Source of the DNA: a virus
Length of the DNA: 64,000 nucleotides
Direction: 5' to 3' (one strand)
Virus record (IMG/VR): IMGVR_UViG_3300048583_000034
Location: 1 to 64,000 of that record
The translations under genes and the position numbers were made by a program. Under the pieces are notes generated by a model. That model worked only from the letters and a program-made list of their open reading frames with translations, did no database searches and was not told the DNA's origin. Below, piece after piece: positions 1-64,000 of this stretch; the first letter of the stretch is position 1, and each line of letters opens with the position of its first letter.

Positions 1-2
1 TG

Positions 3-647
3 TTTAGGTCTATAGTAAAATGTTGTGAAGATGTTCCAGAAGTATTAGTAATAAGCACTGGGAAATTTCCTTTGCTTAGACCACCTAAGCCATTATTTGA
101 CACTCTTTACATGCCACACACATCACATGGCGATGCAGTGAACGAAGCATTTAGATTGGTCAAAACAAGATACATGTTATTGGTTGATTCCGACGTATTA
201 TTTCTTGACGATATCTACAAGCCTTTTGAGAAATTTAAGGAAGGAAAATTTACCTTAATGGGTGAAGTTGTTGGAAATCGAGGTGGTAAATCACTTTATC
301 CGAGAGTAAATCCATGGTTTTGTTTTTTGGATCTCGACACCTTAAAGGAATATGATATAAAGTTCTATGATCATTACAGAACCAAAGAATTGAAGTCTGA
401 CAAGATTTATGATATCGGGTCAACCATGTTTGAAGATATCATAAACGCTGATCTATTGATAGCCGATATTAAGATGGAGGGAAAATATTTCAAACATTAC
501 GAGGGTATGTCGTGGAGAGTTCAGAAGTATAATCCCGATAATGGTGATACCGATATTGATGTAGGCGGAACACACGACAATAAAGTATTATACGAATACG
601 GTCTAAAGGTTAGAGAGCAATATGAGAAAGATGTTAAGGGGTTATGA
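3..647 (+). CDS. Glycosyltransferase, GT2-like (5' partial)
   Basis: Frame is open from the window edge; SHGDAVN and LLVDSD (DxD) motifs. Confidence 0.7.
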   Translation, partial: FRSIVKCCEDVPEVLVISTGKFPLLRPPKPLFDTLYMPHTSHGDAVNEAFRLVKTRYMLLVDSDVLFLDDIYKPFEKFKEGKFTLMGEVVGNRGGKSLYPRVNPWFCFLDLDTLKEYDIKFYDHYRTKELKSDKIYDIGSTMFEDIINADLLIADIKMEGKYFKHYEGMSWRVQKYNPDNGDTDIDVGGTHDNKVLYEYGLKVREQYEKDVKGL

Positions 648-1417
648 CATATATTAAATTACAAGGAGGATTAGGGAATCAGTTATTTCAAGTAGCTGCT
701 GCATTTGCATACTCTAAAAAACACAAGACAGAATTATATCTAGATGCTTCTGAATGGCATGGTTCACAGGGAAAAAACGGATTCGAATATCAAAACACCA
801 TATTTAAAAATTTCAAATATGATCAAAGGTTTTGTGGAGATGTTGAATTTCCGATATATTATAACGAAAAGAGATTTAATTATGATCCTATACCGAAATA
901 TAATTTAGAAGAATATGGGGCATCTCACTTATCTATCTCTGGTTACTTCCAATCTTTGAAATATTTTCAAGATTATAAGGATGAATTCATCGAGATGTTG
1001 GAGTTACCGAATCCACACTATCACCCAGAACCAGATGATGTTGGCATCCATATCAGGAGAGGTGATTACTTAGTTCATAGTCATATTCACCATGTTTGTG
1101 ATTATGAATATTTCACAAACGCTTTAGATTTATTTCCAGAAGCTAAGAACGTGAATATTTTTACCGATGCTAAGGATACTAGTAGAGATGGAATTTTCCA
1201 ACTTGGTGATTCTGCACGCATCATTGATGGTGGCGATGAATTAATTGACTTTACTTTGCTTAGTAGGCATGCTAATATCATTGCCAGCAACAGTTCATTC
1301 TCTTGGTGGGCATCCTTAATAGGCGAACCGAAGAATAAAATTGTAGTCCCAAAGATTTGGTTCAAAAATTTCGAAAATCACGATGACATCTACAGAGACG
1401 AATTTATCAGAATATAA
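644..1417 (+). CDS. Alpha-1,2-fucosyltransferase (GT11)
   Basis: GGLGNQLFQ, GYFQS, HIRRGDY and NSSFSWW motifs. Confidence 0.9.
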   Translation: MTYIKLQGGLGNQLFQVAAAFAYSKKHKTELYLDASEWHGSQGKNGFEYQNTIFKNFKYDQRFCGDVEFPIYYNEKRFNYDPIPKYNLEEYGASHLSISGYFQSLKYFQDYKDEFIEMLELPNPHYHPEPDDVGIHIRRGDYLVHSHIHHVCDYEYFTNALDLFPEAKNVNIFTDAKDTSRDGIFQLGDSARIIDGGDELIDFTLLSRHANIIASNSSFSWWASLIGEPKNKIVVPKIWFKNFENHDDIYRDEFIRI

Positions 1418-2180
1418 GTTACCTCAACTTTCGGTAATAATCCATTACCGAAAGGACTGTGAGGATAGAGAACATAATCTAAAGACCCTATTGAGTTTTT
1501 TAGATCATAAATTTGTGTTATGTGATATCACAGTAATTGTAGATGATAAGATTTTTGATGAAGAACTCAGAACACAGAAGAAAAGATATCCAGACCTAAA
1601 GGTTTTATTTTTCCAAAATGATGACGAATTTAAAAAGGCTCATTGCTTCAATGAGGCTGTTAAACAATCATCTGGTAGTGTTTTATGTTTTTGGGATGTA
1701 GACGTTTTGATTGAGCCAGCAGCAATCTACGCTGCTCATAATGATATTCTTATCGGGATATATGATCATGTGTATCCATACAATGGGATCTTTGTTGACG
1801 TTAAGAAAAACTTTTTTCCAGAATTCATGAGTCCCGGATATGGTTACTTCGATTTCGAAACTTTGAAAAAAGAACTAACCTCATTCGAGCTTGGATTCTA
1901 TAACGGAAATGTTCATGTCATCTCGAATAACTCTCCGGGTGGATGTAACCTAATTGATCGAGATTCATTTTATAGAATTGGTGGATATGATGAAAACTTT
2001 ATTGGTTGGGGATTTGAAGATACTGATTTTAGAGAGAGATCCAAGAAAGTTAATCGTGTAACTTACCAAACTGGGAATGTCTTGTGGCACTTAAACCATT
2101 CCACTCACGATGATCAAGACAGGGCTAAACAACCACACTATCTCAATAATATGAGAACCTTTAATAACAATTTACAATGA
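1383..2180 (+). CDS. Glycosyltransferase, GT2/GT7-C-like
   Basis: FWDVD and GGYDENFIGWGFEDTDF motifs; exact start uncertain. Confidence 0.8.
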   Translation: MTSTETNLSEYKLPQLSVIIHYRKDCEDREHNLKTLLSFLDHKFVLCDITVIVDDKIFDEELRTQKKRYPDLKVLFFQNDDEFKKAHCFNEAVKQSSGSVLCFWDVDVLIEPAAIYAAHNDILIGIYDHVYPYNGIFVDVKKNFFPEFMSPGYGYFDFETLKKELTSFELGFYNGNVHVISNNSPGGCNLIDRDSFYRIGGYDENFIGWGFEDTDFRERSKKVNRVTYQTGNVLWHLNHSTHDDQDRAKQPHYLNNMRTFNNNLQ

Positions 2181-2773
2181 TTGAAGAATACATAGAAAAG
2201 ACACTAACAGGCACAGGAGATTCAGATCAACATTTATTGACTCTGTTTTCAATTGCTTTAGCCTGTAAAGGAAAACAATACATCGAATTGGGTGTTCGAA
2301 ATGGGACAACAACTAAACCAATATTACAAGCGGTTTCGAGAAACGGTGGATTTTTACATTCTGTCGATATTGACGATTGCCCATTTGGTTCCAAGGAGGA
2401 TAAAAATTATAAGTTCTACAAACAAGATGCTGTGGAGTTTTTACTAGAATGGGAAAAATATAGAGACGATTCTCCAGACTTTGTTTATCTTGACGATTGG
2501 CATTCCTATGACCATGTTAAGCGAGAATTGGAGGTTCTTGATAGAATTGTCTCTCCCTCCACAATCATCTGTATCCATGATCTGATGTATGGTAACACTT
2601 GTCCCTTCTACCACACCGATCTTACTCTCAAAGAGGGTCAGTGGGCAAATGGTGGACCGTATCGTGCGGTTGCTGAACTCAACCCACAGTTCTGGGAATT
2701 CGCAACGTTGCCATGGAACAATGGATTAACAATTCTTAGAAAGAAATACTCTAATAAATATGCTCAACGTTAA
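2177..2773 (+). CDS. Class I SAM-dependent methyltransferase (Methyltransf_24-like)
   Basis: IELGVRNG, SVDID, YLDDWHSY and IHD motifs. Confidence 0.8.
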   Translation: MIEEYIEKTLTGTGDSDQHLLTLFSIALACKGKQYIELGVRNGTTTKPILQAVSRNGGFLHSVDIDDCPFGSKEDKNYKFYKQDAVEFLLEWEKYRDDSPDFVYLDDWHSYDHVKRELEVLDRIVSPSTIICIHDLMYGNTCPFYHTDLTLKEGQWANGGPYRAVAELNPQFWEFATLPWNNGLTILRKKYSNKYAQR

Positions 2774-3602
2774 TTTATTTGATAACAACTTTTATCATTC
2801 GAAGGATCATGTTGGTGTATTCACTTCGACCTACACGTATCCACCAGCCAAGATATATTACATTGATAGATTGATGTCTTATGACGGAATCACTCTATTC
2901 ACTGATGATTTTATTTTTGATCCTGTGGTTGATCAGGTTTCTTCTAGACTGAAGATCGCTTGGTTGTTTGAGCCAAGGTGCTTTAGCAATTACTACGATA
3001 GAATTATCGAGATAGAAGACAAGTTTGACTATATCCTCACTTATGATGCCGAACTCTTGAAGCGTGGTGAGAAGTATATTAAATACATTGTTGGTCAGAG
3101 TAGAATTCCTGACAATGTTGCTAAAATTTATTCGAAGACTAAAGGTATTTCTATGATTGCCTCTAATAAGAGAATGAGCGATGGTCACAATTTTCGCCAC
3201 GAAATTATTGACAAATTGCAATCAAAATACAATTTTGATGTTTGGGGTTCTGGATATAAACTATTCGATGATAAACTGGAACCGTTAAAAGATTATAAAT
3301 ATAGTATATGCGTGATGAATAGTTCTGCTGACAATTTCTTCACTGAGGTATTATTGGATTGTTTTAGGGTTGGGACTATCCCTATTTTCTGGGGTTGCCC
3401 AAATATTGGAGATTATTTTCTAACTTCGGGGTTCCCAACATTTAAAAACATAGAAGAATTGGATACGCTTTTAGCTATGCTGTCTAGTGATTTTCAACAC
3501 ACTTCGGAATTAATTGAAGATTGTAAAGAAAAAAATTTCGAATATGTCAAAAGATATATCCATACAGATGACTACATCGCAACCATTTTAGAAACATTGT
3601 GA
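2760..3602 (+). CDS. GT10-like (alpha-1,3-fucosyltransferase family) protein
   Basis: YKYSICVMNS...FFTEVLLDCF..GTIPIFWG. Confidence 0.75.
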   Translation: MLNVNLFDNNFYHSKDHVGVFTSTYTYPPAKIYYIDRLMSYDGITLFTDDFIFDPVVDQVSSRLKIAWLFEPRCFSNYYDRIIEIEDKFDYILTYDAELLKRGEKYIKYIVGQSRIPDNVAKIYSKTKGISMIASNKRMSDGHNFRHEIIDKLQSKYNFDVWGSGYKLFDDKLEPLKDYKYSICVMNSSADNFFTEVLLDCFRVGTIPIFWGCPNIGDYFLTSGFPTFKNIEELDTLLAMLSSDFQHTSELIEDCKEKNFEYVKRYIHTDDYIATILETL

Positions 3603-4414
3603 GAATTTTAGTTTTAGGAAGTGAAGGACAAATTGGGAAACCAACATGCGAACATCTAAAAAAGATGGGACATGAAGTAATTGAAATTGATATCAAAATC
3701 AATAAGTATCATGACTTGAGAGAGCGTAATATCATTATTGAAGGTGCCGTAAAGGCTTGTAGTTTTGTCTTTTATTTTGCGTCTGATGTTGGTGGAGCGA
3801 AGTATCTAGAAGCTAATGAACACTCATATGAGTTCATTAAAAACAACATGCAGATAATGACCACGACATTTTCTCTTCTGGAGAAATATAATAAACCATT
3901 CATCTTCACATCTTCTCAGATGGCAGAGTTGTCTCATTCCACATACGGGATGCTGAAGCTTCTTGGAGAGAAGATGACTAATGATTTGGGTGGATTGGTT
4001 GTTCGTTTATGGAATGTATACGGAATAGAACATGATGACGAAAAGTCTCATGTCATCACAGACTTCTGTTCAATGGCTAAACATAATGGCTATATCAAAA
4101 TGCGAACAGATGGTTCTGAGTCTCGCCAATTATTATATGTGGATGACTGCGTCGAAGCTCTAGAGATCTTGGCAACACGTTATTATAAATTGGAGAGAGA
4201 TAAGAATTATCACATCACAAGCTTTGAGTGGACCACTATCTTCGAAGTAGCATCTATCATCCAGAATATTTCATCTTGTGGTGTGGAGATTGGAGATCGA
4301 AAGGATCTCACACAAATGAATGCTATGAATCCACCCGATCCATACATTCTTAATTACTGGAAACCTAAGACTTCGCTTGTAGAAGGAATAACCAAAATTT
4401 ATGAAGCAACTTAA
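3599..4414 (+). CDS. NAD-dependent epimerase/dehydratase
   Basis: GSEGQIG, YGMLK and RLWNVYG motifs. Confidence 0.85.
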   Translation: MRILVLGSEGQIGKPTCEHLKKMGHEVIEIDIKINKYHDLRERNIIIEGAVKACSFVFYFASDVGGAKYLEANEHSYEFIKNNMQIMTTTFSLLEKYNKPFIFTSSQMAELSHSTYGMLKLLGEKMTNDLGGLVVRLWNVYGIEHDDEKSHVITDFCSMAKHNGYIKMRTDGSESRQLLYVDDCVEALEILATRYYKLERDKNYHITSFEWTTIFEVASIIQNISSCGVEIGDRKDLTQMNAMNPPDPYILNYWKPKTSLVEGITKIYEAT

Positions 4415-4826
4415 AACAGTTTATATCGCAGGGTGTTGGGATTTCTGTCACGAAGGACATATCAACATCATCAAAAAGGCCAAAGAGTTTGGTGATCTTC
4501 TTGTGGTTGCTGTCAATTCCGATAAATTTATCTGGCAATATAAGAGAATTCAAATGGCGAACAGTGAAAATGTTCGTCTGAATGCGATTAGGCATCTGGG
4601 TTATGTTGATGTTGTTTTCATTCTAGAGGATTATGAATCACAATCTAAGTATATTGACATATTCAAACCGTCTGTTATAGTCCATGGAAGCGACTGGAGT
4701 GGTAGTAGTCTATACAAGCAAATGAATATCACAGAAGAACAGATCGAGATGTATGGGATAGAGTTTAAATACCCTGACTATACACCCGGTGTTTCATCTA
4801 CAATGCTTAGAGAAAAATTAAAATGA
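4401..4826 (+). CDS. Cytidylyltransferase-like (TagD/RfaE-II family)
   Basis: GCWDFCHEGH (HxGH), VVAVNSD, HGSDW and VSST motifs. Confidence 0.85.
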   Translation: MKQLKTVYIAGCWDFCHEGHINIIKKAKEFGDLLVVAVNSDKFIWQYKRIQMANSENVRLNAIRHLGYVDVVFILEDYESQSKYIDIFKPSVIVHGSDWSGSSLYKQMNITEEQIEMYGIEFKYPDYTPGVSSTMLREKLK

Positions 4827-5563
4827 GAGTAGCTGTTTGTTATAGTGGTGGTCTGAGAACATTTAAAAAATGTTACGAGCAGAATCATAAAGTCCTATCT
4901 CAACTAGGAGATTTGGATTACTACATGACAACATGGGAGAAACCATGTTATACCAAAGTTGCCAGATATGATGATGTCCACGCTATCATGGGTGATACTA
5001 TTTACGATGATCTCTTGAAAGCCGATGATATAATCACCACTAGTTACTTGACAAGTATGCTACCATTCAAGGTTTGTAAAGTTGAGTCCATGGCTATTAT
5101 GGATTTGATCATCGATTCGTGTAAAGATATGTCATGGCATATTATGTCACCGTCTAGATTACTCTGTCAATATTATATGATGTCTGTATGTAATTCGTGG
5201 AAGAACATCAGCGGGAAAGAATATGACTTGGTTGTTAGATTGAGGCCAGATGTGGTGATTGACAACGTTCCAGATATTATCGATCCCAATAAATTCTATA
5301 TCAATGAGATCGTGTATAAGGAAACCAAATCAGATATTATGGATATGATCAACGAAATGATTTATATATCCAACCCAGAGAACATGGATAAGATGTGTAA
5401 CATATTCCAAAATTTTAGAGATCTCTGGTCACAGGAAACTGGATATGGTGAAAGAGTTTCCAGAAACAATCTGGAAAAAGAGGGACTATTAGATAAGTGT
5501 GAATACTTTGATTTTGGTATAATAGTTGTTCGCGAAAACGGAAACGATGAATATATAAAATAA
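4823..5563 (+). CDS. Putative glycosyltransferase-like protein
   Basis: RVAVCYSGGLRTF and YDLVVRLRPD, typical of phage glycan islands. Confidence 0.5.
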   Translation: MRVAVCYSGGLRTFKKCYEQNHKVLSQLGDLDYYMTTWEKPCYTKVARYDDVHAIMGDTIYDDLLKADDIITTSYLTSMLPFKVCKVESMAIMDLIIDSCKDMSWHIMSPSRLLCQYYMMSVCNSWKNISGKEYDLVVRLRPDVVIDNVPDIIDPNKFYINEIVYKETKSDIMDMINEMIYISNPENMDKMCNIFQNFRDLWSQETGYGERVSRNNLEKEGLLDKCEYFDFGIIVVRENGNDEYIK

Positions 5564-5565
5564 TT

Positions 5566-5913
5566 ATGACATTCAACGCTTTAAATTATCTCCTTTACGA
5601 GAAGGACAGGGCAGAACTAGATCCTGATCTATTACAGGAATTTGTTCCATTTTTGTGTCAGAAAGTATTTTCGTTTTATGATGGTGGGAGACATGTCAAT
5701 TACGTCAATGACACGTTGAATATATACACTCAGATTTTCTTGGAGAAGGAAGATCAGTTTAGATTTTATGATGCGATCATACCAAAGTTGAGTAGAAGGA
5801 AATGGGAATATATTAAAAAGACTGAGAAGAAAACCAAAGCAAAATTACCTTCAGCTATTCCAGAATTTTACTCTAAAAGAGAGATTGACATCTTAAAAAG
5901 CTATAATAAATAA
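5566..5913 (+). CDS. gp62: Clamp-loader small subunit, gp62-like
   Basis: FVPFL...QFRFY..IPK...IKK pattern and size. Confidence 0.55.
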   Translation: MTFNALNYLLYEKDRAELDPDLLQEFVPFLCQKVFSFYDGGRHVNYVNDTLNIYTQIFLEKEDQFRFYDAIIPKLSRRKWEYIKKTEKKTKAKLPSAIPEFYSKREIDILKSYNK

Positions 5914-5919
5914 GTTTCT

Positions 5920-6357
5920 ATGAGTGATAAATTTGTCCATATTGAACAACCTAAAGTTTCCATTGACCTAGCACCAGTTCAAAAGTCTCACATCGATCTT
6001 TCGGATCGAACTCTACCAACAGATTTTGGGATTACTGATGATTATGTGTTCTCTTCTTTGATTGATGATGTTGTTCTAGTTGAATTCGCTGACATCATTG
6101 AAGATGGTATTGGTGGCCAAGCACTAAGTCGTGGAGGAATCGCTATTCCTTTGTCCCACGTTCAATCTGCTTGGAGAAAGGGTAGAGTTATTCTAATTGG
6201 ACCAAGAGTTCAATATACCAAAGTTGGCGATATTGTTGTGTTCCCGAACAACATGGGCATCGATATTTCTAATCTTGAAGTAGCTGGTCACGGTAAACTG
6301 AAGAATGGTCATTTCCTAAATGAACAAAGAATCTTCGGTATCTGTCACGCTAAATAA
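5920..6357 (+). CDS. groES: GroES-like co-chaperonin (gp31-like)
   Basis: DVVLVE, SRGGIAIP, GRVILIGP, KVGDIVVF and LNEQRIFG motifs. Confidence 0.75.
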   Translation: MSDKFVHIEQPKVSIDLAPVQKSHIDLSDRTLPTDFGITDDYVFSSLIDDVVLVEFADIIEDGIGGQALSRGGIAIPLSHVQSAWRKGRVILIGPRVQYTKVGDIVVFPNNMGIDISNLEVAGHGKLKNGHFLNEQRIFGICHAK

Positions 6358-6361
6358 TTAG

Positions 6362-6907
6362 ATGGCAAAACCTTCTGGAAAGGCGAGATACGAGAAAATC
6401 TGGCAAGATTCTAAAGGAAATTTGCGAGACGCTTGGGGCAGGTTTTTAAAGAACTGGCAGGATATTGATGATTATCAGGAAGATGAATCCTATAAGACCA
6501 ATATCAAAGAAACTGACCGAACAGTTAGTAGGGGAGAATTAAAAAATCTCCTCAACTCTAATGTTTGTGAGATTGTATTTGTCAGACGAAGGCCAGAAAG
6601 AGCACCCGGAAGACCAGAAGTCAGACGAATGTTATGCTCTAATTCTATGAGTATGTTGAATTCCCATACGGGCATCACTCGTTTAAATTTTCATCTTCCT
6701 AGAACTGCTAGGAGAATCGATGAGAATAAACACAACATTGTTGTTGTCTGGGATATCATGATGCAAGACTACCGCAACGTGAGTATGGATAATTGTCACT
6801 TACGTCAAACTATACCAGCAGATGAAACTTGGTGGAAATATTTCGATAAAACCATCTTCACCATGAGTGCTGGACAGAAACAACAATTTATGGATTCGAA
6901 TGGTTGA
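6362..6907 (+). CDS. WYL-like/Sm-fold protein (DUF2693-like)
   Basis: VCEIVFVRR...RRMLC...VVVWDIMMQDYR. Confidence 0.55.
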   Translation: MAKPSGKARYEKIWQDSKGNLRDAWGRFLKNWQDIDDYQEDESYKTNIKETDRTVSRGELKNLLNSNVCEIVFVRRRPERAPGRPEVRRMLCSNSMSMLNSHTGITRLNFHLPRTARRIDENKHNIVVVWDIMMQDYRNVSMDNCHLRQTIPADETWWKYFDKTIFTMSAGQKQQFMDSNG

Positions 6908-6936
6908 TATTATCATTTGATCGAATAAGTATACGT

Positions 6937-7287
6937 ATGCACAAGCTCGAACAGCAACTAAAAAACATCATCCTAAAAAATGTAGATTTTCAAATCGATG
7001 GTAAGTCTATTAAAAGGGGGAAAATCAAGGTTTATAACACCAAACAATTTTTCATTCGATTCAAGCTTGAGCAGGACGACGACAAGCAAGTAGAATATGA
7101 TCTACCATATCCATTCAAAGTGATTCAAAAACCGGATGGTTATATTTTTGATTACACGTTGTCCGCATTTTGTCCGAGGACCGAAGAACTTTATTGGAAA
7201 ATGTTACTGATGAATAAATCAGATGCTTCTCGCCTACACAACAATTATCTCTATCTTGTTACCCACACCATCTCCCTTTCGGGTTGA
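6937..7287 (+). CDS. Hypothetical protein
   Basis: ORF track; start trimmed to the ATG at 6937. Confidence 0.6.
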   Translation: MHKLEQQLKNIILKNVDFQIDGKSIKRGKIKVYNTKQFFIRFKLEQDDDKQVEYDLPYPFKVIQKPDGYIFDYTLSAFCPRTEELYWKMLLMNKSDASRLHNNYLYLVTHTISLSG

Positions 7288-7311
7288 CTTTTACCAAACG
7301 CCTGCTATACT
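7284..7311 (+). promoter_or_regulatory. Sigma70-like promoter
   Basis: TTGACT-N16-TATACT upstream of ATG 7320. Confidence 0.6.
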
Positions 7312-7319
7312 CGTTTCAG

Positions 7320-8936
7320 ATGACTAATTTGATTTTAAACTTTCCCGAAGGCTTTTCTCCCAACAAATCCCAAGTATCCATCCTCAATAAAATTGAGGCA
7401 GCTATCGCTAGCGAAACCAAATTTATTGTTGTCAACGCTCCAACCGGGAGCGGTAAATCATTTATCCCCCCAACATTGGCAAATTCGACTAATGAAGCTT
7501 CTGATACATTCAAACGTAGAGTAGATGATTATACCATCTATGGGGAAGATGGCCCTATGTATGCGGAAGAAGAACCATTATTTGGTTGCTATGCTCTAAC
7601 TATTACCAAATCTCTACAGGATCAATACAAAGACACTTTTGAAGAAACTGGAATTTTAAAAGGTCAAGGAAACTATCAATGTAAAGTTGATGAAACCTTG
7701 ACCGTGGATGTCGCACCATGCACTTACATCGGGAGAATGAAAGCAGATTGTTGGGCATGTAACAAATGCACTTATTACAATCAACGTAATGAAATGGTGA
7801 AGAGTAGATTCGCTTCGCTGAATTACAGCATGTTTTTCTCTCTACCAGATCACTTGAAGAAAAGAAAAATTATCGTTTGTGACGAAGGATCTGAATTAGA
7901 AGATCAATTGGTTTCACAATTTACTTGTGAAATAGATATTCCTTTTTTAGTTAAAACTAACACTGATATCAGCGCATACCCAACACAAGAGACTCCAACT
8001 AAAGTTTTGGATTGGTTGTCGAAAACTCTTATTGCAGTCTCTCAAAACATTGAGAGTTATGCGGAGTTCTTCAAGAATAATAAATCAGACCATTCAGAGT
8101 TCTCCAAGAAAAAAGGTGAATATTCTAAATTGATGAACCTTCAGAGAAGTATGGATGTTCTGATCACGACGTATTACGATTCCCAATATCTGATCGAACA
8201 CATCGAAAAAATCATCAAGTTCATTCCTCTAAAGGTTGATAAACTTTCAAAGTATTTGTTTGATTATGCTGACCATGTCATCATCATGTCGGCTACGATC
8301 ATCGATCCTCCTAACTTCTGTAAGAATTTAGGCATCAAAGATTTTCAATACATTGAAGTAGATTCTATCTTTGATTCTGCGAAAGCACCAATTTATATCC
8401 TAGCTTCTCAGAAATTAAACTTCAAAAATATGAATGATATGTTGCCAAAACTTGCCAAACAAGTTGAAGGAATTCTCGAAGAACATAGTGATCAAAAGGG
8501 AATTGTTCATACACATACACAGTTCATCACAGACTACATGCGAAAGAATGTGAATAGCTCACGCTTGCTCTGTAGGGAGACTGGAGTAAGAAACGAAGAT
8601 CTCCTAAACATTCATGAGAAGACTAGTGATCCGACTGTGCTGGTGAGTCCTAGTATGACCTATGGAGTCGATTTAAAGGGTGATCTCGGTAAGTTCCAAA
8701 TCGTCCTAAAGGCACCTTGGCTACCAACCAAGGAAACCAGAACGGAAAAAATGATGAAGCTCGACAAGGATTGGTATTCTAATAAAATGCTTTGTTCCGT
8801 TGTTCAGGCTTGTGGTAGAATCATTCGCTCTCCAGAAGACGAAGGAAATACATATATTCTGGATGGAACTATTTTCGACGCGATTTATAAAAACAAGTCA
8901 AAGCTTCCTAAATTCTTTTTAGATAGACTACAATGA
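7320..8936 (+). CDS. DinG/XPD-family helicase
   Basis: Q motif, APTGSGKS, Fe-S cysteines, MSAT, GVDL and QACGRIIRS motifs. Confidence 0.85.
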   Translation: MTNLILNFPEGFSPNKSQVSILNKIEAAIASETKFIVVNAPTGSGKSFIPPTLANSTNEASDTFKRRVDDYTIYGEDGPMYAEEEPLFGCYALTITKSLQDQYKDTFEETGILKGQGNYQCKVDETLTVDVAPCTYIGRMKADCWACNKCTYYNQRNEMVKSRFASLNYSMFFSLPDHLKKRKIIVCDEGSELEDQLVSQFTCEIDIPFLVKTNTDISAYPTQETPTKVLDWLSKTLIAVSQNIESYAEFFKNNKSDHSEFSKKKGEYSKLMNLQRSMDVLITTYYDSQYLIEHIEKIIKFIPLKVDKLSKYLFDYADHVIIMSATIIDPPNFCKNLGIKDFQYIEVDSIFDSAKAPIYILASQKLNFKNMNDMLPKLAKQVEGILEEHSDQKGIVHTHTQFITDYMRKNVNSSRLLCRETGVRNEDLLNIHEKTSDPTVLVSPSMTYGVDLKGDLGKFQIVLKAPWLPTKETRTEKMMKLDKDWYSNKMLCSVVQACGRIIRSPEDEGNTYILDGTIFDAIYKNKSKLPKFFLDRLQ

Positions 8937-9289
8937 GTCGAGATATAAGATTTCGTGCTTGGCACAAATATTATGGGGAGTTCATCCCTTGGGATAGACT
9001 GGGTCCGGGTTGTTTTTCGGATGAGGATTATGTGGTCCAACAATTCACTGGATGTTATGATAAGAACGGTAAAGAGATATATGAAGGAGACATTATCCAT
9101 TATTTCCACGATGATTCTTACAAAGTGACAAGCGAGAATTTGGTATGTGTTTACGACCCGAGCAATGCTTGGTTTGGATTCGCATATAATTTAGAAGAAC
9201 CGGCTGAAGGATATTATTGGCAGGAAATTAAGAATTACTGCGAGGTTATTGCCAATATCTTTGATGCACCGCATCTCTTATCTAAATAA
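8933..9289 (+). CDS. YopX-family protein
   Basis: FRAW, QFTG..DKNGKEIYEGDI and EVIANIF motifs. Confidence 0.85.
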   Translation: MSRDIRFRAWHKYYGEFIPWDRLGPGCFSDEDYVVQQFTGCYDKNGKEIYEGDIIHYFHDDSYKVTSENLVCVYDPSNAWFGFAYNLEEPAEGYYWQEIKNYCEVIANIFDAPHLLSK

Positions 9290-9294
9290 GATAA

Positions 9295-10473
9295 GTGAAG
9301 AAACATAGTCATTTTTTTGAACAACAGATAGCTCTAATCCAATTTATTGCTGCGTTTGATGACGCTTTCGTTTTCAGATACACTAAAGACCGTGTAGCTA
9401 AAGAGAAAGTTAATGTTCGATATATCCTTGGACCTAAGCAAAGAGTCCTGTATGACATTGTAAATCAGGCCAAAAATATCACTCTTCCTGCGGTAGCTAT
9501 TGAACAAACCAATATTAAAAGAGATCCTAGTAGAATTCAGAACAAAGAAGAATATATCTACAGAAAGCATCTGAATAGTAACAACATCTCCAAAATTCCT
9601 CAACCTATTCCAGTGATCATGGACCTAAATGTTTCCATGATTGCTGGTTATAAGGAAGATATTGATCAGATTGTTCAAAATTTCATTCCTTGGTGTAACC
9701 CATACTTCATTATTTCTTGGAAGGTTCCAGAGGAATTTGGTCTAGATTTTGATGACGAAATTCGATCAGAGGTTTCTTGGTCCGGTGATGTTAGTTACGA
9801 AAATCCTATCGATATAAGTGAAGATGCCAAATATCGAATTGTTGGTAACACTTCTTTCTCTATTAAAGGTTGGATATTCCCAGCATTTGAGACTACAACT
9901 GCGCCAATTTATGTGGTCAATTCTAATTTCCATACTATTTCCACTGATCTTGATATAGACTCAGCTTACGACTCTTACCCATCTCTGTCCGGGATCGACT
10001 ATTCCACAACTGACGTTATTCTAATTTCAGCTTATCCTGAGTTCACCAATGAGTTTGTGAATGGGCGACCATTTTACGAAAATATCTCGATCCCCGCATC
10101 CAACGAAAATGTTATCACGTTTTATGGTAAAAGATTTGATTTTAATAATAAATGGTATTTAAATTCTAATATCGCGATTCCGGGATTGGTTTATGAGCAG
10201 GTTACAACTGCTAAATTCCCAATAATTTCAGCTTATAGATTACCAGATGAAGTAATACAGATAGTTAATGATAATATTGCGGTGGTTTCTCTTAGTGCCG
10301 AATGGTTGAACGATGATGGATTTACCATTGTGACTGCAAATTCTGCGGGATGGTCCGAAAATAATCATAATATATTAGTTTATACTAATGATACATATGT
10401 ATATACTGAAAATGGAGATAACGTATTAACAGAATTTGGTGATAGTTTGATCATAGATTCCTTTTCTGGTTAA
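9295..10473 (+). CDS. gp15: Tail completion/sheath stabiliser, gp15-like, with C-terminal extension
   Basis: ITLPAVAI, PIPVIMD, QIVQNFIPW.NPY and FSIKGWIFP motifs. Confidence 0.7.
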   Translation: MKKHSHFFEQQIALIQFIAAFDDAFVFRYTKDRVAKEKVNVRYILGPKQRVLYDIVNQAKNITLPAVAIEQTNIKRDPSRIQNKEEYIYRKHLNSNNISKIPQPIPVIMDLNVSMIAGYKEDIDQIVQNFIPWCNPYFIISWKVPEEFGLDFDDEIRSEVSWSGDVSYENPIDISEDAKYRIVGNTSFSIKGWIFPAFETTTAPIYVVNSNFHTISTDLDIDSAYDSYPSLSGIDYSTTDVILISAYPEFTNEFVNGRPFYENISIPASNENVITFYGKRFDFNNKWYLNSNIAIPGLVYEQVTTAKFPIISAYRLPDEVIQIVNDNIAVVSLSAEWLNDDGFTIVTANSAGWSENNHNILVYTNDTYVYTENGDNVLTEFGDSLIIDSFSG

Positions 10474-10511
10474 CATACTTGCGAATTCAACATATTAGGT
10501 TAAATACCATT

Positions 10512-12338
10512 ATGGCTTCTGGTGGCATGGTAAACAATCCAAATAATAGATCAAACATTTCGAGAGACGGAAAATCCTCAAATTATGATCGTTCTATGTC
10601 TTCCTATTTAAAGACTAGAGCGCCATATAATTATAATGTTTTAGATTCAGAAGAAGCAAAAAATCCAAAATATAAGTATTTCCAACATGTTGGAATGCGT
10701 AGACCAGAAGCTATTGCTAAGAATTCTGTTACTCTAAATAACGATTTTAACAATACAGCATTTTCTTCTATCGAGCGAGACAAAACTTTCTCTGATGTCA
10801 TGTATGCGACAGCATCCGAAGATAAACCGGGGCGTCTCCGTGATTATAGAACGATGGCATCTTTCTCCGAAATTGCCGATGCTTTAGATGAAATCTGTGA
10901 TGAAACGATCAACCCTGATGAAAATGATGAGATCGTTAAACTAAAATTTAAACATGTGAAAGATTTAGATTCTGATAAAAAGGAACTAATTCAGGAAGAA
11001 TTCACAAAATATATCGAACACTTTGATTTACATAATCACGGTTGGCAATATTTTAGAGACTTCTTAACCGAAGGTGAATTGTTTTTCGAACAGATCGTTC
11101 ACGAAGATTATATAAATGAGGGAGTTTTAGGCGTCGTCAAAATCCCTTCGGATATGATAGACCCTGTTTATAGCAACATCCAAAACATGCTGATCAAAGC
11201 ATTTTTGTATCAAAAACCTATCTTCGATCCGAACGATCCTAGAAAAGTTGAAAAATATGAACCAATCCCATACGAAGAAAACCAAGTCGTATATGTTAAT
11301 AACTCTACTTATAACGAAACTAGGGAGTTCATAATTCCGTTTATCGAAAATGCTAGAAGAGCATATAGACAACTTTCCATGATCGAAGATGCTGTGGTTA
11401 TACACAGAATGGTTCATGCTCCACTTCGTTTTGTATTCAACGTCGATACTGGTAGATTACCAGTTCCACAAGCAGAAGCATATTTGAGAAGATTACAAGC
11501 TCAATACTGGTCCACTAAAACTTTCGATTCTGATCAAGGAGATATTGTTAAAAAGTATAGTCCACAATCAACATTAGATTCATATTGGTTCGCCAAGAGA
11601 CAAGGTCAAGAAGCTACTACGGTTGAAACTATTGGTGGAACTCCGGGCGATGACCAAATGGACACGCTATACTTCTTCATCAAGAAGTTATATCGTTCTC
11701 TGAAAACGCCCGCGTCTCGTTTAGATCCTGAAGATTCTTTCCGTGATGGCTCAGATATTCTTAGAGAAGAATTGAAATTTGCTCGCATGATTATGCGCCA
11801 GCAACAAAAGTTTGCCGCAGGATTGAAAAAAGGTTTCATCACCCACCTTAAACTTCGCAAGATGTTTAGTGAGGAGGGTTATGATTTAACAGAGCAAAAC
11901 CTAAACGTTGTTTTCAATCCACCGTCTAATTTCTATGAACTTAGAAATAATCAGAAGCAAGAGTTAAAGGTTAACACTTTCAACAACTTGGTTTCCACAC
12001 AAAAAATTTCTGATACTATGGCCATGAAAAAAGCTCTGGGATGGTCCGATAAAGAAATCCTAGCTAACAGAGAGTTTCGTCGCTTGGATGCAGCTTTTGA
12101 ATTTGAGATCCAACAAATCATGGCTATGGGGCCAGATTGGAAAGATCAACTTTTACAACAAGCCCAAGCAGGATTACCTGCCGAAGGTGGAGATATGGGA
12201 GGAATGCCACCAGCGGGTGGAGGTTCAGCAGTTCCACCACCTTTCGGGGGAGCACCTGAAGCAGATGCATCTACACCACCACCTAATGCTGGAACACCAC
12301 CAGAGATGCCAATAGTTGGTCAAGAGCAACCAGTTTAA
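10512..12338 (+). CDS. gp20: Portal protein
   Basis: YRTMA..EIADALDEI, QLSMIEDAVVIHRMVHAP, REELKF; start from TAAATA-N5-ATG. Confidence 0.95.
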   Translation: MASGGMVNNPNNRSNISRDGKSSNYDRSMSSYLKTRAPYNYNVLDSEEAKNPKYKYFQHVGMRRPEAIAKNSVTLNNDFNNTAFSSIERDKTFSDVMYATASEDKPGRLRDYRTMASFSEIADALDEICDETINPDENDEIVKLKFKHVKDLDSDKKELIQEEFTKYIEHFDLHNHGWQYFRDFLTEGELFFEQIVHEDYINEGVLGVVKIPSDMIDPVYSNIQNMLIKAFLYQKPIFDPNDPRKVEKYEPIPYEENQVVYVNNSTYNETREFIIPFIENARRAYRQLSMIEDAVVIHRMVHAPLRFVFNVDTGRLPVPQAEAYLRRLQAQYWSTKTFDSDQGDIVKKYSPQSTLDSYWFAKRQGQEATTVETIGGTPGDDQMDTLYFFIKKLYRSLKTPASRLDPEDSFRDGSDILREELKFARMIMRQQQKFAAGLKKGFITHLKLRKMFSEEGYDLTEQNLNVVFNPPSNFYELRNNQKQELKVNTFNNLVSTQKISDTMAMKKALGWSDKEILANREFRRLDAAFEFEIQQIMAMGPDWKDQLLQQAQAGLPAEGGDMGGMPPAGGGSAVPPPFGGAPEADASTPPPNAGTPPEMPIVGQEQPV

Positions 12339-12631
12339 TCACAAAAAGATACACAATTAAACGCAGAGGAATAATAGTAATTTGTGCCATAATTTCTGGT
12401 CAAGTTGACACCAGCATCACTAGGAACTGCACACTTTAAGAAATACAATTGTGATCCTGTATTGGCTTGAACGTGGGTATATTGTGTTGTTTGTCCCCAT
12501 AAAATAAACTCATTCGCAGAATTTCTATAATATTTCGTCCCAGAATTGGCGTTCATATTTAAACCAGCATCACTTGGAATTCCACAAGAGATTCCATAAT
12601 ATTGGGTGCCAAAGTTATCAGTCAAAGCCAT
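12335..12631 (-). CDS. Small late protein with two internal repeats
   Basis: Two C.(I/V)PSDAG.N...N.GT.YY..SA units; TAAATA-N5-ATG. Confidence 0.65.
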   Translation of the reverse strand: MALTDNFGTQYYGISCGIPSDAGLNMNANSGTKYYRNSANEFILWGQTTQYTHVQANTGSQLYFLKCAVPSDAGVNLTRNYGTNYYYSSAFNCVSFCD

Positions 12632-12658
12632 AGGTATATTTAATACTAAATAGATATT

Positions 12659-13804
12659 ATGAGTGATCTTTGTGAAGTAACTCCCATCTCAGCTTTCCTG
12701 TCCACCAATTTAAGTTCTAAAATTGGTTGTTATCAAGCTTTGGGGGAAAGAATTTTGAGAATGTTGGGACATCCAATGATTAATGTGGAGGTTCACCCGG
12801 ATCAATTATATGACGCTATCTCCATGTCCTGCGAATTCTTCACAAAATATGCTGGATACACTAAAGAGTATTTGATCTTTGATAGCAGACTATATGAGCA
12901 CGATAAAGGTATTCGCTTGGATTATCTTTACACGGTGGCGAATACTAATTTCACGTTAGCGCAGAATTTGGCAGATTCAACTAGACCAACCCCAGATTTT
13001 AATGTGGCACTAAGAGAAAATTTGTATATTGCAACATCGGCAATCCCATATTCTTATTTTCTATCATCCTCCGCTCTAAGTGGTTCTGTTCCAACAGAGG
13101 GTATAGAAACTTTGGATGTTTTATCTGAAGCCTCCTACTCTCAATTAACCGCATTTGATTCTTCAGTTGCGAACTATTTCAAACTGTCTCCAAGAAAAGG
13201 ATTCTCCATGCAATGTGAGAATGTTCAAGATGTTAAGAAATACAATAACATTTTCGACTATGATATAATGGACTATAGAAAAGTTATAGATGTCGTGGAC
13301 TTTGTAGAGGGAAGTTCTAGTGGTATTAATACGCTGTTCAGTATGGAACAAACTCTGGCACAACAAACATATTATTCGTATGCTATGGGGAATTTCGGAT
13401 TTGATCTTCTATCTTGGCACACGGTCAAAGATTGGCAAGATACTAGAGAAAAAGTCCTAGCTATCAAAAGAGATATTCAATTCGATAGTAGAACACAATA
13501 TCTGAGAATGTATCCACAACCAAGACCAACATCAAATTTTGTTGGTGTTTTGGAATGTTATGTGGAAAGACCTCTGAAGGATATTGTCAAAGAAAAGTGG
13601 GTTTTGGATTACTCTGTGGCCTTAACCAAAATAATGTGGGGTAGAATTCTTACTAAAATCACTGGTGTTAATATGCTTGGTGGTGGAACTTTAAATGGAG
13701 GCGAAGTCCTTCAAGAAGGAGTCTCCGAAAAAGCCGCGCTTGAACAATTCTTAATCGAGGGTGGTTATGGTGATTTCGAAGGAATCGGAATGTTTATTGG
13801 ATAA
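12659..13804 (+). CDS. gp13: Neck protein, gp13-like
   Basis: LRMLGHPMINVEV..DQ, WVLDYSVALTK..WG..L.K and GGGTLNG motifs. Confidence 0.85.
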   Translation: MSDLCEVTPISAFLSTNLSSKIGCYQALGERILRMLGHPMINVEVHPDQLYDAISMSCEFFTKYAGYTKEYLIFDSRLYEHDKGIRLDYLYTVANTNFTLAQNLADSTRPTPDFNVALRENLYIATSAIPYSYFLSSSALSGSVPTEGIETLDVLSEASYSQLTAFDSSVANYFKLSPRKGFSMQCENVQDVKKYNNIFDYDIMDYRKVIDVVDFVEGSSSGINTLFSMEQTLAQQTYYSYAMGNFGFDLLSWHTVKDWQDTREKVLAIKRDIQFDSRTQYLRMYPQPRPTSNFVGVLECYVERPLKDIVKEKWVLDYSVALTKIMWGRILTKITGVNMLGGGTLNGGEVLQEGVSEKAALEQFLIEGGYGDFEGIGMFIG

Positions 13805-13838
13805 TTGACAAATAATTTCATTTCATTAAATAGTTTTA

Positions 13839-16073
13839 ATGAAATTGTTTGGCGATGAAGTTAACCATACTTCAACTAATTCGCCTCTAAACATCTTACA
13901 AGTTGAAAATTTTTCAGAAATTTTCTTCGGTGTTTTTGAGGTTGAACTAAATGGACAGAGATACCCAGTGGAAAAAGTTTCCGAATATAAAGGAAACCCA
14001 GTGGTTCATATTCCTATTCGAATAGAGAGTGTTGATGTATTGTATCCTTTTATATTATGTAAAGGGAAGTCCGAGGTTATATTTTCCGAGAAGAATTTAG
14101 GATTGCCATCCGAAGATTCCATCATAGATGCTACTCCAGAAGTATTGGAGCAGTATAGTTTAGCAAAATTGACACCCCCTATTGTCGAACAAGATTCATC
14201 CGAAGAAATCTCGATAATTGATGAGAGTGTAAAGGAACTTATATATGATATAGTTTCTGAAAACACTTCCCGTGAAGATATCGAGAAGCATATAAATGAA
14301 GCAAAAGAAGCTGCCAAAAATGCTGTCAAACTTTATAAGTTGAAACAACTCAAAGAAATATCTGATAAACATGATAGATACAATCAAGAGTTGTCCAAAA
14401 CATTGGAAGAGGCTAGGGATTCTTTAGTTTCCGAATTCGTTTCTATATCTAATAAGATAAAAGACGAAATCGTGAACGAATCAACTGATAATTTTTCTAT
14501 TCTTAGGGAAAAATTAGATACTAGAGTATTTGATATCTCCAATGAATTGAGAAACTCTTTAGACGAAAACTTTGAAAAATCATCAGTCATCTTTGATAAG
14601 AAGATAAGAGAGATAATCATCGAAGCATATAATGCCAAAGTCTTACCAAAAGTTGAAAAAGAACTTAACGAAATAGCTCTACAAATCGTAGAGAAAGTTG
14701 ATGGTATTGAAAATGAATTATATTCAAAACTAGAGAATAAAGCAGATCTAGTGAAATTAGAATCTTTCGCTTCCGAAATTGACACGATCAAAAAATCCAA
14801 CATCGAGTTAAATGATACCTTCACAAAGGGTTTAAATAAAGCCCTTAGCAGAGTTGGCAATGTCAATGCTTTAGTTGAAAAGATGGGAGATGATTTAGAT
14901 AATAGGATATCTGCATCCATTTCCAACATGGAGACTGTCTTGGAACAATTCAAAACAGAAGCTCCAGAAATTTTATTAGAAGCTAAGAATAAAAAATTAT
15001 CAGAATTTGATAAGCTGAAAAAAGATTATGATACGATCATACATAATAAGTTTGAAAAATATAAAGTAGAACTTAGAAAATATGCCATTTCTTATGGTGG
15101 TGGAGGGGGGACGGTCGCACAACAATTTGCTGACGGTGGAATCATAAATGGCAATATAGTCATTAATGGATCTATTCAAGCAAACAATTATATTGGTCTA
15201 TCTGGTGGGTCAGATGTGTCTGGACTTTCCGCAAATTGGCAAAACACTTACAATACTGTGAAGTCATTATCATCGGGTTGGGGATCTGGTGGAGGTGGTG
15301 TTTCAAATGTATCTGGATTGTCCGCCAATTGGGAAACTGCATCATCCAAAGTTAGAGCCTCTTCAGCAAACTGGGACAATGTTTATAATACTGTCACAAA
15401 CTTATCTTCCGGGTGGGGTGGATCGGATGTTAGTGGATTATCGTCCAGATGGGAAATCGCATATACTTCATTATCGACAAAGGCCAACCAGACTCAGTTT
15501 GCATTGTTATCATCACAAACAACCTCTGATTTATCTAATTTATCATCGTCCAAGGCTAATATTGTTGGTGGAAATAATTTTATAGGGAATCAGAATATAG
15601 CGGGAACTTTATCCGCTAGCGGTAGCCAACATTGGGGATTAACTAGAAAATTTTGGTTGCTTCCAGATTGGGCAGGAATTGGTGAACTTCCAGCAGGAAC
15701 ATTATTCGGTTCCAACGGTGCGTCGTCTGGGTCATTTTCATTTTTTCCATCTATTAATGGTGGAACGGTTGGTGATAAAGTGATTATGGGCTACGCTTCT
15801 TCTGGTGGCACAAATGTATATTCTGCTGTTGAAATAGGAAATGTAGCAAGCGGATTCGGTGATTTGGTGTTGATGAAAAGCGGAGGGGCCGTTTTAATTG
15901 GAACTGATGTAGACAATGAAACACATAAACTACAATTGAGTGGATCTGCTTCTATATCATCAGATGTGGAGATCACAGACTTTACCAAGGGAGTGGTGCT
16001 GAGATCTGCAAACGGAACTAGATTCAGGATAACTATTACTGATAGTGGAGCACTCTCATCCACTGCTTTGTGA
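13839..16073 (+). CDS. Coiled-coil virion protein with a fibre-like C-terminus
   Basis: Long helical N-half, SGLSANW repeats, terminal GVVLRSANGTRFRITI. Confidence 0.55.
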   Translation: MKLFGDEVNHTSTNSPLNILQVENFSEIFFGVFEVELNGQRYPVEKVSEYKGNPVVHIPIRIESVDVLYPFILCKGKSEVIFSEKNLGLPSEDSIIDATPEVLEQYSLAKLTPPIVEQDSSEEISIIDESVKELIYDIVSENTSREDIEKHINEAKEAAKNAVKLYKLKQLKEISDKHDRYNQELSKTLEEARDSLVSEFVSISNKIKDEIVNESTDNFSILREKLDTRVFDISNELRNSLDENFEKSSVIFDKKIREIIIEAYNAKVLPKVEKELNEIALQIVEKVDGIENELYSKLENKADLVKLESFASEIDTIKKSNIELNDTFTKGLNKALSRVGNVNALVEKMGDDLDNRISASISNMETVLEQFKTEAPEILLEAKNKKLSEFDKLKKDYDTIIHNKFEKYKVELRKYAISYGGGGGTVAQQFADGGIINGNIVINGSIQANNYIGLSGGSDVSGLSANWQNTYNTVKSLSSGWGSGGGGVSNVSGLSANWETASSKVRASSANWDNVYNTVTNLSSGWGGSDVSGLSSRWEIAYTSLSTKANQTQFALLSSQTTSDLSNLSSSKANIVGGNNFIGNQNIAGTLSASGSQHWGLTRKFWLLPDWAGIGELPAGTLFGSNGASSGSFSFFPSINGGTVGDKVIMGYASSGGTNVYSAVEIGNVASGFGDLVLMKSGGAVLIGTDVDNETHKLQLSGSASISSDVEITDFTKGVVLRSANGTRFRITITDSGALSSTAL

Positions 16074-16110
16074 TTGACATCCTAAGTTGCTCCATTAAAT
16101 ATAACATAAT

Positions 16111-17409
16111 ATGCCCTTACACTTAATAGAATTTGGCAACCAAACTATCCAAGGAAGTCTAAGCACGAATAGTGGTAGTAGTGATCAATGGTCTTCTGCT
16201 TATACCACTATTCAAGCTAATAGTGGTTTTTGGGGGGCGGGTGGTGGGTCAGATGTGAGTGGGTTATCTGCTAGATGGGAAACCTCATTTGTCACTCTTT
16301 CCACAAAAGCAAACCAAACACAATTTATAACGCTGTCTACCCAAACAACATCCGGGTTAAGTAACTTATCTTCCACCAAAACTAATTTATCTGGCGGCAA
16401 TTTTTTTATCGGAAATCAAAATATTGACGGCAATTTAGAAATTGGCGGGTTTGCTGTTTTCAATAACGGCGCTAGTGGTATCACCAAAAACGATATTGGA
16501 TTAGATGAAGTTGATAATACTTCTGATCTAAACAAGCCAGTTTCTACAGCGACTCTAAGTTCAATAGAAAAAAAAGGTAACAAGATTGTTGTCACCGAAT
16601 ACACTTCTGGAAGCGGATCTATCGATTTGCCGGATGGTGCTATTTCCTTTGAAATAATTATGATAGGCGGCGGCGGTGGGGGTGGATCAGGACGTAGGGG
16701 TGGAGCAGGAACCAATAGGGGAGGTGGTGGCGGCGGTGCGGGCGGGGGATATCTAAGAGGTATAAATTTACCTGTTTCTAGTTTTGTCTGGCCAGTAGCT
16801 TATTCAGTTGGAAACGGAGGTTTAGGTGGCGCAAGTGCTTTTTCTGATGATACTAATGGTAATCCCGGAAATAATACTACAGGTAATACAACTTTCGGAC
16901 CATTTACCGCACAAGGTGGTAATTCTGGTGGGGGTGGGTCTACAGCCGGGGGTGGCTCAGGTTCCGCTTCTGCTAATCTTGTAGCGATATTCGGAATAAC
17001 TAATATATCTAACTTAGCCGGTGGTTCTGGTTCTGCTGCGAATGGTTCTGCTGCGAATACATCACCACAAATGTTTCCTACAGGAGGTGGTGGTGGTGGC
17101 GGTTTAAATACTTCAAACACTAACGGTAATGGGGGAGCAGGTGGTTCAATCGGAGCAAACCCTTCTTTTTTATTAGCGGGAGGTGCTCAAAACATAGGAA
17201 ATGCAGGAGGTAATGGAAATCAATGTTTTATACTCACAGGAACAGGTGGGGGAGGTGGTTCCGTTAGTTCTGGTCAAGGTAGGCCCGGTGGTAATGGTGG
17301 TAACTATGGTGGCGGCGGTGGTGGTGGATCAGCATCCTTAAACGGTTTTATTTCGGGTAAAGGTGGGGATGGGGGGGGTGGCTTTTTGAGAATAACTTTC
17401 TTTTTTTAA
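16111..17409 (+). CDS. Glycine-rich fibre-like virion protein
   Basis: GGGGGG tracts; shares a module with the preceding gene. Confidence 0.6.
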   Translation: MPLHLIEFGNQTIQGSLSTNSGSSDQWSSAYTTIQANSGFWGAGGGSDVSGLSARWETSFVTLSTKANQTQFITLSTQTTSGLSNLSSTKTNLSGGNFFIGNQNIDGNLEIGGFAVFNNGASGITKNDIGLDEVDNTSDLNKPVSTATLSSIEKKGNKIVVTEYTSGSGSIDLPDGAISFEIIMIGGGGGGGSGRRGGAGTNRGGGGGGAGGGYLRGINLPVSSFVWPVAYSVGNGGLGGASAFSDDTNGNPGNNTTGNTTFGPFTAQGGNSGGGGSTAGGGSGSASANLVAIFGITNISNLAGGSGSAANGSAANTSPQMFPTGGGGGGGLNTSNTNGNGGAGGSIGANPSFLLAGGAQNIGNAGGNGNQCFILTGTGGGGGSVSSGQGRPGGNGGNYGGGGGGGSASLNGFISGKGGDGGGGFLRITFFF

Positions 17410-17471
17410 AATGATATTACTCCACTCTCGTAATATCGTGTGATTATACTTATAAAATTTTTCTTTAAGCT

Positions 17472-17966
17472 ATGTCATCATTACCCCTACAAAAAAATAG
17501 TAAGTTTAGGCAAGGGTTTTACCATCCAAAAAACCCAGATAAACTTATAGGTATAGATGTTCCAGTTTATAGATCTGGAATCGAACTCAAATTTTTTCAA
17601 TGGTTGGATAATACTGACACGGTTATTAGATGGTCCAGTGAGGGGATAACTGTTCCATATTATGATCGAATCAAGAAGAAAAATAGAACATACTATGTGG
17701 ATAACTACGTAGAAATACGTGAAGGTGAGAACATTAAGAAATATCTCATTGAGTTGAAGGATCTTAGGGAAACCATCAAACCAGATAGAACCAATAGGAA
17801 AAAAAGAAAGTCTACACTTTTAGCTGAACAAGTTCGTTGGGAAAACAATATGGATAAATGGAAGTATGCCAAAGCATACGCCCATAACCACAATATGGAC
17901 TTTTTGGTTTTGGCTCATAGTCAAAAGGATGGATTCACACCCGTAAAATTAGATTTCTTATTATAA
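17472..17966 (+). CDS. gp4: Head completion nuclease, gp4/TnsA-like
   Basis: YRSGIE, WSSE, PYYD, YYVD, LIELK and N..KW motifs. Confidence 0.8.
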   Translation: MSSLPLQKNSKFRQGFYHPKNPDKLIGIDVPVYRSGIELKFFQWLDNTDTVIRWSSEGITVPYYDRIKKKNRTYYVDNYVEIREGENIKKYLIELKDLRETIKPDRTNRKKRKSTLLAEQVRWENNMDKWKYAKAYAHNHNMDFLVLAHSQKDGFTPVKLDFLL

Positions 17967-17982
17967 TTACTTAAATATACAT

Positions 17983-18657
17983 ATGGCACTGAAACTTAAG
18001 TTAGCATATCTGGACCAGAATATTTTTGATGGTATGGAAATTGTTGAAGAGCAGAATAAACTAGGTTCTGGGAACTCTCTGTATATTCAAGGACCATATA
18101 CAGGAGTTGCTAAGAATAAAAACAAAAGAGTTTATCCAAAGGAAGAATTGGATCGTGATATCAATCGCTATATCAACGAGATGGTAAACACCAATCGTGC
18201 TATGGGAGAATTGAACCATAGTCAAACCGCTGAAGTTAATCCAGAACGTGCTTGTCACATGGTCACACAACTCCATGAAGATAACGGGACTTGGTATGGT
18301 AAATCAAAAATTTTATCCGGCGAAGGACTTCCAATTGGAAATCTTGTTAAAGGATTAATCAATCAAGGAGTTTCTTTAGGTGTATCCACAAGAAGCTTAG
18401 GAACATTGGAAGAGTCCACAGACCATAATATTGTAAGGAATCTACATATTGTCGCATGGGACATGGTTGCTGACCCTTCTTTCCCAACAGCTTTCGTAAA
18501 TGGTATATTAGAATCCAGAGAATTCGTTATTGGTGATTCTGGAAAATATGAAGAATCTTACTCTAAATTAGACAATGGCTTATCTTCTTTACCAAAAAAA
18601 GATGTTGAAAGATATCTTCGTGACCAAGTTATACGTTTCATAAACTCTCTTAACTAA
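17983..18657 (+). CDS. gp21: Prohead protease
   Basis: NKNKRVYP, GELNH, LGVSTRSLG and DMVADPS motifs. Confidence 0.93.
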   Translation: MALKLKLAYLDQNIFDGMEIVEEQNKLGSGNSLYIQGPYTGVAKNKNKRVYPKEELDRDINRYINEMVNTNRAMGELNHSQTAEVNPERACHMVTQLHEDNGTWYGKSKILSGEGLPIGNLVKGLINQGVSLGVSTRSLGTLEESTDHNIVRNLHIVAWDMVADPSFPTAFVNGILESREFVIGDSGKYEESYSKLDNGLSSLPKKDVERYLRDQVIRFINSLN

Positions 18658-18665
18658 ATAAGATA

Positions 18666-19052
18666 ATGAGTAAAGTTTTAAAAGATCTGAAAAAATCCGG
18701 TGGCAAAGTAGTCTTTGACGGACCAAAGATAAAGGAGCGCAAAAAATTTGCCCCCGCTACTAAAGTAGAAAAATCTAAAAAAACCTATGATCGATCCAAA
18801 CAAACATTCGAAGAGGATGAAGAAAAGAAAGATTGTTGGAAAGGTTATAAAAAGAAAGGAACTAAAATGAAGGGGAACAAAAAAGTTAATAATTGTGTAG
18901 AGGAGTCAACTTCCGAACATAAAGATATTAAAAAGTTCTTAGATCATCTGGTGTTCAATAACTACGCAGAGGCTAATAAGTGTCTCCAAAGAGTTCTTGA
19001 GAAAAAACTTTCTGAAAAAATCAAAGCAGAATTAAATACTCCACTCTTTTAA
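18666..19052 (+). CDS. Small head-associated protein
   Basis: CWKGYKKKGTKMKG..VNNCV motif; lies between gp21 and gp22. Confidence 0.5.
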   Translation: MSKVLKDLKKSGGKVVFDGPKIKERKKFAPATKVEKSKKTYDRSKQTFEEDEEKKDCWKGYKKKGTKMKGNKKVNNCVEESTSEHKDIKKFLDHLVFNNYAEANKCLQRVLEKKLSEKIKAELNTPLF

Positions 19053-19064
19053 CTAAATATATTA

Positions 19065-19943
19065 ATGAGCCTTAAAAATCTATTTTCCGAAGAAGTTCAA
19101 AAGATTCTCACCGAAGATTCTTTGAATGCGATTCAAGAAGCAGTTAACTCAAAAGTTGAACTCGCCGTTTCGACTGCCCTTGAAGAGCAAGATACTTTAT
19201 ATGCAGAAAAGCTTGGGACTCTTATCAACACTATCGACAAAGATCATACCAAAAAAATGATCCGTCTTGTCGAAGCGGTGGATAAAAACAACGCTTCCAA
19301 ATTAGTCAAAATCGTTAAGCTATACGAAAGAGCTAATAAGAGCGATGCTAAGAAATTTCAAAAACAAATGCTTCAAACAGTATCCGCTTATCTGGATACT
19401 TTCTTAGAAGAATCCATCAAACCAGAAGATATCGCACAAGCTGTTAAAAATAAGAGTGCTTATAATATTCTATCCAACCTACGCAATGTTTTAGGTGTTG
19501 ATACTGCTCTGATGAATCCTTCCATCAAAGAAGCTGTTCTGGACGCTAAGTCTCAAATCGATACTCTAGCTACTGAGAACACTGAACTGAAAACTAAACT
19601 GGACAAACTTACTGAAGCTTATGAAAAGGTTGAGGTCAAAGCAGTTCTAGAAGAAAAGACTTCCAAGCTTCCTGAAGCTAAGAAAAACTTCATCAAAAAA
19701 GCTCTAGGTGATAAGACAGTTAAGTTTATCAACGAAAACTTCGACTATACCCTTAGACTTTTTGATAGAAACGAAAAGCAAAAGCTTTCAACTTTAAAAG
19801 AAGAAGCTATTAATAACCGCACCGTTAAGCCAGATATTGTTCCCCCACAAAAAGTTGTAGAGGAAAAGGTAAATAATGATAGTGACGGTTCAGAAATGTA
19901 TCTCACAGAGCTTTCCAAAGCTTGGCCAAAAACTAAGCGATAA
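19065..19943 (+). CDS. gp22: Prohead core/scaffold protein
   Basis: Coiled-coil, acidic, VSAYLD; located before the major capsid gene. Confidence 0.8.
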   Translation: MSLKNLFSEEVQKILTEDSLNAIQEAVNSKVELAVSTALEEQDTLYAEKLGTLINTIDKDHTKKMIRLVEAVDKNNASKLVKIVKLYERANKSDAKKFQKQMLQTVSAYLDTFLEESIKPEDIAQAVKNKSAYNILSNLRNVLGVDTALMNPSIKEAVLDAKSQIDTLATENTELKTKLDKLTEAYEKVEVKAVLEEKTSKLPEAKKNFIKKALGDKTVKFINENFDYTLRLFDRNEKQKLSTLKEEAINNRTVKPDIVPPQKVVEEKVNNDSDGSEMYLTELSKAWPKTKR

Positions 19944-20004
19944 AAATCTCACCAAGAACCATGAGGCTTATGTAGCCTGAATAAATATAGAAAGAATAAA
20001 TTAT

Positions 20005-21465
20005 ATGAACGAAATTCCACAAACTGGTAACGAAAGTAAAATTCAAGGTCTTGTCCGTAAATGGGCAAAAGTTCTGGACTATAGCAGCGACTCGATCCCT
20101 GCTATCCAAAACGAGCACGTTTACAAAACGACTGCGATGCTCTTAGAAAACCAAGAAAAATGGTGTATCGAAGAAGCTGGCAACAACTCTGCTGGTATTT
20201 TTGGCGCAACTGGTAATGCTCAAGCTACGCAAGGCATTGTCAAGGGTGACACTTATGCTCCCGGAGATTCCCGTCTTCCTAAGATTCTCATTCCTATGAT
20301 TCGTCGTACTTTCCCTGAACTTATCTCCAACGAGATTTGCGGTGTTCAACCTATGGGTGGCCCAGTTGGTCTTGCTTTCGCTCTGCGTTATGCATATCAA
20401 TCAACCTTCCTTAATGAAACCGACCACGTTGGACAAGTAGTAGCTGGAACTGGTGGAACTAATCCCGGACTTGGATATACTGGCAATGCTGGTCTTCCCG
20501 GTGCAGGTGAATTAGGCTATCAACTTCTGGACACTCGCTTTACAGGTGTTTCTTCTGCTGCCCTATCAGGTCACGCAGAATGGGCATTTGCACATCAAGA
20601 TTCAGGTGTTGCACAATTACTCGAAAACTACGAGAACACAGGTCGTATTCCACAAATCGAAATGAAGTTTGAAAAGACTTCTGTTGAAGCTGGAACACGT
20701 AGACTTGCTACTCGTTGGTCTATCGAATTGGAACAAGACATCAAAAATATGCAAGGTATCGACATCGATGGCGAGCTTACTAATGCGATGTCCTATGAAA
20801 TCCAAGCCGAAATTGACCGTGAAGTAGTTATGCGTATGATCCAATCCGCGTTTAACGCTGGATATGGTGCTGGTATCTCCATCTGGAGTCCAGTAAGTGC
20901 TGACGGTCGTTGGACTGCTGAACGTAATATCACATTCTATCAACGTCTTATCATCGAGGCTGGTCGTATGGCTGCTCGTAACCGTAGAGGTGCCGCTAAC
21001 TTTGTTATCGCAACTCCTCGCGTTTGCTCTATCCTTGAAATGCTTCCTGACTTCAAAGTATTTGAAATCAATGGAACTGTCTCAACCGCTGGAGTTGGTA
21101 TCGCTAAGGTAGGAACTGTTGGTTCACGTTTCACTGTTTATCGTGACACTCGTACTGAAGTTCAGAACACAACTTATTATCCAAATAGCAACAGCTATAC
21201 TCCTACAAGAGTAAACCCTGTTGAATATGCTCTGATGGGTTACAAAGGTTCTGAATACTATGACACTGGTATTATCTACTGCCCTTATATCCCGATCATG
21301 GTGCAACGTGCCATCGATCCTGTTAACTTCACACCTCGCGTTGGTCTTATGACCCGTTACGGTATCGTTAACAACATCTTTGGAGCAGATCTCTACTACC
21401 ACATCATTGTTGTCAAGGGACTTGGTGTTGCCTTTACCCCCGGCACGGTTAGCACATATTTATAA
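20005..21465 (+). CDS. gp23: Major capsid protein
   Basis: LLENQ, RRTFP, GVQPM.GP.GL.FALR, EIDRE, YCPYIP and TRYG motifs. Confidence 0.97.
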   Translation: MNEIPQTGNESKIQGLVRKWAKVLDYSSDSIPAIQNEHVYKTTAMLLENQEKWCIEEAGNNSAGIFGATGNAQATQGIVKGDTYAPGDSRLPKILIPMIRRTFPELISNEICGVQPMGGPVGLAFALRYAYQSTFLNETDHVGQVVAGTGGTNPGLGYTGNAGLPGAGELGYQLLDTRFTGVSSAALSGHAEWAFAHQDSGVAQLLENYENTGRIPQIEMKFEKTSVEAGTRRLATRWSIELEQDIKNMQGIDIDGELTNAMSYEIQAEIDREVVMRMIQSAFNAGYGAGISIWSPVSADGRWTAERNITFYQRLIIEAGRMAARNRRGAANFVIATPRVCSILEMLPDFKVFEINGTVSTAGVGIAKVGTVGSRFTVYRDTRTEVQNTTYYPNSNSYTPTRVNPVEYALMGYKGSEYYDTGIIYCPYIPIMVQRAIDPVNFTPRVGLMTRYGIVNNIFGADLYYHIIVVKGLGVAFTPGTVSTYL

Positions 21466-21510
21466 TTCGTTATAAATAAGCGACTTACGGAAGTAAAGTT
21501 AAACGAATCT

Positions 21511-21544
21511 AAATCCACGGGAACCGAAGATCCCGTGGATTTTT
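21511..21544 (+). terminator. Rho-independent terminator after gp23, likely bidirectional
   Basis: AAATCCACGGGA/TCCCGTGGATTT stem plus T-run. Confidence 0.85.
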
Positions 21545-21549
21545 CGTAT

Positions 21550-22335
21550 TTATAAGTCACAATCTTTTACTTCTGATATAATAGTCAATATGGTATTCTC
21601 AGGAAATGGATGTTTTGTCCTAGCTGTTCTTCTTTTAAAAATAAATTGTCCTTGTTCTCTAGCGACGGAAAAGATATTCCAATCTGTTTTATATTGTGAC
21701 ATAAAATCTTTTACTGTCATAGTTTCAATTTTTTGTGTTTGGTTTGGAAATGATAATTGATATGTTATATGTTTTATACTGAAACTAGGTAATTTATTTT
21801 GTCTATCTAATTCTCTTTGTGTCGCCCCCTGTGATAGTCTTCTTTCCTTTAAAGATTCTACTCTTTTTTTGGTCCCGGCCACAAACACATTATTATAGAT
21901 AGTATCATCTTTTAAATTTTGTATTATCTTTTCTCGGGCAATCTTTCTACCAATTATTTGCTTGGGGGTTAATCCCTTAGCATATTGTCGTTTTTTACTC
22001 TCGCTGATTTTCTTATAAACTTCTTTCTTTTCTTCGTCTGACATATAAAAACTGAAATATCCACCACATCCACCTTTTTGGATATTGTAGCATTTATTCC
22101 CATACCTATATTTCAATAACCTAATCAAACGAATCTCTAGTCTATCTAAGTCTTCTGGTGTATTTATTTTTAATCTTAACCATCTAATTTCAAAATTCTC
22201 TTTACCGTATTTTTCAAAAGCTTTTTTAAGAGCATATCCAGAACCCATATAAGTAGAACCATCTTTCCAATGATGTTTCCCAGCATAAACTTTCCCATTA
22301 ATTAGATTTGTTGTGATGTATAATCTTTTTTCCAT
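21550..22335 (-). CDS. GIY-YIG (Seg-like) homing endonuclease
   Basis: LYITTNLINGKVYAGKH, YMGSG, KYGKENF and YNI motifs. Confidence 0.85.
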   Translation of the reverse strand: MEKRLYITTNLINGKVYAGKHHWKDGSTYMGSGYALKKAFEKYGKENFEIRWLRLKINTPEDLDRLEIRLIRLLKYRYGNKCYNIQKGGCGGYFSFYMSDEEKKEVYKKISESKKRQYAKGLTPKQIIGRKIAREKIIQNLKDDTIYNNVFVAGTKKRVESLKERRLSQGATQRELDRQNKLPSFSIKHITYQLSFPNQTQKIETMTVKDFMSQYKTDWNIFSVAREQGQFIFKRRTARTKHPFPENTILTIISEVKDCDL

Positions 22336-22425
22336 GTTATTATTTAGTCAAACGAGATAAGTAGTCAAGGAACCCGGAGTCATTTTGATACCAGAAATAA
22401 TGTCATCGAATTACTAAATAATAAC

Positions 22426-22788
22426 ATGGCTATTTACAGTTTCGACTCAGTTCTTTTATCCGCAGCTAAAGCTACAAACCCACCTCTTATTGGAGCATCA
22501 TTATCTGCTAATGGCGTGAATGTCATCAGTCTATCTACTGGACATGTTGGTATTGCTTTTAATACTATCACACCACTTGCATCAGCAACAGTTACTTTAA
22601 ATGTAGCAGGTTCAGTATTTGTCATCGATAGAGCTTATAGTGGTTCAACATTGGCTATCGTTAATGCTGGTGGATTTACCACATTCCCATTCCTATCAAC
22701 GGTTCTTACTGTTCCGGGTTCAGCATTCTCTTTTGGGGACGGTGTATCCACACCCGACTCTCGCAGAAAGCGTCACTTAGGATACTGA
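22426..22788 (+). CDS. Small late beta-rich virion protein (possible decoration protein)
   Basis: TAAATA-N5-ATG; Ser/Thr/Ala-rich. Confidence 0.5.
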   Translation: MAIYSFDSVLLSAAKATNPPLIGASLSANGVNVISLSTGHVGIAFNTITPLASATVTLNVAGSVFVIDRAYSGSTLAIVNAGGFTTFPFLSTVLTVPGSAFSFGDGVSTPDSRRKRHLGY

Positions 22789-22807
22789 GGTTAAATAATC
22801 TTACAAT

Positions 22808-23551
22808 ATGTTTGTAAGAGGAAGTGGCAGTGGCGATGAATACAGAAGAGTTGATAACTCTATCTATAGAGGCGTAGTCGTCAAAAATAACGATCCTTTA
22901 AAACTTAATAGGGTCAAGATATACATTCCAGAATTATCCAACCAACCATTTGATTCATGGTTTGATGAGTATGATAATATCAATGTTCGAGCTATAGGTA
23001 AGAATTTAGATACTATCTGGAATAATAAAGACATCAACGGTGATTGGACTGACGTTGATGTATATGAAGAGATATCAGCTATAATCCCATGGGCAGAACA
23101 ATGTGCGCCATTAGTTGGGGAATCAAACAATTTCAGATTCTATAGAGACGGAAAAATCTCTACTATATCTGATTGTAATTACCCTGAAGGGTTTGAGATC
23201 AATAATAGTGATGTGCCAACACTATCTGCTGGATCTTTTTCTCCAGCATTTCTCTACGAGAACAAATCTACTAGATTAGGAGATGCATTCTCCACCCCAC
23301 TAAACAACTTTTCAGTTAAGTGTAATCCATACGCATACTCCTATGCTCCATCCAAGCATGTGAACAAGGGTAAAGGTATGTTTGGGACACCAGAAGTGGG
23401 ATCAAAGGTTTGGGTGTTTCACTATGAGGGTGATCTGAATTTCCCTATATACTTTGGTAAGTATCATGATTACAGAGAGTTGTCTCTGATGAATGAAATC
23501 GATAACGATAAGCAGCTTTCTCAGAAGTATCCAATAGACTTCGAGAGTTGA
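22808..23551 (+). CDS. Baseplate hub gp5 N-terminal OB-fold protein
   Basis: YRGVVVKNNDP..LNRVKIYIP and PEVGSKVWVF..GD...PIY motifs. Confidence 0.8.
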   Translation: MFVRGSGSGDEYRRVDNSIYRGVVVKNNDPLKLNRVKIYIPELSNQPFDSWFDEYDNINVRAIGKNLDTIWNNKDINGDWTDVDVYEEISAIIPWAEQCAPLVGESNNFRFYRDGKISTISDCNYPEGFEINNSDVPTLSAGSFSPAFLYENKSTRLGDAFSTPLNNFSVKCNPYAYSYAPSKHVNKGKGMFGTPEVGSKVWVFHYEGDLNFPIYFGKYHDYRELSLMNEIDNDKQLSQKYPIDFES

Positions 23552-23567
23552 GTGCTTAAATAATTAT

Positions 23568-25175
23568 ATGTCCAAAATTTATCGCAACAAAGTAATTTGG
23601 AACCAGCGTGGTGGCGCATTGGAGATCGACAACACGACAGAACAAGAAAAGATTAAACTCTCACATCGTTCTGGGTCGAATATTAATTTTACTAATGTTG
23701 TAACGTCTGAATTAGCGACAAACAACAAACAAACAAATATTGTCCACGATTCATTCGAAACTGTGGGTGGGGACAAGACCGAATTTGTTGCAAAGGTTAA
23801 AACGGTAAGAACTGGGGAAAGCTCTTATGACTTAGATGGATTTATAGATCAATCTCAATTGAATGCTATTCAGGAGTGGAAAGATATATACTCATCAATT
23901 GCTAATTCTAATGCCCAGTTTAAAATTAAACGTGGTGGTGTAGGATATCCTAATGGAACATCCACAGAACCATCCGGGGAACGAGCATATAATCCTGTTC
24001 TAAATAACAAGCCTGTAGTTGTAGAGAACATCTTTAATGGATACTCTGGAACTCCTGTAAGGAAAAGCACTTCTGATGAAGTCACTACCTATTCAACAGT
24101 TATAGATAGAGGAAAAACCACACCAGCATCTCCCACACAAATAAATATAAACGACATCGAACGATCTGCTGGTGCTAATGGATCTAATGCTCCGGGTGTT
24201 TTAGAATTCGGTGCTGCTAAACATGCTGCCACTGAAGGTGGTGAGTGGGATGATGCTGGTATTGATATTGGTCAAGAAATATTAGACATCCAACAAGATT
24301 TAGTTGCCATCGAATCCAGAATGGGGAATGGTGGAGACAAAACCAAATTCATTAAACGCCACAAGATTGAACAAGTTGGTGCTGTATTCAATGATTTCCC
24401 TAGTATAAGGATTGATGAAAAAGGTAGAAGCCAACCTTTTGAAATGCTTGTGTCTACCACTGGAACATTTAAAAACCATGATTACGTTCCACACATCGAA
24501 GAAGTAGACAACGCTACAAATTTTCCTTGTGGTAACGATGATAAAATCATCTGTAATAGATACTCTAGAACAGTTGGTTCTGGTGGTATATCTCTAAAGA
24601 CTACTGGTCCTACTGAATTAGGTGGAACCACTTTAAAAGCTGGTTACAAACGAATAAATCTAAATGCTTCACACGGTATCCAAATAGCCTCCGAAGCATT
24701 TGTAGAATTACAATCACTTAAAACAATTACACTTAGAACCAATCGACAAGTATATGTCGAGTCTTCTCTAGGTGTTAAAGGTAATGTGATTGTTGGTGGC
24801 GGGTTGAGTGTGGAAGGTGAAACATACTTACAGCATGTCACAGCACCTCTTGAAGTTCAACAAACGCAAGACACAACTACATTTGGAAAGTTTGCTGCAA
24901 ACAACGACAGAGCATTACTAATAGGGGAAACTCTTGTCAATGGACAATGGTTCCCGACCTACGCTAAAGCATCTAATGATTTGATTGTGAACTATCCACA
25001 TAGTCACCACTTCCACAATCTACCACTTAGATTAATGACTCAAAATAATGGGGTGAGGAAAATTGCACAATTGGAAAAGATCAACGATCATGGCAATGTT
25101 TCTCAGGCATTGCCACAGATCCATGAAAGAAAACTTTCACAAAAGGTTCTCTTCGAGGGCGAAAAAGACGCTTAA
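23568..25175 (+). CDS. Baseplate spike, gp5 C-terminal-like
   Basis: EIDNT..QEKIKLSHRSGS, beta-helix-like repeats, HSHHFH. Confidence 0.65.
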   Translation: MSKIYRNKVIWNQRGGALEIDNTTEQEKIKLSHRSGSNINFTNVVTSELATNNKQTNIVHDSFETVGGDKTEFVAKVKTVRTGESSYDLDGFIDQSQLNAIQEWKDIYSSIANSNAQFKIKRGGVGYPNGTSTEPSGERAYNPVLNNKPVVVENIFNGYSGTPVRKSTSDEVTTYSTVIDRGKTTPASPTQININDIERSAGANGSNAPGVLEFGAAKHAATEGGEWDDAGIDIGQEILDIQQDLVAIESRMGNGGDKTKFIKRHKIEQVGAVFNDFPSIRIDEKGRSQPFEMLVSTTGTFKNHDYVPHIEEVDNATNFPCGNDDKIICNRYSRTVGSGGISLKTTGPTELGGTTLKAGYKRINLNASHGIQIASEAFVELQSLKTITLRTNRQVYVESSLGVKGNVIVGGGLSVEGETYLQHVTAPLEVQQTQDTTTFGKFAANNDRALLIGETLVNGQWFPTYAKASNDLIVNYPHSHHFHNLPLRLMTQNNGVRKIAQLEKINDHGNVSQALPQIHERKLSQKVLFEGEKDA

Positions 25176-26020
25176 ATATCGTATCTAAATCCAACGAACT
25201 TACCAAATCTTGGTTCTCCCTTTGGAGAAATCTCTTGATATGTAAAGGTAAGTTGTTTCCCAATATAATTTTGTTGATTATCCCAAAACTCCTGTTTATG
25301 ATAATCACAAATACCTTCACCGAACCCAAGCTTAATTTCTTTCCCTTTCCACAGAGCAATAAATGTCCCAACTGTCCCCGCAGGAACTTTACCCGCTTTA
25401 TGTGATGATCTTTTAGAGTTTCCCAACTTATCTAAAGTTTTTGGATTGGTGTTTGTCATTTTTTCTACCATACGAACCAAAACTGCTTCATCATCAAAAA
25501 ATTTCTTAACCTTTAATAAGTAACCTTCGTTTAAAGTGGAGCGCCCAAATTTATATGGGCTTTCTGGTGATCTCACCATAAGACCCTCGTAACCTTCAGC
25601 GATGAATACGTCTAGGTAACGTAAAAGTTCTGCTTCATTTTGGACAATTGATTGCCAAACAGTTTGAACGAATGGATTTGGTGGTCTCACCAACTTGAGT
25701 CGTTGTGAGAATGGTGCCTCTGGATAGATGAAATTATCAAACACATGGAATTTGAAATCAGGTTCACCATCTTCTGACATCACAGCACTCTGAACATCAT
25801 GGAATCCTTTACCGGGGATCATAAGCTCACCATCTAATTCTGGTAATCCCTTTAACTTCTCTCTAATGTAGAGATTAGGAATATCTTCAAGTTTTCTGGT
25901 GTAAGGAACACCATCTTTGATGACACACCTAATTCCATCAAGTTTTCTTGAGATGTAACACGGATACTTAATTAATTCAAGATCGGCCTTTACGGCCAAC
26001 ATAGGTTGGAATTTCTTCAT
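25172..26020 (-). CDS. ATP-dependent DNA ligase
   Basis: PMLA, KLDGIR, LDGEL, EGLMVR and LLKVK motifs. Confidence 0.9.
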   Translation of the reverse strand: MKKFQPMLAVKADLELIKYPCYISRKLDGIRCVIKDGVPYTRKLEDIPNLYIREKLKGLPELDGELMIPGKGFHDVQSAVMSEDGEPDFKFHVFDNFIYPEAPFSQRLKLVRPPNPFVQTVWQSIVQNEAELLRYLDVFIAEGYEGLMVRSPESPYKFGRSTLNEGYLLKVKKFFDDEAVLVRMVEKMTNTNPKTLDKLGNSKRSSHKAGKVPAGTVGTFIALWKGKEIKLGFGEGICDYHKQEFWDNQQNYIGKQLTFTYQEISPKGEPRFGKFVGFRYDI

Positions 26021-26021
26021 T

Positions 26022-26666
26022 TTATTTGATTTCATCTACGATACCATACGCCAAGCACTCATCTGCGGTCAGATAAATGTCCTTGGTCATTAGCTCATCA
26101 AGCTTCTTCATTGGTATCTTAGTGTTTTTCTTATAGAATTCCTTCAAAATTTTCATCAGTGTCGTGGCAGAGTCCATTCCTGCTTGCAAATCAGTATATG
26201 TCCCATAAAGTTCACTAGATAATTGATGAATTAGCATTTGTGCGTGTCTCCCAACATACCTACGCTTACCTACAGAGCTAATTAAAGTTCCAGCAGAAGC
26301 TACCAACCCATCAGCATACGTATAAACGTTCGATTTTAGATTTAAAATGGTGTCTACTGTAGAAAATGCTGCGTAGATTTCTCCTCCACATGTATTAATA
26401 TGTAAGTGAATAATCGGATTATATTCATCCCCCAGAGATGTTTTTAAACTTTGTAGTTTAGAATCCAATTCTACGAGAATTCTATTAAGTTCCAAACAAG
26501 ATTGGTCATCAATATCACTATAAAAAAAGATTTTATTTTCAATAATTCGAATCCCTCCTGATGGTTGTTGAGATTCTTGGGTGTTTAAGAAGATTGGAAA
26601 GGATGTTACTCCTTTGGTTTCTTCCTCTTCTTCTAACGACATACGGCGTTTGTTGGTCCAATTCAT
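26022..26666 (-). CDS. clpP: ClpP-family protease
   Basis: HINTCGG, ASAG (Ser), LIHQ (His) and YLTADECLAYGIVD motifs. Confidence 0.88.
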   Translation of the reverse strand: MNWTNKRRMSLEEEEETKGVTSFPIFLNTQESQQPSGGIRIIENKIFFYSDIDDQSCLELNRILVELDSKLQSLKTSLGDEYNPIIHLHINTCGGEIYAAFSTVDTILNLKSNVYTYADGLVASAGTLISSVGKRRYVGRHAQMLIHQLSSELYGTYTDLQAGMDSATTLMKILKEFYKKNTKIPMKKLDELMTKDIYLTADECLAYGIVDEIK

Positions 26667-26671
26667 CTTCT

Positions 26672-26857
26672 TTATTTATGAGAGCGGTCGAAGTAATCAA
26701 CGGGGAATTCGGTGATACCAGTTTTCAATGATTCTTCTATATAAGGATTACAGAGTCTACATCTGTCACAAATATCCAGATCTTCTAGAGTTTTATCCAC
26801 TAGAAGATTTACTATATCCTTAATACTTAAGTCGTAACAGATACAATGGGTAATCAT
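26672..26857 (-). CDS. BFD-like small Cys-rich (Fe-S) protein
   Basis: C.C...C..C..C.P pattern. Confidence 0.5.
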   Translation of the reverse strand: MITHCICYDLSIKDIVNLLVDKTLEDLDICDRCRLCNPYIEESLKTGITEFPVDYFDRSHK

Positions 26858-29163
26858 TAGATTAGTTCACATTTCCCACCAGAACAACTGGCACCCGCCA
26901 AAGTATCAGCACTCACAAAGGTTTCGTGGTCCTCATATGCTTCAGTCCAATCGATTTCGACGTATTCTCTCTTGAGATCCAACCATTGTTTATATGAATA
27001 AACGTGCTTCAAGCAATGACACATTTTTTTAATATTGCCATCGAAGTATCTATTGGCGAATTGTTTTGCCCTTCTAAGCCAATCAAGCTTTTTGAAGTTA
27101 GCATCATATGCTTCTAGTTTATCATAATATTGCAAAACATTTTGTAAATCAGCTTTGGTCTTGTTCTTGGATGGGATTTGTGGTTCCAGAGGTTGATCGA
27201 TTGGGGATACGACTTCACCGATTCCATTTAAGGAATCACAAGCTGCCCACAAGTTATTATTGAAGGAAGCTAGTCCATCCACAATAAGCCCGCTAGCCAT
27301 AAGAGATCCTTCACCATATTCTTCGACCAATTCCTTGGCATCTAGAACACTTGTGAAAGGTGCTTGTGGATAATCCAAATCTCCAGACGCAGCTAGGAGA
27401 GAGATACCTGCAAACCATCTACGATTTTCAAAGATATAATCTTCGATATCTTGCCATTCATCTTCCTTGACTGTAATAGTATTGGAAACGTTGTGGCGAA
27501 CATAAGGAACAACACAGCATTCTGGATTGGTTCCATACTCTACCCAATTTTGTTGAGTCAATTGAACCTTCTTCAAGAGTTCAACAGCACCCATTTTATT
27601 TTTAGTGATTGCTGTTTTGGGAACTTCACACAAGAAAGAAATAACATAATCAGTTCCATTCGCGCTCCAAACTGATTTTTCTACAGCTAGAGGGTTTTGT
27701 TTTTGGAAATGTTGTAGAGGAAACTCTGCACGATTAGCTTGGACTCGTCTAATATATCTCTTAGCGTGGTGAGGATGGATTCCAGAACCAGTAGAAAGAA
27801 CACAACTAGTAGAACCTGCTGGTTTGACTGCTGTAGTCCTTGCTGCTTGTCTAATACCAATCAAAGCTGCAACCTTCTTATTAGTTGCCTTGACAATCTC
27901 AGCACCCCTTTGTTGGATCTCTGGAGACAATAGAATATCAGGATTATCCATGACACCAGTAATAGAACAACCTAGTAAAGCTTCACGCTCAGTAATCTCC
28001 TGAGTCTCTTTAGAAAGATATGTAAATTGGGTGTAACCAGATTGCATAGTTCCAATTACTGCTGCTGCTCTACAACAATCGTAGAATTTTTCTTCTGTGT
28101 CGCAATACTTCCCATTGATTTCGCAAAGATTACAGAACTGCCAACCAGAACGACCATCTTCAGTTTGTGGATACATACCAATCTCGACACAAGGATTGTA
28201 ACCAATATCTTCAGAATCACTAAAGACGAATCCGGGTTCACCGAATTCTCTAGTGGACTTCATAATTTTGGCAAACTCTTCTTTTGTGATTTCGTCCTTT
28301 AATAGAAGAACGGAATTATTTGATCGTCCACGTTGAGGATTTTTAATAAACCAGTCACCAGTCTTCGCAGACATCATTTCTGGATCATCCTTGGAGAACA
28401 AGCAAATAGTGGCAGAACGTCTCACGCCACCAGATAGAACAGCATCAGATGCATGCATGATGATATCATATACGTCAATAGCATGTAAACGAGTTTCTCC
28501 AAGAGCTAATCTATCTTCGAAAACTTGTTTCATTTTTTCGAGTGAAGATCTAAGTCCTTCTGGACCGGGAGCTTTAAATCTACCAGCAATCATGGCACCT
28601 TCTGGTCTAATTTTGGAAAGATCAAAATTTATATTTTTATTCATATACATGGAATCCCCTACAAAATAGGATTCACATAATACGCGGACACACTCAGACC
28701 AACCTTCGATACTATCTTCTGGTTGATAATCGTATGTCAATCGACCATCAGGATATGTTGTATTTGGTGTGATATCTGGAAGCTTGCTTACGTGCTTCTT
28801 CTGAACAGAAAAGCCGACACCGCAACCACACAGTAGTAGATACATTGCTTCCGAGAAAGCTGCCACACGATCAATATAACCATATGAACAGTTATAAATT
28901 TTGGAGTTGTGTTTAAAGATTGGTTCTCCACCAAACTGTAACGCTCTTTGTGAGCCTAGAACTCTTTTCTTTCTAACGAAACTGGCAGCGAACTCAAATT
29001 CTTCTGCGAACTCTTCGTTGTGGATGAAGTCTTTATACTTCTCTGCGTGCATAGAGAAAACTCTATCTGTCATCTCTGGCCATGTTTCTCTTCTTTTTTT
29101 CTCTTTAATGTAGCTGGAATATCTGCTAATAACTGTGTAATCGCTTAGTGCTTGTAGACTCAT
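26857..29163 (-). CDS. nrdJ: Class II (B12-dependent) ribonucleotide reductase
   Basis: RRETW, YNC, GGVRRSA, NPCVEI, VKPAG and C-terminal CSGGKC; start moved to ATG 29163 downstream of the promoter. Confidence 0.9.
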   Translation of the reverse strand: MSLQALSDYTVISRYSSYIKEKKRRETWPEMTDRVFSMHAEKYKDFIHNEEFAEEFEFAASFVRKKRVLGSQRALQFGGEPIFKHNSKIYNCSYGYIDRVAAFSEAMYLLLCGCGVGFSVQKKHVSKLPDITPNTTYPDGRLTYDYQPEDSIEGWSECVRVLCESYFVGDSMYMNKNINFDLSKIRPEGAMIAGRFKAPGPEGLRSSLEKMKQVFEDRLALGETRLHAIDVYDIIMHASDAVLSGGVRRSATICLFSKDDPEMMSAKTGDWFIKNPQRGRSNNSVLLLKDEITKEEFAKIMKSTREFGEPGFVFSDSEDIGYNPCVEIGMYPQTEDGRSGWQFCNLCEINGKYCDTEEKFYDCCRAAAVIGTMQSGYTQFTYLSKETQEITEREALLGCSITGVMDNPDILLSPEIQQRGAEIVKATNKKVAALIGIRQAARTTAVKPAGSTSCVLSTGSGIHPHHAKRYIRRVQANRAEFPLQHFQKQNPLAVEKSVWSANGTDYVISFLCEVPKTAITKNKMGAVELLKKVQLTQQNWVEYGTNPECCVVPYVRHNVSNTITVKEDEWQDIEDYIFENRRWFAGISLLAASGDLDYPQAPFTSVLDAKELVEEYGEGSLMASGLIVDGLASFNNNLWAACDSLNGIGEVVSPIDQPLEPQIPSKNKTKADLQNVLQYYDKLEAYDANFKKLDWLRRAKQFANRYFDGNIKKMCHCLKHVYSYKQWLDLKREYVEIDWTEAYEDHETFVSADTLAGASCSGGKCELI

Positions 29164-29198
29164 ATTTGTGTTGAAAGTTTCTGTCGAACTGTTGGCCA

Positions 29199-29227
29199 AT
29201 CATACCTGACGATAGGCCAAATGTCAA
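29199..29227 (-). promoter_or_regulatory. Sigma70-like promoter of nrdJ
   Basis: TTGACA-N17-TATGAT. Confidence 0.65.
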
Positions 29228-29341
29228 CTTGTTTCGTCTGATTATTTACCCTTCAAATTGGTTTCACCCCAAGCAAATCTAACAGAATTTTCTTTAGAAA
29301 ATCGATGCTACTTTGATAAATACGCTGGGTTAAATAAGAAC

Positions 29342-29680
29342 ATGAGCAAAGATTTGGGTGATATTTATCAAGGAGTTTTCAACGAAAGCTACGGATTAAG
29401 AGTGGACAGAGTCCCTATTAAAGGTGGTCTACAAGCTCCACAGGATGCCAAGAACACGCTATCTCCTGCTGGATCGAAGATCGGTATAGATCCGGGTAAT
29501 CTTTACAACCAGAGCGTTTCTAGTGGCAATAATCCTTATGAACAAGAAGAAGGACAAAGTATTGACAAAGCAGAATTATTCAGTATAATAGATAATCTTT
29601 CCAAAGATTTGGATAATTCAAAGATTACGGACAGAACTGCCCTAATGATTTTAGGTAAACTTAAAAATAGTATTAAATAA
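29342..29680 (+). CDS. Hypothetical late protein
   Basis: TAAATA-N5-ATG start. Confidence 0.6.
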   Translation: MSKDLGDIYQGVFNESYGLRVDRVPIKGGLQAPQDAKNTLSPAGSKIGIDPGNLYNQSVSSGNNPYEQEEGQSIDKAELFSIIDNLSKDLDNSKITDRTALMILGKLKNSIK

Positions 29681-29684
29681 TTTT

Positions 29685-30065
29685 ATGAGAAAGAATTTAA
29701 CCGAAATTTATGAGAAAATGTATGAAAGGGATGATACCAATGCATTTATCTCCAATGAGAGTTTAAAAGAAATGGTTGTCCCTGATCGTTTTGCCCTGAA
29801 TGATTATTCGAAACTAATTTACGAACAATGTAATGATATTTTTAATTATCTGGATGATCAGATAATTTATGAAGGCTCAGGACACGGAGACGAGAAAGCT
29901 GTGAGGAATGCCTTAAAGGATGCGGTGGTTCAAGGACTGGTTACTGTACAAGACACCAAAAATGGATGGATCGTCAAGTCCCTGAAGGATAATTCAATGG
30001 AAACAATCCACAGAGGAGAACGCGCTTTCCATTATCTGCGTAGGTTTTTGCAGAGATTAGCCTGA
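29685..30065 (+). CDS. Hypothetical late protein, possible HicA-like C-terminus
   Basis: TAAATA-N5-ATG; GWIVK...TIH...LRRFL. Confidence 0.45.
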   Translation: MRKNLTEIYEKMYERDDTNAFISNESLKEMVVPDRFALNDYSKLIYEQCNDIFNYLDDQIIYEGSGHGDEKAVRNALKDAVVQGLVTVQDTKNGWIVKSLKDNSMETIHRGERAFHYLRRFLQRLA

Positions 30066-30089
30066 TAAAACACTAGGATATTCTGAGGC

Positions 30090-30359
30090 ATGGCCAATCG
30101 AAATTTGAAATTCCCACCTTGTAGAAGGATCTATGCTGGGATCTCTCCAATGTCTTCAGTTGGTCCTCTCTGTAAATGTGGTTCCAGTTTAAAATCTCGC
30201 TTTGTTTTCTTCACGTTGGACAAATGCATCCAACCGAACTGTGACAACTACCACAAGGGATTTCCGAGTGGAGACTACAAGCCAGAGCAAGCCTGTTACA
30301 GAAACGGAAAAATTGATTTTTATTTCGACTTGACTCTCACCAAAACCGTGGTAAATTGA
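30090..30359 (+). CDS. Hypothetical zinc-ribbon protein
   Basis: CKCG...CIQPNC; follows a CACTAG-box promoter. Confidence 0.55.
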   Translation: MANRNLKFPPCRRIYAGISPMSSVGPLCKCGSSLKSRFVFFTLDKCIQPNCDNYHKGFPSGDYKPEQACYRNGKIDFYFDLTLTKTVVN

Positions 30360-30365
30360 TTGCAG

Positions 30366-31010
30366 ATGGACACGAACTACACACACATTACAATGGTCAT
30401 TGACCGTTCAGGCAGTATGGGATCTTGTTGGAATGACGTTGTTGGCGGATACGCTGAGATCGTCAAGGAAAACAAAGAAGAAGCAGGCAAATGCACATTC
30501 ACAGTAGCAGCTTTCGATACAGATTATGAATTGATCGAAGATTTTACCGACATTAAGAAAGTCGATGAAAAACTTACGGTTCGTCCAAGAGGTGGCACTG
30601 CTCTACTAGACGCAATTGGTAAAACGATTGTTTCAGTTGGTGAAAAGCTTGCCAAGCTAAAAGAATCAAATCGCCCCGGTAAAGTGATCGTCATGGTTCA
30701 AACTGATGGAGAGGAAAATTCTTCTAAGGAATTTACCAAGGATGCAATTAAGAAATTGATTGATGAACATCAAGACAAATATTCTTGGCAGTTCATGTTC
30801 CTCGGAGCTTCATTATCTTCTGTAAACGAAGCTAGAAATTGGGGATTTAAAGCATCAAACAGTTCAGTTTACGATACTAATAATTCTCTAGATACATTCA
30901 CACTACTCTCAGCGAAAACTAAAGGAATGCGCTCGGCTTCAATGGCAACATATGCATCGGTCGCAGCCTTTACAGATGAGGACAAAAAAATTCTCAACGA
31001 AAGTAAATAA
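30366..31010 (+). CDS. von Willebrand factor A domain protein
   Basis: DRSGSM, GGTALLDAIG, TDGEEN and WQFMFLGA motifs. Confidence 0.88.
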   Translation: MDTNYTHITMVIDRSGSMGSCWNDVVGGYAEIVKENKEEAGKCTFTVAAFDTDYELIEDFTDIKKVDEKLTVRPRGGTALLDAIGKTIVSVGEKLAKLKESNRPGKVIVMVQTDGEENSSKEFTKDAIKKLIDEHQDKYSWQFMFLGASLSSVNEARNWGFKASNSSVYDTNNSLDTFTLLSAKTKGMRSASMATYASVAAFTDEDKKILNESK

Positions 31011-31039
31011 TAACATGGAAGACAATTCCTAATACTCTT

Positions 31040-31480
31040 ATGCAAAACACGTAGGTAACAGATGCCGCAACATCTGTAAAAGTCGGAAAAGATCTTACAG
31101 ATCTGAAAGAAGTGATTAAGTCAACAGCACTAGATGCTAAATTGACTAGACAAGAGGAACAGAAGATTAAGTCTTCTCAAAAAATTATCCAATATCAATA
31201 TTGGCCGAGAATTGATCCTGATAAAGAATCGAATAGATTCTGGGATTTGAGAAGTCATAGAACAGGAACTCTTAAAAGAAGAGCAAGAAGTATGCTATTG
31301 GCATACGCATTCCTTAGAGGGGTTCCATATTCCAAAGTCGAACCCAATAAAAAACCAATTAATGGTTATTGGGAACAAGTGCAATGGAATGATCAAATCG
31401 TGAAACCATTAAAGGAGTGGGCTGCTGAATATGGCGGAAAAAACTTTGATGATGAAATCGAAACTTGGTTGACATTATAA
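31040..31480 (+). CDS. 146-aa hypothetical protein requiring amber readthrough at codon 5
   Basis: ATG CAA AAC ACG TAG GTA... in frame with ORF 31112..31480; LLAYAFLRG.PY..VE motif. Confidence 0.65.
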
Positions 31481-31496
31481 AACACTAGGTTATGAT
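31469..31496 (+). promoter_or_regulatory. Promoter of the suppressor tRNA
   Basis: TTGACA-N3-TAAAACACTAG-N2-TATGAT. Confidence 0.7.
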
Positions 31497-31512
31497 ACTC
31501 TCATAACCGAAC

Positions 31513-31583
31513 GCCGAAATAGTTCAATGGTAGAACAGCTCACTCTAAATGAGCCTATGTGGGTTCAATCCCCACTTTCGGCA
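31513..31583 (+). tRNA. Amber suppressor tRNA (anticodon CTA)
   Basis: Fully paired cloverleaf: GCCGAAA/TTTCGGC and GCTCA-CTCTAAA-TGAGC; no encoded CCA. Confidence 0.92.
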
Positions 31584-31590
31584 CTTAAAA

Positions 31591-31665
31591 TGAATGATAC
31601 TTTAATTGGAAATAAGAAGACCCGTCGCAAGCGGAGCAATATAGGTTCAAGTCCTATTCATTCAA
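31591..31665 (+). pseudogene. tRNA-like element with a degenerate anticodon arm
   Basis: Perfect TGAATGA/TCATTCA acceptor and T-arm; only a 3-bp stem around TCGCAAG. Confidence 0.6.
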
Positions 31666-31810
31666 CTTTAGAAAAATAAAACATCTTACACTAAATAAGA
31701 AAGCATACAATGATTATTACAAAACAACTTAGCGAGTATCGCGGGTCATTCAATCCGATGGATTGTTGATGAGGTAGTATTGTATTCATAAACACTAGAA
31801 TAAGATGCTG

Positions 31811-31838
31811 ACCTCCTTACAAACTAAGGAGGTTTTTT
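31811..31838 (+). terminator. Intrinsic terminator or attenuator inside the tRNA region
   Basis: ACCTCCTTA-CAAAC-TAAGGAGGT-TTTTT. Confidence 0.75.
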
Positions 31839-32044
31839 ATTAGAAAGGTTAAAACATATCCAGAATGGCTCACGACGAGGGATTGCCAAAAAACAAAAGC
31901 CCAAGAGTTCACTGAAATGTGACATCAAATTTTAAAAAACTTGGTATAATAACCAAAAAATAATATCGTGACGGGTGAACGAACGACGATAATAACGTAT
32001 AAGAAAAGTTCAATCACCGGGAAGCAGGGAAGTTACTGCACAAT

Positions 32045-32115
32045 GATGCCATCGTCTAATGGTCGGACATCCGCTTTTCAAGCGGCGAATCGGGATTCGA
32101 TTTCCCGTGGCATTA
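32045..32115 (+). tRNA. tRNA-Glu(TTC)
   Basis: Cloverleaf folded by eye. Confidence 0.88.
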
Positions 32116-32121
32116 CTTAAT

Positions 32122-32196
32122 AGCAGATAGGACAAGATGGTTAGTCGCCGCGCTCATAACGCGGAATTCTGGAGGGTTCAAGCACCTCGTCTGCAA
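32122..32196 (+). tRNA. tRNA(CAT), initiator-like (A1:A72 mismatch)
   Basis: CCGCG-CTCATAA-CGCGG. Confidence 0.82.
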
Positions 32197-32246
32197 CAAA
32201 CGTGGTCAATGGAGCATTTATATCTCTGATATAACTAAATAGTAGT

Positions 32247-32900
32247 ATGCGATACACCATTTATCAAATCACCAATTTAATCAATAATAAAATTTATATT
32301 GGGAAACACCAAACCATTGATCCAAATGATAATTATTTCGGGTCCGGGAAATATATTAAAGATGCGATTAAAAAACATGGGAGAAATAATTTCATAAAAA
32401 CTATTTTACATGATTTCGACACAGAGTATGAAATGAATTTAATGGAAAAAGAATTGATCACAGAAGAATTTGTTCTTCGAAAAGATACATATAATCTTGG
32501 AATTGGTGGTGAAGGTGGTCCACATTTTAAGGGAAGAACACACACTATGGAATCTATAATCAAAGCAAGAGAAACTAAAAAACAAAATGGTATTCCAGTT
32601 TCTTCTGTAACGAGAGAAAAATTATCAAAAGCTTTGAAGCATAGAGTCATAAGTGATGAACATAAGCAGAAATTGTCGGAAGCCGCAAAAAGAAATGCTT
32701 CGGATGGCATCTATAAAGGTAAATTAATCATCGAAACACGAGAATTGTGGCGTCAATTTGAGTCATCTGGCTACACATCAATCAGACAATTTGCTAAAAG
32801 TATTAGCATGAGCCATAATGCTTTAGCGTCTAGATTCAAAACTTATATTCCAGAATTTAAACCAGTATCAAATAAAGCTTATAAACAAAATGCGCGGTAG
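32247..32900 (+). CDS. GIY-YIG/NUMOD3 homing endonuclease
   Basis: IYQITNLINNKIYIGKH, YFGSG and YNLGIGGEG motifs. Confidence 0.88.
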   Translation: MRYTIYQITNLINNKIYIGKHQTIDPNDNYFGSGKYIKDAIKKHGRNNFIKTILHDFDTEYEMNLMEKELITEEFVLRKDTYNLGIGGEGGPHFKGRTHTMESIIKARETKKQNGIPVSSVTREKLSKALKHRVISDEHKQKLSEAAKRNASDGIYKGKLIIETRELWRQFESSGYTSIRQFAKSISMSHNALASRFKTYIPEFKPVSNKAYKQNAR

Positions 32901-32962
32901 AGCAGTGGTAGCTTAACACCCTCATAAGGTGGAGGTCGTTGGTTCGAATCCAACCTGCGCGT
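32891..32962 (+). tRNA. tRNA(CAT) (Met/fMet/Ile2 unresolved)
   Basis: Cloverleaf; overlaps the stop of the upstream gene. Confidence 0.85.
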
Positions 32963-32969
32963 CTATAAT

Positions 32970-33044
32970 TGGAGGGTGGCCAAGTCTGGTAAGGCAGTGC
33001 CTTCATACGGCAAAGATGCAAGGGTTCGAATCCCTTTCCTCCTA
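32970..33044 (+). tRNA. tRNA(CAT) (Met/fMet/Ile2 unresolved)
   Basis: TGCC-TTCATAC-GGCA; T1:T72 mismatch. Confidence 0.82.
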
Positions 33045-33062
33045 CAGAATAAAACCAATATT

Positions 33063-33197
33063 ATGAAACTAACATTCCACAAATCAACCGACACAAAATA
33101 CAGATTCGCATTCTGGGACAGAATTTGTCACCTTGACGGAACAGTAATCAGACAAATAAGATGGAGTAAATACATACTCGGCTTTGTATTTAGATAG
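33063..33197 (+). CDS. Small hypothetical protein
   Basis: MKLTFHKS...; trimmed to exclude the tRNA overlap. Confidence 0.4.
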   Translation: MKLTFHKSTDTKYRFAFWDRICHLDGTVIRQIRWSKYILGFVFR

Positions 33198-33209
33198 ACA
33201 ATTTAATAT

Positions 33210-33295
33210 GTATCACTAAAGTCGGCGGCATCCGATAGCGAGACTGTAAATCTCGTCCTTAAATGGGAGTGGATCGACACCACAGGGGTACACCA
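33210..33295 (+). tRNA. tRNA-Tyr(GTA), atypical
   Basis: GCGAGA-CTGTAAA-TCTCGT; T-loop ATCGACA; encoded CCA. Confidence 0.72.
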
Positions 33296-33505
33296 TGATG
33301 AAGTGGCTACTTGGAGTAGCTGGTTCCTGATTCCCACTCGAAAATCAGGCTTCTTAAACTTATGCAAATAAGATTCTGATGAATGCTTAATGGAGAAAAT
33401 AGTCACCTAGTAAAGGTAGATAGCAAATCCAACAGGAAAATGGTAGCCTGAAACAAAAGACCTTAGACGGCTCGAATTCGTTCTTCATCGCTAGTATAAA
33501 ATAAA

Positions 33506-33580
33506 ACCTAGTAACGCACCGGGCGTGCGGCCATCCTGTTAAGTTGTGTGAGTGTGGTTCGAGTCCACAACTAGGTGCCA
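33506..33580 (+). tRNA. tRNA-Asn(GTT)
   Basis: ACCTAGT/ACTAGGT-GCCA; weak anticodon stem. Confidence 0.78.
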
Positions 33581-33628
33581 TAGGGTCGTCAGGATACATA
33601 ACGACATGAAACAAATATGTATTAATAA

Positions 33629-33707
33629 CTTGGTGTGGGAAAGTCTGGTTTAATCCGCTTCTTTTGGAAAGAAGAGACCGTTGGTTCGAATCCAACCACT
33701 GAGACCA
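33629..33707 (+). tRNA. tRNA-Pro(TGG)
   Basis: Cloverleaf with CCA. Confidence 0.9.
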
Positions 33708-33753
33708 TATACGATAGGTGTAGATAATACACAGTTCGAGACTAAATAAGAAT

Positions 33754-34329
33754 GTGAGAGAAAAAATTTTACATCTTAGAGAATTGGGATATTCGTACAA
33801 TAAAATTGTCGATGAATTAAAATGTTCTAAATCCACCGTATCATATTACTGTGGGGAGAAACAACTTGAAAAAACTAATAAAAGAAAACAAAATAATAGG
33901 AACGGTATCAAGAAACTAAAAATAGTAAAACACTGCTTGTCCTGTGATAAACGATTAACAAATAATCGATGCGATTATTGTGATAATAAATGCCATCATG
34001 ATTTTATATATAAAAATTATATATTAGATTGGAAAGATGGAAAGACGAGTGGATCTATCAAAGATGGTTCCGGTGTATCAAAACACATTAGAAGATATTT
34101 ATTTGAGTTACATAATAGCAAATGTTCTAGATGTGGGTGGGACACACCAAATCCCCATATTGGGAAAGTAATACTTGAAGTAGAGCATATAGATGGTAAT
34201 TCTGAAAATAATACCGAGTCAAATCTAGATTTGATATGTCCTAATTGTCACTCCCTGACACCAACTTACAAAGCATTAAATTCTGGTAACGGTAATAAAA
34301 AGAGATTAGAGTATAATAGATTGATTTAA
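33754..34329 (+). CDS. HNH endonuclease with N-terminal HTH
   Basis: CSRCG, LEVEHIDGN..NN...NL..ICPNCH. Confidence 0.88.
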   Translation: MREKILHLRELGYSYNKIVDELKCSKSTVSYYCGEKQLEKTNKRKQNNRNGIKKLKIVKHCLSCDKRLTNNRCDYCDNKCHHDFIYKNYILDWKDGKTSGSIKDGSGVSKHIRRYLFELHNSKCSRCGWDTPNPHIGKVILEVEHIDGNSENNTESNLDLICPNCHSLTPTYKALNSGNGNKKRLEYNRLI

Positions 34330-34331
34330 TC

Positions 34332-34406
34332 CGGGGCGAAGCTTAGGTGGCGAAGCACATGGCTTTTAACCATGAGAGGGGAGTTCAAGCCTCCACGCCC
34401 TGACCA
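34332..34406 (+). tRNA. tRNA-Lys(TTT)
   Basis: Cloverleaf with CCA. Confidence 0.88.
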
Positions 34407-34409
34407 TAA

Positions 34410-34485
34410 CCGAGAGTAGCATAACTGGTTAATGTCCCCGACTGTGAATCGGGCCAATGAAGTTCAAGTCTTCACTCGCGGACCA
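34410..34485 (+). tRNA. tRNA-His(GTG), lacking G-1/C73
   Basis: CCCGA-CTGTGAA-TCGGG; A73-CCA. Confidence 0.85.
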
Positions 34486-34520
34486 CTTGACTTTATAAAA
34501 CACTAGAGTATCATAAGTCC

Positions 34521-34709
34521 ATGACAATTTCATTCGACCCTATTTGGATACCGTCAATCATATCAATATTCATGGTGATATATGCGATGGCTTCTTGGGT
34601 AAATTATGACGGGTGGTTCTCTGGAGTGTTTGAAGTTATCTTCTTCCTTATAGGACTTCCTATAGTTTGGTTAGGATACTTCACAATTTTATACTTCACA
34701 ACAAAATGA
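34521..34709 (+). CDS. Small two-TM membrane protein
   Basis: Hydrophobic; follows the CACTAG-box promoter at 34487-34514. Confidence 0.6.
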   Translation: MTISFDPIWIPSIISIFMVIYAMASWVNYDGWFSGVFEVIFFLIGLPIVWLGYFTILYFTTK

Positions 34710-35082
34710 GAGTTTTAGTAAAACAAACAGATATCGGAGTAGCGGGGTATTCATGGAAAATACCCCACTATATACGCTTCAAAACTTACGCAATATTTAA
34801 AGGTTTATGGTGATGGTGTCGAATTCGATATAATCATGAGGTCTGCAAATGGGTTTCGTTTCCCCATGGATTGTGATTTGGATATCGAATTTAAAATAAC
34901 CGCAACACCAAAAATACCAAATCCAACAATAAAATAAATTTCCCTTCCCACATGTCGGGTGGTGGGCTTGAAGTATGATAATAATTATCTGTAAATCTTC
35001 TATCGCTTGGGCATATTGAAAGCAATCCGAAACGGCTCACTCTCTAGCTAAAAGGTTCTGATCAAACTGATTGAGAGAAATT

Positions 35083-35156
35083 GCGTCATAAGTGTTACGG
35101 TAGCACATCTGACTTCCACTCAGAGAGCGTGGTTTCGACTACCACATGACGCACCA
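35083..35156 (+). tRNA. tRNA-Gly(TCC)
   Basis: Cloverleaf with CCA. Confidence 0.9.
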
Positions 35157-35328
35157 GTAAATCGTAGGCTAGTGAATAGTCATCGAAACAGATAAGATAG
35201 GATTCTCAGTCATCACTGGCTTTCTCCTCGCAGGGAACTTTAAATGATACTCGTCTCCGTTCTCAAAAGCTCACTGTCGCAGTAGGTTCGCAACCCTGTA
35301 TGTTAGCGGTTAATTTTGAGCGGTTTAC
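35157..35328 (+). ncRNA. Unidentified structured RNA
   Basis: Closing stem GTAAATCG/CGGTTTAC; GGCTAGTGA/TCACTGGCT and CTCAAAA/TTTTGAG helices. Confidence 0.55.
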
Positions 35329-35333
35329 TAAAC

Positions 35334-35404
35334 GCCTTGTTCGTATAACGGTATTACAGTGGATTTGTAATCCTCTAACGTGAGTTCGACTCTCACACTC
35401 GGCT
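35334..35404 (+). tRNA. tRNA-Thr(TGT)
   Basis: Cloverleaf; two acceptor mismatches. Confidence 0.8.
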
Positions 35405-35425
35405 CTGTAAGTGATTGATAATAAA

Positions 35426-35501
35426 TGGGGTGTAGCTCAGTGGTTAGAGCAATCGGTTGATAACCGATAGGCCGACAGTTCAAATCTGTCCACCCCAACC
35501 A
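35426..35501 (+). tRNA. tRNA-Ile(GAT)
   Basis: Canonical cloverleaf with CCA. Confidence 0.93.
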
Positions 35502-35503
35502 AA

Positions 35504-35577
35504 GGAACATTAGCATAGTGGCTTAATGCACCTGCCTGTCGAGCAGGATATCGTCGGTTCGAATCCGTCATGTTTCG
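35504..35577 (+). tRNA. tRNA-Asp(GTC)
   Basis: Cloverleaf. Confidence 0.9.
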
Positions 35578-35583
35578 CATAAT

Positions 35584-35639
35584 GGGGCTATAGTTTAGCG
35601 GTAAAACTCTGGATCTGCTTGCAAAGTTAGTCTGCCCCA
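35584..35639 (+). pseudogene. Truncated tRNA-Ala-like remnant (no T-arm)
   Basis: GGGGCTATAGTTTAGCGGTAAAAC 5' half, CTTGCAA, then GCCCCA. Confidence 0.55.
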
Positions 35640-35645
35640 CTAAAT

Positions 35646-36191
35646 ATGTATATGGAAGATTTATTCTTTATACAGAACGGTGTCAGAAGACGAGCAAAAG
35701 AAATTGAATGTGGTCATTGTAAAAATAAATTTCTTACTAGATTAAACGCAGATACAAAATACTGTAGCAGAACTTGTAATGGTGCTAGTATCAAAACTTC
35801 GATAGAGTTGGAATGCTACGAATGCAAAAAGAAATTTGAACGAAATAAATATAAAGCCGAAAATGCCAGTAAACATAACTTTCATTTCTGTTCTCGTTTA
35901 TGTAAAGAAAAAGCACAGAGTTTAAAAGGTTCATGTATAGAAATAAGACCGCCCCATTATGGTGAAGGAAACGGGAAAAATTCATACAGAAAGTTGGCAT
36001 TTAAATCTTTTGAGCATAAATGTAATAGGTGTGGATATAATAAAATTGTTGAAGTTTTACAGGTCCATCACAAAGATAAAAATAGAGAACATAATGTAGT
36101 AGAAAATTTAGAGATATTATGTCCGACTTGTCACATGGAATTCCATTTCATTGATTCGAGTGGGCTATGGGGGATGGGATTGCTGGGGTGA
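35646..36191 (+). CDS. HNH endonuclease with zinc fingers
   Basis: YCSRTC, FCSRLC and LQVHHKDKN..HN..ENL.ILCPTCH motifs. Confidence 0.88.
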   Translation: MYMEDLFFIQNGVRRRAKEIECGHCKNKFLTRLNADTKYCSRTCNGASIKTSIELECYECKKKFERNKYKAENASKHNFHFCSRLCKEKAQSLKGSCIEIRPPHYGEGNGKNSYRKLAFKSFEHKCNRCGYNKIVEVLQVHHKDKNREHNVVENLEILCPTCHMEFHFIDSSGLWGMGLLG

Positions 36192-36245
36192 ACACCTCAT
36201 TTGCAATGAGGCATCAGATGGGTTCGATTCCCATATCCTCCACCA
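36169..36245 (+). tRNA. tRNA-Ala(TGC)
   Basis: G3:U70, CCTCA-TTTGCAA-TGAGG, CCA; unusual D-arm. Confidence 0.85.
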
Positions 36246-36332
36246 TATGAAAAGAAGAGGATTTATAGGAAGTTTAATTGGTTGTATCGGTATTCCGTTT
36301 CTTCCGAAGGAAACAAAAAGCCAGTCTATGAA

Positions 36333-36482
36333 ATGGAGATACCATCAATTAATATTGATGGTAGACCACGTAAATTGAAGGCTAATTGGGGAGTAGATAT
36401 CGAGAAAGACTTGATGTTGATGATGAGTATAGATATACAACAAGAGATAGATCGAGAGATAATTAATAAAATGGCTGGGTAG
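36333..36482 (+). CDS. Short gp23-like (major capsid fragment) peptide
   Basis: RKLKANW.VDIEKDL...IQQEIDREII matches this genome's gp23 segment RRLATRWSIELEQDI...IQAEIDREVV. Confidence 0.65.
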   Translation: MEIPSINIDGRPRKLKANWGVDIEKDLMLMMSIDIQQEIDREIINKMAG

Positions 36483-36546
36483 ACCAACGGTAGGAGTCAA
36501 GGGTCTTAGAAGCCCTCCAGTGTCGGTTCGAATCCGACCCCAGCTA
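36473..36546 (+). tRNA. tRNA-Leu(TAG), short variable arm
   Basis: AGGGT-CTTAGAA-GCCCT. Confidence 0.87.
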
Positions 36547-36551
36547 CATAA

Positions 36552-36623
36552 CCACTCTAAGCTTTAATGGTGAAGCGACTGTCTGAAGAACAGTAAAAGT
36601 CGATTCGAGCACGACAGAGTGGA
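36552..36623 (+). tRNA. tRNA-Phe(GAA)
   Basis: CCACTCT/AGAGTGG; ACTGT-CTGAAGA-ACAGT. Confidence 0.85.
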
Positions 36624-36627
36624 CATC

Positions 36628-36807
36628 ATGACAGCAACATTCGCAGTTAATTTTTGTGATAACGAAGGATATGTTATCGACAATGGTGTGTTCGTATTTT
36701 GTAACGATGATATTATATTAAAATTTGTGAATAGTGATGAATTGAAAGCCTTTGGAGAAAGATGTATTAAAATGTCAGAAGAAATTTACGAAACATACAA
36801 ATATTAA
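36628..36807 (+). CDS. Small hypothetical protein
   Basis: ORF track; ATG after tRNA-Phe. Confidence 0.5.
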   Translation: MTATFAVNFCDNEGYVIDNGVFVFCNDDIILKFVNSDELKAFGERCIKMSEEIYETYKY

Positions 36808-36810
36808 ACT

Positions 36811-37074
36811 ATGAAACTAGGAGATTTTAAAAAGGTTCCAATATCAGAAGCCATAAAAATACCAAGTGTTGGTGGTCATTATGACTTAGTAAAAGATATG
36901 TGGTGGGGCGTGACAGATGACGAATGTATTCTGTATTACAGAGGATATTCTAGGCAATGTAACAGAAATAAAAGTATCACAGAGTCAATCATAAATTCAG
37001 ACACCCACCCAGCAACCAAGGTAATTTTTCTGGAGAGTGTTTGGGAGAAACATGATTGTAAAGATTACGAATAA
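36811..37074 (+). CDS. Hypothetical protein
   Basis: ORF track. Confidence 0.6.
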   Translation: MKLGDFKKVPISEAIKIPSVGGHYDLVKDMWWGVTDDECILYYRGYSRQCNRNKSITESIINSDTHPATKVIFLESVWEKHDCKDYE

Positions 37075-37147
37075 GGATCGTTAGTAGACTGGATTATAAC
37101 GTCTCTTTACGAAGGAGAAAAAAATGGTTCGATTCCATTACGGTCCA
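37075..37147 (+). tRNA. tRNA-Arg(ACG)
   Basis: TCTCT-TTACGAA-GGAGA. Confidence 0.85.
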
Positions 37148-37167
37148 CAATTGGGGATTGATGTAAT

Positions 37168-37242
37168 TGATGCGTAGTGTAACGGTTTAGCACCAGTGGT
37201 TTTGAACCACTTAGAGTATGGGTTCGATTCCCACCGCATCTA
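37168..37242 (+). tRNA. tRNA-Gln(TTG)
   Basis: AGTGG-TTTTGAA-CCACT; 1:72 mismatch. Confidence 0.87.
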
Positions 37243-37244
37243 CT

Positions 37245-37976
37245 TTACCCCCAATACCCTCTGGGTGGTTTGGTCAACCCTAATTTCTTAATATGTTTCT
37301 CAACAGCTTTATCGCTAACCCCTAATTCCTTCGCTATCTTAGTTGTTGGTTTACTCCACAATAATGATTTTAATTCCTCTGAGGAGGGCCAAATTATCTT
37401 TTCTCTTTTGGGGCCACGGCATTTGTTGCAAGACGTTGATAGTTTATGTTTTTTCTCACCACAATCACATAAAGTAATTTTCTTATTTTTTTTGCCAGCA
37501 TATGAAGAAGTTTGTGTATGACAATTTGGACAAAGAAAACACAAGTTTTCTAAACGGTTATCGTTCGATATTCCATTTATATGTTCCAGTTGTAATGATA
37601 GTTGTTCGCCTAACCAAGATCCATCGTTGGAACATTTAACACATTTATAATCTACCAATTCAAATTTTACTAAATAAAGTTTAAGATTATATCTATTTCT
37701 TTCAGAGTTTTCAACCAACCAATTTTTAATAAAGTCTTCTTTTGACAATTCTCTCGTAAGATTCGATGCGTCTATTCTGGAAAGAAAATGAGAAGTTTCT
37801 AGATTCAGCTCAGATACTCTCTTTTTAACAATATGGAAGTTGTTTCCTTTGTTCTGTAAACCAAAATAATTCAAAACATCTTTCATGGATTTACTAGTTG
37901 CAACTAATTCGATAAATTTTTCATCTTCTAATTTCCAAATTTTTGATCTCTTCGCTCTTGATTTTATGGTAAGCAT
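37245..37976 (-). CDS. HNH endonuclease
   Basis: LQLEHINGISNDNRLENLCFLCPNCH; C-terminal HTH and PPRGYW. Confidence 0.9.
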   Translation of the reverse strand: MLTIKSRAKRSKIWKLEDEKFIELVATSKSMKDVLNYFGLQNKGNNFHIVKKRVSELNLETSHFLSRIDASNLTRELSKEDFIKNWLVENSERNRYNLKLYLVKFELVDYKCVKCSNDGSWLGEQLSLQLEHINGISNDNRLENLCFLCPNCHTQTSSYAGKKNKKITLCDCGEKKHKLSTSCNKCRGPKREKIIWPSSEELKSLLWSKPTTKIAKELGVSDKAVEKHIKKLGLTKPPRGYWG

Positions 37977-38037
37977 ATGTATATTTAGTTCATCAGTGCT
38001 AACTTGTCAATAAAACACTAGAACATAATCAAATAAA

Positions 38038-38130
38038 GGGTGTGTGGTCGAGTCCGGTTTATGGCACCTCACTTGAAATGAGGCGATGGGGTTAGTATCC
38101 TGTCCGCGAGTTCAAATCTTGCCGCACCCG
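38038..38130 (+). tRNA. tRNA-Ser(TGA)
   Basis: Long variable arm, G73. Confidence 0.9.
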
Positions 38131-38134
38131 CATT

Positions 38135-38350
38135 ATGCTTAACGATAATAATAAGATATATGGTGATCCAAGAAGTGAGGAATCTATGAAACTTATTTCT
38201 AGTTTTCTCATAAAACATCACACAGATAAAGATGAAAATTCTTTGTGGGTGAGATTTAATCAACTGATGGGCAAAGCACACGATCAAGAATTGGATCATA
38301 GGGCAACATGGAACTCATATCTAAGAGTCGTAGAAGAAAAAATGAAATAA
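38135..38350 (+). CDS. Hypothetical protein
   Basis: ORF fills the gap between two tRNAs. Confidence 0.5.
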   Translation: MLNDNNKIYGDPRSEESMKLISSFLIKHHTDKDENSLWVRFNQLMGKAHDQELDHRATWNSYLRVVEEKMK

Positions 38351-38351
38351 A

Positions 38352-38423
38352 GGGGAATTGTTGTAATTGGTAGCAAAACTGGGTTACATCCAGCTAGTAA
38401 GGGTTCAAGTCCTTTATTCCTCA
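38352..38423 (+). tRNA. tRNA-Val(TAC)
   Basis: Cloverleaf. Confidence 0.85.
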
Positions 38424-38424
38424 C

Positions 38425-38540
38425 AAACTAATAACTAGAGAGATCGACTAATCCGGTCGAGAAAATTAACGGAAAAGCTCTGCGGACGATGGTGAACAGT
38501 TGGAATCCTGACGAAAATTTAATGCCCGCATTATTAGTTT
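38425..38540 (+). ncRNA. Unidentified structured RNA (three-way junction)
   Basis: 10-bp AAACTAATAA/TTATTAGTTT; TCGACT/GGTCGA; TGCGG/CCGCA. Confidence 0.55.
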
Positions 38541-38542
38541 AT

Positions 38543-38632
38543 GGAAGTTTGACAGAGTGGTAATGTGCCTACTTGGAAAGTAGAGGCCAACTTTAATAGG
38601 TTGCGGGAGTTCAAATCTCTCAACTTCCGCCA
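38543..38632 (+). tRNA. tRNA-Ser(GGA)
   Basis: Long variable arm, GCCA. Confidence 0.9.
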
Positions 38633-38636
38633 CATT

Positions 38637-38721
38637 GGAAGATTGGCAGAGTGGTAATGCGTCTGGTTGCTAACCAGTAGCCTACCGAAAGGTAGCGGGA
38701 GTTCGATCCTCTCATCTTCCG
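38637..38721 (+). tRNA. tRNA-Ser(GCT)
   Basis: Variable arm CTACC-GAAA-GGTAG. Confidence 0.9.
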
Positions 38722-38750
38722 CATTGTTTTGTGATATGTTTAAAAATAAA

Positions 38751-38822
38751 AGGTCCATCGTATAATGGTTAATACAGAGGCTTCCAACCCCTCTGATCTG
38801 CGTTCGATTCGTAGTGGACCTG
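38751..38822 (+). tRNA. tRNA-Trp(CCA)
   Basis: AGGTCCA/TGGACCT-G. Confidence 0.87.
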
Positions 38823-38825
38823 CTG

Positions 38826-39069
38826 TAAGATTATTAAGGATGTTGGCCTAAAGGTAGCAATCATATAATGAGTAACGAATATACAACAAGAAATTAACCT
38901 AGGTGTAGGGAGAAATCGGTAGAGTATATCGGGGAAACTGGCTAGAGTTTGATATGTTTGGTCCCCTTAGCCAAAGGGACTTAATGATTATATAGATACA
39001 CTGGAAAATAATCAGATGCATATCAAGACCCGCAGAGTTTTTGGTGTAATAACACGCTTTCTAATCTTA
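38826..39069 (+). ncRNA. RNA containing a split mimic of the 23S rRNA uL11-binding domain (H43/H44)
   Basis: AGGATGTTGGCCTAAAGGTAGCAATCATATAATGAGT ... GTGTAATAACACGCT, closed by TAAGATTA/TAATCTTA. Confidence 0.8.
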
Positions 39070-39074
39070 TTAAT

Positions 39075-39145
39075 GTCTCGTTGGTCAAATGGTAAGGCGG
39101 CGGATTGCAAATTCGCAGTTGGGGGTTCGATTCCCTCACGGGACT
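39075..39145 (+). tRNA. tRNA-Cys(GCA)
   Basis: Cloverleaf, U73. Confidence 0.9.
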
Positions 39146-39185
39146 CTTGACTTCTTAAAACACTAGGTTACAATACGAATTCAAT

Positions 39186-39644
39186 ATGAATCAGCAATTA
39201 CTAGATCATGACTCTGAAACACTCAAGCATGTTAACTGTGTTCGAGAAAATTTATGGACTCTGATCAAAGAACTGGATAAGCGAGCACAAGTCCATGATG
39301 CTTCTAAATTTGAAGAACCTGAACGTAGTGTGTTTGCAGAGAATACTCCTAAGTTGGCAAGGACTGAATATGGCACACCAGAATATACAGAACTCCTAAA
39401 AGAAGTTAAGGTCGCCATTGATCATCATTATGCCAAGAACACTCACCATCCTGAGCATTGGCCAAATGGTATTGAGGATATGGATCTTTTGGACTTGGTG
39501 GAAATGTTGTCGGACTGGGCTGCTGCAACTAAAAGGAACAAGAATGGGAACATTCATAAATCGATTGAACACAACCAAACAAGATTTGGTATCAGTGAAC
39601 AGTTATCGAAAATCTTTACCAACACAGTGAATAGATATTTTTAA
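39186..39644 (+). CDS. HD-like protein (DUF5662-like)
   Basis: HDASK, HHY..N.HHPEH and EML.DW motifs. Confidence 0.7.
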   Translation: MNQQLLDHDSETLKHVNCVRENLWTLIKELDKRAQVHDASKFEEPERSVFAENTPKLARTEYGTPEYTELLKEVKVAIDHHYAKNTHHPEHWPNGIEDMDLLDLVEMLSDWAAATKRNKNGNIHKSIEHNQTRFGISEQLSKIFTNTVNRYF

Positions 39645-39645
39645 T

Positions 39646-39912
39646 ATGACTACTACAAAATTAGAACTTGGCGACTATGTCGAATATAGGGATTACCTCT
39701 TTGAGGTGATGATGGATAAAGAGGGTAAGGGAAGATTGGAATTGGAACATACAAAAGATTGGTATTATGGTGAAAGAATACCGATGAACGAAGTAGACCA
39801 ATCCCAATGTATGGTGGTTAGAGATCATAAAAATTGGAAATGGTCTCCAAAGCAAAAAATGCATGGTTTCGGGTGGTCAATAAATCCAAGATATCAATAT
39901 ATCCCAGCATGA
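39646..39912 (+). CDS. Hypothetical protein
   Basis: ORF track. Confidence 0.55.
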   Translation: MTTTKLELGDYVEYRDYLFEVMMDKEGKGRLELEHTKDWYYGERIPMNEVDQSQCMVVRDHKNWKWSPKQKMHGFGWSINPRYQYIPA

Positions 39913-40451
39913 AGTTCACACAACTCTTAAGAAGTGTTCTCTTAACTGAGAACTCCAAACCAAGATCTTATTCTTGTCTAATGGTAGATTGCACAGACTT
40001 TGAAAAACACTTGAAAGTTATTCAAGATGGAATCGAGAAACAAGATCTATATGATGAAGAAGGATATGGTCTTGAGAAAGAACCACACATCACAGTTCTC
40101 TATGGGATTCATGAACAAGATCCAACAGTTGTAAAACAATCTTTGGATCTTGTTCCGGTTGAGTATGAACTCACTGGACTCTCATTATTTGAAAATGATA
40201 AGTATGATGTCCTCAAATGTTCAGTCAAATCCAAAGATCTAAAAGCTTTGAATAAGCAATGTTGTGAGAACCTAGAGTTCACCAACGATTATCCTGATTA
40301 TATCCCTCACCTAACGGTGGCATATTTGAATCCGGGTGCTGGTAAGAAATATGTTAAGACGAAGTCCGAAGGATTCGGTAAAGAATATAAGTCGGGAAAA
40401 TTCATCTTCTCAAATAAAGATTCGAAGAAAACAAATTGGACTATCTCATAA
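39909..40451 (+). CDS. 2H phosphoesterase (T4 gp57B-like)
   Basis: Two HxT motifs: PHITVLYG and PHLTVAY. Confidence 0.85.
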   Translation: MKFTQLLRSVLLTENSKPRSYSCLMVDCTDFEKHLKVIQDGIEKQDLYDEEGYGLEKEPHITVLYGIHEQDPTVVKQSLDLVPVEYELTGLSLFENDKYDVLKCSVKSKDLKALNKQCCENLEFTNDYPDYIPHLTVAYLNPGAGKKYVKTKSEGFGKEYKSGKFIFSNKDSKKTNWTIS

Positions 40452-40473
40452 AACACTAGGTTATAATTGTGAT

Positions 40474-41007
40474 ATGTGGTATCCAATCAATCCTCAATAC
40501 GATAGAGGTCTCCCAATCAACGCCCATCCGGGTGCATTTGGAAATGCTCGTAAATATAACTTCCATGAAGGCATCGATCTTTATGGAAAAGAAGGAATGT
40601 TTGTTTATGCTATTCATTCTGGAGTAGTTGTTTCAAATGAAAGATTTACTGGTCCTTCTGTTGGCCACGATTGGTGGCTTGAGACAGACGCAGTGACGAT
40701 CAAATCCGATACTGAATACTTTGTCTACGGAGAACTCAAGAGCGATTTAAAGGTTGGTGATGAAGTTAAATGGGGTCAAGTGATTGGGGAATTAGTTCCA
40801 GTCCTTCCACCTGAAAAAATTCGATCATACATTCCCCAACACTCGAATGTTATGCTTCACTTAGAAAAGTGGAACTTTAAATATCCGGGTCAATGGAAAG
40901 CTTGGACAACCAGAGAAGATAGACCTGAATGGTTGGAAGATCCAACACCAGATCTTATTAATATCTTAACTAAAGCACATCAAAAAGTATTTTTTCTGAC
41001 GGTATGA
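40474..41007 (+). CDS. M23-family peptidase
   Basis: HEGIDL, VYAIHSGVV, KVGDEV and LHLE motifs; start follows a CACTAG promoter. Confidence 0.75.
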   Translation: MWYPINPQYDRGLPINAHPGAFGNARKYNFHEGIDLYGKEGMFVYAIHSGVVVSNERFTGPSVGHDWWLETDAVTIKSDTEYFVYGELKSDLKVGDEVKWGQVIGELVPVLPPEKIRSYIPQHSNVMLHLEKWNFKYPGQWKAWTTREDRPEWLEDPTPDLINILTKAHQKVFFLTV

Positions 41008-41294
41008 CTACATACACACTATATGAATCAGCATCCACGGATGGTTACACTACATCCGGTGATGGTAAGTATTTCCTCAGTGAAAAGGATGCTGGTAGCC
41101 ATGCTTATTATAAGCATGGTGGACATGGTAGAGTGATTTCACACCATTATATCGTTCGCATAAACGAAGAATACTATAAATTAGTATCACCAAATCCTGT
41201 CGTTCTATATGGGTCTAAACAATATACCGAATTATTAAAGCAGAGAGCATTTGATAAATTAACTAGAGAGGAGCAAGAGGCTTTAGGATTATGA
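41004..41294 (+). CDS. Hypothetical protein
   Basis: C-terminal RAFDKLTREEQEALGL, a common phage motif. Confidence 0.6.
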   Translation: MTTYTLYESASTDGYTTSGDGKYFLSEKDAGSHAYYKHGGHGRVISHHYIVRINEEYYKLVSPNPVVLYGSKQYTELLKQRAFDKLTREEQEALGL

Positions 41295-41944
41295 AAATTT
41301 TAATAACTAGCGGAGGATGCAAAGTCCCCATTGATGATGTGAGAAACATTGGAAACTTTTCATCTGGAAGATATGGTTCATCTATAGCTGAACACTTTAC
41401 AGATAAAGAAAATGTAGATATCATCTTCTTTCACGAAAGAGGAACTAACCATACACAATACGGCCCTGTGGATGTAGAGCTATATAATAATTCTCGTATA
41501 AGATTTATCGAGTATAAAGATTATTACGATTATCTTAAAGTAAAAGATCTTATCAAAGAAGAGCAACCAGACATCATTATCTCCGCAGCGGCAATCTCTG
41601 ATTACATCGTAGATAAAACTGAAGGGAAGATTTCTTCGGATGGTGATGAACTCGTTATCAGATTGAGGAAAGGTGAGAAAGTTATTAAAAGCTTTAGATC
41701 GCTCGCTCCAAACGCCATCATTGTAGGATTCAAACTTTTAGTTAGCCCTAATTCCGAGGAAGTTCAAAATGCTATCTCCAAAGTCTTCAAAGCTGAAGTT
41801 GATTATGTTGTCTTCAACGATTTAACCGAACTTCGAAAAGGAAATCAGAGAAGAGTAGCGATTGGAAAGTTTGATTCATTTTATAGCGAGATTCCAGAAG
41901 CCAAAGACTTAGTCGAGTTATTAATTAAAAGGGTTTACCCATGA
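41291..41944 (+). CDS. coaB: Phosphopantothenate-cysteine ligase
   Basis: ITSGG..VPIDDVR.I.NFSSG..G, AAAISDY and VGFKL motifs. Confidence 0.88.
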   Translation: MKILITSGGCKVPIDDVRNIGNFSSGRYGSSIAEHFTDKENVDIIFFHERGTNHTQYGPVDVELYNNSRIRFIEYKDYYDYLKVKDLIKEEQPDIIISAAAISDYIVDKTEGKISSDGDELVIRLRKGEKVIKSFRSLAPNAIIVGFKLLVSPNSEEVQNAISKVFKAEVDYVVFNDLTELRKGNQRRVAIGKFDSFYSEIPEAKDLVELLIKRVYP

Positions 41945-42456
41945 ATGTATTACTAGGAGTAACTGGAAGTGTTGCGGCAACACTGAATCCGAAGCTGGAA
42001 TATGCTATGAAGGATGCTGATCATATTATCAGAACTGTCTTAACCGAGTCTGCTAAGAGATTCACATATTCTACTCAAACATCATATGATGATGAAGATG
42101 AATGGAGATATTATGAGGCAGAATCTAGAGTTCTGCATATTGACTTAGTCAAATGGGCCGATATATTCTTGATTGCTCCTTGCACTGCCAACACCCTTTC
42201 AAAAATCGAAGTCGGTATTTGTGATAATCTTTTAACATCTTGTGTCAGAGCTTGGCCTATGGATAAGAGGAGAATCATATTAGCACCTGCAATGAATACA
42301 GAGATGTGGAACAAACCACATATCGATAGACAATATGATTCTATGGCAAGATCTGGTAATTATGATTGGGTTATGCCAGTGGAAAAGAAATTATATTGTG
42401 GAGACACAGGCATTGGTGCCATGGCAGATATTAGAGATATTATAAAAAGATTATGA
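41941..42456 (+). CDS. coaC: Phosphopantothenoylcysteine decarboxylase (HFCD flavoprotein)
   Basis: GVTGSVA, LHIDL, APCTANTL, PAMN and L.CGD.G.G motifs. Confidence 0.9.
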   Translation: MNVLLGVTGSVAATLNPKLEYAMKDADHIIRTVLTESAKRFTYSTQTSYDDEDEWRYYEAESRVLHIDLVKWADIFLIAPCTANTLSKIEVGICDNLLTSCVRAWPMDKRRIILAPAMNTEMWNKPHIDRQYDSMARSGNYDWVMPVEKKLYCGDTGIGAMADIRDIIKRL

Positions 42457-42857
42457 GTAAACAAATAGAATTGGTGGAGGAATTGTTTGACGAGTTACAT
42501 GAATTAGCAGTCTGGGAGGGTTGCGAAACTGGGGATTTGTGTCATAGTCTGATGGATATTTGGGAAGGTTATAGCTCATACATGTCATTAGACCTTCAGC
42601 AATCATTAGAGAATGAGATTAGATTACTGTATGGAATTTTAAAAGAACAAAAGGATGAAGAGGATGCTGAGAAAGAATTAGCCAAACAAATCTTCGGACC
42701 AGCTACAAGGATCTCGATGAAAATCAATGATCTCACCTTTGAAGTTACTCTCAAAAGAGAAGTAAATAATAGAGACCATAAAGACATGGCACTAGCTCTT
42801 AAGGAAGTTGTTGCGATGTTGGAAGCTGAAGAAGTAGAAGACCCAGATATTTTTTGA
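42453..42857 (+). CDS. Hypothetical acidic protein
   Basis: ORF track. Confidence 0.55.
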   Translation: MSKQIELVEELFDELHELAVWEGCETGDLCHSLMDIWEGYSSYMSLDLQQSLENEIRLLYGILKEQKDEEDAEKELAKQIFGPATRISMKINDLTFEVTLKREVNNRDHKDMALALKEVVAMLEAEEVEDPDIF

Positions 42858-42861
42858 TACG

Positions 42862-43311
42862 GTGAAGATGCAATTAGTAAAGATTAAACTAATCCACCCG
42901 GATGCTAAGGTTCCATTCAGACACCACAACAACGATGCTTGTTATGATTGTGTTGCTGTGGGTAAGACAGACATGGGTAATGGTATTATCAAGTATGACT
43001 TGGGATTTGCTCTGGAGATCCCAGAGAACACACAAGTAGATTTCAGACCGAGATCATCCGTATATAAAACTGGTCTATCCCTAAGCAACTGTATTGTTAC
43101 AGGAGATGAAGGATACCGTGGTGAATATATGGTGGTATTCTATCATGTTCTACCACAACTTCCAGCTTACGAAATTGGTGATAGGATTGTTCAGATGCAA
43201 ATTAGAACAAGAGAAGACTGTGTTTTTGAGATCGTGGAAGAAATGTCTGACTCTAGTAGAGCGACAGGTGGATTTGGTTCTACGGATTTACTAACCCCAC
43301 CGACTAAATAA
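42862..43311 (+). CDS. dut: dUTPase
   Basis: ACYD, PRSS, DEGYRGE, GDRIVQ and RATGGFGST motifs. Confidence 0.9.
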   Translation: MKMQLVKIKLIHPDAKVPFRHHNNDACYDCVAVGKTDMGNGIIKYDLGFALEIPENTQVDFRPRSSVYKTGLSLSNCIVTGDEGYRGEYMVVFYHVLPQLPAYEIGDRIVQMQIRTREDCVFEIVEEMSDSSRATGGFGSTDLLTPPTK

Positions 43312-43315
43312 CTAT

Positions 43316-44020
43316 GTGTTCAATAAAGTAACAATAAATGAAGAGGAGACAATTCGTAGGTATGGGTATCTACCAAAAGAGAATAACCGAGACGGTAATA
43401 AAATGTGTGTTGTTAAATGCACACACTGTTCAAAGTTAATAGATCGTCAGTTTTCTAATAAAGATTCTATGCATAGTTGTCCTATAATAGATGGACAAAA
43501 TAAAAAATGTTTTAAGTGTAAAACTTGGAAAGATTATTCCCTTTTTGTAAAAAATAAAAAGGGAAGTGGTGGGGTGGGAAAATTGTGTAGAGAGTGTTAT
43601 AATAACTATGATTGTGTTAAACTAGCGGATAAAAGAAAGAACGAAAGATTGAAGTCGTCATTCACCAATGATCTCAATTTATACTTATCTAAACGCGAGA
43701 GTCAGATCAAACATCAAGCCAAATATAGGGGACATGAATATGATTTAGATGTTGAATATGTTCGAGAATTGTGGGATACCCAAAATGGGAAATGTTATTA
43801 CACCGGATTGGACATGATAGCAGATGGTAGAGTAAATGGCTTTCAGGGTTGGAATTGTCCATCATTTGATAGAAAGTCTCCAGAGTTGGGTTATGTAAAA
43901 GGAAATGTGGTGTGGTGTTGTTTTGCAGTGAATTCGTTTAAACAAAGCTTAAGCGAATCAGAATTTGGGGAAAAAATTAAATCTATAACATGGCCATTTT
44001 TAAACAAATCAAATTTGTAG
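43316..44020 (+). CDS. HNH-like homing endonuclease
   Basis: QNGKCYYTG, SFDR and GYVKGNVVWCC..VN..K motifs. Confidence 0.75.
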   Translation: MFNKVTINEEETIRRYGYLPKENNRDGNKMCVVKCTHCSKLIDRQFSNKDSMHSCPIIDGQNKKCFKCKTWKDYSLFVKNKKGSGGVGKLCRECYNNYDCVKLADKRKNERLKSSFTNDLNLYLSKRESQIKHQAKYRGHEYDLDVEYVRELWDTQNGKCYYTGLDMIADGRVNGFQGWNCPSFDRKSPELGYVKGNVVWCCFAVNSFKQSLSESEFGEKIKSITWPFLNKSNL

Positions 44021-44021
44021 T

Positions 44022-44330
44022 ATGAACGAGAAGATCTTAAACTTATACAACCAGATGGAATGTGTTGGTCTTCAAGATGGTGCGTCGTTCAAAGCTGTTA
44101 TCATGGTGTATGGTAAGTGTATGAACTCCGAAATTTCGTGTGACAAGTATGCGAAATTTCTGATCAACGACTTCAAAGCTTTAGAAAACAAAATAGGGAC
44201 AAGCATCTACACTATCGTAGACCCATTGAAACTTAGGACTCTTTTTTCTATATCGGAGCAATATAATTGGTTCAACAGAAAAGAACTCGTTTCCTTTGTA
44301 GACTATTATATCTCAAGGGATCTCCCATGA
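44022..44330 (+). CDS. Hypothetical protein
   Basis: ORF track. Confidence 0.55.
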   Translation: MNEKILNLYNQMECVGLQDGASFKAVIMVYGKCMNSEISCDKYAKFLINDFKALENKIGTSIYTIVDPLKLRTLFSISEQYNWFNRKELVSFVDYYISRDLP

Positions 44331-44456
44331 GAATCCGATGTCTGCACCTTTATACTCTCCTTGTTCACCAGTTTTAAACTCTGTAGTGACTTTGTTGGGG
44401 ACTGGAGCACATGCCAGTAGAGACAGAGATATAATAATCACTAATGAAATTTTCAT
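44313..44456 (-). CDS. 47-aa lipoprotein at the end of the lysis cassette (not in ORF track)
   Basis: MKISLVIIISLSLLAC-APVPNK... lipobox. Confidence 0.6.
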   Translation of the reverse strand: MKISLVIIISLSLLACAPVPNKVTTEFKTGEQGEYKGADIGFSWEIP

Positions 44457-44462
44457 AACTAA

Positions 44463-45245
44463 TTAAAGATTAGCTGCTTGCATGTGCATAAAATCGTAGT
44501 TTCTGGCTTTACCTAAAGAAGTCCATCCTTCGGCTTCGACAATTTTCCAGAATGGTGCATATTCAGGACGAGCAAAGTATGCTCTAGTTTTATCCCACTT
44601 CAATTGATTTCTATCTGGGTCAAGATCGATGGCAGCACCCCAAGAGTGGATACTCCAAGAGCTTCCACCTCTCATCTTACGAACGTTTAGACATCCACCG
44701 AAAGAGTCTAGTTTAAGTTCTTTGATAGTCGCTATACCATAATGGTCAAGTGTATTCTTTAGAATTCTTTCTAAAGAATCATGAACCTTTTCGTGGCAGG
44801 TGATTTTTGAAACCACCGAATCTTTATCCCATGCAAGATACATCGGATATGGTAGTTGTAGAGAAGTTTGGTTTGTTCCAACTTTACCATAAAATTTAAC
44901 CATACTATCGTAATCTTGCTTAGGCCAATCGTTATATCTTTTCTTGATATCTACGACTTGCGATACTTCTGGTTTTTTATAAACCAAACTATCCTTTTTC
45001 AAGAGTTTTTCGTAAGCAGCTTCAGTCATGTTTCCCCACAGGCCATCAATCTCTCCCACTTGAATACCGGCGCGGATAGCAGCCACTTGGATAATACCAG
45101 CGACTAATCTTTCAGAGTTCCATGTCCCCGGAAAATTGTAATATTTATATGCGGCAGTTTGACTAACTTTACCAAAATCCCCATCTACTTTGCCAGTATA
45201 TAAACCAGCGTCCTTCAAAATAGTTTGTGCTAGTTTAGTTTTCAT
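44463..45245 (-). CDS. Endolysin: peptidoglycan-binding domains plus M15 peptidase
   Basis: VDGDFG and IDGLWG repeats; SIHSWGAAIDL and DFMH motifs. Confidence 0.9.
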   Translation of the reverse strand: MKTKLAQTILKDAGLYTGKVDGDFGKVSQTAAYKYYNFPGTWNSERLVAGIIQVAAIRAGIQVGEIDGLWGNMTEAAYEKLLKKDSLVYKKPEVSQVVDIKKRYNDWPKQDYDSMVKFYGKVGTNQTSLQLPYPMYLAWDKDSVVSKITCHEKVHDSLERILKNTLDHYGIATIKELKLDSFGGCLNVRKMRGGSSWSIHSWGAAIDLDPDRNQLKWDKTRAYFARPEYAPFWKIVEAEGWTSLGKARNYDFMHMQAANL

Positions 45246-45631
45246 CTGAATGCTTGTGTGTCATCTTGTTCTACCCATTCTAAAGGAGCATAACTTGGAT
45301 CGTTTGCGTAATCGTTTCTATATTGTAGAATAATGTTTTGATCTGGAATAGAATTATCTTCTTTCGAAATAATGATTCTCTTGGTTTCTTCTTTGACTTC
45401 TGTTTCCTTAATAGATTTGACACTATAAGCTTTAACCCAAGAATCACCAGAAGCACCCAAGATAAACAAGGAACCGATGGCTAGGAAGAATTGCATATAT
45501 GGGGTCGGGTCAAATGCCACACCAATATAAACGTTTACTATTAAAACAATAAACGCACACCCGATGAAGACTGCACTCCAACGTTGTCTGTTTCCTTCGA
45601 AGAATTTTTCCTTACTTAAAGGGTCTCTCAT
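45242..45631 (-). CDS. Putative holin (2 TM)
   Basis: Two hydrophobic helices; directly precedes the endolysin. Confidence 0.6.
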   Translation of the reverse strand: MRDPLSKEKFFEGNRQRWSAVFIGCAFIVLIVNVYIGVAFDPTPYMQFFLAIGSLFILGASGDSWVKAYSVKSIKETEVKEETKRIIISKEDNSIPDQNIILQYRNDYANDPSYAPLEWVEQDDTQAFR

Positions 45632-45633
45632 AA

Positions 45634-46362
45634 TCAGATTCTAAATTTGGCTATTGGGAAATAAATCATCAATATGTTTTTAATAATGGTCCATGCGATG
45701 AACCCGACAGCTAACCCGATAACCCACTTGCGATATACATCAGCCTTAGCAGATTTTTGTTTTTCTTTAGTTAATTGGCTTTGTAATTGTGTTACTTCAT
45801 CATTTTTCTTTCCTAGTGAAAGTCCTAAGAAATTATTCTGTGCTCTCAAATTATCAGCTTCGGATTCCTTAGCTAATAATTTTTGTTGAGTGATAGAAGC
45901 ATTCTCTCTGGTTTCTTTAAGAATTTTTTCTTGATTTTTCGTAAGTTCATTTAAGTCTGAGTTTTGTTTTTCGATGAATAGGTTTCTAGCTTTTACCACC
46001 TTTAGGTTCTCTATATGTAGAGAAAGAGTAGCGTCGATAACCGCAGTATCAGGATTTTTCAATCCCTCCTTGATTTTCTCTGCTTCTGTGATAACTTCCA
46101 CTATAGCTATTTGCTGATCTGTAATTTCTTTCTTCTGTTCACCAATTTTTTTGTCGATATTCTGATTGGATTTAATTACGGTGTCGATTCCATCTGAAAC
46201 CTTTTTCAACTGTGGAACAACACTCTCTGTTTTTGGAGGTGGTGGTGGAACATTAGTTGGGGATGTTATAGGTTGAGCACATCCAAATAATACAAAAGCA
46301 TATACTAAAACACTAGCCAATACTGTGTTCCTCTTTAATTTGGTGCGTTTCTTATAATTCAT
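45634..46362 (-). CDS. Putative unimolecular spanin
   Basis: Lipobox LFGC, Pro-rich linker, coiled coil, C-terminal TM. Confidence 0.6.
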   Translation of the reverse strand: MNYKKRTKLKRNTVLASVLVYAFVLFGCAQPITSPTNVPPPPPKTESVVPQLKKVSDGIDTVIKSNQNIDKKIGEQKKEITDQQIAIVEVITEAEKIKEGLKNPDTAVIDATLSLHIENLKVVKARNLFIEKQNSDLNELTKNQEKILKETRENASITQQKLLAKESEADNLRAQNNFLGLSLGKKNDEVTQLQSQLTKEKQKSAKADVYRKWVIGLAVGFIAWTIIKNILMIYFPIAKFRI

Positions 46363-46691
46363 CTTTGTTCTTTTAATATTTGTTTTATTTCCACTAAAGA
46401 CTCTTTGATAGCGATACCATTGTCTTCTAGTCTAGTAACTCTTAAATCCAATCTATTGTAATTAGTATCTAAAACATTCTTTGCTATATTCCAATCACTA
46501 TTAGTAAATTTAGATCCCTCAAAAGAGGCTTGAGAAATTTCTATTTGTTGAATCTTTGTTTCCAATGCGGAAATTTTGCCCCATGCTTGGTTTAAAAACC
46601 AAGATGACGCAGCGATTGAAACAGACATAGCGATAGGGAGCAATTTACTAAGCCATGCAGGTTCTTTTTGTTCTGTGTGTCGATAAGTCAT
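46359..46691 (-). CDS. Single-TM coiled-coil protein of the lysis cassette
   Basis: Start trimmed to MTYRH, downstream of TAAATA. Confidence 0.55.
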   Translation of the reverse strand: MTYRHTEQKEPAWLSKLLPIAMSVSIAASSWFLNQAWGKISALETKIQQIEISQASFEGSKFTNSDWNIAKNVLDTNYNRLDLRVTRLEDNGIAIKESLVEIKQILKEQR

Positions 46692-46755
46692 AATCCGGGT
46701 GTAATAATATTTAATCATTGACTTGTCAATTATCTTCAAACTCCTAAATAGAAAA

Positions 46756-47118
46756 ATGAGAATTATAATTACACTAATAATAGGTTTTGTGTCACTAACT
46801 TCCTCATTAGGAAACCAAACAGGAGAGGCTTCTTGGTATGCTATTAAATGTAATGGTGGGACTAGAACAGCTAGTGGTGAAAAGTTGGTAGATTCTGCGT
46901 CAACAGCAGCACATAAAACTCTTCCCTTTGGGACTCTTGTGAAGGTGACGAATTTGAACAATGGAAAAAGTGAAATTGTTAAAATTAATAACAGGGGGCC
47001 ATTTATTAAAGGTAGGATAATCGACGTTACCGTAGGAGTAGCCGAACGGTTGGGCTTTAAGAAAAATGGTGTAGCTAAGGTAAAAGTAGAAGTTGTAGGT
47101 AAAGTAACGACAAAATGA
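46756..47118 (+). CDS. rlpA: RlpA-like double-psi beta-barrel lytic transglycosylase
   Basis: GEASWY, TASGE, TAAHKTLPFGT and INNRGPF..GRIID motifs. Confidence 0.9.
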   Translation: MRIIITLIIGFVSLTSSLGNQTGEASWYAIKCNGGTRTASGEKLVDSASTAAHKTLPFGTLVKVTNLNNGKSEIVKINNRGPFIKGRIIDVTVGVAERLGFKKNGVAKVKVEVVGKVTTK

Positions 47119-47498
47119 AATTTAAAATCTGGAACAATATATTGGAAAAGTTTGTGGATGGTTCGGAGTGGTATGTTAATCCATCTGGTCAAGTATTTTT
47201 TGAAGATATGATGAATGGTGGGTTGGTGATGGCAGTAGATGACATATATAAAGTTTTGAGGTTTACTGGTCTACACGACTTATATGGCCAAGAAATTTAT
47301 GAGGGAGATTTGGTCTCTTTATATTACCATCACGAAAATATCAAAGTGGATGTGTATGAGATCAAGTATGGTTCTGGTAAATGGATGCTTGATGATTGGG
47401 AGTGTTTGACGGAATACTACCTAGACCACACCCCAAAGTTTGGGGATGTTTGTCGAGTGGTAAAAATTGGGAATGTTTTCGAGAAGCGTGTTGACTAA
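47115..47498 (+). CDS. YopX-family protein
   Basis: FTGLHD..GQEIYEGD and IGNVFE motifs. Confidence 0.8.
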   Translation: MKFKIWNNILEKFVDGSEWYVNPSGQVFFEDMMNGGLVMAVDDIYKVLRFTGLHDLYGQEIYEGDLVSLYYHHENIKVDVYEIKYGSGKWMLDDWECLTEYYLDHTPKFGDVCRVVKIGNVFEKRVD

Positions 47499-47525
47499 TC
47501 TCGTCTTTGTGTTATAATTAATCCA

Positions 47526-48377
47526 ATGATTACTGCAAAGATTATCGCGGACAGCGTCTCCCCACACAATAAAAGATTGACAACATTTGAATTGGAATAC
47601 CCGAGGTTTATCCATTCAGAACTGCTAACCCATCGAATGTTATCAAAGAACGCTGCATCGTCCAGAGCAATCCCTTTGAAGACTATGATCGGTCTAGTGT
47701 GGGACAACCCCGCTGAACCTGTCGAGTGGGGAAAGAACCAGAGTGGGATGCAGGCTAAGGAAAAACTTACAGGGTGGAACCTAGCCTTGGCCAAGTTTCT
47801 TTGGCACTTCTCCGGGAAGCTTGTTTGTATTTTAGCTTGGATGTTAAGCTTCTCTAAAGTTCATAAGCAAATTGCCAACAGAATTCTAGAACCTTGGTCA
47901 CACATTAAAGTTGTAGCTAGTGCAACTGATTGGGATAACTTCTTCCATCTTAGGAACCACAAAGATGCCCAGCCTGAGATCCACGAACTTGCGAGACAAA
48001 TGTGGGAGTTATACAAAGCTTCTGAACCAAAAGCTTTGAGAGAAGGGGAGTGGCATTTGCCATATTTGGATGGATATAATGTTTTTCCAGATGAAGATTT
48101 TGTCCCATTTAAAGATAATGACATTTCATTATCAGATGCTAAGAAATTATCTGCATCTCTTTGCGCTCAAACATCTTATAGAAAAGCTGACGAGTCTATC
48201 GAAAAAGCTTTGGGTATCTATGATCGCTTAGTAATATCCGTTCCCGTCCATGCTTCCCCATTCGAACACCAAGCTACACCAGCTAAGAGCAACATTGTGA
48301 TTTCTGGTAATTTTAGAGGTTGGGTGCAGTTTAGACAAGAAATCCCGAATAACGTTTGTAAGAAATACGTCGCATGA
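47526..48377 (+). CDS. thyX: FAD-dependent thymidylate synthase
   Basis: ELLTHR, SSRAIP, HKQIANR.LEP, AQPEI and HASPFEH; promoter TTGACT-N16-TATAAT. Confidence 0.9.
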   Translation: MITAKIIADSVSPHNKRLTTFELEYPRFIHSELLTHRMLSKNAASSRAIPLKTMIGLVWDNPAEPVEWGKNQSGMQAKEKLTGWNLALAKFLWHFSGKLVCILAWMLSFSKVHKQIANRILEPWSHIKVVASATDWDNFFHLRNHKDAQPEIHELARQMWELYKASEPKALREGEWHLPYLDGYNVFPDEDFVPFKDNDISLSDAKKLSASLCAQTSYRKADESIEKALGIYDRLVISVPVHASPFEHQATPAKSNIVISGNFRGWVQFRQEIPNNVCKKYVA

Positions 48378-48631
48378 TTACATTAGATGGGACATATACC
48401 GAAGGTCTACAAGAACTAGAATACGTATGCAGAGTTATACCATACCATGGAGACTATTATGACCCCATTGGAAGATTGATGACAATTGATCATGGTGATG
48501 TCCTCTATATGTTGGGTAAGGGAACATGGTTCGCATTATACCAAACACATGAGAAAAGACTTCAGACATTAGAATCTTTGAATATCTCCGCAATGGAACA
48601 ATTAAATAATTTACCAACCTATGTCACCTAA
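48374..48631 (+). CDS. Hypothetical protein
   Basis: ORF track. Confidence 0.5.
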   Translation: MITLDGTYTEGLQELEYVCRVIPYHGDYYDPIGRLMTIDHGDVLYMLGKGTWFALYQTHEKRLQTLESLNISAMEQLNNLPTYVT

Positions 48632-49004
48632 GAAATTCAGAGCTTATTATAAAGGGGATTTTGAAACTCCTGATGGTCCTTTAAAGTTTGAACAAAAGGT
48701 TATCCATGATGAACTTTGGTTTGCATATGATGAAATTCTCAAATACCCTTTTGAATTTCCTTTCTTAGATGATGGTTGGATTATTAATCAATGGACTGGG
48801 TTATCGGACAAACATGGTAAAGAGATCTACGAAGGTGATATCGTTTATAGTCCCAAGATGGATTATAACTTGGTATGTAAGTGGGATGTTCGTGGGTGTT
48901 GGGTTTTTAGATTACATGATGATGATAAAAGCTTCCATCTGTATTCTACAGAGGACACATTCGAAATCGTGGGTAATTTATATGAAAACCCTGAATTAAT
49001 ATAA
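48621..49004 (+). CDS. YopX-family protein
   Basis: QWTGL.DKHGKEIYEGDI and IVGNLYENPEL motifs. Confidence 0.85.
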   Translation: MSPKKFRAYYKGDFETPDGPLKFEQKVIHDELWFAYDEILKYPFEFPFLDDGWIINQWTGLSDKHGKEIYEGDIVYSPKMDYNLVCKWDVRGCWVFRLHDDDKSFHLYSTEDTFEIVGNLYENPELI

Positions 49005-49053
49005 TCGTGCAAAAAGTGCAGAAAAATAATCCTCTAGATTAAATATAGGTGCT

Positions 49054-49605
49054 ATGAATGGACAGATTATAGAAACTCCAAAATCATCAACGATTGATGA
49101 GGCTTGGAAAATGATACCTTCATACGAAGATTATATGATATCCAATTTGGGCAGAGTTAGTTCAAAAAAAGGTAATGCGATTGCTCATACTTTAATGAGT
49201 CCAACCAACATGAATGGCTATAAAAGAATCAAGTTGAGCAAATTTGGGAAAAGTAAAACCTATTTGGTTCATAGATTAGTTCTAATAGCGTTTATAGGGA
49301 TAGATGAAACAAAATCCTTTGCTAATCACAAAAATGGTAATAGGTCAGATAATCGATTAGATAATTTAGAATGGGTAACTGCTAAAGAAAATGTCAAACA
49401 TGGGTTTGATGTGTTGGGCAGGACCATGAATTTCGTTAAACCCGTTACACAATATTTAGAAAATGATAGTTTTGTAAAAGATTGGACATCTATTATGGAA
49501 GCGAGTAAAGGCTTGGGCCTATCTCATTCGTCAATTTCTCAATGTTGCACCCAGAAAAGAAAATCTTGTGGTGGTTATATGTGGAAATATTCAAACCAAA
49601 AATAA
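49054..49605 (+). CDS. NUMOD4-HNH-NUMOD1 homing endonuclease
   Basis: Y.ISNLGRV, VHRLV, NHKNG...DN...NLEWVT..EN and GGY.W.Y motifs. Confidence 0.9.
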   Translation: MNGQIIETPKSSTIDEAWKMIPSYEDYMISNLGRVSSKKGNAIAHTLMSPTNMNGYKRIKLSKFGKSKTYLVHRLVLIAFIGIDETKSFANHKNGNRSDNRLDNLEWVTAKENVKHGFDVLGRTMNFVKPVTQYLENDSFVKDWTSIMEASKGLGLSHSSISQCCTQKRKSCGGYMWKYSNQK

Positions 49606-49607
49606 AT

Positions 49608-49808
49608 ATGAGTATAATTAGAATCGATAAACATAGTGTTCGCTTATGCTGCAACAAGCGAAACTGCCCCGTAGTCACCGATTTGGGTAATGGAATTATT
49701 CAAATAACGGATGATGATGGTAAAACTATCACCATGAAGCAAGAAGAAGCCGAGATTTTATCTGACGGTGCCAAACTTCTAAAAGGGGAAAAATTGATCC
49801 TTGGCTGA
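49608..49808 (+). CDS. Hypothetical protein
   Basis: LCC...CP motif; start trimmed. Confidence 0.55.
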   Translation: MSIIRIDKHSVRLCCNKRNCPVVTDLGNGIIQITDDDGKTITMKQEEAEILSDGAKLLKGEKLILG

Positions 49809-50091
49809 GTTAATCCAACAATCTTTGACGCTAATAGGCTGTTGCTTTATTATAAAGTATGGAAGTATATTAGAACCAATTAAAACCAATTTATACAAAA
49901 TCCACAAACTAAAAGAATTATTAACATGCTCACTTTGCTTAGGTTTTTGGATAGGTATCATCTTTGGATTGCTATGGACTGGTTTAACTATACATGTGTT
50001 GGAATCAGCATTTTATTCTTCATGCATATGTTGGCTAGCTGATCATCTGCTGATGGTCATGCAAAGGTATATTTACGGAGAGGATAGTTAA
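49801..50091 (+). CDS. DUF1360-like membrane protein
   Basis: LLTCSLCLGFW motif plus TM segments. Confidence 0.6.
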   Translation: MAELIQQSLTLIGCCFIIKYGSILEPIKTNLYKIHKLKELLTCSLCLGFWIGIIFGLLWTGLTIHVLESAFYSSCICWLADHLLMVMQRYIYGEDS

Positions 50092-50099
50092 ATATTTGA

Positions 50100-52472
50100 A
50101 TGAAGTTTAATCAAATAGTCGAAAGGCTAAATCCTTTCCTACTACATGAAAGGTATTATAATTATACCTTCCCAGAAAAAAAGTCATTACAGATGTATGA
50201 CTTCTATGTTTTGGATTATTTGAGATATCTGGTGGAGAATATGTCTCCAAAAAATTTTCGAGACCTTCCTATGGATTTGGAAGATAGTGTTAAGGACTCG
50301 GTGAATAAATTGTTCCCTGCCCTGAGACAGGAATTGTTGAACGCAGTATTCTATGCCGTGTGTGCTGAGATGCGACATTCAGATGGTTCCAATGGTGGAA
50401 ATAAATCACATAGGCAATTGTTCACTGGTGGAACAAAAGATGCCAAGATTTATAATGCATATTTGAAATATATGCTATACCATAAGGCCAATGATAACGA
50501 CAAGAAAGAGTTGGTTGATATCCATGGTGCGGAGAAGCCTAGAACTAGAGCACAGATCCCTTCGACCGAAGTTGATAATGATGAATTGAGAAATACTTCT
50601 TATAAGGCAGCTAGATATGCCATTAAGAAAACTGGTTTATCTGAGAAAGATTTCATGGAGATGTGTCTAAAGATCTTCACTGAAGGTGGATGGTCTCAAT
50701 CCTATGGTGGAAACGCTTGGGGATCAATTGCAAAGGGGTGGCTTATGCTTAATGATGCTGACCAAATCAATCCACCACCAGCAAGAAAAGGTTCAGAGGA
50801 TCGTGCCAAGAAGCCTATGAGTGTGGCTATTGACCACGTTTATGATTTACAACACAATACTGATACTGTCTTCAATAAACTCAAGAGTTATTATGGAGAT
50901 AGTGGATATGCTTGGATTGGTAACGTCCTAGACCACAAAGCAAATACTCATAGTTATTTTGATTTACTTAGCCATTGCTCTAGCATGGTTAAGAATATGG
51001 CACAGCCTATATTATATAATCGTCTAGGTTCTACTTGGGAGAATGATATCAAAAATACCTCCCCAGAAGATGATATAGACTTAGGGCAATACAATAAAAA
51101 GGCGATGTATTATATCGAAGAACCGATCAATGGTAAATTTGTTATATGCACACACCCATTGGCATCTGCTGGCTTCACAAGAGATAAAATTTATAAAGTC
51201 CTCAACTATAAGGATGGTTCTCTTCTTCTTAGAAATGATGAGAAAAAGATTAAAAAAGTTTCAACTGGATATTTCAATCTTTTAGTTAAAAAAGGCGATG
51301 AGGTGGAACAAATTGCTCTCGAAGAGCCTACACCTCAAAATACGAGTAGTAATATTCCTAACACAGATGTTCACAAATCTAAGTATTATAGCGATGTTGT
51401 GACTGGGGACAAGTTGAGAGTTGTCGATGCAGATGGATCGGGAATATTTGGAGATGGTGATATTATCACATATATTAAAGACACATATGATACCCACGAT
51501 GATAAAAAAATGATTGATATCATCGTAGATAAAAACGGTAAGAAATCTTCTGGGTGGAGGAGTAAAAGATTCGAACCTATTAAAAAAACAATAGAAAAAA
51601 CTCATAAATTCAAAAAAGGAGACATGGCTAAGTGTATCGATGACTCTGGTTGGGCTGAAGGTGTCCTAACCAAAGGAAAATTATATGAAGTTTTACATTA
51701 TTCCATAGATGGAGAATCTGAGGAATTTAATACGATTGGATTTGTAGACGACAATGGTGACAAAATTTCTGCATATGTCAAAAGATTTGAACCACCAAAG
51801 GAAAACACGGGATCATTTGAAGAAACCTCGGAATCAGGAACCTTTAAAGTGGGTGACAAGGTAAAATTAAAATATGGTGAATCATACCCCGGCTTAACAC
51901 CGGGTAAAGTATATACTATTACCACCCTACCTGTTTCTAATGATCCAAAAAAATTAACTGCGGTTATTGATAACGATGATGATGTTAATGTTATATTTAT
52001 TTCTAGGTTAGAACCAGTAGATGTCTCTCAGAAAAATAAACCGGGATTTTTCGAGATTGGTTCCAAAGTTAAATTAAAGAGCAACGAACATTACCCAAAC
52101 GTTACAAGTGGTAAAGTTTATACGGTCGTAAGACCTAAGTTCATCTCAAGTGATAAATATATTATAACTTATATAACTGGAGATAATGGGGGAGTTATAG
52201 GGTTGTATAACACTAGGCTTCAACAAGTTAGGGATAGACCATCACAAATTGACGCCATAGCCAAGACAGAAGAAATGACCCAACCAAAACTTAAAATTGG
52301 TGATCGTGTGTCATATACTGGAGCTGATGGCAAAACACATACCGGAAAAATTTCACAGGCTAACTCATGGAGTGCCTTGGTTAATTGGGATGATGGGGTG
52401 GTAACACATTCAGTGCCTTTAAATACTCTAACCAAAATAGACTCTTCCAAATTTAGAGACATAAAGATATGA
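50100..52472 (+). CDS. Large late protein: YGG..W/DL.HNT domain plus tandem SH3-like repeats
   Basis: N-domain paralogous to 55362..56126; about six FKVGDKV...LT.GK.Y repeats. Confidence 0.6.
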   Translation: MKFNQIVERLNPFLLHERYYNYTFPEKKSLQMYDFYVLDYLRYLVENMSPKNFRDLPMDLEDSVKDSVNKLFPALRQELLNAVFYAVCAEMRHSDGSNGGNKSHRQLFTGGTKDAKIYNAYLKYMLYHKANDNDKKELVDIHGAEKPRTRAQIPSTEVDNDELRNTSYKAARYAIKKTGLSEKDFMEMCLKIFTEGGWSQSYGGNAWGSIAKGWLMLNDADQINPPPARKGSEDRAKKPMSVAIDHVYDLQHNTDTVFNKLKSYYGDSGYAWIGNVLDHKANTHSYFDLLSHCSSMVKNMAQPILYNRLGSTWENDIKNTSPEDDIDLGQYNKKAMYYIEEPINGKFVICTHPLASAGFTRDKIYKVLNYKDGSLLLRNDEKKIKKVSTGYFNLLVKKGDEVEQIALEEPTPQNTSSNIPNTDVHKSKYYSDVVTGDKLRVVDADGSGIFGDGDIITYIKDTYDTHDDKKMIDIIVDKNGKKSSGWRSKRFEPIKKTIEKTHKFKKGDMAKCIDDSGWAEGVLTKGKLYEVLHYSIDGESEEFNTIGFVDDNGDKISAYVKRFEPPKENTGSFEETSESGTFKVGDKVKLKYGESYPGLTPGKVYTITTLPVSNDPKKLTAVIDNDDDVNVIFISRLEPVDVSQKNKPGFFEIGSKVKLKSNEHYPNVTSGKVYTVVRPKFISSDKYIITYITGDNGGVIGLYNTRLQQVRDRPSQIDAIAKTEEMTQPKLKIGDRVSYTGADGKTHTGKISQANSWSALVNWDDGVVTHSVPLNTLTKIDSSKFRDIKI

Positions 52473-52686
52473 CAACTAGAGTCAATTGGAACGATCCATA
52501 CGATGTTCTAATCTGTCACCCATCTATGTTGACTTTCTTGAAAACCATGATATCTTTGAGAAGTTAAATGAATTATGATAACATAAAAATTCTCCCCGTT
52601 CCAAAATTAGAAGGGGAGAATTTAAATAGATGGCTCAAAAGAGAATCAGCAAGATATGGAATTGAACATCTTAAAGATGGTAGGTT

Positions 52687-54210
52687 TTACCTTAAGAGAT
52701 TCTTCAACATCTGAGAATAAGCTTCTTGGAACGGTCCAGAAAGAATCAACCCAGCAATCTCTTTCATCCTTTGCTCATCTGGATCTTCTCCAGCGTTCAA
52801 CGTCTCTAGAACATATTCGTTTAGAGCGTCAGTTATTGAGCGAAAGTGTGTCTTATCCTTTTGCAAGACCGGAAACCAAGTCATAAGTTTAGCCCCATCG
52901 AAATATTGCTTTAACTTAAGTCTCGTTTCGTCTCTGGTTCCACCAATACGTTGAACCTTCTCTTCTGCTCTAGCAATCTTAGCGTTGAATTCATCAGCGT
53001 TAAAATGTGCTGGTCCTCTGGAAGCTTCGTCGCAATATCCAACAGCTTTCACAACTTCCCATGCTGGGTCGTTAATAAGAGCAGTCAGAGTCTTGATGTT
53101 AAGTTTATCCAGATTATGAATAAGCATATGCTTCTCCACAGCAAATAGAATATGTTTCTTATCTTGGGGAGAGAGTTCCGAGAACTTTAACGTCCTGAAG
53201 ATCCTATCCACGATAGGAACACCTGCTCCATCATGACCGTGATAGTTCGAGAAGCCATTATCCTTACGTCCTCTCGTAGTCGCTTTACCAAAGTCATGGA
53301 AAAGAACGGCAAGGTTTATAACGGGATCAGTATATGGGGACACTTTCAAACATTCATAGATATGTCCCAGCACTTGAGCATCACCTTCTGGATGATGTTG
53401 GGGATCATGATCGAATCCTTCCATAGCAGTAAACTCGGGAAGAATGTCGTGTAGAATGCCCGTCTCTTGTAACTTGTGTAGAAAGTTCGCCAGAGTCTTA
53501 CCAGACTTCGCAGACTTATAAAACTCTTTGGAAATGCTTTCCTTGGAAATCGCCTCTGGATTAGATAACAAACTCTTTAGTTCGATAGCAGCTTGTTTGG
53601 TTCCTTCTTCAATATCGAAGCCCATCTTAGCAGCAAATCTAAAGACACGTAGAATTCTAGTGGCATCTTCCTGAAATCTCTTTTTTGGATCACCCACAGC
53701 ACGCACCAGAGAGTTTTTCAAGTCCTCCAGACCACCCTGAAAGTCCACGATCTGTCCAGACGCATCCAGACCAAAGGAATTGATCGTAAGGTCTCTACGC
53801 GCAGTGTCAGCTTCAAAGGAATCCGTCTCAGTGGAGACGTTGTTCTGTCTCCCGATGTCTCCCGAATCCGTTCTGAATTTCGCAAGGTCATACCAATAGT
53901 TTCCCCACTTAATTGTAAACACAGGTTGTAAATCATCCTTAGAGATATTTCTCATCTCATAAAGTTCTGATAACTTCTCCAGAGGAATATTGGTGGCCAT
54001 ATCCACATCATCAATTTCATTCCCCATAAGAAGATCTCTAGGAACCCCACCAACAATATAAATATCACCCTTTAGTTTTGACTTGATATTCTTCATTAAA
54101 TCAAGAGCAACTCTCAATTCTTCAGAAGATTCCACAGCTTTTATCCACTTGGCATCAAAGTCATCACCATACTTCTCTAGAAGCATATAGCGCAGTTTGT
54201 CGAATTTCAT
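52687..54210 (-). CDS. cca: CCA-adding enzyme (class II nucleotidyltransferase) with HD domain
   Basis: VGGVPRD, DVD, RRDLTIN, EDATRILR, HHPEG and LFHDFGK motifs. Confidence 0.88.
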   Translation of the reverse strand: MKFDKLRYMLLEKYGDDFDAKWIKAVESSEELRVALDLMKNIKSKLKGDIYIVGGVPRDLLMGNEIDDVDMATNIPLEKLSELYEMRNISKDDLQPVFTIKWGNYWYDLAKFRTDSGDIGRQNNVSTETDSFEADTARRDLTINSFGLDASGQIVDFQGGLEDLKNSLVRAVGDPKKRFQEDATRILRVFRFAAKMGFDIEEGTKQAAIELKSLLSNPEAISKESISKEFYKSAKSGKTLANFLHKLQETGILHDILPEFTAMEGFDHDPQHHPEGDAQVLGHIYECLKVSPYTDPVINLAVLFHDFGKATTRGRKDNGFSNYHGHDGAGVPIVDRIFRTLKFSELSPQDKKHILFAVEKHMLIHNLDKLNIKTLTALINDPAWEVVKAVGYCDEASRGPAHFNADEFNAKIARAEEKVQRIGGTRDETRLKLKQYFDGAKLMTWFPVLQKDKTHFRSITDALNEYVLETLNAGEDPDEQRMKEIAGLILSGPFQEAYSQMLKNLLR

Positions 54211-54237
54211 ATTTGTATTTAAACGATAACCTAGTGT

Positions 54238-55104
54238 TTAAAAGGGTAAATCGTCCTCAGTATCGGGTTCGGTTGGGACTGGTGCCTTCGGTGTTGGCTT
54301 CTTCAGTCTCTTCTTTTTAGGTAACTCACCACCTCTTAAAGTTTTCGGTTGGACATAATCTGGGCTTTCATCATCAAAATAACCTGCTTCCTGTCTGACA
54401 TATTCATCATGATCTCTATAAGCATTAAACTCATAACCTTCCCATACAGGATCTATAAGAACATACTCACCATTAGCACGTTTCATGACATTACCAGCGT
54501 GCCAATCAGGAACACCGCCCCAATTTTCAGACTTCATTACCTTTTCTAGCATATCTTGTCCAACTAAAACATTGTATATTTCTCTGGGGAGGGCATCAAC
54601 TTCTGATTTAAGATCTTCCATAACTGCCTTGGAATCGTTCTCATAAAATCTTATAAGTTGATCTGGATTGTTTTTATAAAAAGTGTATCTATAAACAACC
54701 CCTCTGCCTGCATCTATATCATTAAATTCTCCCTCTTCCAAGGGTTCCAGTTTTTCTATACGAGACACATACATCTCCTTATCATATTCTTCCCTAGCAT
54801 AAAAAGGGACTATTCTTTTAGGTGTCCCATAAAATTTGGGGAAAGGAGGATAAGGATTCTTATAAGCAAAACGAACAAATCTCAAATATGGATCATCCTT
54901 TGTAAATGTCTTGATAACATATGGCCATTTTGGATGAGAATATACGGTCCCATACTTACCAGCACCGATCTGCTTACCACCAGAAGCTTCAAACTCTTTC
55001 ATGAGATCCCACCACCTCTTATCCCTATGTTCCGGGTTCAAAAGAAAGTCCGACACCGTATCAAAGGATTCGTTGATGTGGAAGAAGGAAGTAAATGAGA
55101 TCAT
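54238..55104 (-). CDS. Ser/Thr protein kinase-like (T7 gp0.7-type)
   Basis: IGAGKYGTVY, VIK, DWHAGNVM and LIDPV motifs. Confidence 0.78.
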   Translation of the reverse strand: MISFTSFFHINESFDTVSDFLLNPEHRDKRWWDLMKEFEASGGKQIGAGKYGTVYSHPKWPYVIKTFTKDDPYLRFVRFAYKNPYPPFPKFYGTPKRIVPFYAREEYDKEMYVSRIEKLEPLEEGEFNDIDAGRGVVYRYTFYKNNPDQLIRFYENDSKAVMEDLKSEVDALPREIYNVLVGQDMLEKVMKSENWGGVPDWHAGNVMKRANGEYVLIDPVWEGYEFNAYRDHDEYVRQEAGYFDDESPDYVQPKTLRGGELPKKKRLKKPTPKAPVPTEPDTEDDLPF

Positions 55105-55156
55105 GCCCTAATATTTAAGGATTTGACTTCTTAAAACACTAGGGTATACTATATAC

Positions 55157-55357
55157 ATGATGGAGAGTGACGTTATCAAAATACGTGTGGATGGTCAAGT
55201 ATATCATCACAATTTGGCAGAGTTTTTTAGACAAGTGGCAAACGATATAGAGTTTCGACAAAAACAAGGTTGGGATGGCAAACACCACTCACAACAAGTT
55301 ATGTGTGGAAAACATCTTACGCATTGGTCAATTGAAAAGAAAGATTACGCTAAATAA
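55157..55357 (+). CDS. Hypothetical protein
   Basis: Follows promoter TTGACT-N3-TAAAACACTAG-N2-TATACT. Confidence 0.6.
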   Translation: MMESDVIKIRVDGQVYHHNLAEFFRQVANDIEFRQKQGWDGKHHSQQVMCGKHLTHWSIEKKDYAK

Positions 55358-55361
55358 TTTA

Positions 55362-56126
55362 ATGCTGTCTTTTAATCAATTCTACGAAAAATTTGAACGC
55401 GGAGAACTTCTACCAATTAATAGAAGACGCAAGATTTTAATTGAAGCACTATATGTTTATCCTTCCTCTGGAGACAAAGCTATCATGGATGTATATGCAT
55501 TGTATGCTCTCTGGTGGGAACTCGGTGGTGGCAAGTCATCTTATGGATACGCAGAAACTTCCATAAGAAACGAGAGAGTAAGAGAAAAAGTAGACAGAGC
55601 ATTCGAAGAAGCCTTGACCGTAATCTCAAACAAACTCCTACAGGAAACAAAAGAAGCCATCGCAGACGAAGCAGAGAACATATTTGACGAACACTTAATA
55701 CCCTCAAAAGATGTAGTCCTCTGGTTTAAACAAAACAACCTTTTACCAAAATTAAAGAAAGCCTACAATAATGGAGCAGGTGGCGTTTGGTTTGATACGT
55801 TCTCCTATGACGAAACTATACAGATCTTAGCAGCACCGTTCTGGGAAGAACATGCAAACTTATATGGTGGTAAGAAATGGTCCTCCATAACGGAAGTCAC
55901 CAAACAACTCGATAACGCCATTCGAAGAGAAAACGTTCAGAGTCTATTAAGCACCTTTGACAAGTTCATGGATCTGGAACATAACACAGGATCTCTCTAT
56001 TCCAAATTGAACCAAATGAAAGTCTCCAAAGAAACTCTAGACCTAAGAGCAGGTTTCCAATCAGTAAAGGATTTCCTCCCCTACGTCTCCGACCAAGTTA
56101 AAAAATTCATAGGATTAATGCGATGA
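55362..56126 (+). CDS. Late protein, YGG..W/DLEHNTG family
   Basis: TAAATA-N5-ATG; paralog of the 50100 N-domain. Confidence 0.6.
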   Translation: MLSFNQFYEKFERGELLPINRRRKILIEALYVYPSSGDKAIMDVYALYALWWELGGGKSSYGYAETSIRNERVREKVDRAFEEALTVISNKLLQETKEAIADEAENIFDEHLIPSKDVVLWFKQNNLLPKLKKAYNNGAGGVWFDTFSYDETIQILAAPFWEEHANLYGGKKWSSITEVTKQLDNAIRRENVQSLLSTFDKFMDLEHNTGSLYSKLNQMKVSKETLDLRAGFQSVKDFLPYVSDQVKKFIGLMR

Positions 56127-56401
56127 AACCAGTGAATTATAATGAACTCTCCCGAGAACAAAGGCGAGAAGTTCGTATACAATATATTGAGGATCAAAAA
56201 GGTTTGTGTGCTCATTGCAAGGGATCTCTAAGAGAATCACCACCTAGGGAAATATCAAGTAAGTATATTAATAAAAACCTGTTCCCCGCAAACTTCTTTA
56301 ATTGGCCCGTGCATCTCCACCACGATCACGATACAGGCATGACCATAGGAGCAGTTCACGCAAAATGTAATGCGGTTCTCTGGCAATATCATGGAGAGTG
56401 A
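56123..56401 (+). CDS. Endonuclease VII-like protein
   Basis: QKGLCAHC and LHHDHDTG...G..H..CN motifs. Confidence 0.7.
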   Translation: MKPVNYNELSREQRREVRIQYIEDQKGLCAHCKGSLRESPPREISSKYINKNLFPANFFNWPVHLHHDHDTGMTIGAVHAKCNAVLWQYHGE

Positions 56402-56530
56402 TAAAACCCGAAGTATTTCATAAAACACTAGATTAGGATGTGGTCGCAACAATTTCGGGAAAAATCCTGTGATCATTTTCATAATTTTATTAAAAAATTT
56501 TTTCTATGGCCTCCCCAAATTTCAATTTCT

Positions 56531-56597
56531 ATCTGATATCTATCTGCTATTCCTAACACGGGGTGTTCACATGAACACTATCAGATAGATATCAGAT
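56531..56597. repeat. 16-bp perfect inverted repeat with an internal palindrome
   Basis: ATCTGATATCTATCTG / CAGATAGATATCAGAT; inner GTGTTCA-CA-TGAACAC. Confidence 0.85.
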
Positions 56598-56602
56598 GCG
56601 AC

Positions 56603-56645
56603 AAAAAAAGCCCTAGCAAGAACCAATGATGGAACTTGCTAGGGC
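56603..56645 (-). terminator. Intrinsic terminator ending the leftward units
   Basis: GCCCTAGCAAG/CTTGCTAGGGC plus T7. Confidence 0.85.
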
Positions 56646-56839
56646 AAACACAACCAACCAAAAAAGGTTAGGAAATTTCACAGGGTTTTTCAGGTTGACC
56701 CTCAACCGTTGGCGATGGTTCCCTTTCCATCATGAGGACTGCGCCCAGTAGCTAACTGGCACGCCTAACTCATGACCCTCTCCGCACTCACGGGAGGCAC
56801 CCCACCGGGTGGATGAAAGGGGTTAGGGTTAAAAAGTGA

Positions 56840-56971
56840 TTAGCACCCGCAGCAGGGGGCATCCTCGCACCCGCAGGGTGCATCATTAGGACTGTCCATC
56901 CCATCCTCCCAGAGGGAAAGGGCGAGAGCAAAGAAGGCGAGCTTGGCTTGGCGAGATGTGGTGATTCTCAT
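56840..56971 (-). CDS. 43-aa Cys-rich peptide (not in ORF track)
   Basis: Ends DAPCGCEDAPCCGC; starts 6 nt after the -10 element. Confidence 0.65.
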   Translation of the reverse strand: MRITTSRQAKLAFFALALSLWEDGMDSPNDAPCGCEDAPCCGC

Positions 56972-56998
56972 AAGTGGATTCTATTCTAGTGTTTAATC

Positions 56999-57223
56999 TC
57001 AGACGTTTCGCCATCCATAAGTGCGGACAGCGTAATCACCAGAGGGAAGCTTGCGGATGCTGGACACACCTTGCGAGACATGCCCGCAACAGTCATGCTC
57101 ACAGTGGCAGCGATAGCGCATGTGAGATTGAATCTCATTCTCATCCGCAGCGCGGACGATGGAGATGGAACGAACGGACTCACCCGTTTCATCCCATCTA
57201 TCTTTACCTTTAATGATTTCCAT
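56999..57223 (-). CDS. Small Cys/His-rich protein
   Basis: CHCEHDCCGH motif; has its own promoter. Confidence 0.65.
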   Translation of the reverse strand: MEIIKGKDRWDETGESVRSISIVRAADENEIQSHMRYRCHCEHDCCGHVSQGVSSIRKLPSGDYAVRTYGWRNV

Positions 57224-57255
57224 GTGAGTGAATTCTATTCTAGTGTTTAACCTCT

Positions 57256-57338
57256 CCCGGTGGGTGCCTCGTCACGATCCCCGCGATTACTGGCGTATAG
57301 GATTAAAGAGGAATGGGTGAACTGTCGCACCCACCGGG
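57256..57338 (-). ncRNA. Putative small RNA
   Basis: Own promoter, no ORF, 12-bp CCCGGTGGGTGC/GCACCCACCGGG stem. Confidence 0.6.
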
Positions 57339-57418
57339 TCTAGGCTTATTCTGTCCTAGTGTTTAACTCGTTGCACTCTCTGGCCTATCCTCAGAAGCTC
57401 CAAGGATAGGCTAGAAAG

Positions 57419-57456
57419 CCCTTGGCCTAGCCCGTGAGAGGGGACTAGGCCAAGGG
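57419..57456 (-). terminator. Hairpin downstream of the 168-aa gene
   Basis: CCCTTGGCCTAG/CTAGGCCAAGGG. Confidence 0.65.
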
Positions 57457-57468
57457 GATTTAGATCGA

Positions 57469-57975
57469 TCAGGCACCCGCTGGGGCGGTCTCTTCAGCCT
57501 TTGGGGCAGCTTCACCGCGAGCGGCAAGCGCATTGTCGATCATCTTTTGAATGCTTTCGTCGGAGAGCTTCAATTGCGCCCCCACCTTGCGGAGGGATTT
57601 GATGATGGACTCGGTCGAGTTTGGGTCGGTCGCGGTGGCGGAATAATCGCGCTCTTTGATCTTGCTCCATTCGACTTCGAAGAGGTCAACCGTTTCGAAT
57701 TTCGGATTTCCATCTTCATCCATGGCTTGCAATTCGATTCCGTCAACCGTTTCCATGACTTCGACAACCTTGAAACGGCGGTCGGTGGCGACGGTGTGAA
57801 GGACTTCGAGAATTTCCTTTTCCGTCATGGCGACAGGTTCGGCATTCTTGACAGCGGCAGGGCGGGAGAACTCGTTGCGGAGTTCAGTAAGATCACCCTT
57901 GATTTTCTCGGAAACTCCGAAGGTGAATTGCTTTGGCTTGGCGGTAGTGGCGACTGGCGTGGTGGTGTTGGACAT
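57469..57975 (-). CDS. Hypothetical putative early protein with GC-rich codons
   Basis: ORF track; starts 6 nt after CAGAAT. Confidence 0.75.
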   Translation of the reverse strand: MSNTTTPVATTAKPKQFTFGVSEKIKGDLTELRNEFSRPAAVKNAEPVAMTEKEILEVLHTVATDRRFKVVEVMETVDGIELQAMDEDGNPKFETVDLFEVEWSKIKERDYSATATDPNSTESIIKSLRKVGAQLKLSDESIQKMIDNALAARGEAAPKAEETAPAGA

Positions 57976-58128
57976 GGTTTGATTCTGTTCTAGTGTTTTA
58001 TTCGGTGGATGACTCGTTTCGAGTGAGTCAGTCTCATGCTGGTTACTATTGGTAAGACCCTTCCCGAAACCTTAGTGGTAAGCGGTTCGTCATTTCGTGG
58101 CATCATTCTGTCCTAGTGTTTAACTAGG

Positions 58129-58209
58129 TTATCGTTGCCAACTGGCAACCTCTAATGCGATGGCGTCAATTATTTCATCGGTGGAGTCAATGGGGATGGT
58201 GATGGTCAC
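58129..58209 (-). CDS. 26-aa acidic peptide (not in ORF track)
   Basis: GTG 6 nt after the -10 element; MTITIPIDSTDEIIDAIALEVASWQR. Confidence 0.45.
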   Translation of the reverse strand: MTITIPIDSTDEIIDAIALEVASWQR

Positions 58210-58223
58210 CCACCCATTCTGTC

Positions 58224-58388
58224 CTAGTGTTTATCCAATTCCTTGGCGACATACTCAAAAGCATTCAAACCAGCATAACCCGCCTTATGAAGAGCAGAGT
58301 CGGCAGCGTCATGATTTGAAAGGTAAATTGCAGTAATAATAATTGCAATTAAGAAAGCAAGGGAAGTAAAGGGAAGGAGACATTTCAT
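58224..58388 (-). CDS. 54-aa single-TM protein (not in ORF track)
   Basis: MKCLLPFTSLAFLIAIITAIYL...; stop lies within the next promoter box. Confidence 0.55.
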   Translation of the reverse strand: MKCLLPFTSLAFLIAIIITAIYLSNHDAADSALHKAGYAGLNAFEYVAKELDKH

Positions 58389-58413
58389 CGTGCTTCAATC
58401 CTATCCTAGTGTT

Positions 58414-58581
58414 TTATTCTCCAAAGTCTCGGAATCCGATCACTTTCAACCACCATCCAAGCTCTTTGTGTAATACGCGCTTGAATTTTATCCATTTAGA
58501 TACTCTCTTATTCACTAGAGTATTTATTACCCGGCCTTTATACTCATAAGAAACAAGGTCAATGTATAGAGTATTTTTCAT
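58414..58581 (-). CDS. 55-aa basic protein (not in ORF track)
   Basis: MKNTLYIDLVSYEY...; fills the interval between two promoters. Confidence 0.55.
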   Translation of the reverse strand: MKNTLYIDLVSYEYKGRVINTLVNKRVSKWIKFKRVLHKELGWWLKVIGFRDFGE

Positions 58582-59375
58582 CTTGAAACAATTCTATCCT
58601 AGTGTTTAAATGATAAAGGCGGCTCAAGAAGTCTTTTCTTGCCCGCTGGAAACTGGTTGTATTGATATGATAAGCTCAATCAGACTTTCAATATGTGTGC
58701 AGGGATTAAGATGCGTGCCACCTAACTCTTTATTTTGATTTAAGTGAAGATTAGTTTCTTGAATTCTTCACTTGTTTAAACTTCTGATATTATGCAACTC
58801 GACCCGAGGGCGCATGAGATTTTATAGCTAAGTGATCTTTTGTCTTCACTTATTTAGTCTATTCTAGTGTTTAATGCGGGGAATGCCCGCGCTCACATAT
58901 CACCACAACCTGTGAGCGCGGGTCTTATCACCACCTAGAAAAGTTTACCAGATAAACAAAGTTATTATATTTACAAAGTTATGGTGAGAAAACCTTCATG
59001 AATACCTTATTCTCGTACATTATAATGAAGTGGTTACACCGCATACGTCACACCACACTTCATTAAATCTGACACTGTATGTTTTTCCTGATACTTAAAT
59101 GAAGTTGTCAAATTGAAAAAGTTATCAGGAAAACAAAGTTATATTATCAGACTCAGAATCTATACACAGTTGTCACGGGATCACAACTATATTCCGGGGT
59201 GGCTACACCCATACGCTTACACAATCCTATCTATTAGAACTACGATCATCTATATCTTTCGATACTGCTTGCATTCACATTCAATGACCATCTCAATTCG
59301 TTGTGCTCAGGGAAATTCTAGGCTAGTGTTTAATGAATGTATTTACAATGTAAATCTTGGTGTGATACAATGTAA

Positions 59376-59567
59376 TTACAGAGACTTGAGCTTCTGAGTC
59401 AGATCATACTTATCACACAGATCATTGATGCAAGACTGAGGATAAACAACGATAACCACAGAGTTATGAGTAGCCTGAAGAGTAAGAACTCCATCCCTTG
59501 CGACATCTAATGCCCTACAAAGGAAGTTATACACAGACTCACCGGGAGTAGCTTCGAGGAATTTCAT
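59376..59567 (-). CDS. Hypothetical protein
   Basis: Starts 6 nt after the -10 element. Confidence 0.65.
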   Translation of the reverse strand: MKFLEATPGESVYNFLCRALDVARDGVLTLQATHNSVVIVVYPQSCINDLCDKYDLTQKLKSL

Positions 59568-59667
59568 GTCATTATCCTAACCTAGTGTTTTACGAAAAAA
59601 GTGCCGTTTGTCCCTAGGAGAAAATCGACTCAAACCTATATTCTATAAGGGTTCCAGAAAATGTCAT

Positions 59668-59985
59668 CTAACTGATAATCTCAGCTTTCATCCAGAAGTT
59701 ATCACCAATTTCGATGCCAGAGTCAATCAGAAAGGTTCTTTCGGAATAACAAAGTTCAAATTTAGTATCTTTAAGTTTCACTTCACCATAATCTGTCCTC
59801 TTAACTTCACGAAATCCTTTCTTTTTAGGATTGAAATTAGAGAAAACAACTTCAACAGAACAATCCATGATATGATTCACATTCAAAAGCGTTCTGATAA
59901 ATGGAATACATAAACCAAATTCTCGACCATCAGACCAAAAAAATGACTTATGAGATTCAAGTTTGAGTATTTTAGAAATTTTCAT
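59668..59985 (-). CDS. Hypothetical protein
   Basis: Starts 6 nt after the -10 element. Confidence 0.65.
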   Translation of the reverse strand: MKISKILKLESHKSFFWSDGREFGLCIPFIRTLLNVNHIMDCSVEVVFSNFNPKKKGFREVKRTDYGEVKLKDTKFELCYSERTFLIDSGIEIGDNFWMKAEIIS

Positions 59986-60064
59986 GTCAGTATTCTATAC
60001 TAGTGTTTTATTCTTACCGATATTTCTATATTCTTATATAGCTACATAGCTATATAACGATAGA

Positions 60065-60104
60065 AGGTCTGTATCATTTATTAGGTGATACAGACCTTAC
60101 TTTT
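60065..60104. terminator. Hairpin terminator
   Basis: AAGGTCTGTATCA/TGATACAGACCTT. Confidence 0.7.
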
Positions 60105-60139
60105 ATTGATTGTTAAGGCGTTGTATCGTTTTTACGACC

Positions 60140-60325
60140 TTAGTAAGAATAATCTTGTGAGAAGGAAGTGGTCTTACCATTCTCACGAATGATTGGAGTA
60201 GCACGGGAAGAGAGTGAACGCTTGATGATCACACCGGAAGTTTTAGGCTTAGAAAAAGCCATTTGAACCCAACTGGTCCTCAACGTTTTCTGTGGAGCGC
60301 GGAAATTATTGTCTGGTTTCTTCAT
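60140..60325 (-). CDS. Small basic protein
   Basis: Starts 6 nt after CATAAT. Confidence 0.6.
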   Translation of the reverse strand: MKKPDNNFRAPQKTLRTSWVQMAFSKPKTSGVIIKRSLSSRATPIIRENGKTTSFSQDYSY

Positions 60326-60391
60326 GGCTTAATTATGGGCTAGTGTTTTATGGTTATTCCTCAAAAGACACTCAGAACACTAAATAATAGT

Positions 60392-61216
60392 ATGAATAAG
60401 AAGTGTAATGATTGTGGAGGAGAGTTTGATAAAGATTCGATGTTTAATAAGAAGAGTGCTGGGAGATGCATTCCATGTTATAAATTATCCAGAAAAAAGA
60501 ATTATCTTGATAACAAGGATATCCTTCAAGAGAAAAGCAGGTTACATTATCAAAATATGAGCGATGAACAAAGAGAACGATCAAAGGAATTGAGAAACGT
60601 TCGTCTCCAGAACAATAAAGAGAGTCATCTTGAATACAATAGGAAATGGCATCATGATAACAAAGAACGTTTAAAAACTGAAGGTAAGTGTTGGGACACC
60701 AATAACAAAGAAAGGATTAAACACTTACGAAAGCTGAGAGAATCCGATCCTCTTCATAAAGTTAAGAGATTAGAGTATCGAAGAGCTTACTACCAAAAGA
60801 ACAAGGATAAAATCAAAATGAATGATGCCTTATGGGAATCTATCCCAAAGAATAAGATTGGTAGGAGATTGAGATCCAGAGTTCGCTCTGCATTGAAGAG
60901 AAATGTTTCTGGTGGTAGGAGTATTAAAACTGACAGCACACAAAAGCTCTTAGGTATATCTTACGATGAGCTTGTGGGTTATCTCGAAGGATTGTTCAAA
61001 GATGGAATGTCTTGGGATAATTATGGGACTTGGCATATTGATCACATCATCCCCTGCTCATACTTTGATTTAACTTTAGAAGAAAACCAAAGGATATGCT
61101 TTAATTATCAGAACCTTACACCTTTATGGGGAGAAGATAATCATAGTAAGAGTGACTTGATATTGATTGATAATCCAGAAGAATTTATTCAAGCCATAAA
61201 AGATTCTCTCCCATAA
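60392..61216 (+). CDS. HNH homing endonuclease
   Basis: GMSWDNYG.WHIDHIIPC and FNYQNL.PLW..DN..K; TAAATA-N5-ATG. Confidence 0.85.
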   Translation: MNKKCNDCGGEFDKDSMFNKKSAGRCIPCYKLSRKKNYLDNKDILQEKSRLHYQNMSDEQRERSKELRNVRLQNNKESHLEYNRKWHHDNKERLKTEGKCWDTNNKERIKHLRKLRESDPLHKVKRLEYRRAYYQKNKDKIKMNDALWESIPKNKIGRRLRSRVRSALKRNVSGGRSIKTDSTQKLLGISYDELVGYLEGLFKDGMSWDNYGTWHIDHIIPCSYFDLTLEENQRICFNYQNLTPLWGEDNHSKSDLILIDNPEEFIQAIKDSLP

Positions 61217-61325
61217 TTATGGATATTTGTTATACTCTGTCACTGCTTCACTCAGGTCTTGTGAGGCGAATACTCTTTCACCCTGATTGAATACTTCATA
61301 CCTTAGAGCGCATCCATTCATAAGA

Positions 61326-61670
61326 TTAGGATCGATGCTCGATTGCGGGTTGAGCCTCGTAGGAGAACTTCATACCCTGCTTCTTAAGATAAGCTAGGAT
61401 TTCTTCCTTAGTATGAAGTTCATCAAAAAATGGTCCCGAGTTTGAAGCAAACCCACCTTTAAGACCTAGAAGGGCATAAGCTTTTTTAGCTGTGAGTTCA
61501 TTATATTGGACATAGAGAGGTTGAACAAGAAGAAAAGAATTAGTTTCTCTTTGTGGGTCAACATAAACTCCACCAACTTTAAATGCCAATTCTTTTTGGA
61601 TATATCCATCACGGATACACTTATCCAAGTCCAGCGAATAACTCACACCTTCAATTTCAATTGTTTTCAT
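61326..61670 (-). CDS. Hypothetical protein
   Basis: ORF track. Confidence 0.6.
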   Translation of the reverse strand: MKTIEIEGVSYSLDLDKCIRDGYIQKELAFKVGGVYVDPQRETNSFLLVQPLYVQYNELTAKKAYALLGLKGGFASNSGPFFDELHTKEEILAYLKKQGMKFSYEAQPAIEHRS

Positions 61671-61858
61671 AATAGTTTTATAAGTAGTTCAATAATCCAA
61701 TGAATATACGGAACTGATCCAATGACACCAATCAGAACGATAAGTGAAAAAGTCGGGAGGGACCACCATTTTTGACAATGGTTCATACACAATCCACCAA
61801 GGGCAAATAGTGAATAATACACCACCAGAAACCCGATAATATTTAATAGGATTATCAT
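61667..61858 (-). CDS. Small membrane protein
   Basis: Two hydrophobic segments. Confidence 0.55.
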   Translation of the reverse strand: MIILLNIIGFLVVYYSLFALGGLCMNHCQKWWSLPTFSLIVLIGVIGSVPYIHWIIELLIKLL

Positions 61859-62382
61859 TAGCTCAGTTTCTTATGGAGATCAAGAATCTCTTGAACCTTG
61901 GCGATAGGGATGGTTTGACATCCGACGATGACATTATCACCATCAATCACTGCATCGTATTCATCGGAAAGTTTGATGACATTACCATCCAAAGAAACTT
62001 CAGCGAAAGGAACAGCAATGTCTTGATCTTCATCTTCGACCATCACACAATATCCATGCTCCTTGATAACTTTTTGAATACCCTTGTCGGAAGTAGGATA
62101 AAACTTAGACCAGACAGAAACAGAAGAAATTTTAAATTTCTTACCCTCGAAGAGAACAGTTTTACCGATGAGAGAGAATGCGTGATCGAAATTATTTTGA
62201 ATCGCTAGTCGAAACTCATTCCCATCCCACCAATTTGAATCTGCCTCGTCATCGAACAGATAAATTTCGTTATCTGAGATATCTTCGACTCTATAACCCT
62301 CCTTTTGTTCTAGGAAAAATTGTTCTGAGTCGGTGCCAGAAATTGGAATGACCAAGTCACCAATTTTGAATTGTTTTTTCAT
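61858..62382 (-). CDS. Hypothetical protein
   Basis: FKIGD N-terminus; L...Y.A.I....V.VGCQ C-terminal motif. Confidence 0.65.
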   Translation of the reverse strand: MKKQFKIGDLVIPISGTDSEQFFLEQKEGYRVEDISDNEIYLFDDEADSNWWDGNEFRLAIQNNFDHAFSLIGKTVLFEGKKFKISSVSVWSKFYPTSDKGIQKVIKEHGYCVMVEDEDQDIAVPFAEVSLDGNVIKLSDEYDAVIDGDNVIVGCQTIPIAKVQEILDLHKKLS

Positions 62383-62515
62383 GTTTTTGTTTTTGTTTTT
62401 CAGATTAACATACTTCTATGGTCATCACACAGAAGATTAAGAATGTGAGTAGATCGATACCAAAATCGATCAGATATTTGAAAGAATGACCATGTCACTA
62501 CTATATCCTAGTGTT

Positions 62516-63055
62516 TTATGATGCAAGTTGCTTCAGGAGTTGCGCCATCTTATCTTCCAGAGGATTACCCTTCTTGATAAGAATAAGACGACCATAGCAA
62601 GTCCCACAGACGCGATTAGAACCCCTCAAGATCTTATTGTGGAGAGTTGTGGAGAGTTTAAACTCTTTACCACATCCACATCCATAGATATGTTTGGTTT
62701 GTTTCTTAGTCTTAGTGACACTTGTATCATAAGAATGACAACGATCAGCAGGGATATGCATAACATTACGCATGATGAATTTCCACTCACGACCATGAGC
62801 CTTACAATATCCATATTGTTGGAATTGGACATAGTGTGCAACTTCATGCTTGATAGTTTGGATGTATTCAAGCCCAACATTTTCGGCGAAATCTAATTGG
62901 AACATAATCTCTTTAGTTCCCCAATTAGCATAACCACCACAAGTCCCAGATCTTTTGAAGATAACTGTCTTAGGACGCTCAAAAGATTTACCGTAAAACT
63001 TATCAGCAATTTTAAATGCTTCTTCCATTTGGAAGGAAATTTCGTCTTTCGTCAT
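62516..63055 (-). CDS. SprT-like zinc metalloprotease
   Basis: HEVAH, HGREWK and Y.C.C...C..C motifs. Confidence 0.88.
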   Translation of the reverse strand: MTKDEISFQMEEAFKIADKFYGKSFERPKTVIFKRSGTCGGYANWGTKEIMFQLDFAENVGLEYIQTIKHEVAHYVQFQQYGYCKAHGREWKFIMRNVMHIPADRCHSYDTSVTKTKKQTKHIYGCGCGKEFKLSTTLHNKILRGSNRVCGTCYGRLILIKKGNPLEDKMAQLLKQLAS

Positions 63056-63115
63056 AGCCCAATAATAGTGTAGTGTTTTATGGAGAAAATGTGCGTCTTC
63101 GGACTAAATATAGAT

Positions 63116-63991
63116 ATGAATGACACGATATCACACATTATTTATGATTCCTTGAAGGGCGAGGATATTATCTTCCACAAAGGAGAATTGATTAAAAAGT
63201 GTAAGGAATTAGGTATAGACAATACCAAGATTTCTAGGTTGAAAAGTAGAGGATTTGATTTTGTGTGTGAGAGATACATTTTATCTGAAAGAAAAGATGA
63301 ATTATTGTTTACACTCGTCGATTTTGAAACGGGGGAAGAATTTGAATGCGTGTCTAATAAAACGATATTCTTACACCTCAATTTGCCTTATAGTGAAACA
63401 TGTAGTAAGTATATATACGAACTAAAGAGTAAAAGACAATATGTTGCGACGATTTGTAACCGATTGTTTTATTTGAAGGGTGTGGATAAGCCAACGGTTA
63501 TAAAGACCGCGACAAAATCCGATCACTTGGCATCTGTTAAGAAATGTAAATCTAGTAATAGAGCACAACAGCGCATGAGAGGAAATTTTAGGTCCAGATT
63601 AGGATTAATGATACGTGAACGTTTGATGGTTAAACGTTATGGACATATGCAAGATTTACTAGGATGCGATAAAGATTTCTTCATAGAGTATATCGAATCT
63701 CAATTTACCGGAGAATTATGCTGGGACAACTATGGTAAAGTTTGGCACATCGACCACATCATTCCATGTTTTATGTTTGATCTATTTGACGACGAGCAAG
63801 TTAAACAGTGTTGGCACTATACGAATTTGAGACCATTATTGGCAACTGAAAACTTGGCTAGGCCAAAGAATAAACCACACTACAAAGATTCTTTAATGAA
63901 GAAATCATCCTCAGACCCCACCAATTCACCACCAGTAAGAGTAGTAAGACCCACGGTGGATTCATTGACATTACACACGACCAACCATTGA
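63116..63991 (+). CDS. HNH homing endonuclease
   Basis: WDNYG.VWHIDHIIPC and CWHYTNLRPL...EN motifs. Confidence 0.85.
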   Translation: MNDTISHIIYDSLKGEDIIFHKGELIKKCKELGIDNTKISRLKSRGFDFVCERYILSERKDELLFTLVDFETGEEFECVSNKTIFLHLNLPYSETCSKYIYELKSKRQYVATICNRLFYLKGVDKPTVIKTATKSDHLASVKKCKSSNRAQQRMRGNFRSRLGLMIRERLMVKRYGHMQDLLGCDKDFFIEYIESQFTGELCWDNYGKVWHIDHIIPCFMFDLFDDEQVKQCWHYTNLRPLLATENLARPKNKPHYKDSLMKKSSSDPTNSPPVRVVRPTVDSLTLHTTNH

Positions 63992-64000
63992 TCATGAGAA

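What the first reader, a model, noticed from the sequence alone, without database searches (positions are those of the whole stretch)
31004..31583. Amber-gated gene wired to its own suppressor tRNA
Seen, in order: TAAATA (31004); a leaderless 5-codon uORF MEDNS* (31015-31032); ATG 31040 reading M-Q-N-T-TAG(31052)-V-T-D-A..., open and in frame for 146 codons to 31480; a promoter; a fully paired tRNA with anticodon CTA (31545-31547). No other recognisable gene here is interrupted by TAG, and TAG still ends a few ORFs, so the genome is not globally recoded. Inference: this is a single-gene readthrough switch whose output depends on competition between the suppressor tRNA and RF1. It could serve as a timer or as a sensor of tRNA or translation status. 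The protein (LLAYAFLRG.PY..VE) has no function I can assign.
Basis: partly seen in the sequence, partly recalled or inferred. Interest (0 to 1): 0.85.

Follow-up and report, generated by a model that had tools for sequence, protein, structure and literature searches.

The report
Amber-gated phage gene with suppressor tRNA
A T4-like phage that otherwise uses the normal genetic code keeps a UAG stop as the fifth codon of one small gene, followed by a conserved RNA hairpin and by the phage's own UAG-reading tRNA, so the protein can probably be made only when that tRNA overrides the stop: a natural translational switch that gives 'orphan' phage suppressor tRNAs a target.

Summary
The TAG is not an error or a chance nonsense mutation. 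Nine other T4-like phage contigs carry the same gene, at 34-48% protein identity to the window. All nine have TAG as codon 5. All nine have a 7-bp hairpin 3 nt after it, and five of its seven pairs show compensatory changes. Eight of the eight with downstream DNA have a tRNA-CUA 15-55 nt after the gene's stop. A scan that left codon 5 free found no sense-codon version.

The protein belongs to an uncharacterised helical family (about 700 database members, no Pfam or PHROG match). This family travels with suppressor tRNAs: 39 of 94 distinct genes have one within 600 nt. GC-rich members carry TAG at codon 3, after a strong Shine-Dalgarno site. Other members, including the cultured Stenotrophomonas phages Summit and DLP_5, instead sit behind a UAG-containing leader peptide (MK*VYKPP*).

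The 99-kb record is only 48% complete. It is not recoded and holds no second gate.

Best reading: programmed amber readthrough that depends on the phage's own suppressor tRNA and reports suppression activity. The protein's function is unknown. Earlier notes of this scan describe similar amber-gated modules on other DNA with other client genes. I found no published description.

The parts
31004..31009 (+). TAAATA late-promoter motif (T4-late-like). Its canonical +5 ATG is 31015, not the gene's ATG.
   Evidence: TAAATA-N5-ATG precedes about 30 long ORFs, including the portal, head and tail genes.
31015..31032 (+). 5-codon uORF MEDNS*, out of frame with the gene. Its stop lies 7 nt before ATG 31040.
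   Evidence: Sequence. Not conserved in relatives.
31040..31480 (+). Amber-gated gene of 146 codons, with TAG as codon 5. The product is a helical protein of an uncharacterised family linked to suppressor tRNAs.
   Evidence: Translation. Homologs. AlphaFold2 pLDDT 87. No Pfam, PHROG, NCBIfam, PADLOC or PDB match.
31052..31054 (+). In-frame TAG (codon 5), followed by G.
   Evidence: Conserved in 10 of 10 T4-like relatives. A scan with codon 5 left free found only TAG versions.
31058..31077 (+). Hairpin 3 nt after the TAG. The 7-bp stem is ACAGATG/CATCTGT and the loop is CCGCAA (consensus CCNNAA).
   Evidence: 98.6% of cells are paired, and 5 of 7 pairs have compensatory changes. Covariation is 0.705 against 0.18 for shuffles, and slid controls stay at or below 46%. 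It appears in MFE folds. The covariance model finds one copy per locus.
31112..31114 (+). GTG, the first canonical start after the TAG (codon 25). Gene callers use it, giving a 122-aa product.
   Evidence: It would cut into the conserved N-terminal helix.
31481..31496 (+). Early-type promoter AACACTAG-gt-TATGAT in front of the tRNA.
   Evidence: Matches the consensus of 50 sites in the record. The same motif precedes the tRNA-CUA in L006.
31513..31584 (+). tRNA with anticodon CUA (31545-31547), the first gene of a 24-tRNA array. No CCA is encoded.
   Evidence: ARAGORN. Rfam tRNA model, 72.5 bits.

Best explanation
The gene at 31040-31480 is translated from ATG 31040. Its fifth codon, UAG, is decoded by the phage's own tRNA-CUA, which is encoded 32 nt downstream and competes with release factor 1.

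Without suppression only the tetrapeptide MQNT is made. The conserved N-terminal helix cannot be reached, because no start codon lies between the UAG and codon 25.

A conserved hairpin begins 3 nt after the UAG. It meets the ribosome's entry channel while the UAG is in the A site, and it probably tunes the outcome by pausing the ribosome or binding a factor.

The amount of protein therefore reports how well UAG is being read through. The protein belongs to a family that is physically linked to suppressor tRNAs across unrelated phages. In other members the family is coupled to readthrough by a different device, a UAG-containing leader peptide. I therefore infer that the protein is a functional partner of the suppressor tRNA, either a regulator of suppression or a factor that deals with its consequences, and that the UAG closes a feedback or feed-forward loop.

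Shown: the anatomy, its conservation, the RNA covariation and the linkage. Inferred: that readthrough occurs, which residue is inserted (Gln or Lys by analogy with E. coli amber suppressors), what the hairpin does, and what the protein does.
For: 1. TAG is codon 5 in the window and in 9 other T4-like contigs at 34-48% protein identity to the window. It is always in frame, and indels between the TAG and the conserved helix are whole codons.
2. With codon 5 left free, the pattern scan found 9 family members. All have TAG and none has a sense codon.
3. A tRNA-CUA lies 15-55 nt after the stop in 8 of 8 relatives with downstream DNA, although those arrays hold 9-23 tRNAs.
4. The segment upstream of any alternative start is under protein-level selection. 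Ser is encoded by TCT, TCA and AGT, and Leu codons differ synonymously. Distant homologs start 4-5 residues before the L of LKVKIK.
5. The hairpin has compensatory changes in 5 of 7 pairs. The middle loop codon keeps its third base while its amino acid varies (A, G, T, R, E, K, V), which points to selection on the RNA.
6. A GC-rich branch has AAGGAG, then ATG ACG TAG AT., with the tRNA-CUA just upstream and no canonical start before the helix in two of the four loci (L188 CTC, L211/L026 CTG); in L212 and L219 the first helix codon is itself TTG.
7. Of 16 gated genes, 15 have an amber tRNA within 600 nt, and the sixteenth ends at a contig end. The figure for ungated genes is 17 of 78 (Fisher 8e-8).
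8. Ungated members next to a tRNA-CUA sit behind leaders with an early UAG: MK*VYKPP* in phages Summit and DLP_5, and M.*LSTGPP... in L027, L196, L205 and L206.
9. TAG is avoided as a terminator (8 of 140 ORFs), and some of those ORFs have a second stop right behind it.
Against: There are no expression, ribosome-profiling or proteomic data.

Nine of the ten T4-like relatives have ATG or TTG at codon 21-23, so a shorter protein made by reinitiation is possible. Gene callers choose that start.

The first 11 residues are predicted disordered, so the extension itself may not matter for the protein's function.

The protein's function is unknown. Fold searches gave only generic coiled-coil matches.

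The record is 48% complete, so other UAG-containing genes may exist.

The GC-rich gated members have no hairpin after the UAG, so the hairpin is not essential to gating in general.
Confidence: 0.72

Rival explanations
1. The UAG is a true terminator of a 4-codon mini-ORF (M-Q/K-N-T). The working protein starts downstream by reinitiation, at GTG 31112 in the window and at ATG or TTG at codon 21-23 in relatives. The mini-ORF and hairpin act as a leader that sets how many ribosomes reach that start. The tRNA-CUA modulates this, and a readthrough form is at most a minor isoform.
For: ATG or TTG sits at codon 21-23 in 9 of 10 T4-like relatives. All code-11 gene calls start there. Related family genes are controlled by separate UAG leader peptides. 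The N-terminal 11 residues are disordered.
Against: The stop is in frame in 16 of 16 cases, and spacer indels are whole codons. The Ser TCN/AGY switch shows protein-level constraint upstream of the alternative start. The window has CTG at that codon, and its first start removes more of the conserved helix. GC-rich members L188 and L211 have CTC and CTG there. The stop is always TAG, although TAG ends only 6% of this phage's ORFs.
Confidence: 0.15
2. The hairpin is an insertion element of the SECIS or PYLIS kind. It directs a special residue to this UAG through the dedicated tRNA and an unidentified factor.
For: The hairpin sits at a fixed distance from the stop and has a conserved loop (CCNNAA). 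The tRNA is dedicated and linked to the gene.
Against: The tRNA is an ordinary cloverleaf that scores high on the general tRNA model. The 99 kb holds no PylS, EF-Tu/SelB-like GTPase or release factor. The residue lies in a disordered, poorly conserved tail. Gated GC-rich members lack the hairpin.
Confidence: 0.05
3. The conserved AAAACAC-R-TAGGTA is a DNA-level signal, for example a variant of the phage's AACACTAG promoter or the site of a DNA-binding factor. On this reading the in-frame TAG is a by-product.
For: In the window, codons 2-6 read AAAACACGTAGG. That is one inserted base away from the early-promoter core AAAACACTAGG, which occurs 50 times.
Against: No TAnAAT-like -10 element and no ATG follow at the right spacing. 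L005 and L007 have no AACACTAG promoter motif in the 12 kb held, yet they keep the TAG and the hairpin. L005 and L163 read CAAAACAATAGG and AAAAACAATAGG. GC-rich gated members have an unrelated context.
Confidence: 0.04
4. The TAG is an assembly error, or a recent nonsense mutation tolerated because a suppressor tRNA happens to be present. On this reading the gene is decaying.
For: Database proteins P0002, P0005, P0009 and P0012 show Q at position 5. At first this looked like a CAG ancestor.
Against: Every relative whose DNA I could read has TAG. The Q calls pair with truncated calls on contigs of the same size, and the Atlas holds P0009 only from residue 20 on. This fits gene callers that read TAG as Q. 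The hairpin and the rest of the gene are under selection.
Confidence: 0.02

Closest known systems
Stop-codon-recoded phages with their own suppressor tRNAs (TAG read as Gln, 'code 15': crAss-like, Lak and others; Borges et al., bioRxiv 10.1101/2021.08.26.457843)
   Same: A phage-encoded tRNA-CUA in a phage of a standard-code host. TAG is depleted as a terminator. Translation of UAG-bearing genes is conditional on the tRNA.
   Different: In those phages 26-71% of genes carry in-frame stops, mainly structural and lysis genes. Here one gene in 99 kb does. The stop is at a fixed early codon, is physically linked to the tRNA, and is followed by a covarying hairpin. That paper treats standard-code phages with suppressor tRNAs only as possible precursors of recoding.
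prfB (release factor 2) autoregulation through an early in-frame UGA
   Same: An early in-frame stop codon inside a gene serves as a sensor of how that stop is being decoded. (Established knowledge.)
   Different: prfB escapes by a +1 frameshift with an internal Shine-Dalgarno site, and its product is the factor that reads the stop. Here the frame is unchanged, a dedicated tRNA reads the stop, and the product's activity is unknown.
SECIS (bacterial selenocysteine) and PYLIS elements
   Same: A stop codon inside an ORF, a hairpin close downstream and a dedicated tRNA.
   Different: No special tRNA shape, synthetase or SelB-like factor was found. The residue lies in a disordered tail.
Viral programmed readthrough (Q-beta A1 protein; MuLV gag-pol with a downstream pseudoknot)
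   Same: Competition between decoding and termination at one stop. In MuLV a downstream structure acts as the stimulator.
   Different: Those use host near-cognate tRNAs at a stop near the end of an ORF, and they make a C-terminally extended minor product. Here a virus-encoded cognate suppressor reads a stop at codon 5, so the whole protein depends on it.
Synthetic amber-gated circuits (suppressor tRNA plus amber-interrupted regulator; for example the feed-forward 'leak dampener', PMC7969014)
   Same: The logic is the same. Output needs both the mRNA and a working suppressor tRNA.
   Different: Those are engineered. This one is natural and conserved.
'Orphan' suppressor tRNAs of cultured standard-code phages (Stenotrophomonas phage Summit, PMC9022506: 'possible target genes ... 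not identified')
   Same: Summit and DLP_5 carry a member of the same protein family 6-7 nt upstream of their tRNA-Sup-CUA, at the head of a tRNA array.
   Different: In them the family gene has no internal TAG. A leader, MK-UAG-VYKPP-stop, lies 70-100 nt upstream instead.

Membership tests
Programmed stop-codon readthrough (recoding) site | An in-frame stop conserved at the same position inside a conserved coding frame | tested here: met
   TAG at codon 5 in 10 of 10 T4-like loci. The frame is kept, indels are whole codons, and the sequence shows protein-level constraint on both sides.
Programmed stop-codon readthrough (recoding) site | A cis-acting context or structure conserved next to the stop | tested here: met
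   A G follows the TAG in 10 of 10. The 7-bp hairpin 3 nt downstream has 5 covarying pairs. Whether it has any effect on readthrough was not tested.
Programmed stop-codon readthrough (recoding) site | A readthrough product is actually made | not testable with these tools
Stop-codon-recoded (code 15) phage | A large share of genes carry in-frame TAG, and code 11 fragments the genes | tested here: not met
   Coding density is 84.4% under code 11 and 86.2% with TAG read as sense. Only one supported in-frame TAG exists in 99 kb. The record is 48% complete.
Stop-codon-recoded (code 15) phage | A phage-encoded tRNA-CUA, with TAG rare as a terminator | tested here: met
   The tRNA was found. TAG ends 8 of 140 ORFs.
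SECIS/PYLIS-type special insertion | A dedicated synthetase or elongation factor (PylS; SelB-like GTPase) | tested here: inconclusive
   No PF00009 or TIGR02367 match in the record, but half of the genome is missing and the host is unknown.
SECIS/PYLIS-type special insertion | A tRNA with the unusual architecture of tRNA-Sec or tRNA-Pyl | tested here: not met
   Standard 7/4/5/5 cloverleaf with a 4-nt variable region, scoring 72.5 bits on the general tRNA model. ARAGORN's 'Pyl' label reflects only the anticodon.
prfB-type autoregulatory recoding | Escape from the stop by a +1 frameshift at a slippery codon with an upstream Shine-Dalgarno site | tested here: not met
   The ORF continues in the same frame. 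No Shine-Dalgarno-like element is present, and this phage's genes lack them.
UAG-leader peptide design (M-x-UAG ... GPP/KPP) seen next to other phage suppressor tRNAs | A separate short ORF with an early UAG and a Pro-Pro motif upstream of the client gene | tested here: not met
   The window has the UAG inside the client gene itself. The uORF MEDNS* has no UAG and no PP motif. The leader design is present in relatives of the same protein family.
Amber suppressor tRNA | A complete cloverleaf with anticodon CUA | tested here: met
Amber suppressor tRNA | It is aminoacylated and active on the ribosome | not testable with these tools
   The identity elements (G1-C72, A73, class I) do not point to one synthetase. 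Its nearest tRNAs by sequence are of mixed type.

The most novel reading that the evidence does not exclude
The helical protein and the suppressor tRNA form a mobile two-part controller of stop-codon readthrough. The protein acts directly on the suppressor tRNA or on the termination or rescue machinery, and its own synthesis is wired to readthrough. The wiring is either an in-gene UAG plus a bacterial readthrough-stimulating hairpin, as here, or a UAG/Pro-Pro arrest leader, as in relatives. This would let a standard-code phage set and hold a chosen level of UAG (or UGA) suppression in the infected cell.
Probability: 0.35. Interest if true: 0.9.

Novelty: new variant of a known kind. Interest (0 to 1): 0.8.

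Why it matters
Many standard-code phages carry suppressor tRNAs with no known purpose. The paper on Stenotrophomonas phage Summit says outright that no target genes could be identified (PMC9022506). This finding supplies a target: a conserved client gene that cannot be translated in full without the tRNA.

It also shows that one protein family is tied to readthrough by at least two independent devices. That argues that sensing suppression is the selected function.

It adds a candidate bacterial RNA structure acting at a UAG. Outside SECIS and PYLIS I know of no natural example.

It has a practical side too. Gene callers either truncate the gene or read the TAG as Q, so databases hold two versions of the same protein.

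Because cultured phages (Summit, DLP_5, OLIVR1) carry the family next to CUA-type tRNAs, the question can be tested at the bench. The design is also a natural counterpart of the amber-gated circuits used in synthetic biology.

Tried and rejected
- **DNA of the closest database relatives (P0002-P0008).** The first IMG/VR and JGI scans with the close homolog found nothing.
- **Anticodon-arm pattern scan.** It gave one unrelated GC-rich hit.
- **A 14-base pattern around the TAG.** It returned mostly chance sites: 112 of 115 were non-family, and none of those had more than 5 hairpin pairs. A 17-base pattern replaced it.
- **'Q at position 5' as evidence of a CAG ancestor.** Rejected once the relatives' DNA showed TAG.
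- **A second gate in the genome, at 83141 on the minus strand (MGLG-TAG).** Rejected, because 9 homologs are all 104 aa with no extension.
- **A possible small helix pairing the AUG with the CAU/CGU that overlaps the UAG.** It appears in some folds. I did not pursue it, because only 3 bp would remain on a leaderless mRNA and L005 lacks it.
- **Protein function.** Pfam, PHROGs, NCBIfam, PADLOC and the PDB sequence profile gave nothing. Foldseek against the PDB had no hit at E <= 0.001; its top rows include RF2 chains at E about 2, which I do not count as evidence. VIA-align gave generic helical hairpins with Z of 7.2 or less. The ESM Atlas gave low-feature portal-fragment hits, which look like chance.
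- **Rfam at a permissive threshold.** It found nothing over the 5' region.
- **tRNA identity by similarity.** Inconclusive.
Full report
**What is there**

The window is the first 64 kb of a 99,180-bp virus record (GC 37.6%, CheckV completeness 48%). It is a distant T4-like myovirus. Portal, major head, sheath-stabiliser and tail proteins were found. Its gp23 homolog is about 33% identical to those of cyanophage T4-likes.

- TAAATA at 31004.
- ATG 31015 to TAA 31032, encoding MEDNS*.
- ATG 31040, CAA AAC ACG, then TAG at 31052. The frame stays open to TAA 31478-80.
- A promoter-like AACACTAG-gt-TATGAT at 31481-96.
- A tRNA at 31513-84 with anticodon CUA (Rfam 72.5 bits), the first of 24 tRNAs.

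**Signals of this phage**

Genes have no Shine-Dalgarno sequences. Two motifs stand directly before start codons.
- AACACTAG-N2-TAnAAT-N6-ATG occurs 50 times, mostly before small ORFs. For the 10-mer AAACACTAGG with up to one mismatch, the window holds 27 sites against 4 expected.
- TAAATA-N5-ATG precedes about 30 long ORFs, including structural genes.

The spacing implies leaderless or nearly leaderless mRNAs of an early and a late class. This is inference. The tRNA-CUA has the early motif. The gated gene lies behind a late motif, but that motif's canonical ATG (31015) opens only the 5-codon uORF.

**Not a recoded genome**

Reading TAG as sense adds less ORF length than reading TGA or TAA as sense. 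Coding density is 84.4% under code 11 and 86.2% with TAG as sense. TAG ends 8 of 140 ORFs, and some of those have a second stop right behind it.

Searches for other early-TAG starts found nothing supported. The one candidate, at 83141 on the minus strand, was rejected because its 9 homologs are all 104 aa with no extension. A covariance model of the TAG-plus-hairpin element finds one copy per locus.

**The TAG is conserved**

The protein databases first seemed to show Gln at position 5 (P0002, P0005, P0009, P0012). Those long calls, however, pair with truncated calls for the same sequences.

The DNA settled the question. Among 45 IMG/VR loci found with a family alignment, the seven of the close subfamily (L002-L008) read ATG-xAA-AAC-xCx-TAG-GTx. 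Six of the six with downstream DNA have a tRNA-CUA directly after the gene, although their arrays hold 9-23 tRNAs.

A pattern scan that left codon 5 free returned 16 sites.
- Nine were family members, two of them new (L163 and L169). All nine had TAG.
- Eight of the eight with downstream DNA had the tRNA-CUA within 59 nt of the stop.
- The seven non-family sites had at most 5 hairpin pairs and no tRNA.

The ten proteins are 34-83% identical to each other, and the window's is 34-48% identical to the rest. So the TAG is neither an assembly error nor a recent mutation.

**The segment after the TAG is translated**

The stop is always in frame. The spacer to the conserved helix is 10, 11 or 12 codons. 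Apart from L004, no locus has a canonical start between codon 5 and codon 21-23. In the block FL[S]G, Ser is encoded by TCT, TCA and AGT, and Leu by CTT, CTA and CTC. This is protein-level selection upstream of any alternative start.

Across the wider family (705 hits at E <= 1e-3), homologs begin 4-5 residues before the L of LKVKIK. In the window that L is CTG, and the first start (GTG 31112) lies three codons further in.

**A hairpin follows the UAG**

Three nucleotides after the TAG lies a 7-bp stem with a 6-nt loop CCNNAA (window 31058-77). On ten sequences:
- 98.6% of cells pair, and 5 of 7 pairs show changes on both sides.
- The covariation score is 0.705 against 0.18 for shuffles.
- Sliding the partner by 1-3 columns drops pairing to 46% or below.

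The middle loop codon varies in amino acid (A, G, T, R, E, K, V) but always ends in A. That marks selection on the RNA. The hairpin is the MFE structure in single-sequence folds. With the UAG in the A site, the base of the stem would be at the ribosome's entry channel. This geometry, and any effect on readthrough, are inferred.

**The protein family travels with suppressor tRNAs**

I pooled two protein-based scans and the pattern scan and removed duplicates, which left 94 distinct family genes.
- 63 have any tRNA in the DNA held.
- 39 have a suppressor-type tRNA within 600 nt. Within 1.5 kb there are 43: 32 CUA, 3 CUA-like with odd loops and 8 UCA-like.
- In 40 of the 63 the nearest tRNA is of suppressor type.

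Sixteen genes are gated. Ten are the T4-like ones. Four GC-rich ones read AAGGAG-N5-7-ATG-ACG-TAG-AT., with the tRNA-CUA just upstream (L026/L211, L188, L212, L219). L014 reads ATG TTG TAG GTT three bases after its tRNA-CUA. L228 is the sixteenth. Fifteen of the 16 have an amber tRNA within 600 nt, and the sixteenth ends at a contig end. The figure for ungated genes is 17 of 78 (Fisher 8e-8). The GC-rich gates have no hairpin.

**A second way of coupling the same family to readthrough**

The cultured Stenotrophomonas phages Summit and DLP_5 carry an ungated family gene 6-7 nt upstream of their annotated tRNA-Sup-CUA, at the head of a tRNA array. About 70-100 nt upstream of that gene lies a leader encoding MK-UAG-VYKPP-stop; in DLP_5 a GAAGGAG Shine-Dalgarno sequence directly precedes its ATG.

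Other ungated loci next to a tRNA-CUA have leaders M-x-UAG-LSTGPP... or ...RGPP..., which end at the gene's start (L027, L196, L205, L206, L037). Two opal-linked loci have MxFT-UGA-I leaders. Earlier notes of this scan describe such UAG/Pro-Pro leaders in front of an 'unknown gene', and early-TAG gates in Pth2-like and tRNA-end genes, on other genomes. I confirmed only the parts listed here.

**The protein**

AlphaFold2 on a 19-sequence alignment gives pLDDT 87. The model has a long basic helical hairpin (residues 19-46 and 62-92) plus three shorter helices, and residues 1-11 are disordered. Invariant residues include K27, E39, E40, R74, R83, Y89, R93, E101 and W143.

No library or structure search gave a meaningful match. 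The 99 kb holds no release factor, EF-Tu-like GTPase, PylS or Pth2.

**Reading**

The most economical account is programmed readthrough that depends on the phage's own suppressor tRNA. It makes the level of this protein a read-out of UAG suppression.

The same family is tied to readthrough by an in-gene stop in two unrelated contexts and by leader peptides in others. I therefore infer that the coupling itself is the selected trait, and that the protein works with the suppressor tRNA or with the consequences of suppression.

Whether the loop is negative (homeostasis, as with prfB) or positive (a commitment switch) cannot be decided here. A shorter reinitiated isoform remains possible.

**Literature**

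Searches of the held library found global recoding and suppressor acquisition by standard-code phages. They also found the statement that Summit's suppressor tRNA has no identified target. They found no description of a single gated gene, of this hairpin or of this protein family.

Noticed in passing
whole record; e.g. window 30069, 31481, 39159, 55135; minus strand 56-62 kb: A 20-nt promoter-like consensus, (A/T)TAAAACACTAG-N2-TAnAAT-N6-ATG, occurs 50 times in 99 kb. A second motif, TAAATA-N5-ATG, stands before about 30 late or structural genes. Together with the lack of Shine-Dalgarno sites, this suggests that most mRNAs of this T4-like phage are leaderless.
   Followed up: partly
G000 66425-66655 (-), 71361-71588 (-); window 32247-32927 (+): The few ORFs that end in TAG have a second stop 1 to 9 codons later (TAG-TAA type back-up). 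This would be expected if TAG is leaky in this phage.
   Followed up: no
L029/L030 6316-6389, L034 2008-2082, L018 5572-5644, L031 5595-5668: tRNAs next to family genes have UCA-type anticodons. Several have an 8-nt anticodon loop, CUUUCAAU, which ARAGORN reads as a 4-base anticodon (UUCA). They may be opal or quadruplet decoders.
   Followed up: partly
L256 2312-2385 (Agrobacterium phage OLIVR1, NC_055840 40274-40347): The tRNA annotated tRNA-Val has a 6-nt anticodon loop, CCCUAA, which contains CUA. It lies 100 nt upstream of a family member annotated 'putative structural protein' (gp025). The annotation may be wrong on both counts.
   Followed up: partly
proteins P0002/P0003, P0004/P0005, P0009: Public protein sets hold two versions of the same gene. 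One is truncated at the post-TAG start. The other is full length with Q at the TAG, apparently from gene callers that allow code 15 on short contigs.
   Followed up: partly
L002 6448-6479, L003 6418-6472, L007/L008 about 6475-6518: In relatives without a promoter between the gene and the tRNA-CUA, a GC-rich hairpin lies directly before the tRNA's 5' end (for example GGTAGCA...TGCTACC and TATCC-TTCG-GGATA). It may stabilise the mRNA 3' end after RNase P cleavage, which would imply that gene and tRNA are co-transcribed.
   Followed up: no
window 34332-34403 and 31591-31666: Rfam finds a tRNA at 34332-34403 that ARAGORN misses. The 'tRNA-Cys' right after the tRNA-CUA scores only 37 bits.
   Followed up: no
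window 30360-31010: The VWA-domain gene (phrog_7371) just upstream of the gated gene is also found in L002-L004, L006-L008 and L016, lying 2.3-3.5 kb upstream of the family gene in L002, L003 and L006. In L004 it directly precedes the gated gene, as in the window.
   Followed up: partly
window 52690-54210 (-): The phage encodes a tRNA nucleotidyltransferase (CCA-adding enzyme). The tRNA-CUA gene encodes no CCA, so the suppressor's maturation may depend on this phage enzyme.
   Followed up: no

Follow-up and report, generated by a model that had tools for sequence, protein, structure and literature searches.

The closest described system to the element reported here is the GTPase-associated centre (GAC) of 23S rRNA, made up of the top of H42 together with H43 and H44; in E. 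coli, nucleotides 1051-1108 form a 58-nt domain that binds uL11 and thiostrepton. The biochemistry of this rRNA domain with L11 and thiostrepton has long been established. Imitations of the rRNA site of a ribosomal protein are found in the mRNA leaders of cellular ribosomal protein operons, which are cis-acting, autoregulatory and loose mimics. To our knowledge, uL11 is the sole ribosomal protein known to bind the isolated GAC fragment (Conn 1999, Wimberly 1999). Taken out of the ribosome, the 58-nt domain still adopts its fold, and L11 binds it (PMC2719339).

We analysed a 64,000-nt stretch of viral DNA (the window). It makes up the opening 64 kb of a 99-kb virus record in IMG/VR whose completeness is put at ~48%. 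The window encodes a T4-type portal and a major capsid protein, the latter no more than about 34% identical to its counterparts in cultured phages, among which those of cyanomyoviruses come nearest; the source is an uncultured T4-like phage. Between 31.5 and 39.1 kb lie 24 tRNA genes, all on the + strand, and the element fills the 251-nt gap (38824-39074) separating the final two. We found no ORF of 45 aa or more overlapping the element. Judging from sequence comparison, 38824-39074 is probably the gene of a stable non-coding RNA of ~250 nt that belongs to a family of phage RNAs. The flanking genes had been read as tRNA-Trp and tRNA-Cys, and both identities stood up: ARAGORN called Cys(GCA) downstream, and upstream, where it assigned an oddly looped Gly(tcc), alignment with Infernal gave a 7-nt loop, UUCCAAC, with the anticodon CCA (Trp). 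A C.C mismatch closes the anticodon stem of this upstream tRNA. The first gene of the array (31513-31584) is a tRNA with the anticodon CUA, of the amber suppressor type (72.5 bits). Genome-wide recoding of TAG, considered as an explanation for this tRNA, is not supported: large ORFs were not longer when TAG was read as sense.

The closing stem of the element starts 2 nt after the upstream tRNA and ends 5 nt before tRNA-Cys (Table 1). It consists of eight Watson-Crick pairs (TAAGATTA with TAATCTTA), stands in place of H42 and carries no rRNA sequence. Inside it, a two-position mismatch (UU opposite UC) is followed by the pairs A38836-U39059, A38837-U39058 and G38838-C39057, equivalent to 1053-1055/1104-1106, and by G38839 opposite G39056, the counterpart of G1056.A1103 in rRNA. 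The H43 copy has two stems (38840-42/38862-64 and 38845-47/38857-59) with A1067 at 38850 in the loop and a single G.A mismatch, G38845.A38859 (1062.1076). Next come the 1082-1086 pair, A38865-U38869, and the equivalents of G1087 (38870), A1088 (38871), G1089 (38872) and U1090 (38873). The insert is closed by AAC (38874-76) and GUU (39037-39), followed by facing GA steps; its interior holds a hairpin (38961-38982) and a long helix (TTGATATG, 38949-56, with CATATCAA, 39019-26). Together with the UUUG linker, the 166-nt insert places 170 nt between U1090 (38873) and G1091 (39044). In the H44 copy, the pairs G39044-C39053 and U39045-A39052 enclose the loop GUAAUA (39046-51); A1101 (39054) then pairs with U1090 (38873) and C1102 (39055) with G1087, and beyond them lie the 3' partners of pairs 1054-1055.

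Table 1. Positions of the parts of the window's element, of its flanking tRNAs and of the sarcin-ricin loop copies in five relatives.
Feature	Position	Strand	Basis or remark
Upstream tRNA, most likely tRNA-Trp(CCA)	38751..38823	+	ARAGORN; Rfam tRNA 49.4 bits
Closing stem, 5' strand UAAGAUUA	38826..38833	+	8 bp; R1 model and family covariation
Equivalents of 1053-1056	38836..38839	+	comparison with E. coli 23S and family counts
H43 copy (1057-1081)	38840..38864	+	comparison with E. coli 23S; R1
Equivalents of 1082-1090	38865..38873	+	comparison with E. coli and family counts
Insert, 166 nt	38874..39039	+	branches from H44, between 1090 and 1091
UUUG linker, from insert to G1091	39040..39043	+	conserved in family
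H44 copy (1091-1105)	39044..39058	+	comparison with E. coli 23S; R1
Closing stem, 3' strand UAAUCUUA	39062..39069	+	base pairing; R1 match
Downstream tRNA-Cys(GCA)	39075..39146	+	ARAGORN; Rfam
Sarcin-ricin copy	L011:5852-5863		
Sarcin-ricin copy	L127:3365-3376		
Sarcin-ricin copy	L037:3789-3800	-	
Sarcin-ricin copy	L085:1392-1403	-	
Sarcin-ricin copy	L191:8505-8516	-	

The first-pass annotation had aligned the element with E. coli 23S rRNA. We repeated the comparison with the sequence of E. coli K-12 rrlH, reading nt 1030-1129 (23S nucleotide N is position N+59 of L002), and obtained the same counts: 28 identities in 35 between 38837-38871 and nt 1054-1088, with mismatches at 1065, 1068, 1070, 1072, 1076, 1082 and 1086, and 11 in 15 between 39044-39058 and nt 1091-1105. 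The 8-bp closing stem, the ~170-nt insert and the helices named within it, including GTCCC (38962-66) with GGGAC (38977-81), are all present. So are the two base changes that had been singled out, the conversion of the 1072.(1092-1099) triple to T.T-A (T38855, T39045 and A39052) and that of the 1082-1086 pair to A38865-T38869. GTAATA (39046-51), G1071 (G38854), G1091-C1100 (G39044-C39053) and A1088 (A38871) are kept as described. A1067 (A38850) and A1095 (A39048), also listed as kept, are indeed kept in the window, but neither is invariant in the family. When the whole 23S rRNA was compared with the window by blastn, 1054-1088 against 38837-38871 ranked first (E 0.007; runner-up E 1.5), a modest match that by itself is no more than suggestive.

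Scans of viral contigs with degenerate patterns turned up over 110 distinct elements built like the window's, all of them unannotated. A 5'-block pattern run over IMG/VR (scan 1) gave 16 loci, three of them true 23S genes. In the remaining loci, as in the window, a stem of unrelated sequence precedes an H43-like block that ends in UUAAAGAGU; a variable insert comes next, then UUUGGYGUAAYAGCACACU and the complement of the stem. A 3'-block pattern (scan 2), which excludes real 23S rRNA because the sequence there is GCUCACU, gave at least 119 loci, most with an H43-like block upstream, and yielded at least 80 distinct elements 90-416 nt long. A 5' variant pattern that left the 3' block free (scan 3) gave 44 further loci; 40 match the covariance model described below, and 31 distinct elements were usable for base counts. 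The sequences are pattern-retrieved and related, with some conserved columns fixed by retrieval, and the statistics ignore phylogeny; our claims on 1067, 1072 and the 1093-1098 loop rest on pattern-free columns only.

We then aligned 27 short members, with the window left out (alignment A1), wrote the structure from the rRNA numbering and built a model, R1. Against the window and the 99-kb record, R1 gave a sole match, 38827-39068 (79.5 bits, E 7e-23), which spans the full length of the model (positions 1-171); other members score 57-110 bits. The genuine domain of E. coli is likewise recognized by R1, at 23S nt 1044-1115 (57.3 bits, E 2e-16) and with the insert scored as deleted, and this recognition ties the family objectively to the GAC. 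Further features common to the window's element and the family are a concerted state of the triple (here U.U-A), a helix that closes the insert (here AAC/GUU), the UUUG linker and the 1090-1101 pair (U38873-A39054). At each of the seven positions where the window's 5' block differs from E. coli, it shows a state that recurs in the family.

A blastn search of GenBank phages with 38700-39200 (1e-5) returned no match, because the window's copy is too diverged; when a more typical member served as the query, cultured phages were found. R1 confirmed that Cronobacter phage GAP32 (JN882285.1 289510-289763; 93.9 bits) and Aeromonas phage 4_4572 (MK813943.1 75076-75369; 94.6 bits, 24 nt before tRNA-Met) carry copies, neither of them annotated, and BLAST with the 5' block also retrieved Pectobacterium CBB and Yersinia fHe-Yen9-04. 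Rfam 15 at gathering thresholds reported tRNAs only in the window, and tRNAs plus one tmRNA in ten member loci; for 38700-39200 at E <= 10 it gave nothing relevant, with no LSU and no Intron_gpI. Our search of the full-text literature found no description of such an RNA. The family is thus large and, as the first-pass annotation had supposed for the window's RNA, apparently undescribed, being absent from the databases and literature searched. Across 185,579 bacterial and archaeal genomes (one per species), the 3' pattern matched 35 times; the model rated four matches as strong and five as weak, all nine on contigs of metagenome-assembled genomes, and the rest are chance matches. The family is essentially confined to phages.

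Covariation supports the structure taken from rRNA. In A1, 95.4% of cells pair, compared with 37-60% when the partners are slid, and the covariation score is 0.636 against 0.11-0.15, a value reached by none of 500 shuffles. The outer stem covaries and uses all four Watson-Crick types, and the helix that closes the insert (helix 5 of A1) covaries in the family as well. In the 80 elements among the matches listed, 1058-1080 is UA in 31, GC in 22, AU in 16 and CG in 3, and 1082-1086 is UA in 46, AU in 17 and CG in 4. Given 15 members of one subfamily, RNAalifold arrived without guidance at the outer stem, H43 and upper H44; the insert was not recovered. The minimum free energy fold of the window's element is no better than those of shuffled sequences (z = -0.73), and its H43 pairing departs from the comparative one.

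The 1072.(1092-1099) base triple covaries as a unit. Among 111 distinct elements from two independently retrieved sets, we counted C.C-G 63 times, U.U-A 45 times and U.U.G three times, with no discordant combination (Fisher p 1e-32, relatedness ignored); position 1072 was free in every retrieval pattern. Each class of the other covarying pairs contains both states of the triple, so the triple has switched repeatedly. The compensatory changes noted at the triple and at 1082-1086 therefore recur as covariation in more than 100 relatives, in agreement with the first-pass proposal of a selected three-dimensional copy of H43/H44. That annotation had also called for homologs with covariation, and the family supplies them.

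We then asked which single bases are held. U1060 and A1077 are present in 80 of 80 elements and A1088 in 69 of 69 (elements among the matches listed, where retrieval leaned to the rRNA base), and G1093 and A1098 in 31 of 31 from scan 3, in which the hexaloop was free. G1071 and G1091-C1100 are constant, but they were fixed or favoured by the retrieval or counting patterns and their counts carry no weight; A at 1101, seen throughout, is likewise fixed by the retrieval patterns. The linker is UUUG in 23 of 31 elements where it was pattern-free, the rest having UUUA, CUUG or UUCG, and in 80 of 80 elsewhere, where the pattern imposed it. A1067 is replaced in 26 of the 80 elements among the matches listed and A1095 in 6 of the 31 from scan 3, with bases 1095-1097 variable. 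The G.A at 1062.1076 seen in the window (A1076) occurs in 12 of 80 relatives among the matches listed, and an A at 1061 in 25 of 80 elements among them. In the isolated 58-nt domain, A at 1061 is reported to stabilize the tertiary fold (PMC2719339). Since the tips at 1067 and 1095 vary while the fold-forming bases are invariant where they were free, the selected property is the fold, that is, the uL11 platform, and not the loop tips that face thiostrepton and factors. The family thereby provides a natural mutational map of the GAC fold, including the frequent A at 1061.

The inserts range from about 38 to about 360 nt and have no sequence shared across the family. In the window the motifs run in the order AAC-GAA, GUAUAUCGGGGAA, hairpin, ACUUAAU, AGAUG, GACCCGCAGAG, and the same order is found in L006, L023, L061, L203 and other members of one subfamily. 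In the five members whose inserts are largest (365-407 nt), we found the sarcin-ricin loop sequence AGUACGRGAGGA, expected by chance ~0.5 times over all loci together (Table 1). These copies sit in four covarying closing stems (UUGCA/UGCAA, UGCAU/AUGCG, UUCCA/UGGAA and CCCGC/GCGGG); in those five relatives a single RNA thus carries a copy of each half of the GTPase-binding site of the ribosome. The motif is absent from the window's insert, which has the plain hairpin at 38961-38982 and then ACUUAAU where the large-insert relatives appear to hold the sarcin-ricin arm.

Other members depart from the common design in other ways. In L100, L102, L030, L113, L010, L015 and L192, the flanks extend the rRNA likeness into H42 (gacagccAGGAUG ... 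CACACUggccgagcc), and this subfamily may copy part of the uL10 site as well. In L030, L113, L114, L035 and L055, the 3' strand of H43 is interrupted at ~1077/1078 by a second expansion hairpin, which resembles an rRNA expansion segment. L195, on a 2.7-kb contig, is a 72-nt copy without any insert and may be a true rRNA fragment. The nearest relative found for the window's element, L060:1684-1860 (-), lies between tRNA-Val and tRNA-Cys and is a remnant without an H43 block; what survives, 75% identical over 109 nt, is the 3' portion of the insert together with the H44 block. Because only the 3' half is left there, the element can be lost and is dispensable in at least one lineage.

Association with tRNA genes extends beyond the window. 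A tRNA lies within 3 kb in 58 and within 100 nt in 29 of the 80 elements among the matches listed, and no more than 30 nt from the segment taken for the closing stem in 23 of these 80; the tRNAs within 3 kb of the elements listed number 309 on the same strand and 0 on the opposite strand. L075 repeats the window's order of tRNA-Trp, element and tRNA-Cys, and the element of L018 is ~2 kb from a phage tmRNA. Adjoining same-strand tRNAs make co-transcription with the array and liberation by tRNA-processing nucleases likely, and from this context it is plausible that the window's element is released by processing of the tRNAs on either side. It would be transcribed with the array from the + strand, freed at its 5' side by 3'-end processing of tRNA-Trp, and given its 3' end by the RNase P cut at the 5' end of tRNA-Cys. 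A scan of the array for promoters and terminators gave nothing above shuffles; the best + strand site, at 31469, comes ahead of the first tRNA, and a further one, at 39147, comes after tRNA-Cys. The latter is a near-consensus sigma-70-like promoter, TTGACT-16 nt-TACAAT (39147-39174), directly after tRNA-Cys, and the next gene is that of a DUF5662 protein (39186-39644). The product of the window's gene at 52687-54210 (-) has a PolyA_pol head domain (E 4e-23) and belongs to the CCA-adding tRNA nucleotidyltransferase / poly(A) polymerase family, which fits a phage that matures the products of its own tRNA array.

We considered what such an RNA might do. The GAC domain folds alone and binds L11, and uL11 is its only known protein ligand in isolation; the conservation agrees best with uL11. 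We therefore rank first, at a probability of roughly 0.6, a reading in which the element is an off-ribosome, uL11-binding imitation of the GAC. The two ends of the RNA, joined by the generic closing stem, would rebuild the uL11-binding domain with H43, H44 and their tertiary contacts, and the variable domain would leave H44 between U1090 and G1091. Away from the ribosome this fold would bind host uL11. We found no uL11 gene (PF00298, PF03946) in the ~48% complete 99-kb record. The RNA or its RNP would then imitate the ribosomal GAC as a decoy or sponge. It might draw uL11, and whatever recognizes the uL11-RNA platform, off ribosomes, for example blunting uL11-dependent activation of RelA, or it might absorb something aimed at the GAC site. 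The 170-nt branch within H44 could alter or occlude the protein face.

Three other identities were tested and do not fit. As a 23S gene or fragment, the element has the wrong flanks (tRNA genes and an unrelated stem), no LSU match at E <= 10, and an H44 split by 170 nt. A group I intron within rRNA-like exons was dismissed for want of an Intron_gpI match (E <= 10) or a shared core, the U|...G| boundaries being the sole resemblance. A mimic of a ribosomal protein leader would lie in the 5' UTR of a ribosomal protein operon, but here the next gene is tRNA-Cys, then that of the DUF5662 protein, with no Rfam match and no uL11 gene in the record.

Among the alternatives to uL11 binding as the main function, the one that survives best, though we consider it unlikely, is that the RNA, with or without uL11, serves as bait for an attack on the ribosome. 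It would absorb a defence, a competitor's toxin or a small molecule that recognizes the GAC, such as an RNA ADP-ribosyltransferase, a nuclease or glycosidase, or a thiopeptide. A parallel exists in phage tRNAs, which replace or evade tRNA-targeting defences, and the element itself sits in tRNA arrays. The sarcin-ricin loop is the other classic toxin target, and it is what the large-insert relatives add; the window's copy, for its part, has no such arm but keeps A1067 and the GUAAUA loop identical to rRNA. Against this idea, we know of no anti-phage system that targets the GAC site, and the variation at 1095-1097 and 1067 in the family is odd for bait that should resemble its target. A toxin for exactly this site does exist, however: Tre23 ADP-ribosylates H44 at nt 1095-1098 and impairs the GTPase activity of EF-G (PMC8661411).

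The relaxed factor-facing bases bear also on a second alternative, in which the RNA and uL11 together form a free-standing mimic of the factor-docking site, a trap or platform holding translational GTPases or RelA-type enzymes away from ribosomes. As far as is known, isolated GAC RNA with L11 binds factors only weakly, most members, including the window's, are without a sarcin-ricin arm, and the relaxed A1067 and A1095, which contact factors, weaken any version of a factor decoy. Some relatives do combine a GAC copy and a sarcin-ricin loop copy in one molecule, and together these form the GTPase-binding site in the ribosome (PMC8661411). Phage genomes also contain genes for proteins with a bL12 domain in which the contact residues for uL11 and EF-G/EF-Tu are retained (PMC6375957). 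Weighing these points, we regard such a trap, which would serve to redirect host translation or the stringent response, as improbable.

It is more improbable still that the GAC-like fold is a handle, a stable protein-protected scaffold for a real function held in the insert. Inserts are long, and ordered motifs are common to the members of a subfamily; yet their length varies from about 38 to about 360 nt with no family-wide sequence, and it is the GAC part that is conserved to its tertiary contacts. A functionless relic (a captured piece of a host 23S gene in decay, what an rRNA intron or a mobile element left behind, or simply a spacer or a processing signal within the tRNA array) is hardly credible, since the truncated L060 and the U before and G at the end of the insert, as at group I splice sites, are outweighed by compensatory changes in helices and base triple over more than 100 elements, the absence of rRNA flanks and of any Rfam intron or LSU match even at E <= 10, and inserts of ~38 nt that are too short for group I introns.

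Returning to the off-ribosome imitation of the GAC that binds uL11, we put forward a wider reading, tentatively and with more doubt than belief. Large phages may make a free-standing RNP imitation of the factor-docking site that acts in trans on the host; with the uL11 platform always present and the sarcin-ricin loop added in some lineages, it may capture uL11, GTPases or RelA-type enzymes, or soak up toxins. If this holds, the stringent response would be silenced, translation redirected or toxins absorbed, and the RNA would form a novel class of viral RNA for taking over the host or countering its defences.

We know of no virus or mobile element with a stand-alone copy of a functional rRNA centre. 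The family places such a copy in more than 100 phage lineages, conserved down to single tertiary contacts, and this conservation means that the function must depend on the three-dimensional shape of the uL11 platform. Once known, that function would expose a previously unseen strategy by which phages deal with the translation apparatus of the host, with the stringent response or with defences aimed at ribosomes. The family would also extend the translation toolkit that large phages carry by a new class of gene, beside tRNAs, tmRNA and ribosomal proteins, and because cultured carriers exist, the question is directly testable.

Overall, the element shares with the 23S GAC its helices, U1060, A1088, G1071.(G1091-C1100), the 1082-1086 pair, G1093, A1098 and the 1072.(1092-1099) triple, which covaries; the window's copy also keeps A1067 and the GUAAUA loop. 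Unlike the GAC, it lies outside any rRNA gene, alone between phage tRNA genes and closed by an unrelated stem; its H44 is broken by the 170-nt branch including the UUUG linker, U1101 is changed to A (a position fixed by the patterns), and A1067 and A1095 are relaxed in the phage family. Similar to the mRNA leaders of ribosomal proteins (e.g., the L10 leader, RF00557), it is an RNA that imitates the rRNA site of a ribosomal protein off the ribosome; in contrast to those leaders, it is a near-exact copy of the fold and stands beside tRNA genes, with no ribosomal protein gene nearby. Its genomic niche and likely mode of production are those of the tRNAs of phage arrays, tmRNA, GOLLD and ROOL, but it has no Rfam 15 match to any of these RNAs, and none of them copies an rRNA domain.

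What the first reader, a model, noticed from the sequence alone, without database searches (positions are those of the whole stretch)
50100..56126. CCA enzyme, kinase and a paralog pair carry capsid-targeting-like N-termini
Seen N-termini: MKFDKLRYMLLE (CCA enzyme), MISFTSFFHINE (kinase), MLSFNQFYE (55362) and MKFNQIVE (50100), each behind TAAATA. MKFTQLLRSVLLTE (2H phosphoesterase, 39909) is similar but lacks an adjacent TAAATA. Established: T4 internal proteins use an MKTYQEFIAE-type leader that gp21 cleaves after Glu, and they are injected with the DNA. Inference: tRNA-end-maintenance and kinase activities may be packaged and delivered before phage gene expression, pre-empting tRNA-damaging defences.
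Basis: inference. Interest (0 to 1): 0.7.

Follow-up and report, generated by a model that had tools for sequence, protein, structure and literature searches.

The report
Head-loading tags on phage enzymes
In this uncultured T4-like phage, a tRNA CCA-adding enzyme, a kinase and several unrelated late proteins start with a short peptide much like the tag phage T4 uses to load proteins into its head, so they are probably packed into the particle and delivered with the DNA, though no one has measured this.

Summary
All four N-termini sit 5-7 nt behind TAAATA, and the 2H enzyme lacks the box.

TAAATA is not special to these genes. It precedes 33 of 172 ORFs on the contig, including portal, protease and scaffold.

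The phage is a distant T4 relative. It has a gp20 portal, a gp21-type S77 protease and a gp23 capsid protein.

The leaders resemble T4's tested capsid-targeting sequence: an aromatic residue at position 3 or 4, a hydrophobic one three residues on, then L/I-x-Glu. Four lines of evidence support this:
- Orthologs keep the pattern. Glu is present in 29 of 29 kinase relatives, with L/I at P3 in 22.
- The pattern marks 13 of 97 late-box protein families against 11 of 565 others.
- Most CCA-enzyme homologs lack the extension: 87 of 150.
- Other metagenomic CCA enzymes begin almost like T4 IPI to IPIII.

Packaging, cleavage and injection remain unmeasured. The counter-defence reading is speculative: 17 of 24 phage tRNA genes lack an encoded CCA, which gives an ordinary reason for the enzyme. 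The "paralog pair" shares only one ~100-residue domain.

This scan has noted similar leader-tagged cargo on other phage DNA (AI notes, unchecked). Verdict: a new variant of a known kind.

The parts
50089..50094 (+). TAAATA late-type box, 5 nt before the ORF790 start
50100..52472 (+). ORF790. Leader MKFNQIVE|RLNPFLLHE| (codons 50100-50150), a ~330-aa conserved N-domain, then SH3/KOW-like repeats.
   Evidence: 93 homologs with variable C-termini. 45 of 93 start with the aromatic pattern and 44 of those also have hydrophobic-x-Glu.
52687..54210 (-). Class II tRNA nucleotidyltransferase (CCA-type) with an HD region. Leader is residues 1-12 (54175-54210); the N-terminal extension runs to about residue 30-48.
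   Evidence: Pfam PolyA_pol 50-170, E 4.4e-23. phrog_2244 E 4.2e-60. PDB 1miv aligns from query residue 35. NCBIfam PRK10885 aligns from residue 50. Ortholog leaders.
54216..54221 (-). TAAATA box of the CCA gene, 5 nt before the ATG
54231..54239 (-). Early-type AAACACTAG box plus TATCGT hexamer just upstream of the CCA late box. The kinase stop codon lies just upstream of this box.
   Evidence: The box type was noted in earlier finding e1-5967515.
54238..55104 (-). Protein-kinase-like enzyme. Leader is residues 1-12 (55069-55104). The C-terminus ends in an acidic LPF tip.
   Evidence: phrog_15752 E 2.8e-11. Alignment A2 invariants G47/G49, K65, D200, N205, D218. Leader statistics.
55112..55117 (-). 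TAAATA box of the kinase gene, 7 nt before the ATG
55351..55356 (+). TAAATA box of ORF254, 5 nt before the ATG
55362..56126 (+). ORF254, function unknown. Leader MLSFNQFYE| (55362-55388). It shares the 'YGG..W ... D..DLxHNT' domain with ORF790.
39909..40451 (+). 2H phosphoesterase (LigT/Acb1-like) with leader MKFTQLLRSVLLTE|. No late box; translationally coupled to the upstream gene.
   Evidence: Pfam 2_5_RNA_ligase2 E 2.2e-10 and Acb1 E 1.8e-7. The ortholog starts MKFEQLIKRIFLFE|.
17983..18657 (+). gp21-type prohead serine protease, the presumed enzyme that removes the leaders
   Evidence: Peptidase_S77 E 1.2e-27. PDB 5jbl (T4 gp21) E 4.4e-19.
19065..19943 (+). Scaffold-position protein (gp22 slot). 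Its N-terminus MSLKNLFSE| is followed by many hydrophobic-x-Glu sites.
   Evidence: T4 gp22 starts MLKEQLIAE.
20005..21465 (+). gp23-type major capsid protein. Predicted maturation cut after Glu57 (WCIEE|AGNN, codon 20173-20175).
   Evidence: Pfam Gp23 E 3.5e-84. Alignment with T4 gp23 and three relatives. Coordinates.
29342..30065 (+). Two small late-box genes (112 and 126 aa) with a second leader type, MSKDLGDIYQGVFNE| and MRKNLTEIYEKMYE|, which resembles the T4 Alt and gp24 leaders
   Evidence: The same leader type heads part of the ORF790 family.

Best explanation
The 8-17-residue N-termini are capsid-targeting propeptides of the T4 kind. The proposed sequence of events is:
1. The genes are read late from TAAATA boxes, the core of a gp55-type late promoter.
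2. The leader docks the new protein on the scaffolding core of the prohead. The docking features are an aromatic residue at position 3 or 4 and a hydrophobic residue three positions later.
3. The gp21-type serine protease cuts after the Glu of a hydrophobic-x-Glu site.
4. The mature enzyme stays in the head and enters the next cell with the DNA.

The locus 50100-56126 is a variable cargo locus, the counterpart of the T-even internal-protein loci.

For the CCA-type enzyme, the most likely benefit is finished 3' ends on the phage's own tRNAs from the first minutes of infection. Repair of damaged tRNA ends is a secondary possibility.

Shown: sequence features, their conservation, their enrichment, the presence of the protease, and the extension status of the CCA leader. 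Inferred: late transcription, docking, cleavage, retention and injection.
For: 1. T4-type head module: Portal_T4 E 4.2e-89, Peptidase_S77 E 1.2e-27, Gp23 E 3.5e-84. The protease aligns to T4 gp21 (5jbl, E 4.4e-19) and keeps His in ELNH and Ser in GVST.

2. T4's own leaders, read from NC_000866: IPII/IPIII MKTYQEFIAE, IPI MKTFKEF...ITE, gp24 MAKINELLRE, Alt MELITELFDE, gp22 MLKEQLIAE. The review PMC9026906 (passages) gives gp21 motif L/I-X-E, residues 4 and 7 for targeting, and 8 and 10 for processing.

3. Kinase family (30 sequences, 38-75% identical):
- 29 of 29 with an N-terminus have Glu at the aligned P1.
- P3 is L in 15 and I in 7.
- P1' is S, A or G in 25.
- Leader length varies from 8 to 17 residues.

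4. CCA orthologs are 62-75% identical but carry different leaders of the same pattern (MKFDKLRYMLLE, MIRFHKLYRQLMRE, MERFHKLYHRLMRE, MIPFKKFFFE), each followed by conserved DDFxxKW.

5. Enrichment:
- ^M..[FY]..[FY] is found in 14 of 162 late-box proteins, 13 of 788 others (Fisher 2.7e-5) and 23 of 2535 internal Met windows.
- By protein family: 13 of 97 late against 11 of 565 others (4.2e-6).

6. Extension status of the CCA leader:
- 1miv aligns from query residue 35.
- PRK10885 aligns from query residue 50.
- The phiM12 CCA gene starts 3 codons before the residue aligned to query 51.
- Of the best 150 cluster representatives, 87 have no extension, 35 have one, 16 carry the domain internally and 12 are fragments.

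7. Other metagenomic CCA enzymes start MKTFKQYFTE|A, MKTFKEHFTE|A and MQTFKQFFE|A. In alignment A3, F4 is invariant and E10 is at least 90% conserved.

8. The same locus in relatives holds other leader-bearing late genes, including a NUDIX hydrolase.

9. gp55 homologs occur in 3 of 3 relatives' contigs (E 1e-10 to 3e-16).

10. The predicted capsid-protein cut WC[IY][EQ]E|[AS] is conserved in 4 of 4 genomes.
Against: - There is no proteomic, structural or expression evidence. The phage is uncultured.
- The pattern is not fully specific. The gp15-like tail protein (9295-10473) matches it, and T4 gp15 itself starts with an aromatic run. Eleven non-late families also match.
- ORF254 family: only 15 of 21 have Glu at the aligned site (3 K, 1 Q, 1 R, 1 S), and P3 is Phe rather than L/I.
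- The minimal [LI]-x-E motif alone is weakly discriminating: 48 of 162 late, 127 of 788 other, 373 of 2535 internal windows.
- The CCA gene also has an early-type promoter box, and the 2H gene has only early-type signals.
- The mature proteins are acidic or near neutral and weigh 21-90 kDa. That is unlike T4's small internal proteins, though Alt is a 682-residue packaged enzyme.
- Co-occurrence with the S77 protease is underpowered:
  - Of 8 IMG/VR records with a clearly leader-bearing CCA gene, 2 have S77. Those two are the only ones at least 85% complete.
  - The other 6 are 49-78% complete and also lack Gp23.
  - Of 10 records with a leaderless CCA gene, 4 have S77.
Confidence: 0.6

Rival explanations
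1. The enzymes act only in the cytoplasm. The conserved N-terminal peptide has another role, such as an N-terminal helix needed for folding or partner binding, or a tag read by the phage's ClpP-like protease (26022-26666). It is not a capsid address.
For: - The CCA gene has an early-type promoter box.
- 17 of 24 tRNA genes need CCA addition, so a cytoplasmic job is enough.
- The 2H gene is in an early-type context.
- A ClpP-family gene with a late box is present (Pfam CLP_protease E 4.6e-29).
- In the kinase and ORF790 families the leader is followed without a break by highly conserved residues, so it could be read as part of the domain.
Against: - The same pattern heads at least a dozen unrelated families and is enriched in late-box genes.
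- Leader length varies while the aromatic pair and the L/I-x-Glu are kept.
- CCA orthologs swap leaders yet keep the pattern.
- Most CCA homologs work without the extension: 87 of 150.
- The features kept are those T4 genetics assigned to targeting and cutting.
Confidence: 0.22
2. The shared N-termini are a by-product of nucleotide constraints on leaderless late mRNAs, for example A/U-rich first codons after a TAAATA box. They are not a protein signal.
For: - The box sits 5 nt before the start in 25 of 33 cases, which leaves no room for a Shine-Dalgarno site.
- Lys, Phe, Asn and Ile codons are A/U-rich.
Against: - Most late-box genes lack the pattern: 28 of 32 in this contig, including portal, protease and neck genes.
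- Substitutions keep amino-acid class (F/Y/W, L/I), not bases.
- The conserved Glu lies at a variable distance, 8-17 residues in.
- Leader-bearing CCA homologs from other phage lineages have ordinary purine-rich upstream regions and no TAAATA box.
Confidence: 0.08
3. The proteins are packaged as proposed, and the purpose is counter-defence. Injected CCA-repair, kinase and phosphoesterase activities would neutralise tRNA-end-damaging or signalling defences before any phage gene is expressed.
For: - The CCA enzyme matches the multifunctional CCA addition/repair profile over residues 50-381 (E 1.6e-39) and has an HD/HDIG region.
- The 2H enzyme also hits the Acb1 anti-CBASS family (E 1.8e-7).
- In relative G002 a leader-bearing NUDIX hydrolase sits beside the CCA gene.
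- T4 Ip1-3 are injected inhibitors of restriction enzymes (PMC12373910, passages).
Against: - No defence target is identified.
- All NCBIfam matches are below their curated cut-offs.
- The tRNA-maturation need is a simpler reason.
- The 2H gene lacks the late box.
Confidence: 0.15

Closest known systems
Phage T4 capsid targeting sequence (CTS) on internal proteins IPI, IPII, IPIII and on Alt, removed by prohead protease gp21
   Same: - A short N-terminal leader with an aromatic residue at position 4 and a hydrophobic or aromatic one at 7, ending in L/I-x-Glu.
- Mature parts that are unrelated to one another.
- Late-promoter-like box upstream.
- Variable loci.
- A gp21-type protease, a gp23 capsid protein and a gp20 portal in the same genome.
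   Different: - The lineage is very distant: about 27% capsid-protein identity to T4.
- The cargo includes large acidic enzymes (CCA-type nucleotidyltransferase, kinase-like protein, NUDIX in a relative) rather than small inhibitors.
- Leaders vary in length from 8 to 17 residues. Some are shifted by one residue, and one family uses Phe at P3.
- None of it has been tested experimentally.
Long N-terminal propeptides of ejection proteins in giant phages (phiKZ, 201phi2-1, SPN3US), cut by gp21-related proteases
   Same: Head cargo is processed after Glu at a short motif by a diverged gp21 homolog, and paralogs can share conserved N-termini (PMC5694885, passages).
   Different: Those propeptides are mostly over 100 residues long with an A/S/G-x-E motif. 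Here the leaders are T4-sized with L/I/F at P3.
Polyvalent proteins of phages and conjugative elements (Iyer et al. 2017, PMC5512222)
   Same: - They are predicted delivery of kinase, nucleotidyltransferase and other enzyme domains with the incoming DNA (passages).
- Relatives of this CCA domain lie inside proteins of 1683-2355 residues (P0180, P0181, P0182, P0215).
- The ORF790 N-domain is fused to many different C-terminal domains.
   Different: Here each enzyme is a separate gene with its own leader and promoter box. 'CCA' occurs 0 times in that paper's main text.

Membership tests
T4-type capsid-targeted, protease-processed head cargo | The phage encodes a gp21-type (Peptidase S77) prohead protease with its catalytic His and Ser. 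| tested here: met
   17983-18657: PF03420 E 1.2e-27; 5jbl E 4.4e-19, with ELNH and GVST retained.
T4-type capsid-targeted, protease-processed head cargo | A 10-20-residue N-terminal leader whose residues 4 and 7 carry the targeting information (aromatic or hydrophobic in T4). | tested here: met
   The kinase and ORF254 have F4 and F7. The CCA enzyme, ORF790 and 2H have F3 and L/I6, the same spacing shifted by one.
T4-type capsid-targeted, protease-processed head cargo | The leader ends in the gp21 motif L/I-x-Glu. | tested here: inconclusive
   Met for the kinase (INE; 29 of 29 Glu, 22 of 29 L/I at P3), CCA (LLE), ORF790 (IVE8, LHE17) and 2H (LTE). Not strictly met for ORF254 (FYE; Glu in 15 of 21).
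T4-type capsid-targeted, protease-processed head cargo | Otherwise unrelated proteins share only the leader. | tested here: met
   13 late-box families match after clustering on residues 26 to the end. One of the 13 is a likely false positive, the gp15-like tail protein.
T4-type capsid-targeted, protease-processed head cargo | Late expression. | tested here: inconclusive
   The TAAATA box is present at four genes and at the structural genes. gp55 homologs occur in relatives. There are no transcript data, and the 2H gene lacks the box.
T4-type capsid-targeted, protease-processed head cargo | The protein is present in virions with the leader removed, and is injected. | not testable with these tools
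   The phage is uncultured and no proteome is available.
Class II tRNA nucleotidyltransferase (CCA-adding enzyme) | Pol-beta head domain with neck and RNA-binding region. | tested here: met
   PF01743 E 4.4e-23 and PF12627 E 6.7e-5; 1miv E 1.1e-27.
Class II tRNA nucleotidyltransferase (CCA-adding enzyme) | CCA specificity rather than A-adding or poly(A) activity. | tested here: inconclusive
   The best NCBIfam hits are CCA equivalogs, but all fall below their cut-offs (150 bits against 290; 136 against 451). PcnB also scores E 2.3e-34.
Protein-kinase-like fold | Gly-rich loop, catalytic Lys, D-x4-N loop and a metal-binding Asp. | tested here: met
   In A2, G47/G49, K65, N205 and D218 are invariant or nearly so, and D200 is at least 90% conserved. 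phrog_15752 E 2.8e-11. Pfam, NCBIfam and PDB give no hit, so the substrate is unknown.
2H phosphoesterase | Two H-x-T/S motifs. | tested here: met
   HITV and HLTV are in the sequence. PF13563 E 2.2e-10.

The most novel reading that the evidence does not exclude
A portable head-loading code (Met, an aromatic residue at position 3 or 4, a hydrophobic residue three on, then L/I-x-Glu) is shared across the phage supergroup that uses gp21-type proteases. It would mark a large, fast-changing injected enzyme set. That set would include CCA-adding or repair enzymes, a kinase whose C-terminus imitates the bacterial SSB tail, NUDIX and 2H hydrolases, and the ORF790 module family. The code would work like a secretion signal, so injected proteomes of uncultured phages could be read from sequence alone.
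Probability: 0.35. Interest if true: 0.8.

Novelty: new variant of a known kind. Interest (0 to 1): 0.62.

Why it matters
T4's capsid-targeting sequence has been used to find internal-protein genes only in close T-even relatives (PMC12373910, passages). Known cargo there is small inhibitors plus the Alt enzyme.

If the tag holds in a lineage this distant, and on enzymes that work on tRNA ends and on proteins, two things follow. Phages would deliver ready-made RNA-repair and signalling enzymes with their DNA. And the cargo of uncultured phages could be predicted from sequence.

My searches found no paper that places a CCA-adding enzyme in a virion and none that describes CTS-type leaders outside T-evens and giant phages. 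Virion proteome tables usually sit in supplements, which I did not see.

Tried and rejected
Led nowhere:
- Megablast of the locus against phage records gave no match.
- The ESM Atlas gave no usable hit for ORF254; its own model has pLDDT 0.37.
- A profile of the ORF254 family against PDB gave nothing below E 0.029.
- The kinase against PDB gave nothing meaningful.
- Pfam gave nothing for two kinase relatives whose search listing carries PF27024.
- Most leader-bearing proteins of relatives have no Pfam or PHROG family. In each library, only 2 of 10 (Pfam) or 3 of 10 (PHROGs) had any hit.
- The search for related loci with P0171 found no relative.
- Rfam found nothing in 49000-58500.
- The GC-rich stretch 56600-57480 had no blastn match.

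Considered and rejected:
- Chance resemblance: rejected.
- ORF115 at 5566 (MTFNALNYLLYE) as cargo: its orthologs replace the Glu with Asp, so I left it out.
- The gp15-like protein as cargo: I treat it as a false positive.
- Full-length paralogy of ORF790 and ORF254: rejected.
- The S77 co-occurrence test is too small to decide anything. I had grouped L085 and L105 with the leader-bearing records before reading their N-termini, and now count them as ambiguous.

Rows dropped before counting:
- ORFs under 45 aa were dropped.
- P0041 (N-terminally truncated) was dropped from the kinase leader count.
- P0035 and P0033 were dropped from the ORF254 count.

Full report
WHAT THE WINDOW IS

The window is the first 64 kb of a 99,180-base virus contig. 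It carries 24 tRNA genes and a T4-type head module:
- Portal_T4, 10479-12338, E 4.2e-89.
- A head-closure protein.
- Peptidase_S77, the gp21 family, 17983-18657, E 1.2e-27.
- A 292-residue protein in the scaffold position.
- A Gp23-family capsid protein, 20005-21465, E 3.5e-84.

The protease aligns to the solved T4 gp21 (5jbl, E 4.4e-19) and keeps the His and Ser positions. The best capsid-protein matches among 50,697 phage records are about 33% identical, and identity to T4 gp23 is about 27%. This is therefore a far relative of T4.

Relatives exist only as metagenomic contigs. I fetched G001 (122 kb), G002 (124 kb, the closest) and G004 (207 kb, with terminal repeats, rated complete). By that measure the window's own contig is about half a genome.

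THE OBSERVATION

The box is a general start signal:
- 33 of 172 called ORFs on the contig have TAAATA 3-8 nt before the start codon. The spacer is exactly 5 nt in 25 of them.
- Only 38 of all 4063 ATGs on the contig have the box.
- It precedes the portal, protease, scaffold, neck and several homing-endonuclease genes.
- It is the core of T4's late promoter TATAAATA (recalled). Homologs of the T4 late sigma factor gp55 are present in 3 of 3 relatives' contigs (E 1e-10 to 3e-16), though not on the window's incomplete contig.

So 'behind TAAATA' means 'probably late'. That fits a virion protein but is not specific to these genes.

WHAT T4 DOES

From the T4 record:
- IPII and IPIII start MKTYQEFIAE.
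- IPI starts MKTFKEF and reaches ITE at residue 19.
- gp24 starts MAKINELLRE.
- Alt starts MELITELFDE.
- gp22 starts MLKEQLIAE.

The review PMC9026906 (passages read) states that:
- gp21 cuts after Glu at L/I-X-E.
- The first 10 residues of IPIII suffice for head loading.
- Residues 4 and 7 matter for targeting, and residues 8 and 10 for processing.

PMC12373910 (passages) states that Ip1-3 share nothing but the N-terminal leader, and that ip genes in T-even phages were found by that leader.

THE LEADERS BEHAVE LIKE THAT SIGNAL

Kinase family. In 30 relatives (38-75% identical) the leader is M-x-x-F-x-x-[FYW]-[FLY] ... E, followed by a near-invariant [SA]FDTVSDFLLNPEHR.
- All 29 sequences that have an N-terminus carry Glu at the aligned position.
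- P3 is L (15), I (7), W (3), or M, F, V, Y (1 each).
- P1' is S (12), A (10) or G (3).
- Leader length runs from 8 to 17 residues.

CCA enzyme. The four orthologs (62-75% identical) carry different leaders with the same plan, each followed by conserved DDFxxKW.

ORF254. Closer relatives read M..F..F[YF]E.

ORF790. It has 93 homologs in large phage contigs. 45 begin with the aromatic pattern, and 44 of those also have hydrophobic-x-Glu. Many of the others begin with a second leader type, for example MRSKDTLVLEKLYSKIITE. That second type also heads two small late genes in the window (29342-30065) and resembles the T4 Alt and gp24 leaders.

2H enzyme. Its one ortholog keeps the plan: MKFEQLIKRIFLFE.

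IS IT MORE THAN CHANCE?

I called ORFs the same way in four genomes, giving 950 proteins of at least 45 aa.

| Pattern | Late-box | Other | Fisher p | Internal Met windows |
|---|---|---|---|---|
| ^M..[FY]..[FY] (T4-derived) | 14 of 162 proteins | 13 of 788 proteins | 2.7e-5 | 23 of 2535 |
| Looser pattern plus hydrophobic-x-Glu ending at residues 7-20 | 23 of 162 proteins | 20 of 788 proteins | 2.3e-8 | 40 of 2535 |
| Looser pattern, by family (clustered on residues 26 to the end) | 13 of 97 families | 11 of 565 families | 4.2e-6 | n/a |
| [LI]-x-E alone | 48 of 162 proteins | 127 of 788 proteins | 8.5e-5 | 373 of 2535 |

In the window's own contig the looser pattern marks 4 of 32 late-box ORFs, 0 of 39 early-box ORFs and 4 of 100 others. 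The bare [LI]-x-E motif discriminates only weakly.

One of the 13 late families is the gp15-like tail protein. T4 gp15 also starts with an aromatic run (MFGYFYNS), so the pattern gives false positives.

IS THE LEADER AN EXTENSION?

For the CCA enzyme, yes:
- Solved CCA enzymes align from query residue 29-35 onward.
- The E. coli-type profile aligns from residue 50.
- The PHROG profile aligns from residue 49.
- The CCA gene of phiM12, another T4-superfamily phage, starts three codons before the residue aligned to query 51.

Among the best 150 representatives from a search of 1.84 billion proteins:
- 87 have no extension.
- 35 have one. Of these, 11 match my leader regex. About ten more are visibly leader-like but miss the regex on a detail.
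- 16 carry the domain inside a longer protein.
- 12 are fragments.

Several of the extended ones begin almost as T4's internal proteins do: MKTFKQYFTE|A, MKTFKEHFTE|A, MQTFKQFFE|A. In an alignment of 12 of them, F4 is invariant and E10 is at least 90% conserved.

A further clade in IMG/VR contigs starts M[KR]F..Y[LI].E|A and has ordinary purine-rich upstream regions. This speaks against a nucleotide-level cause tied to TAAATA starts.

For the kinase I could only show that the leader lies upstream of the Gly-rich loop.

THE LOCUS

The small membrane-protein gene at 49801-50091 has relatives in 10 of the fetched loci. What follows it differs between relatives:
- The window has ORF790, CCA, kinase and ORF254.
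- G002 has a 574-residue protein, a leader-bearing NUDIX hydrolase, CCA and ORF254.
- G003 has seven leader-bearing genes in about 9 kb.

This is the layout described for T-even internal-protein loci.

THE PROTEASE'S OTHER SUBSTRATES

- The capsid protein has a conserved WC[IY][EQ]E|[AS] just after the LLENQE motif it shares with T4 gp23, in 4 of 4 genomes.
- The scaffold-position protein starts MSLKNLFSE and is rich in hydrophobic-x-Glu sites.
- The 744-residue protein at 13839 starts MKLFGDE, and MRLFSE in relatives.

WHAT WEAKENS THE CASE

- Nothing physical has been measured.
- ORF254 relatives lack the Glu in 6 of 21 cases, and P3 is Phe.
- The CCA gene has an early-type AAACACTAG box at 54231-54239, directly before its late box. 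The enzyme is therefore probably made early as well.
- The 2H gene is translationally coupled in an early-type operon.
- My co-occurrence test was too small:
  - Of 8 IMG/VR records with a clearly leader-bearing CCA gene, only 2 have an S77 protease. Those two are the only ones at least 85% complete.
  - The other six (49-78% complete) lack Gp23 too.
  - Two further records with ambiguous N-termini have S77.
  - Of 10 records with leaderless CCA genes, 4 have S77.
- The 595-kb record LR756511.1, which holds an ORF790 relative, also has an S77 protease. This fits the picture but is a single case.

FUNCTION

- The CCA-type enzyme has the head, neck and HD regions. Its specificity cannot be settled because all curated profiles score below their cut-offs.
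- Only 7 of 24 tRNA genes in the window encode CCA. The enzyme has an obvious job in maturing phage tRNAs. Loading it into the head would let that start at once.
- The kinase-like protein has all the catalytic residues, but its substrate is unknown.

COMPARISON AND NOVELTY

The closest known system is the T4 CTS with gp21. Giant-phage propeptides (PMC5694885) and polyvalent proteins (PMC5512222) are the next nearest.

I file the finding as a new variant of a known kind: the same mechanism is inferred, in a distant lineage and with enzyme cargo.

My literature searches found no report of a CCA-adding enzyme in a virion and no report of CTS-type leaders outside T-evens and giant phages. Supplements were not seen.

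Earlier notes of this scan describe similar leader-tagged cargo on other phage DNA. They are unchecked AI notes and I do not count them as evidence.

VERDICT

- Observation: confirmed.
- Interpretation: partly supported.
- Confidence that these leaders are head-loading, protease-cut propeptides: 0.6.
- Interest: 0.62.

Noticed in passing
window 54241-54267 (- strand), the last residues of the kinase: 27 of 30 kinase relatives end in an acidic run followed by x-P-F (window: EDDLPF), preceded by a Lys-rich stretch (26 match the regex, plus P0052 by eye). This looks like the C-terminal tip of bacterial SSB (acidic residues then I-P-F; recalled, not tested). It could be a docking mimic for SSB-binding proteins.
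   Followed up: partly
window 29342-29680 and 29685-30065: Two small acidic late-box proteins carry a second leader type (..L..IY..E). It resembles the T4 Alt and gp24 leaders and also heads part of the ORF790 family.
   Followed up: partly
window 54216-54239 (- strand): The CCA gene has an early-type AAACACTAG box plus hexamer immediately followed by the late TAAATA box. The kinase stop codon lies just upstream of the early box.
   Followed up: partly
window 56700-57470: About 770 bases at 46-59% G+C in a 37% G+C genome, with no ORF over 79 aa. There is no Rfam hit, no blastn match in phage records and no counterpart in three relatives.
   Followed up: partly
window 31513-39146: Only 7 of 24 tRNA genes encode a 3' CCA.
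   Followed up: yes
window 50100-51100 (ORF790 N-domain); proteins P0067-P0159: The ~330-residue N-domain recurs in 93 proteins from large phage contigs. It is fused to different C-termini whose precomputed Pfam accessions vary from protein to protein. The accessions were not looked up; from memory they include PDZ-, KOW- and ankyrin-type domains. P0159 carries PF03496 (from memory, an ADP-ribosyltransferase toxin domain).
   Followed up: partly
proteins P0180, P0181, P0182, P0215: Relatives of the CCA-type domain sit inside proteins of 1683-2355 residues, near the C-terminal end in P0180, P0181 and P0215 and mid-protein in P0182. These are possibly polyvalent delivered proteins.
   Followed up: no
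L039:9005-9841 (G002 47005-47841): A NUDIX hydrolase (PF00293 E 1.4e-9) with leader MITFKKYFTLLQE and a late box lies next to the CCA ortholog.
   Followed up: partly
window 26022-26666 (- strand): A ClpP-family protease gene behind a late box (PF00574 E 4.6e-29).
   Followed up: no
window 9295-10473: The gp15-like tail sheath stabilizer (phrog_227 E 4.4e-13) has an aromatic N-terminus that matches the leader regex in relatives. T4 gp15 is similar, so this is a likely false positive.
   Followed up: yes
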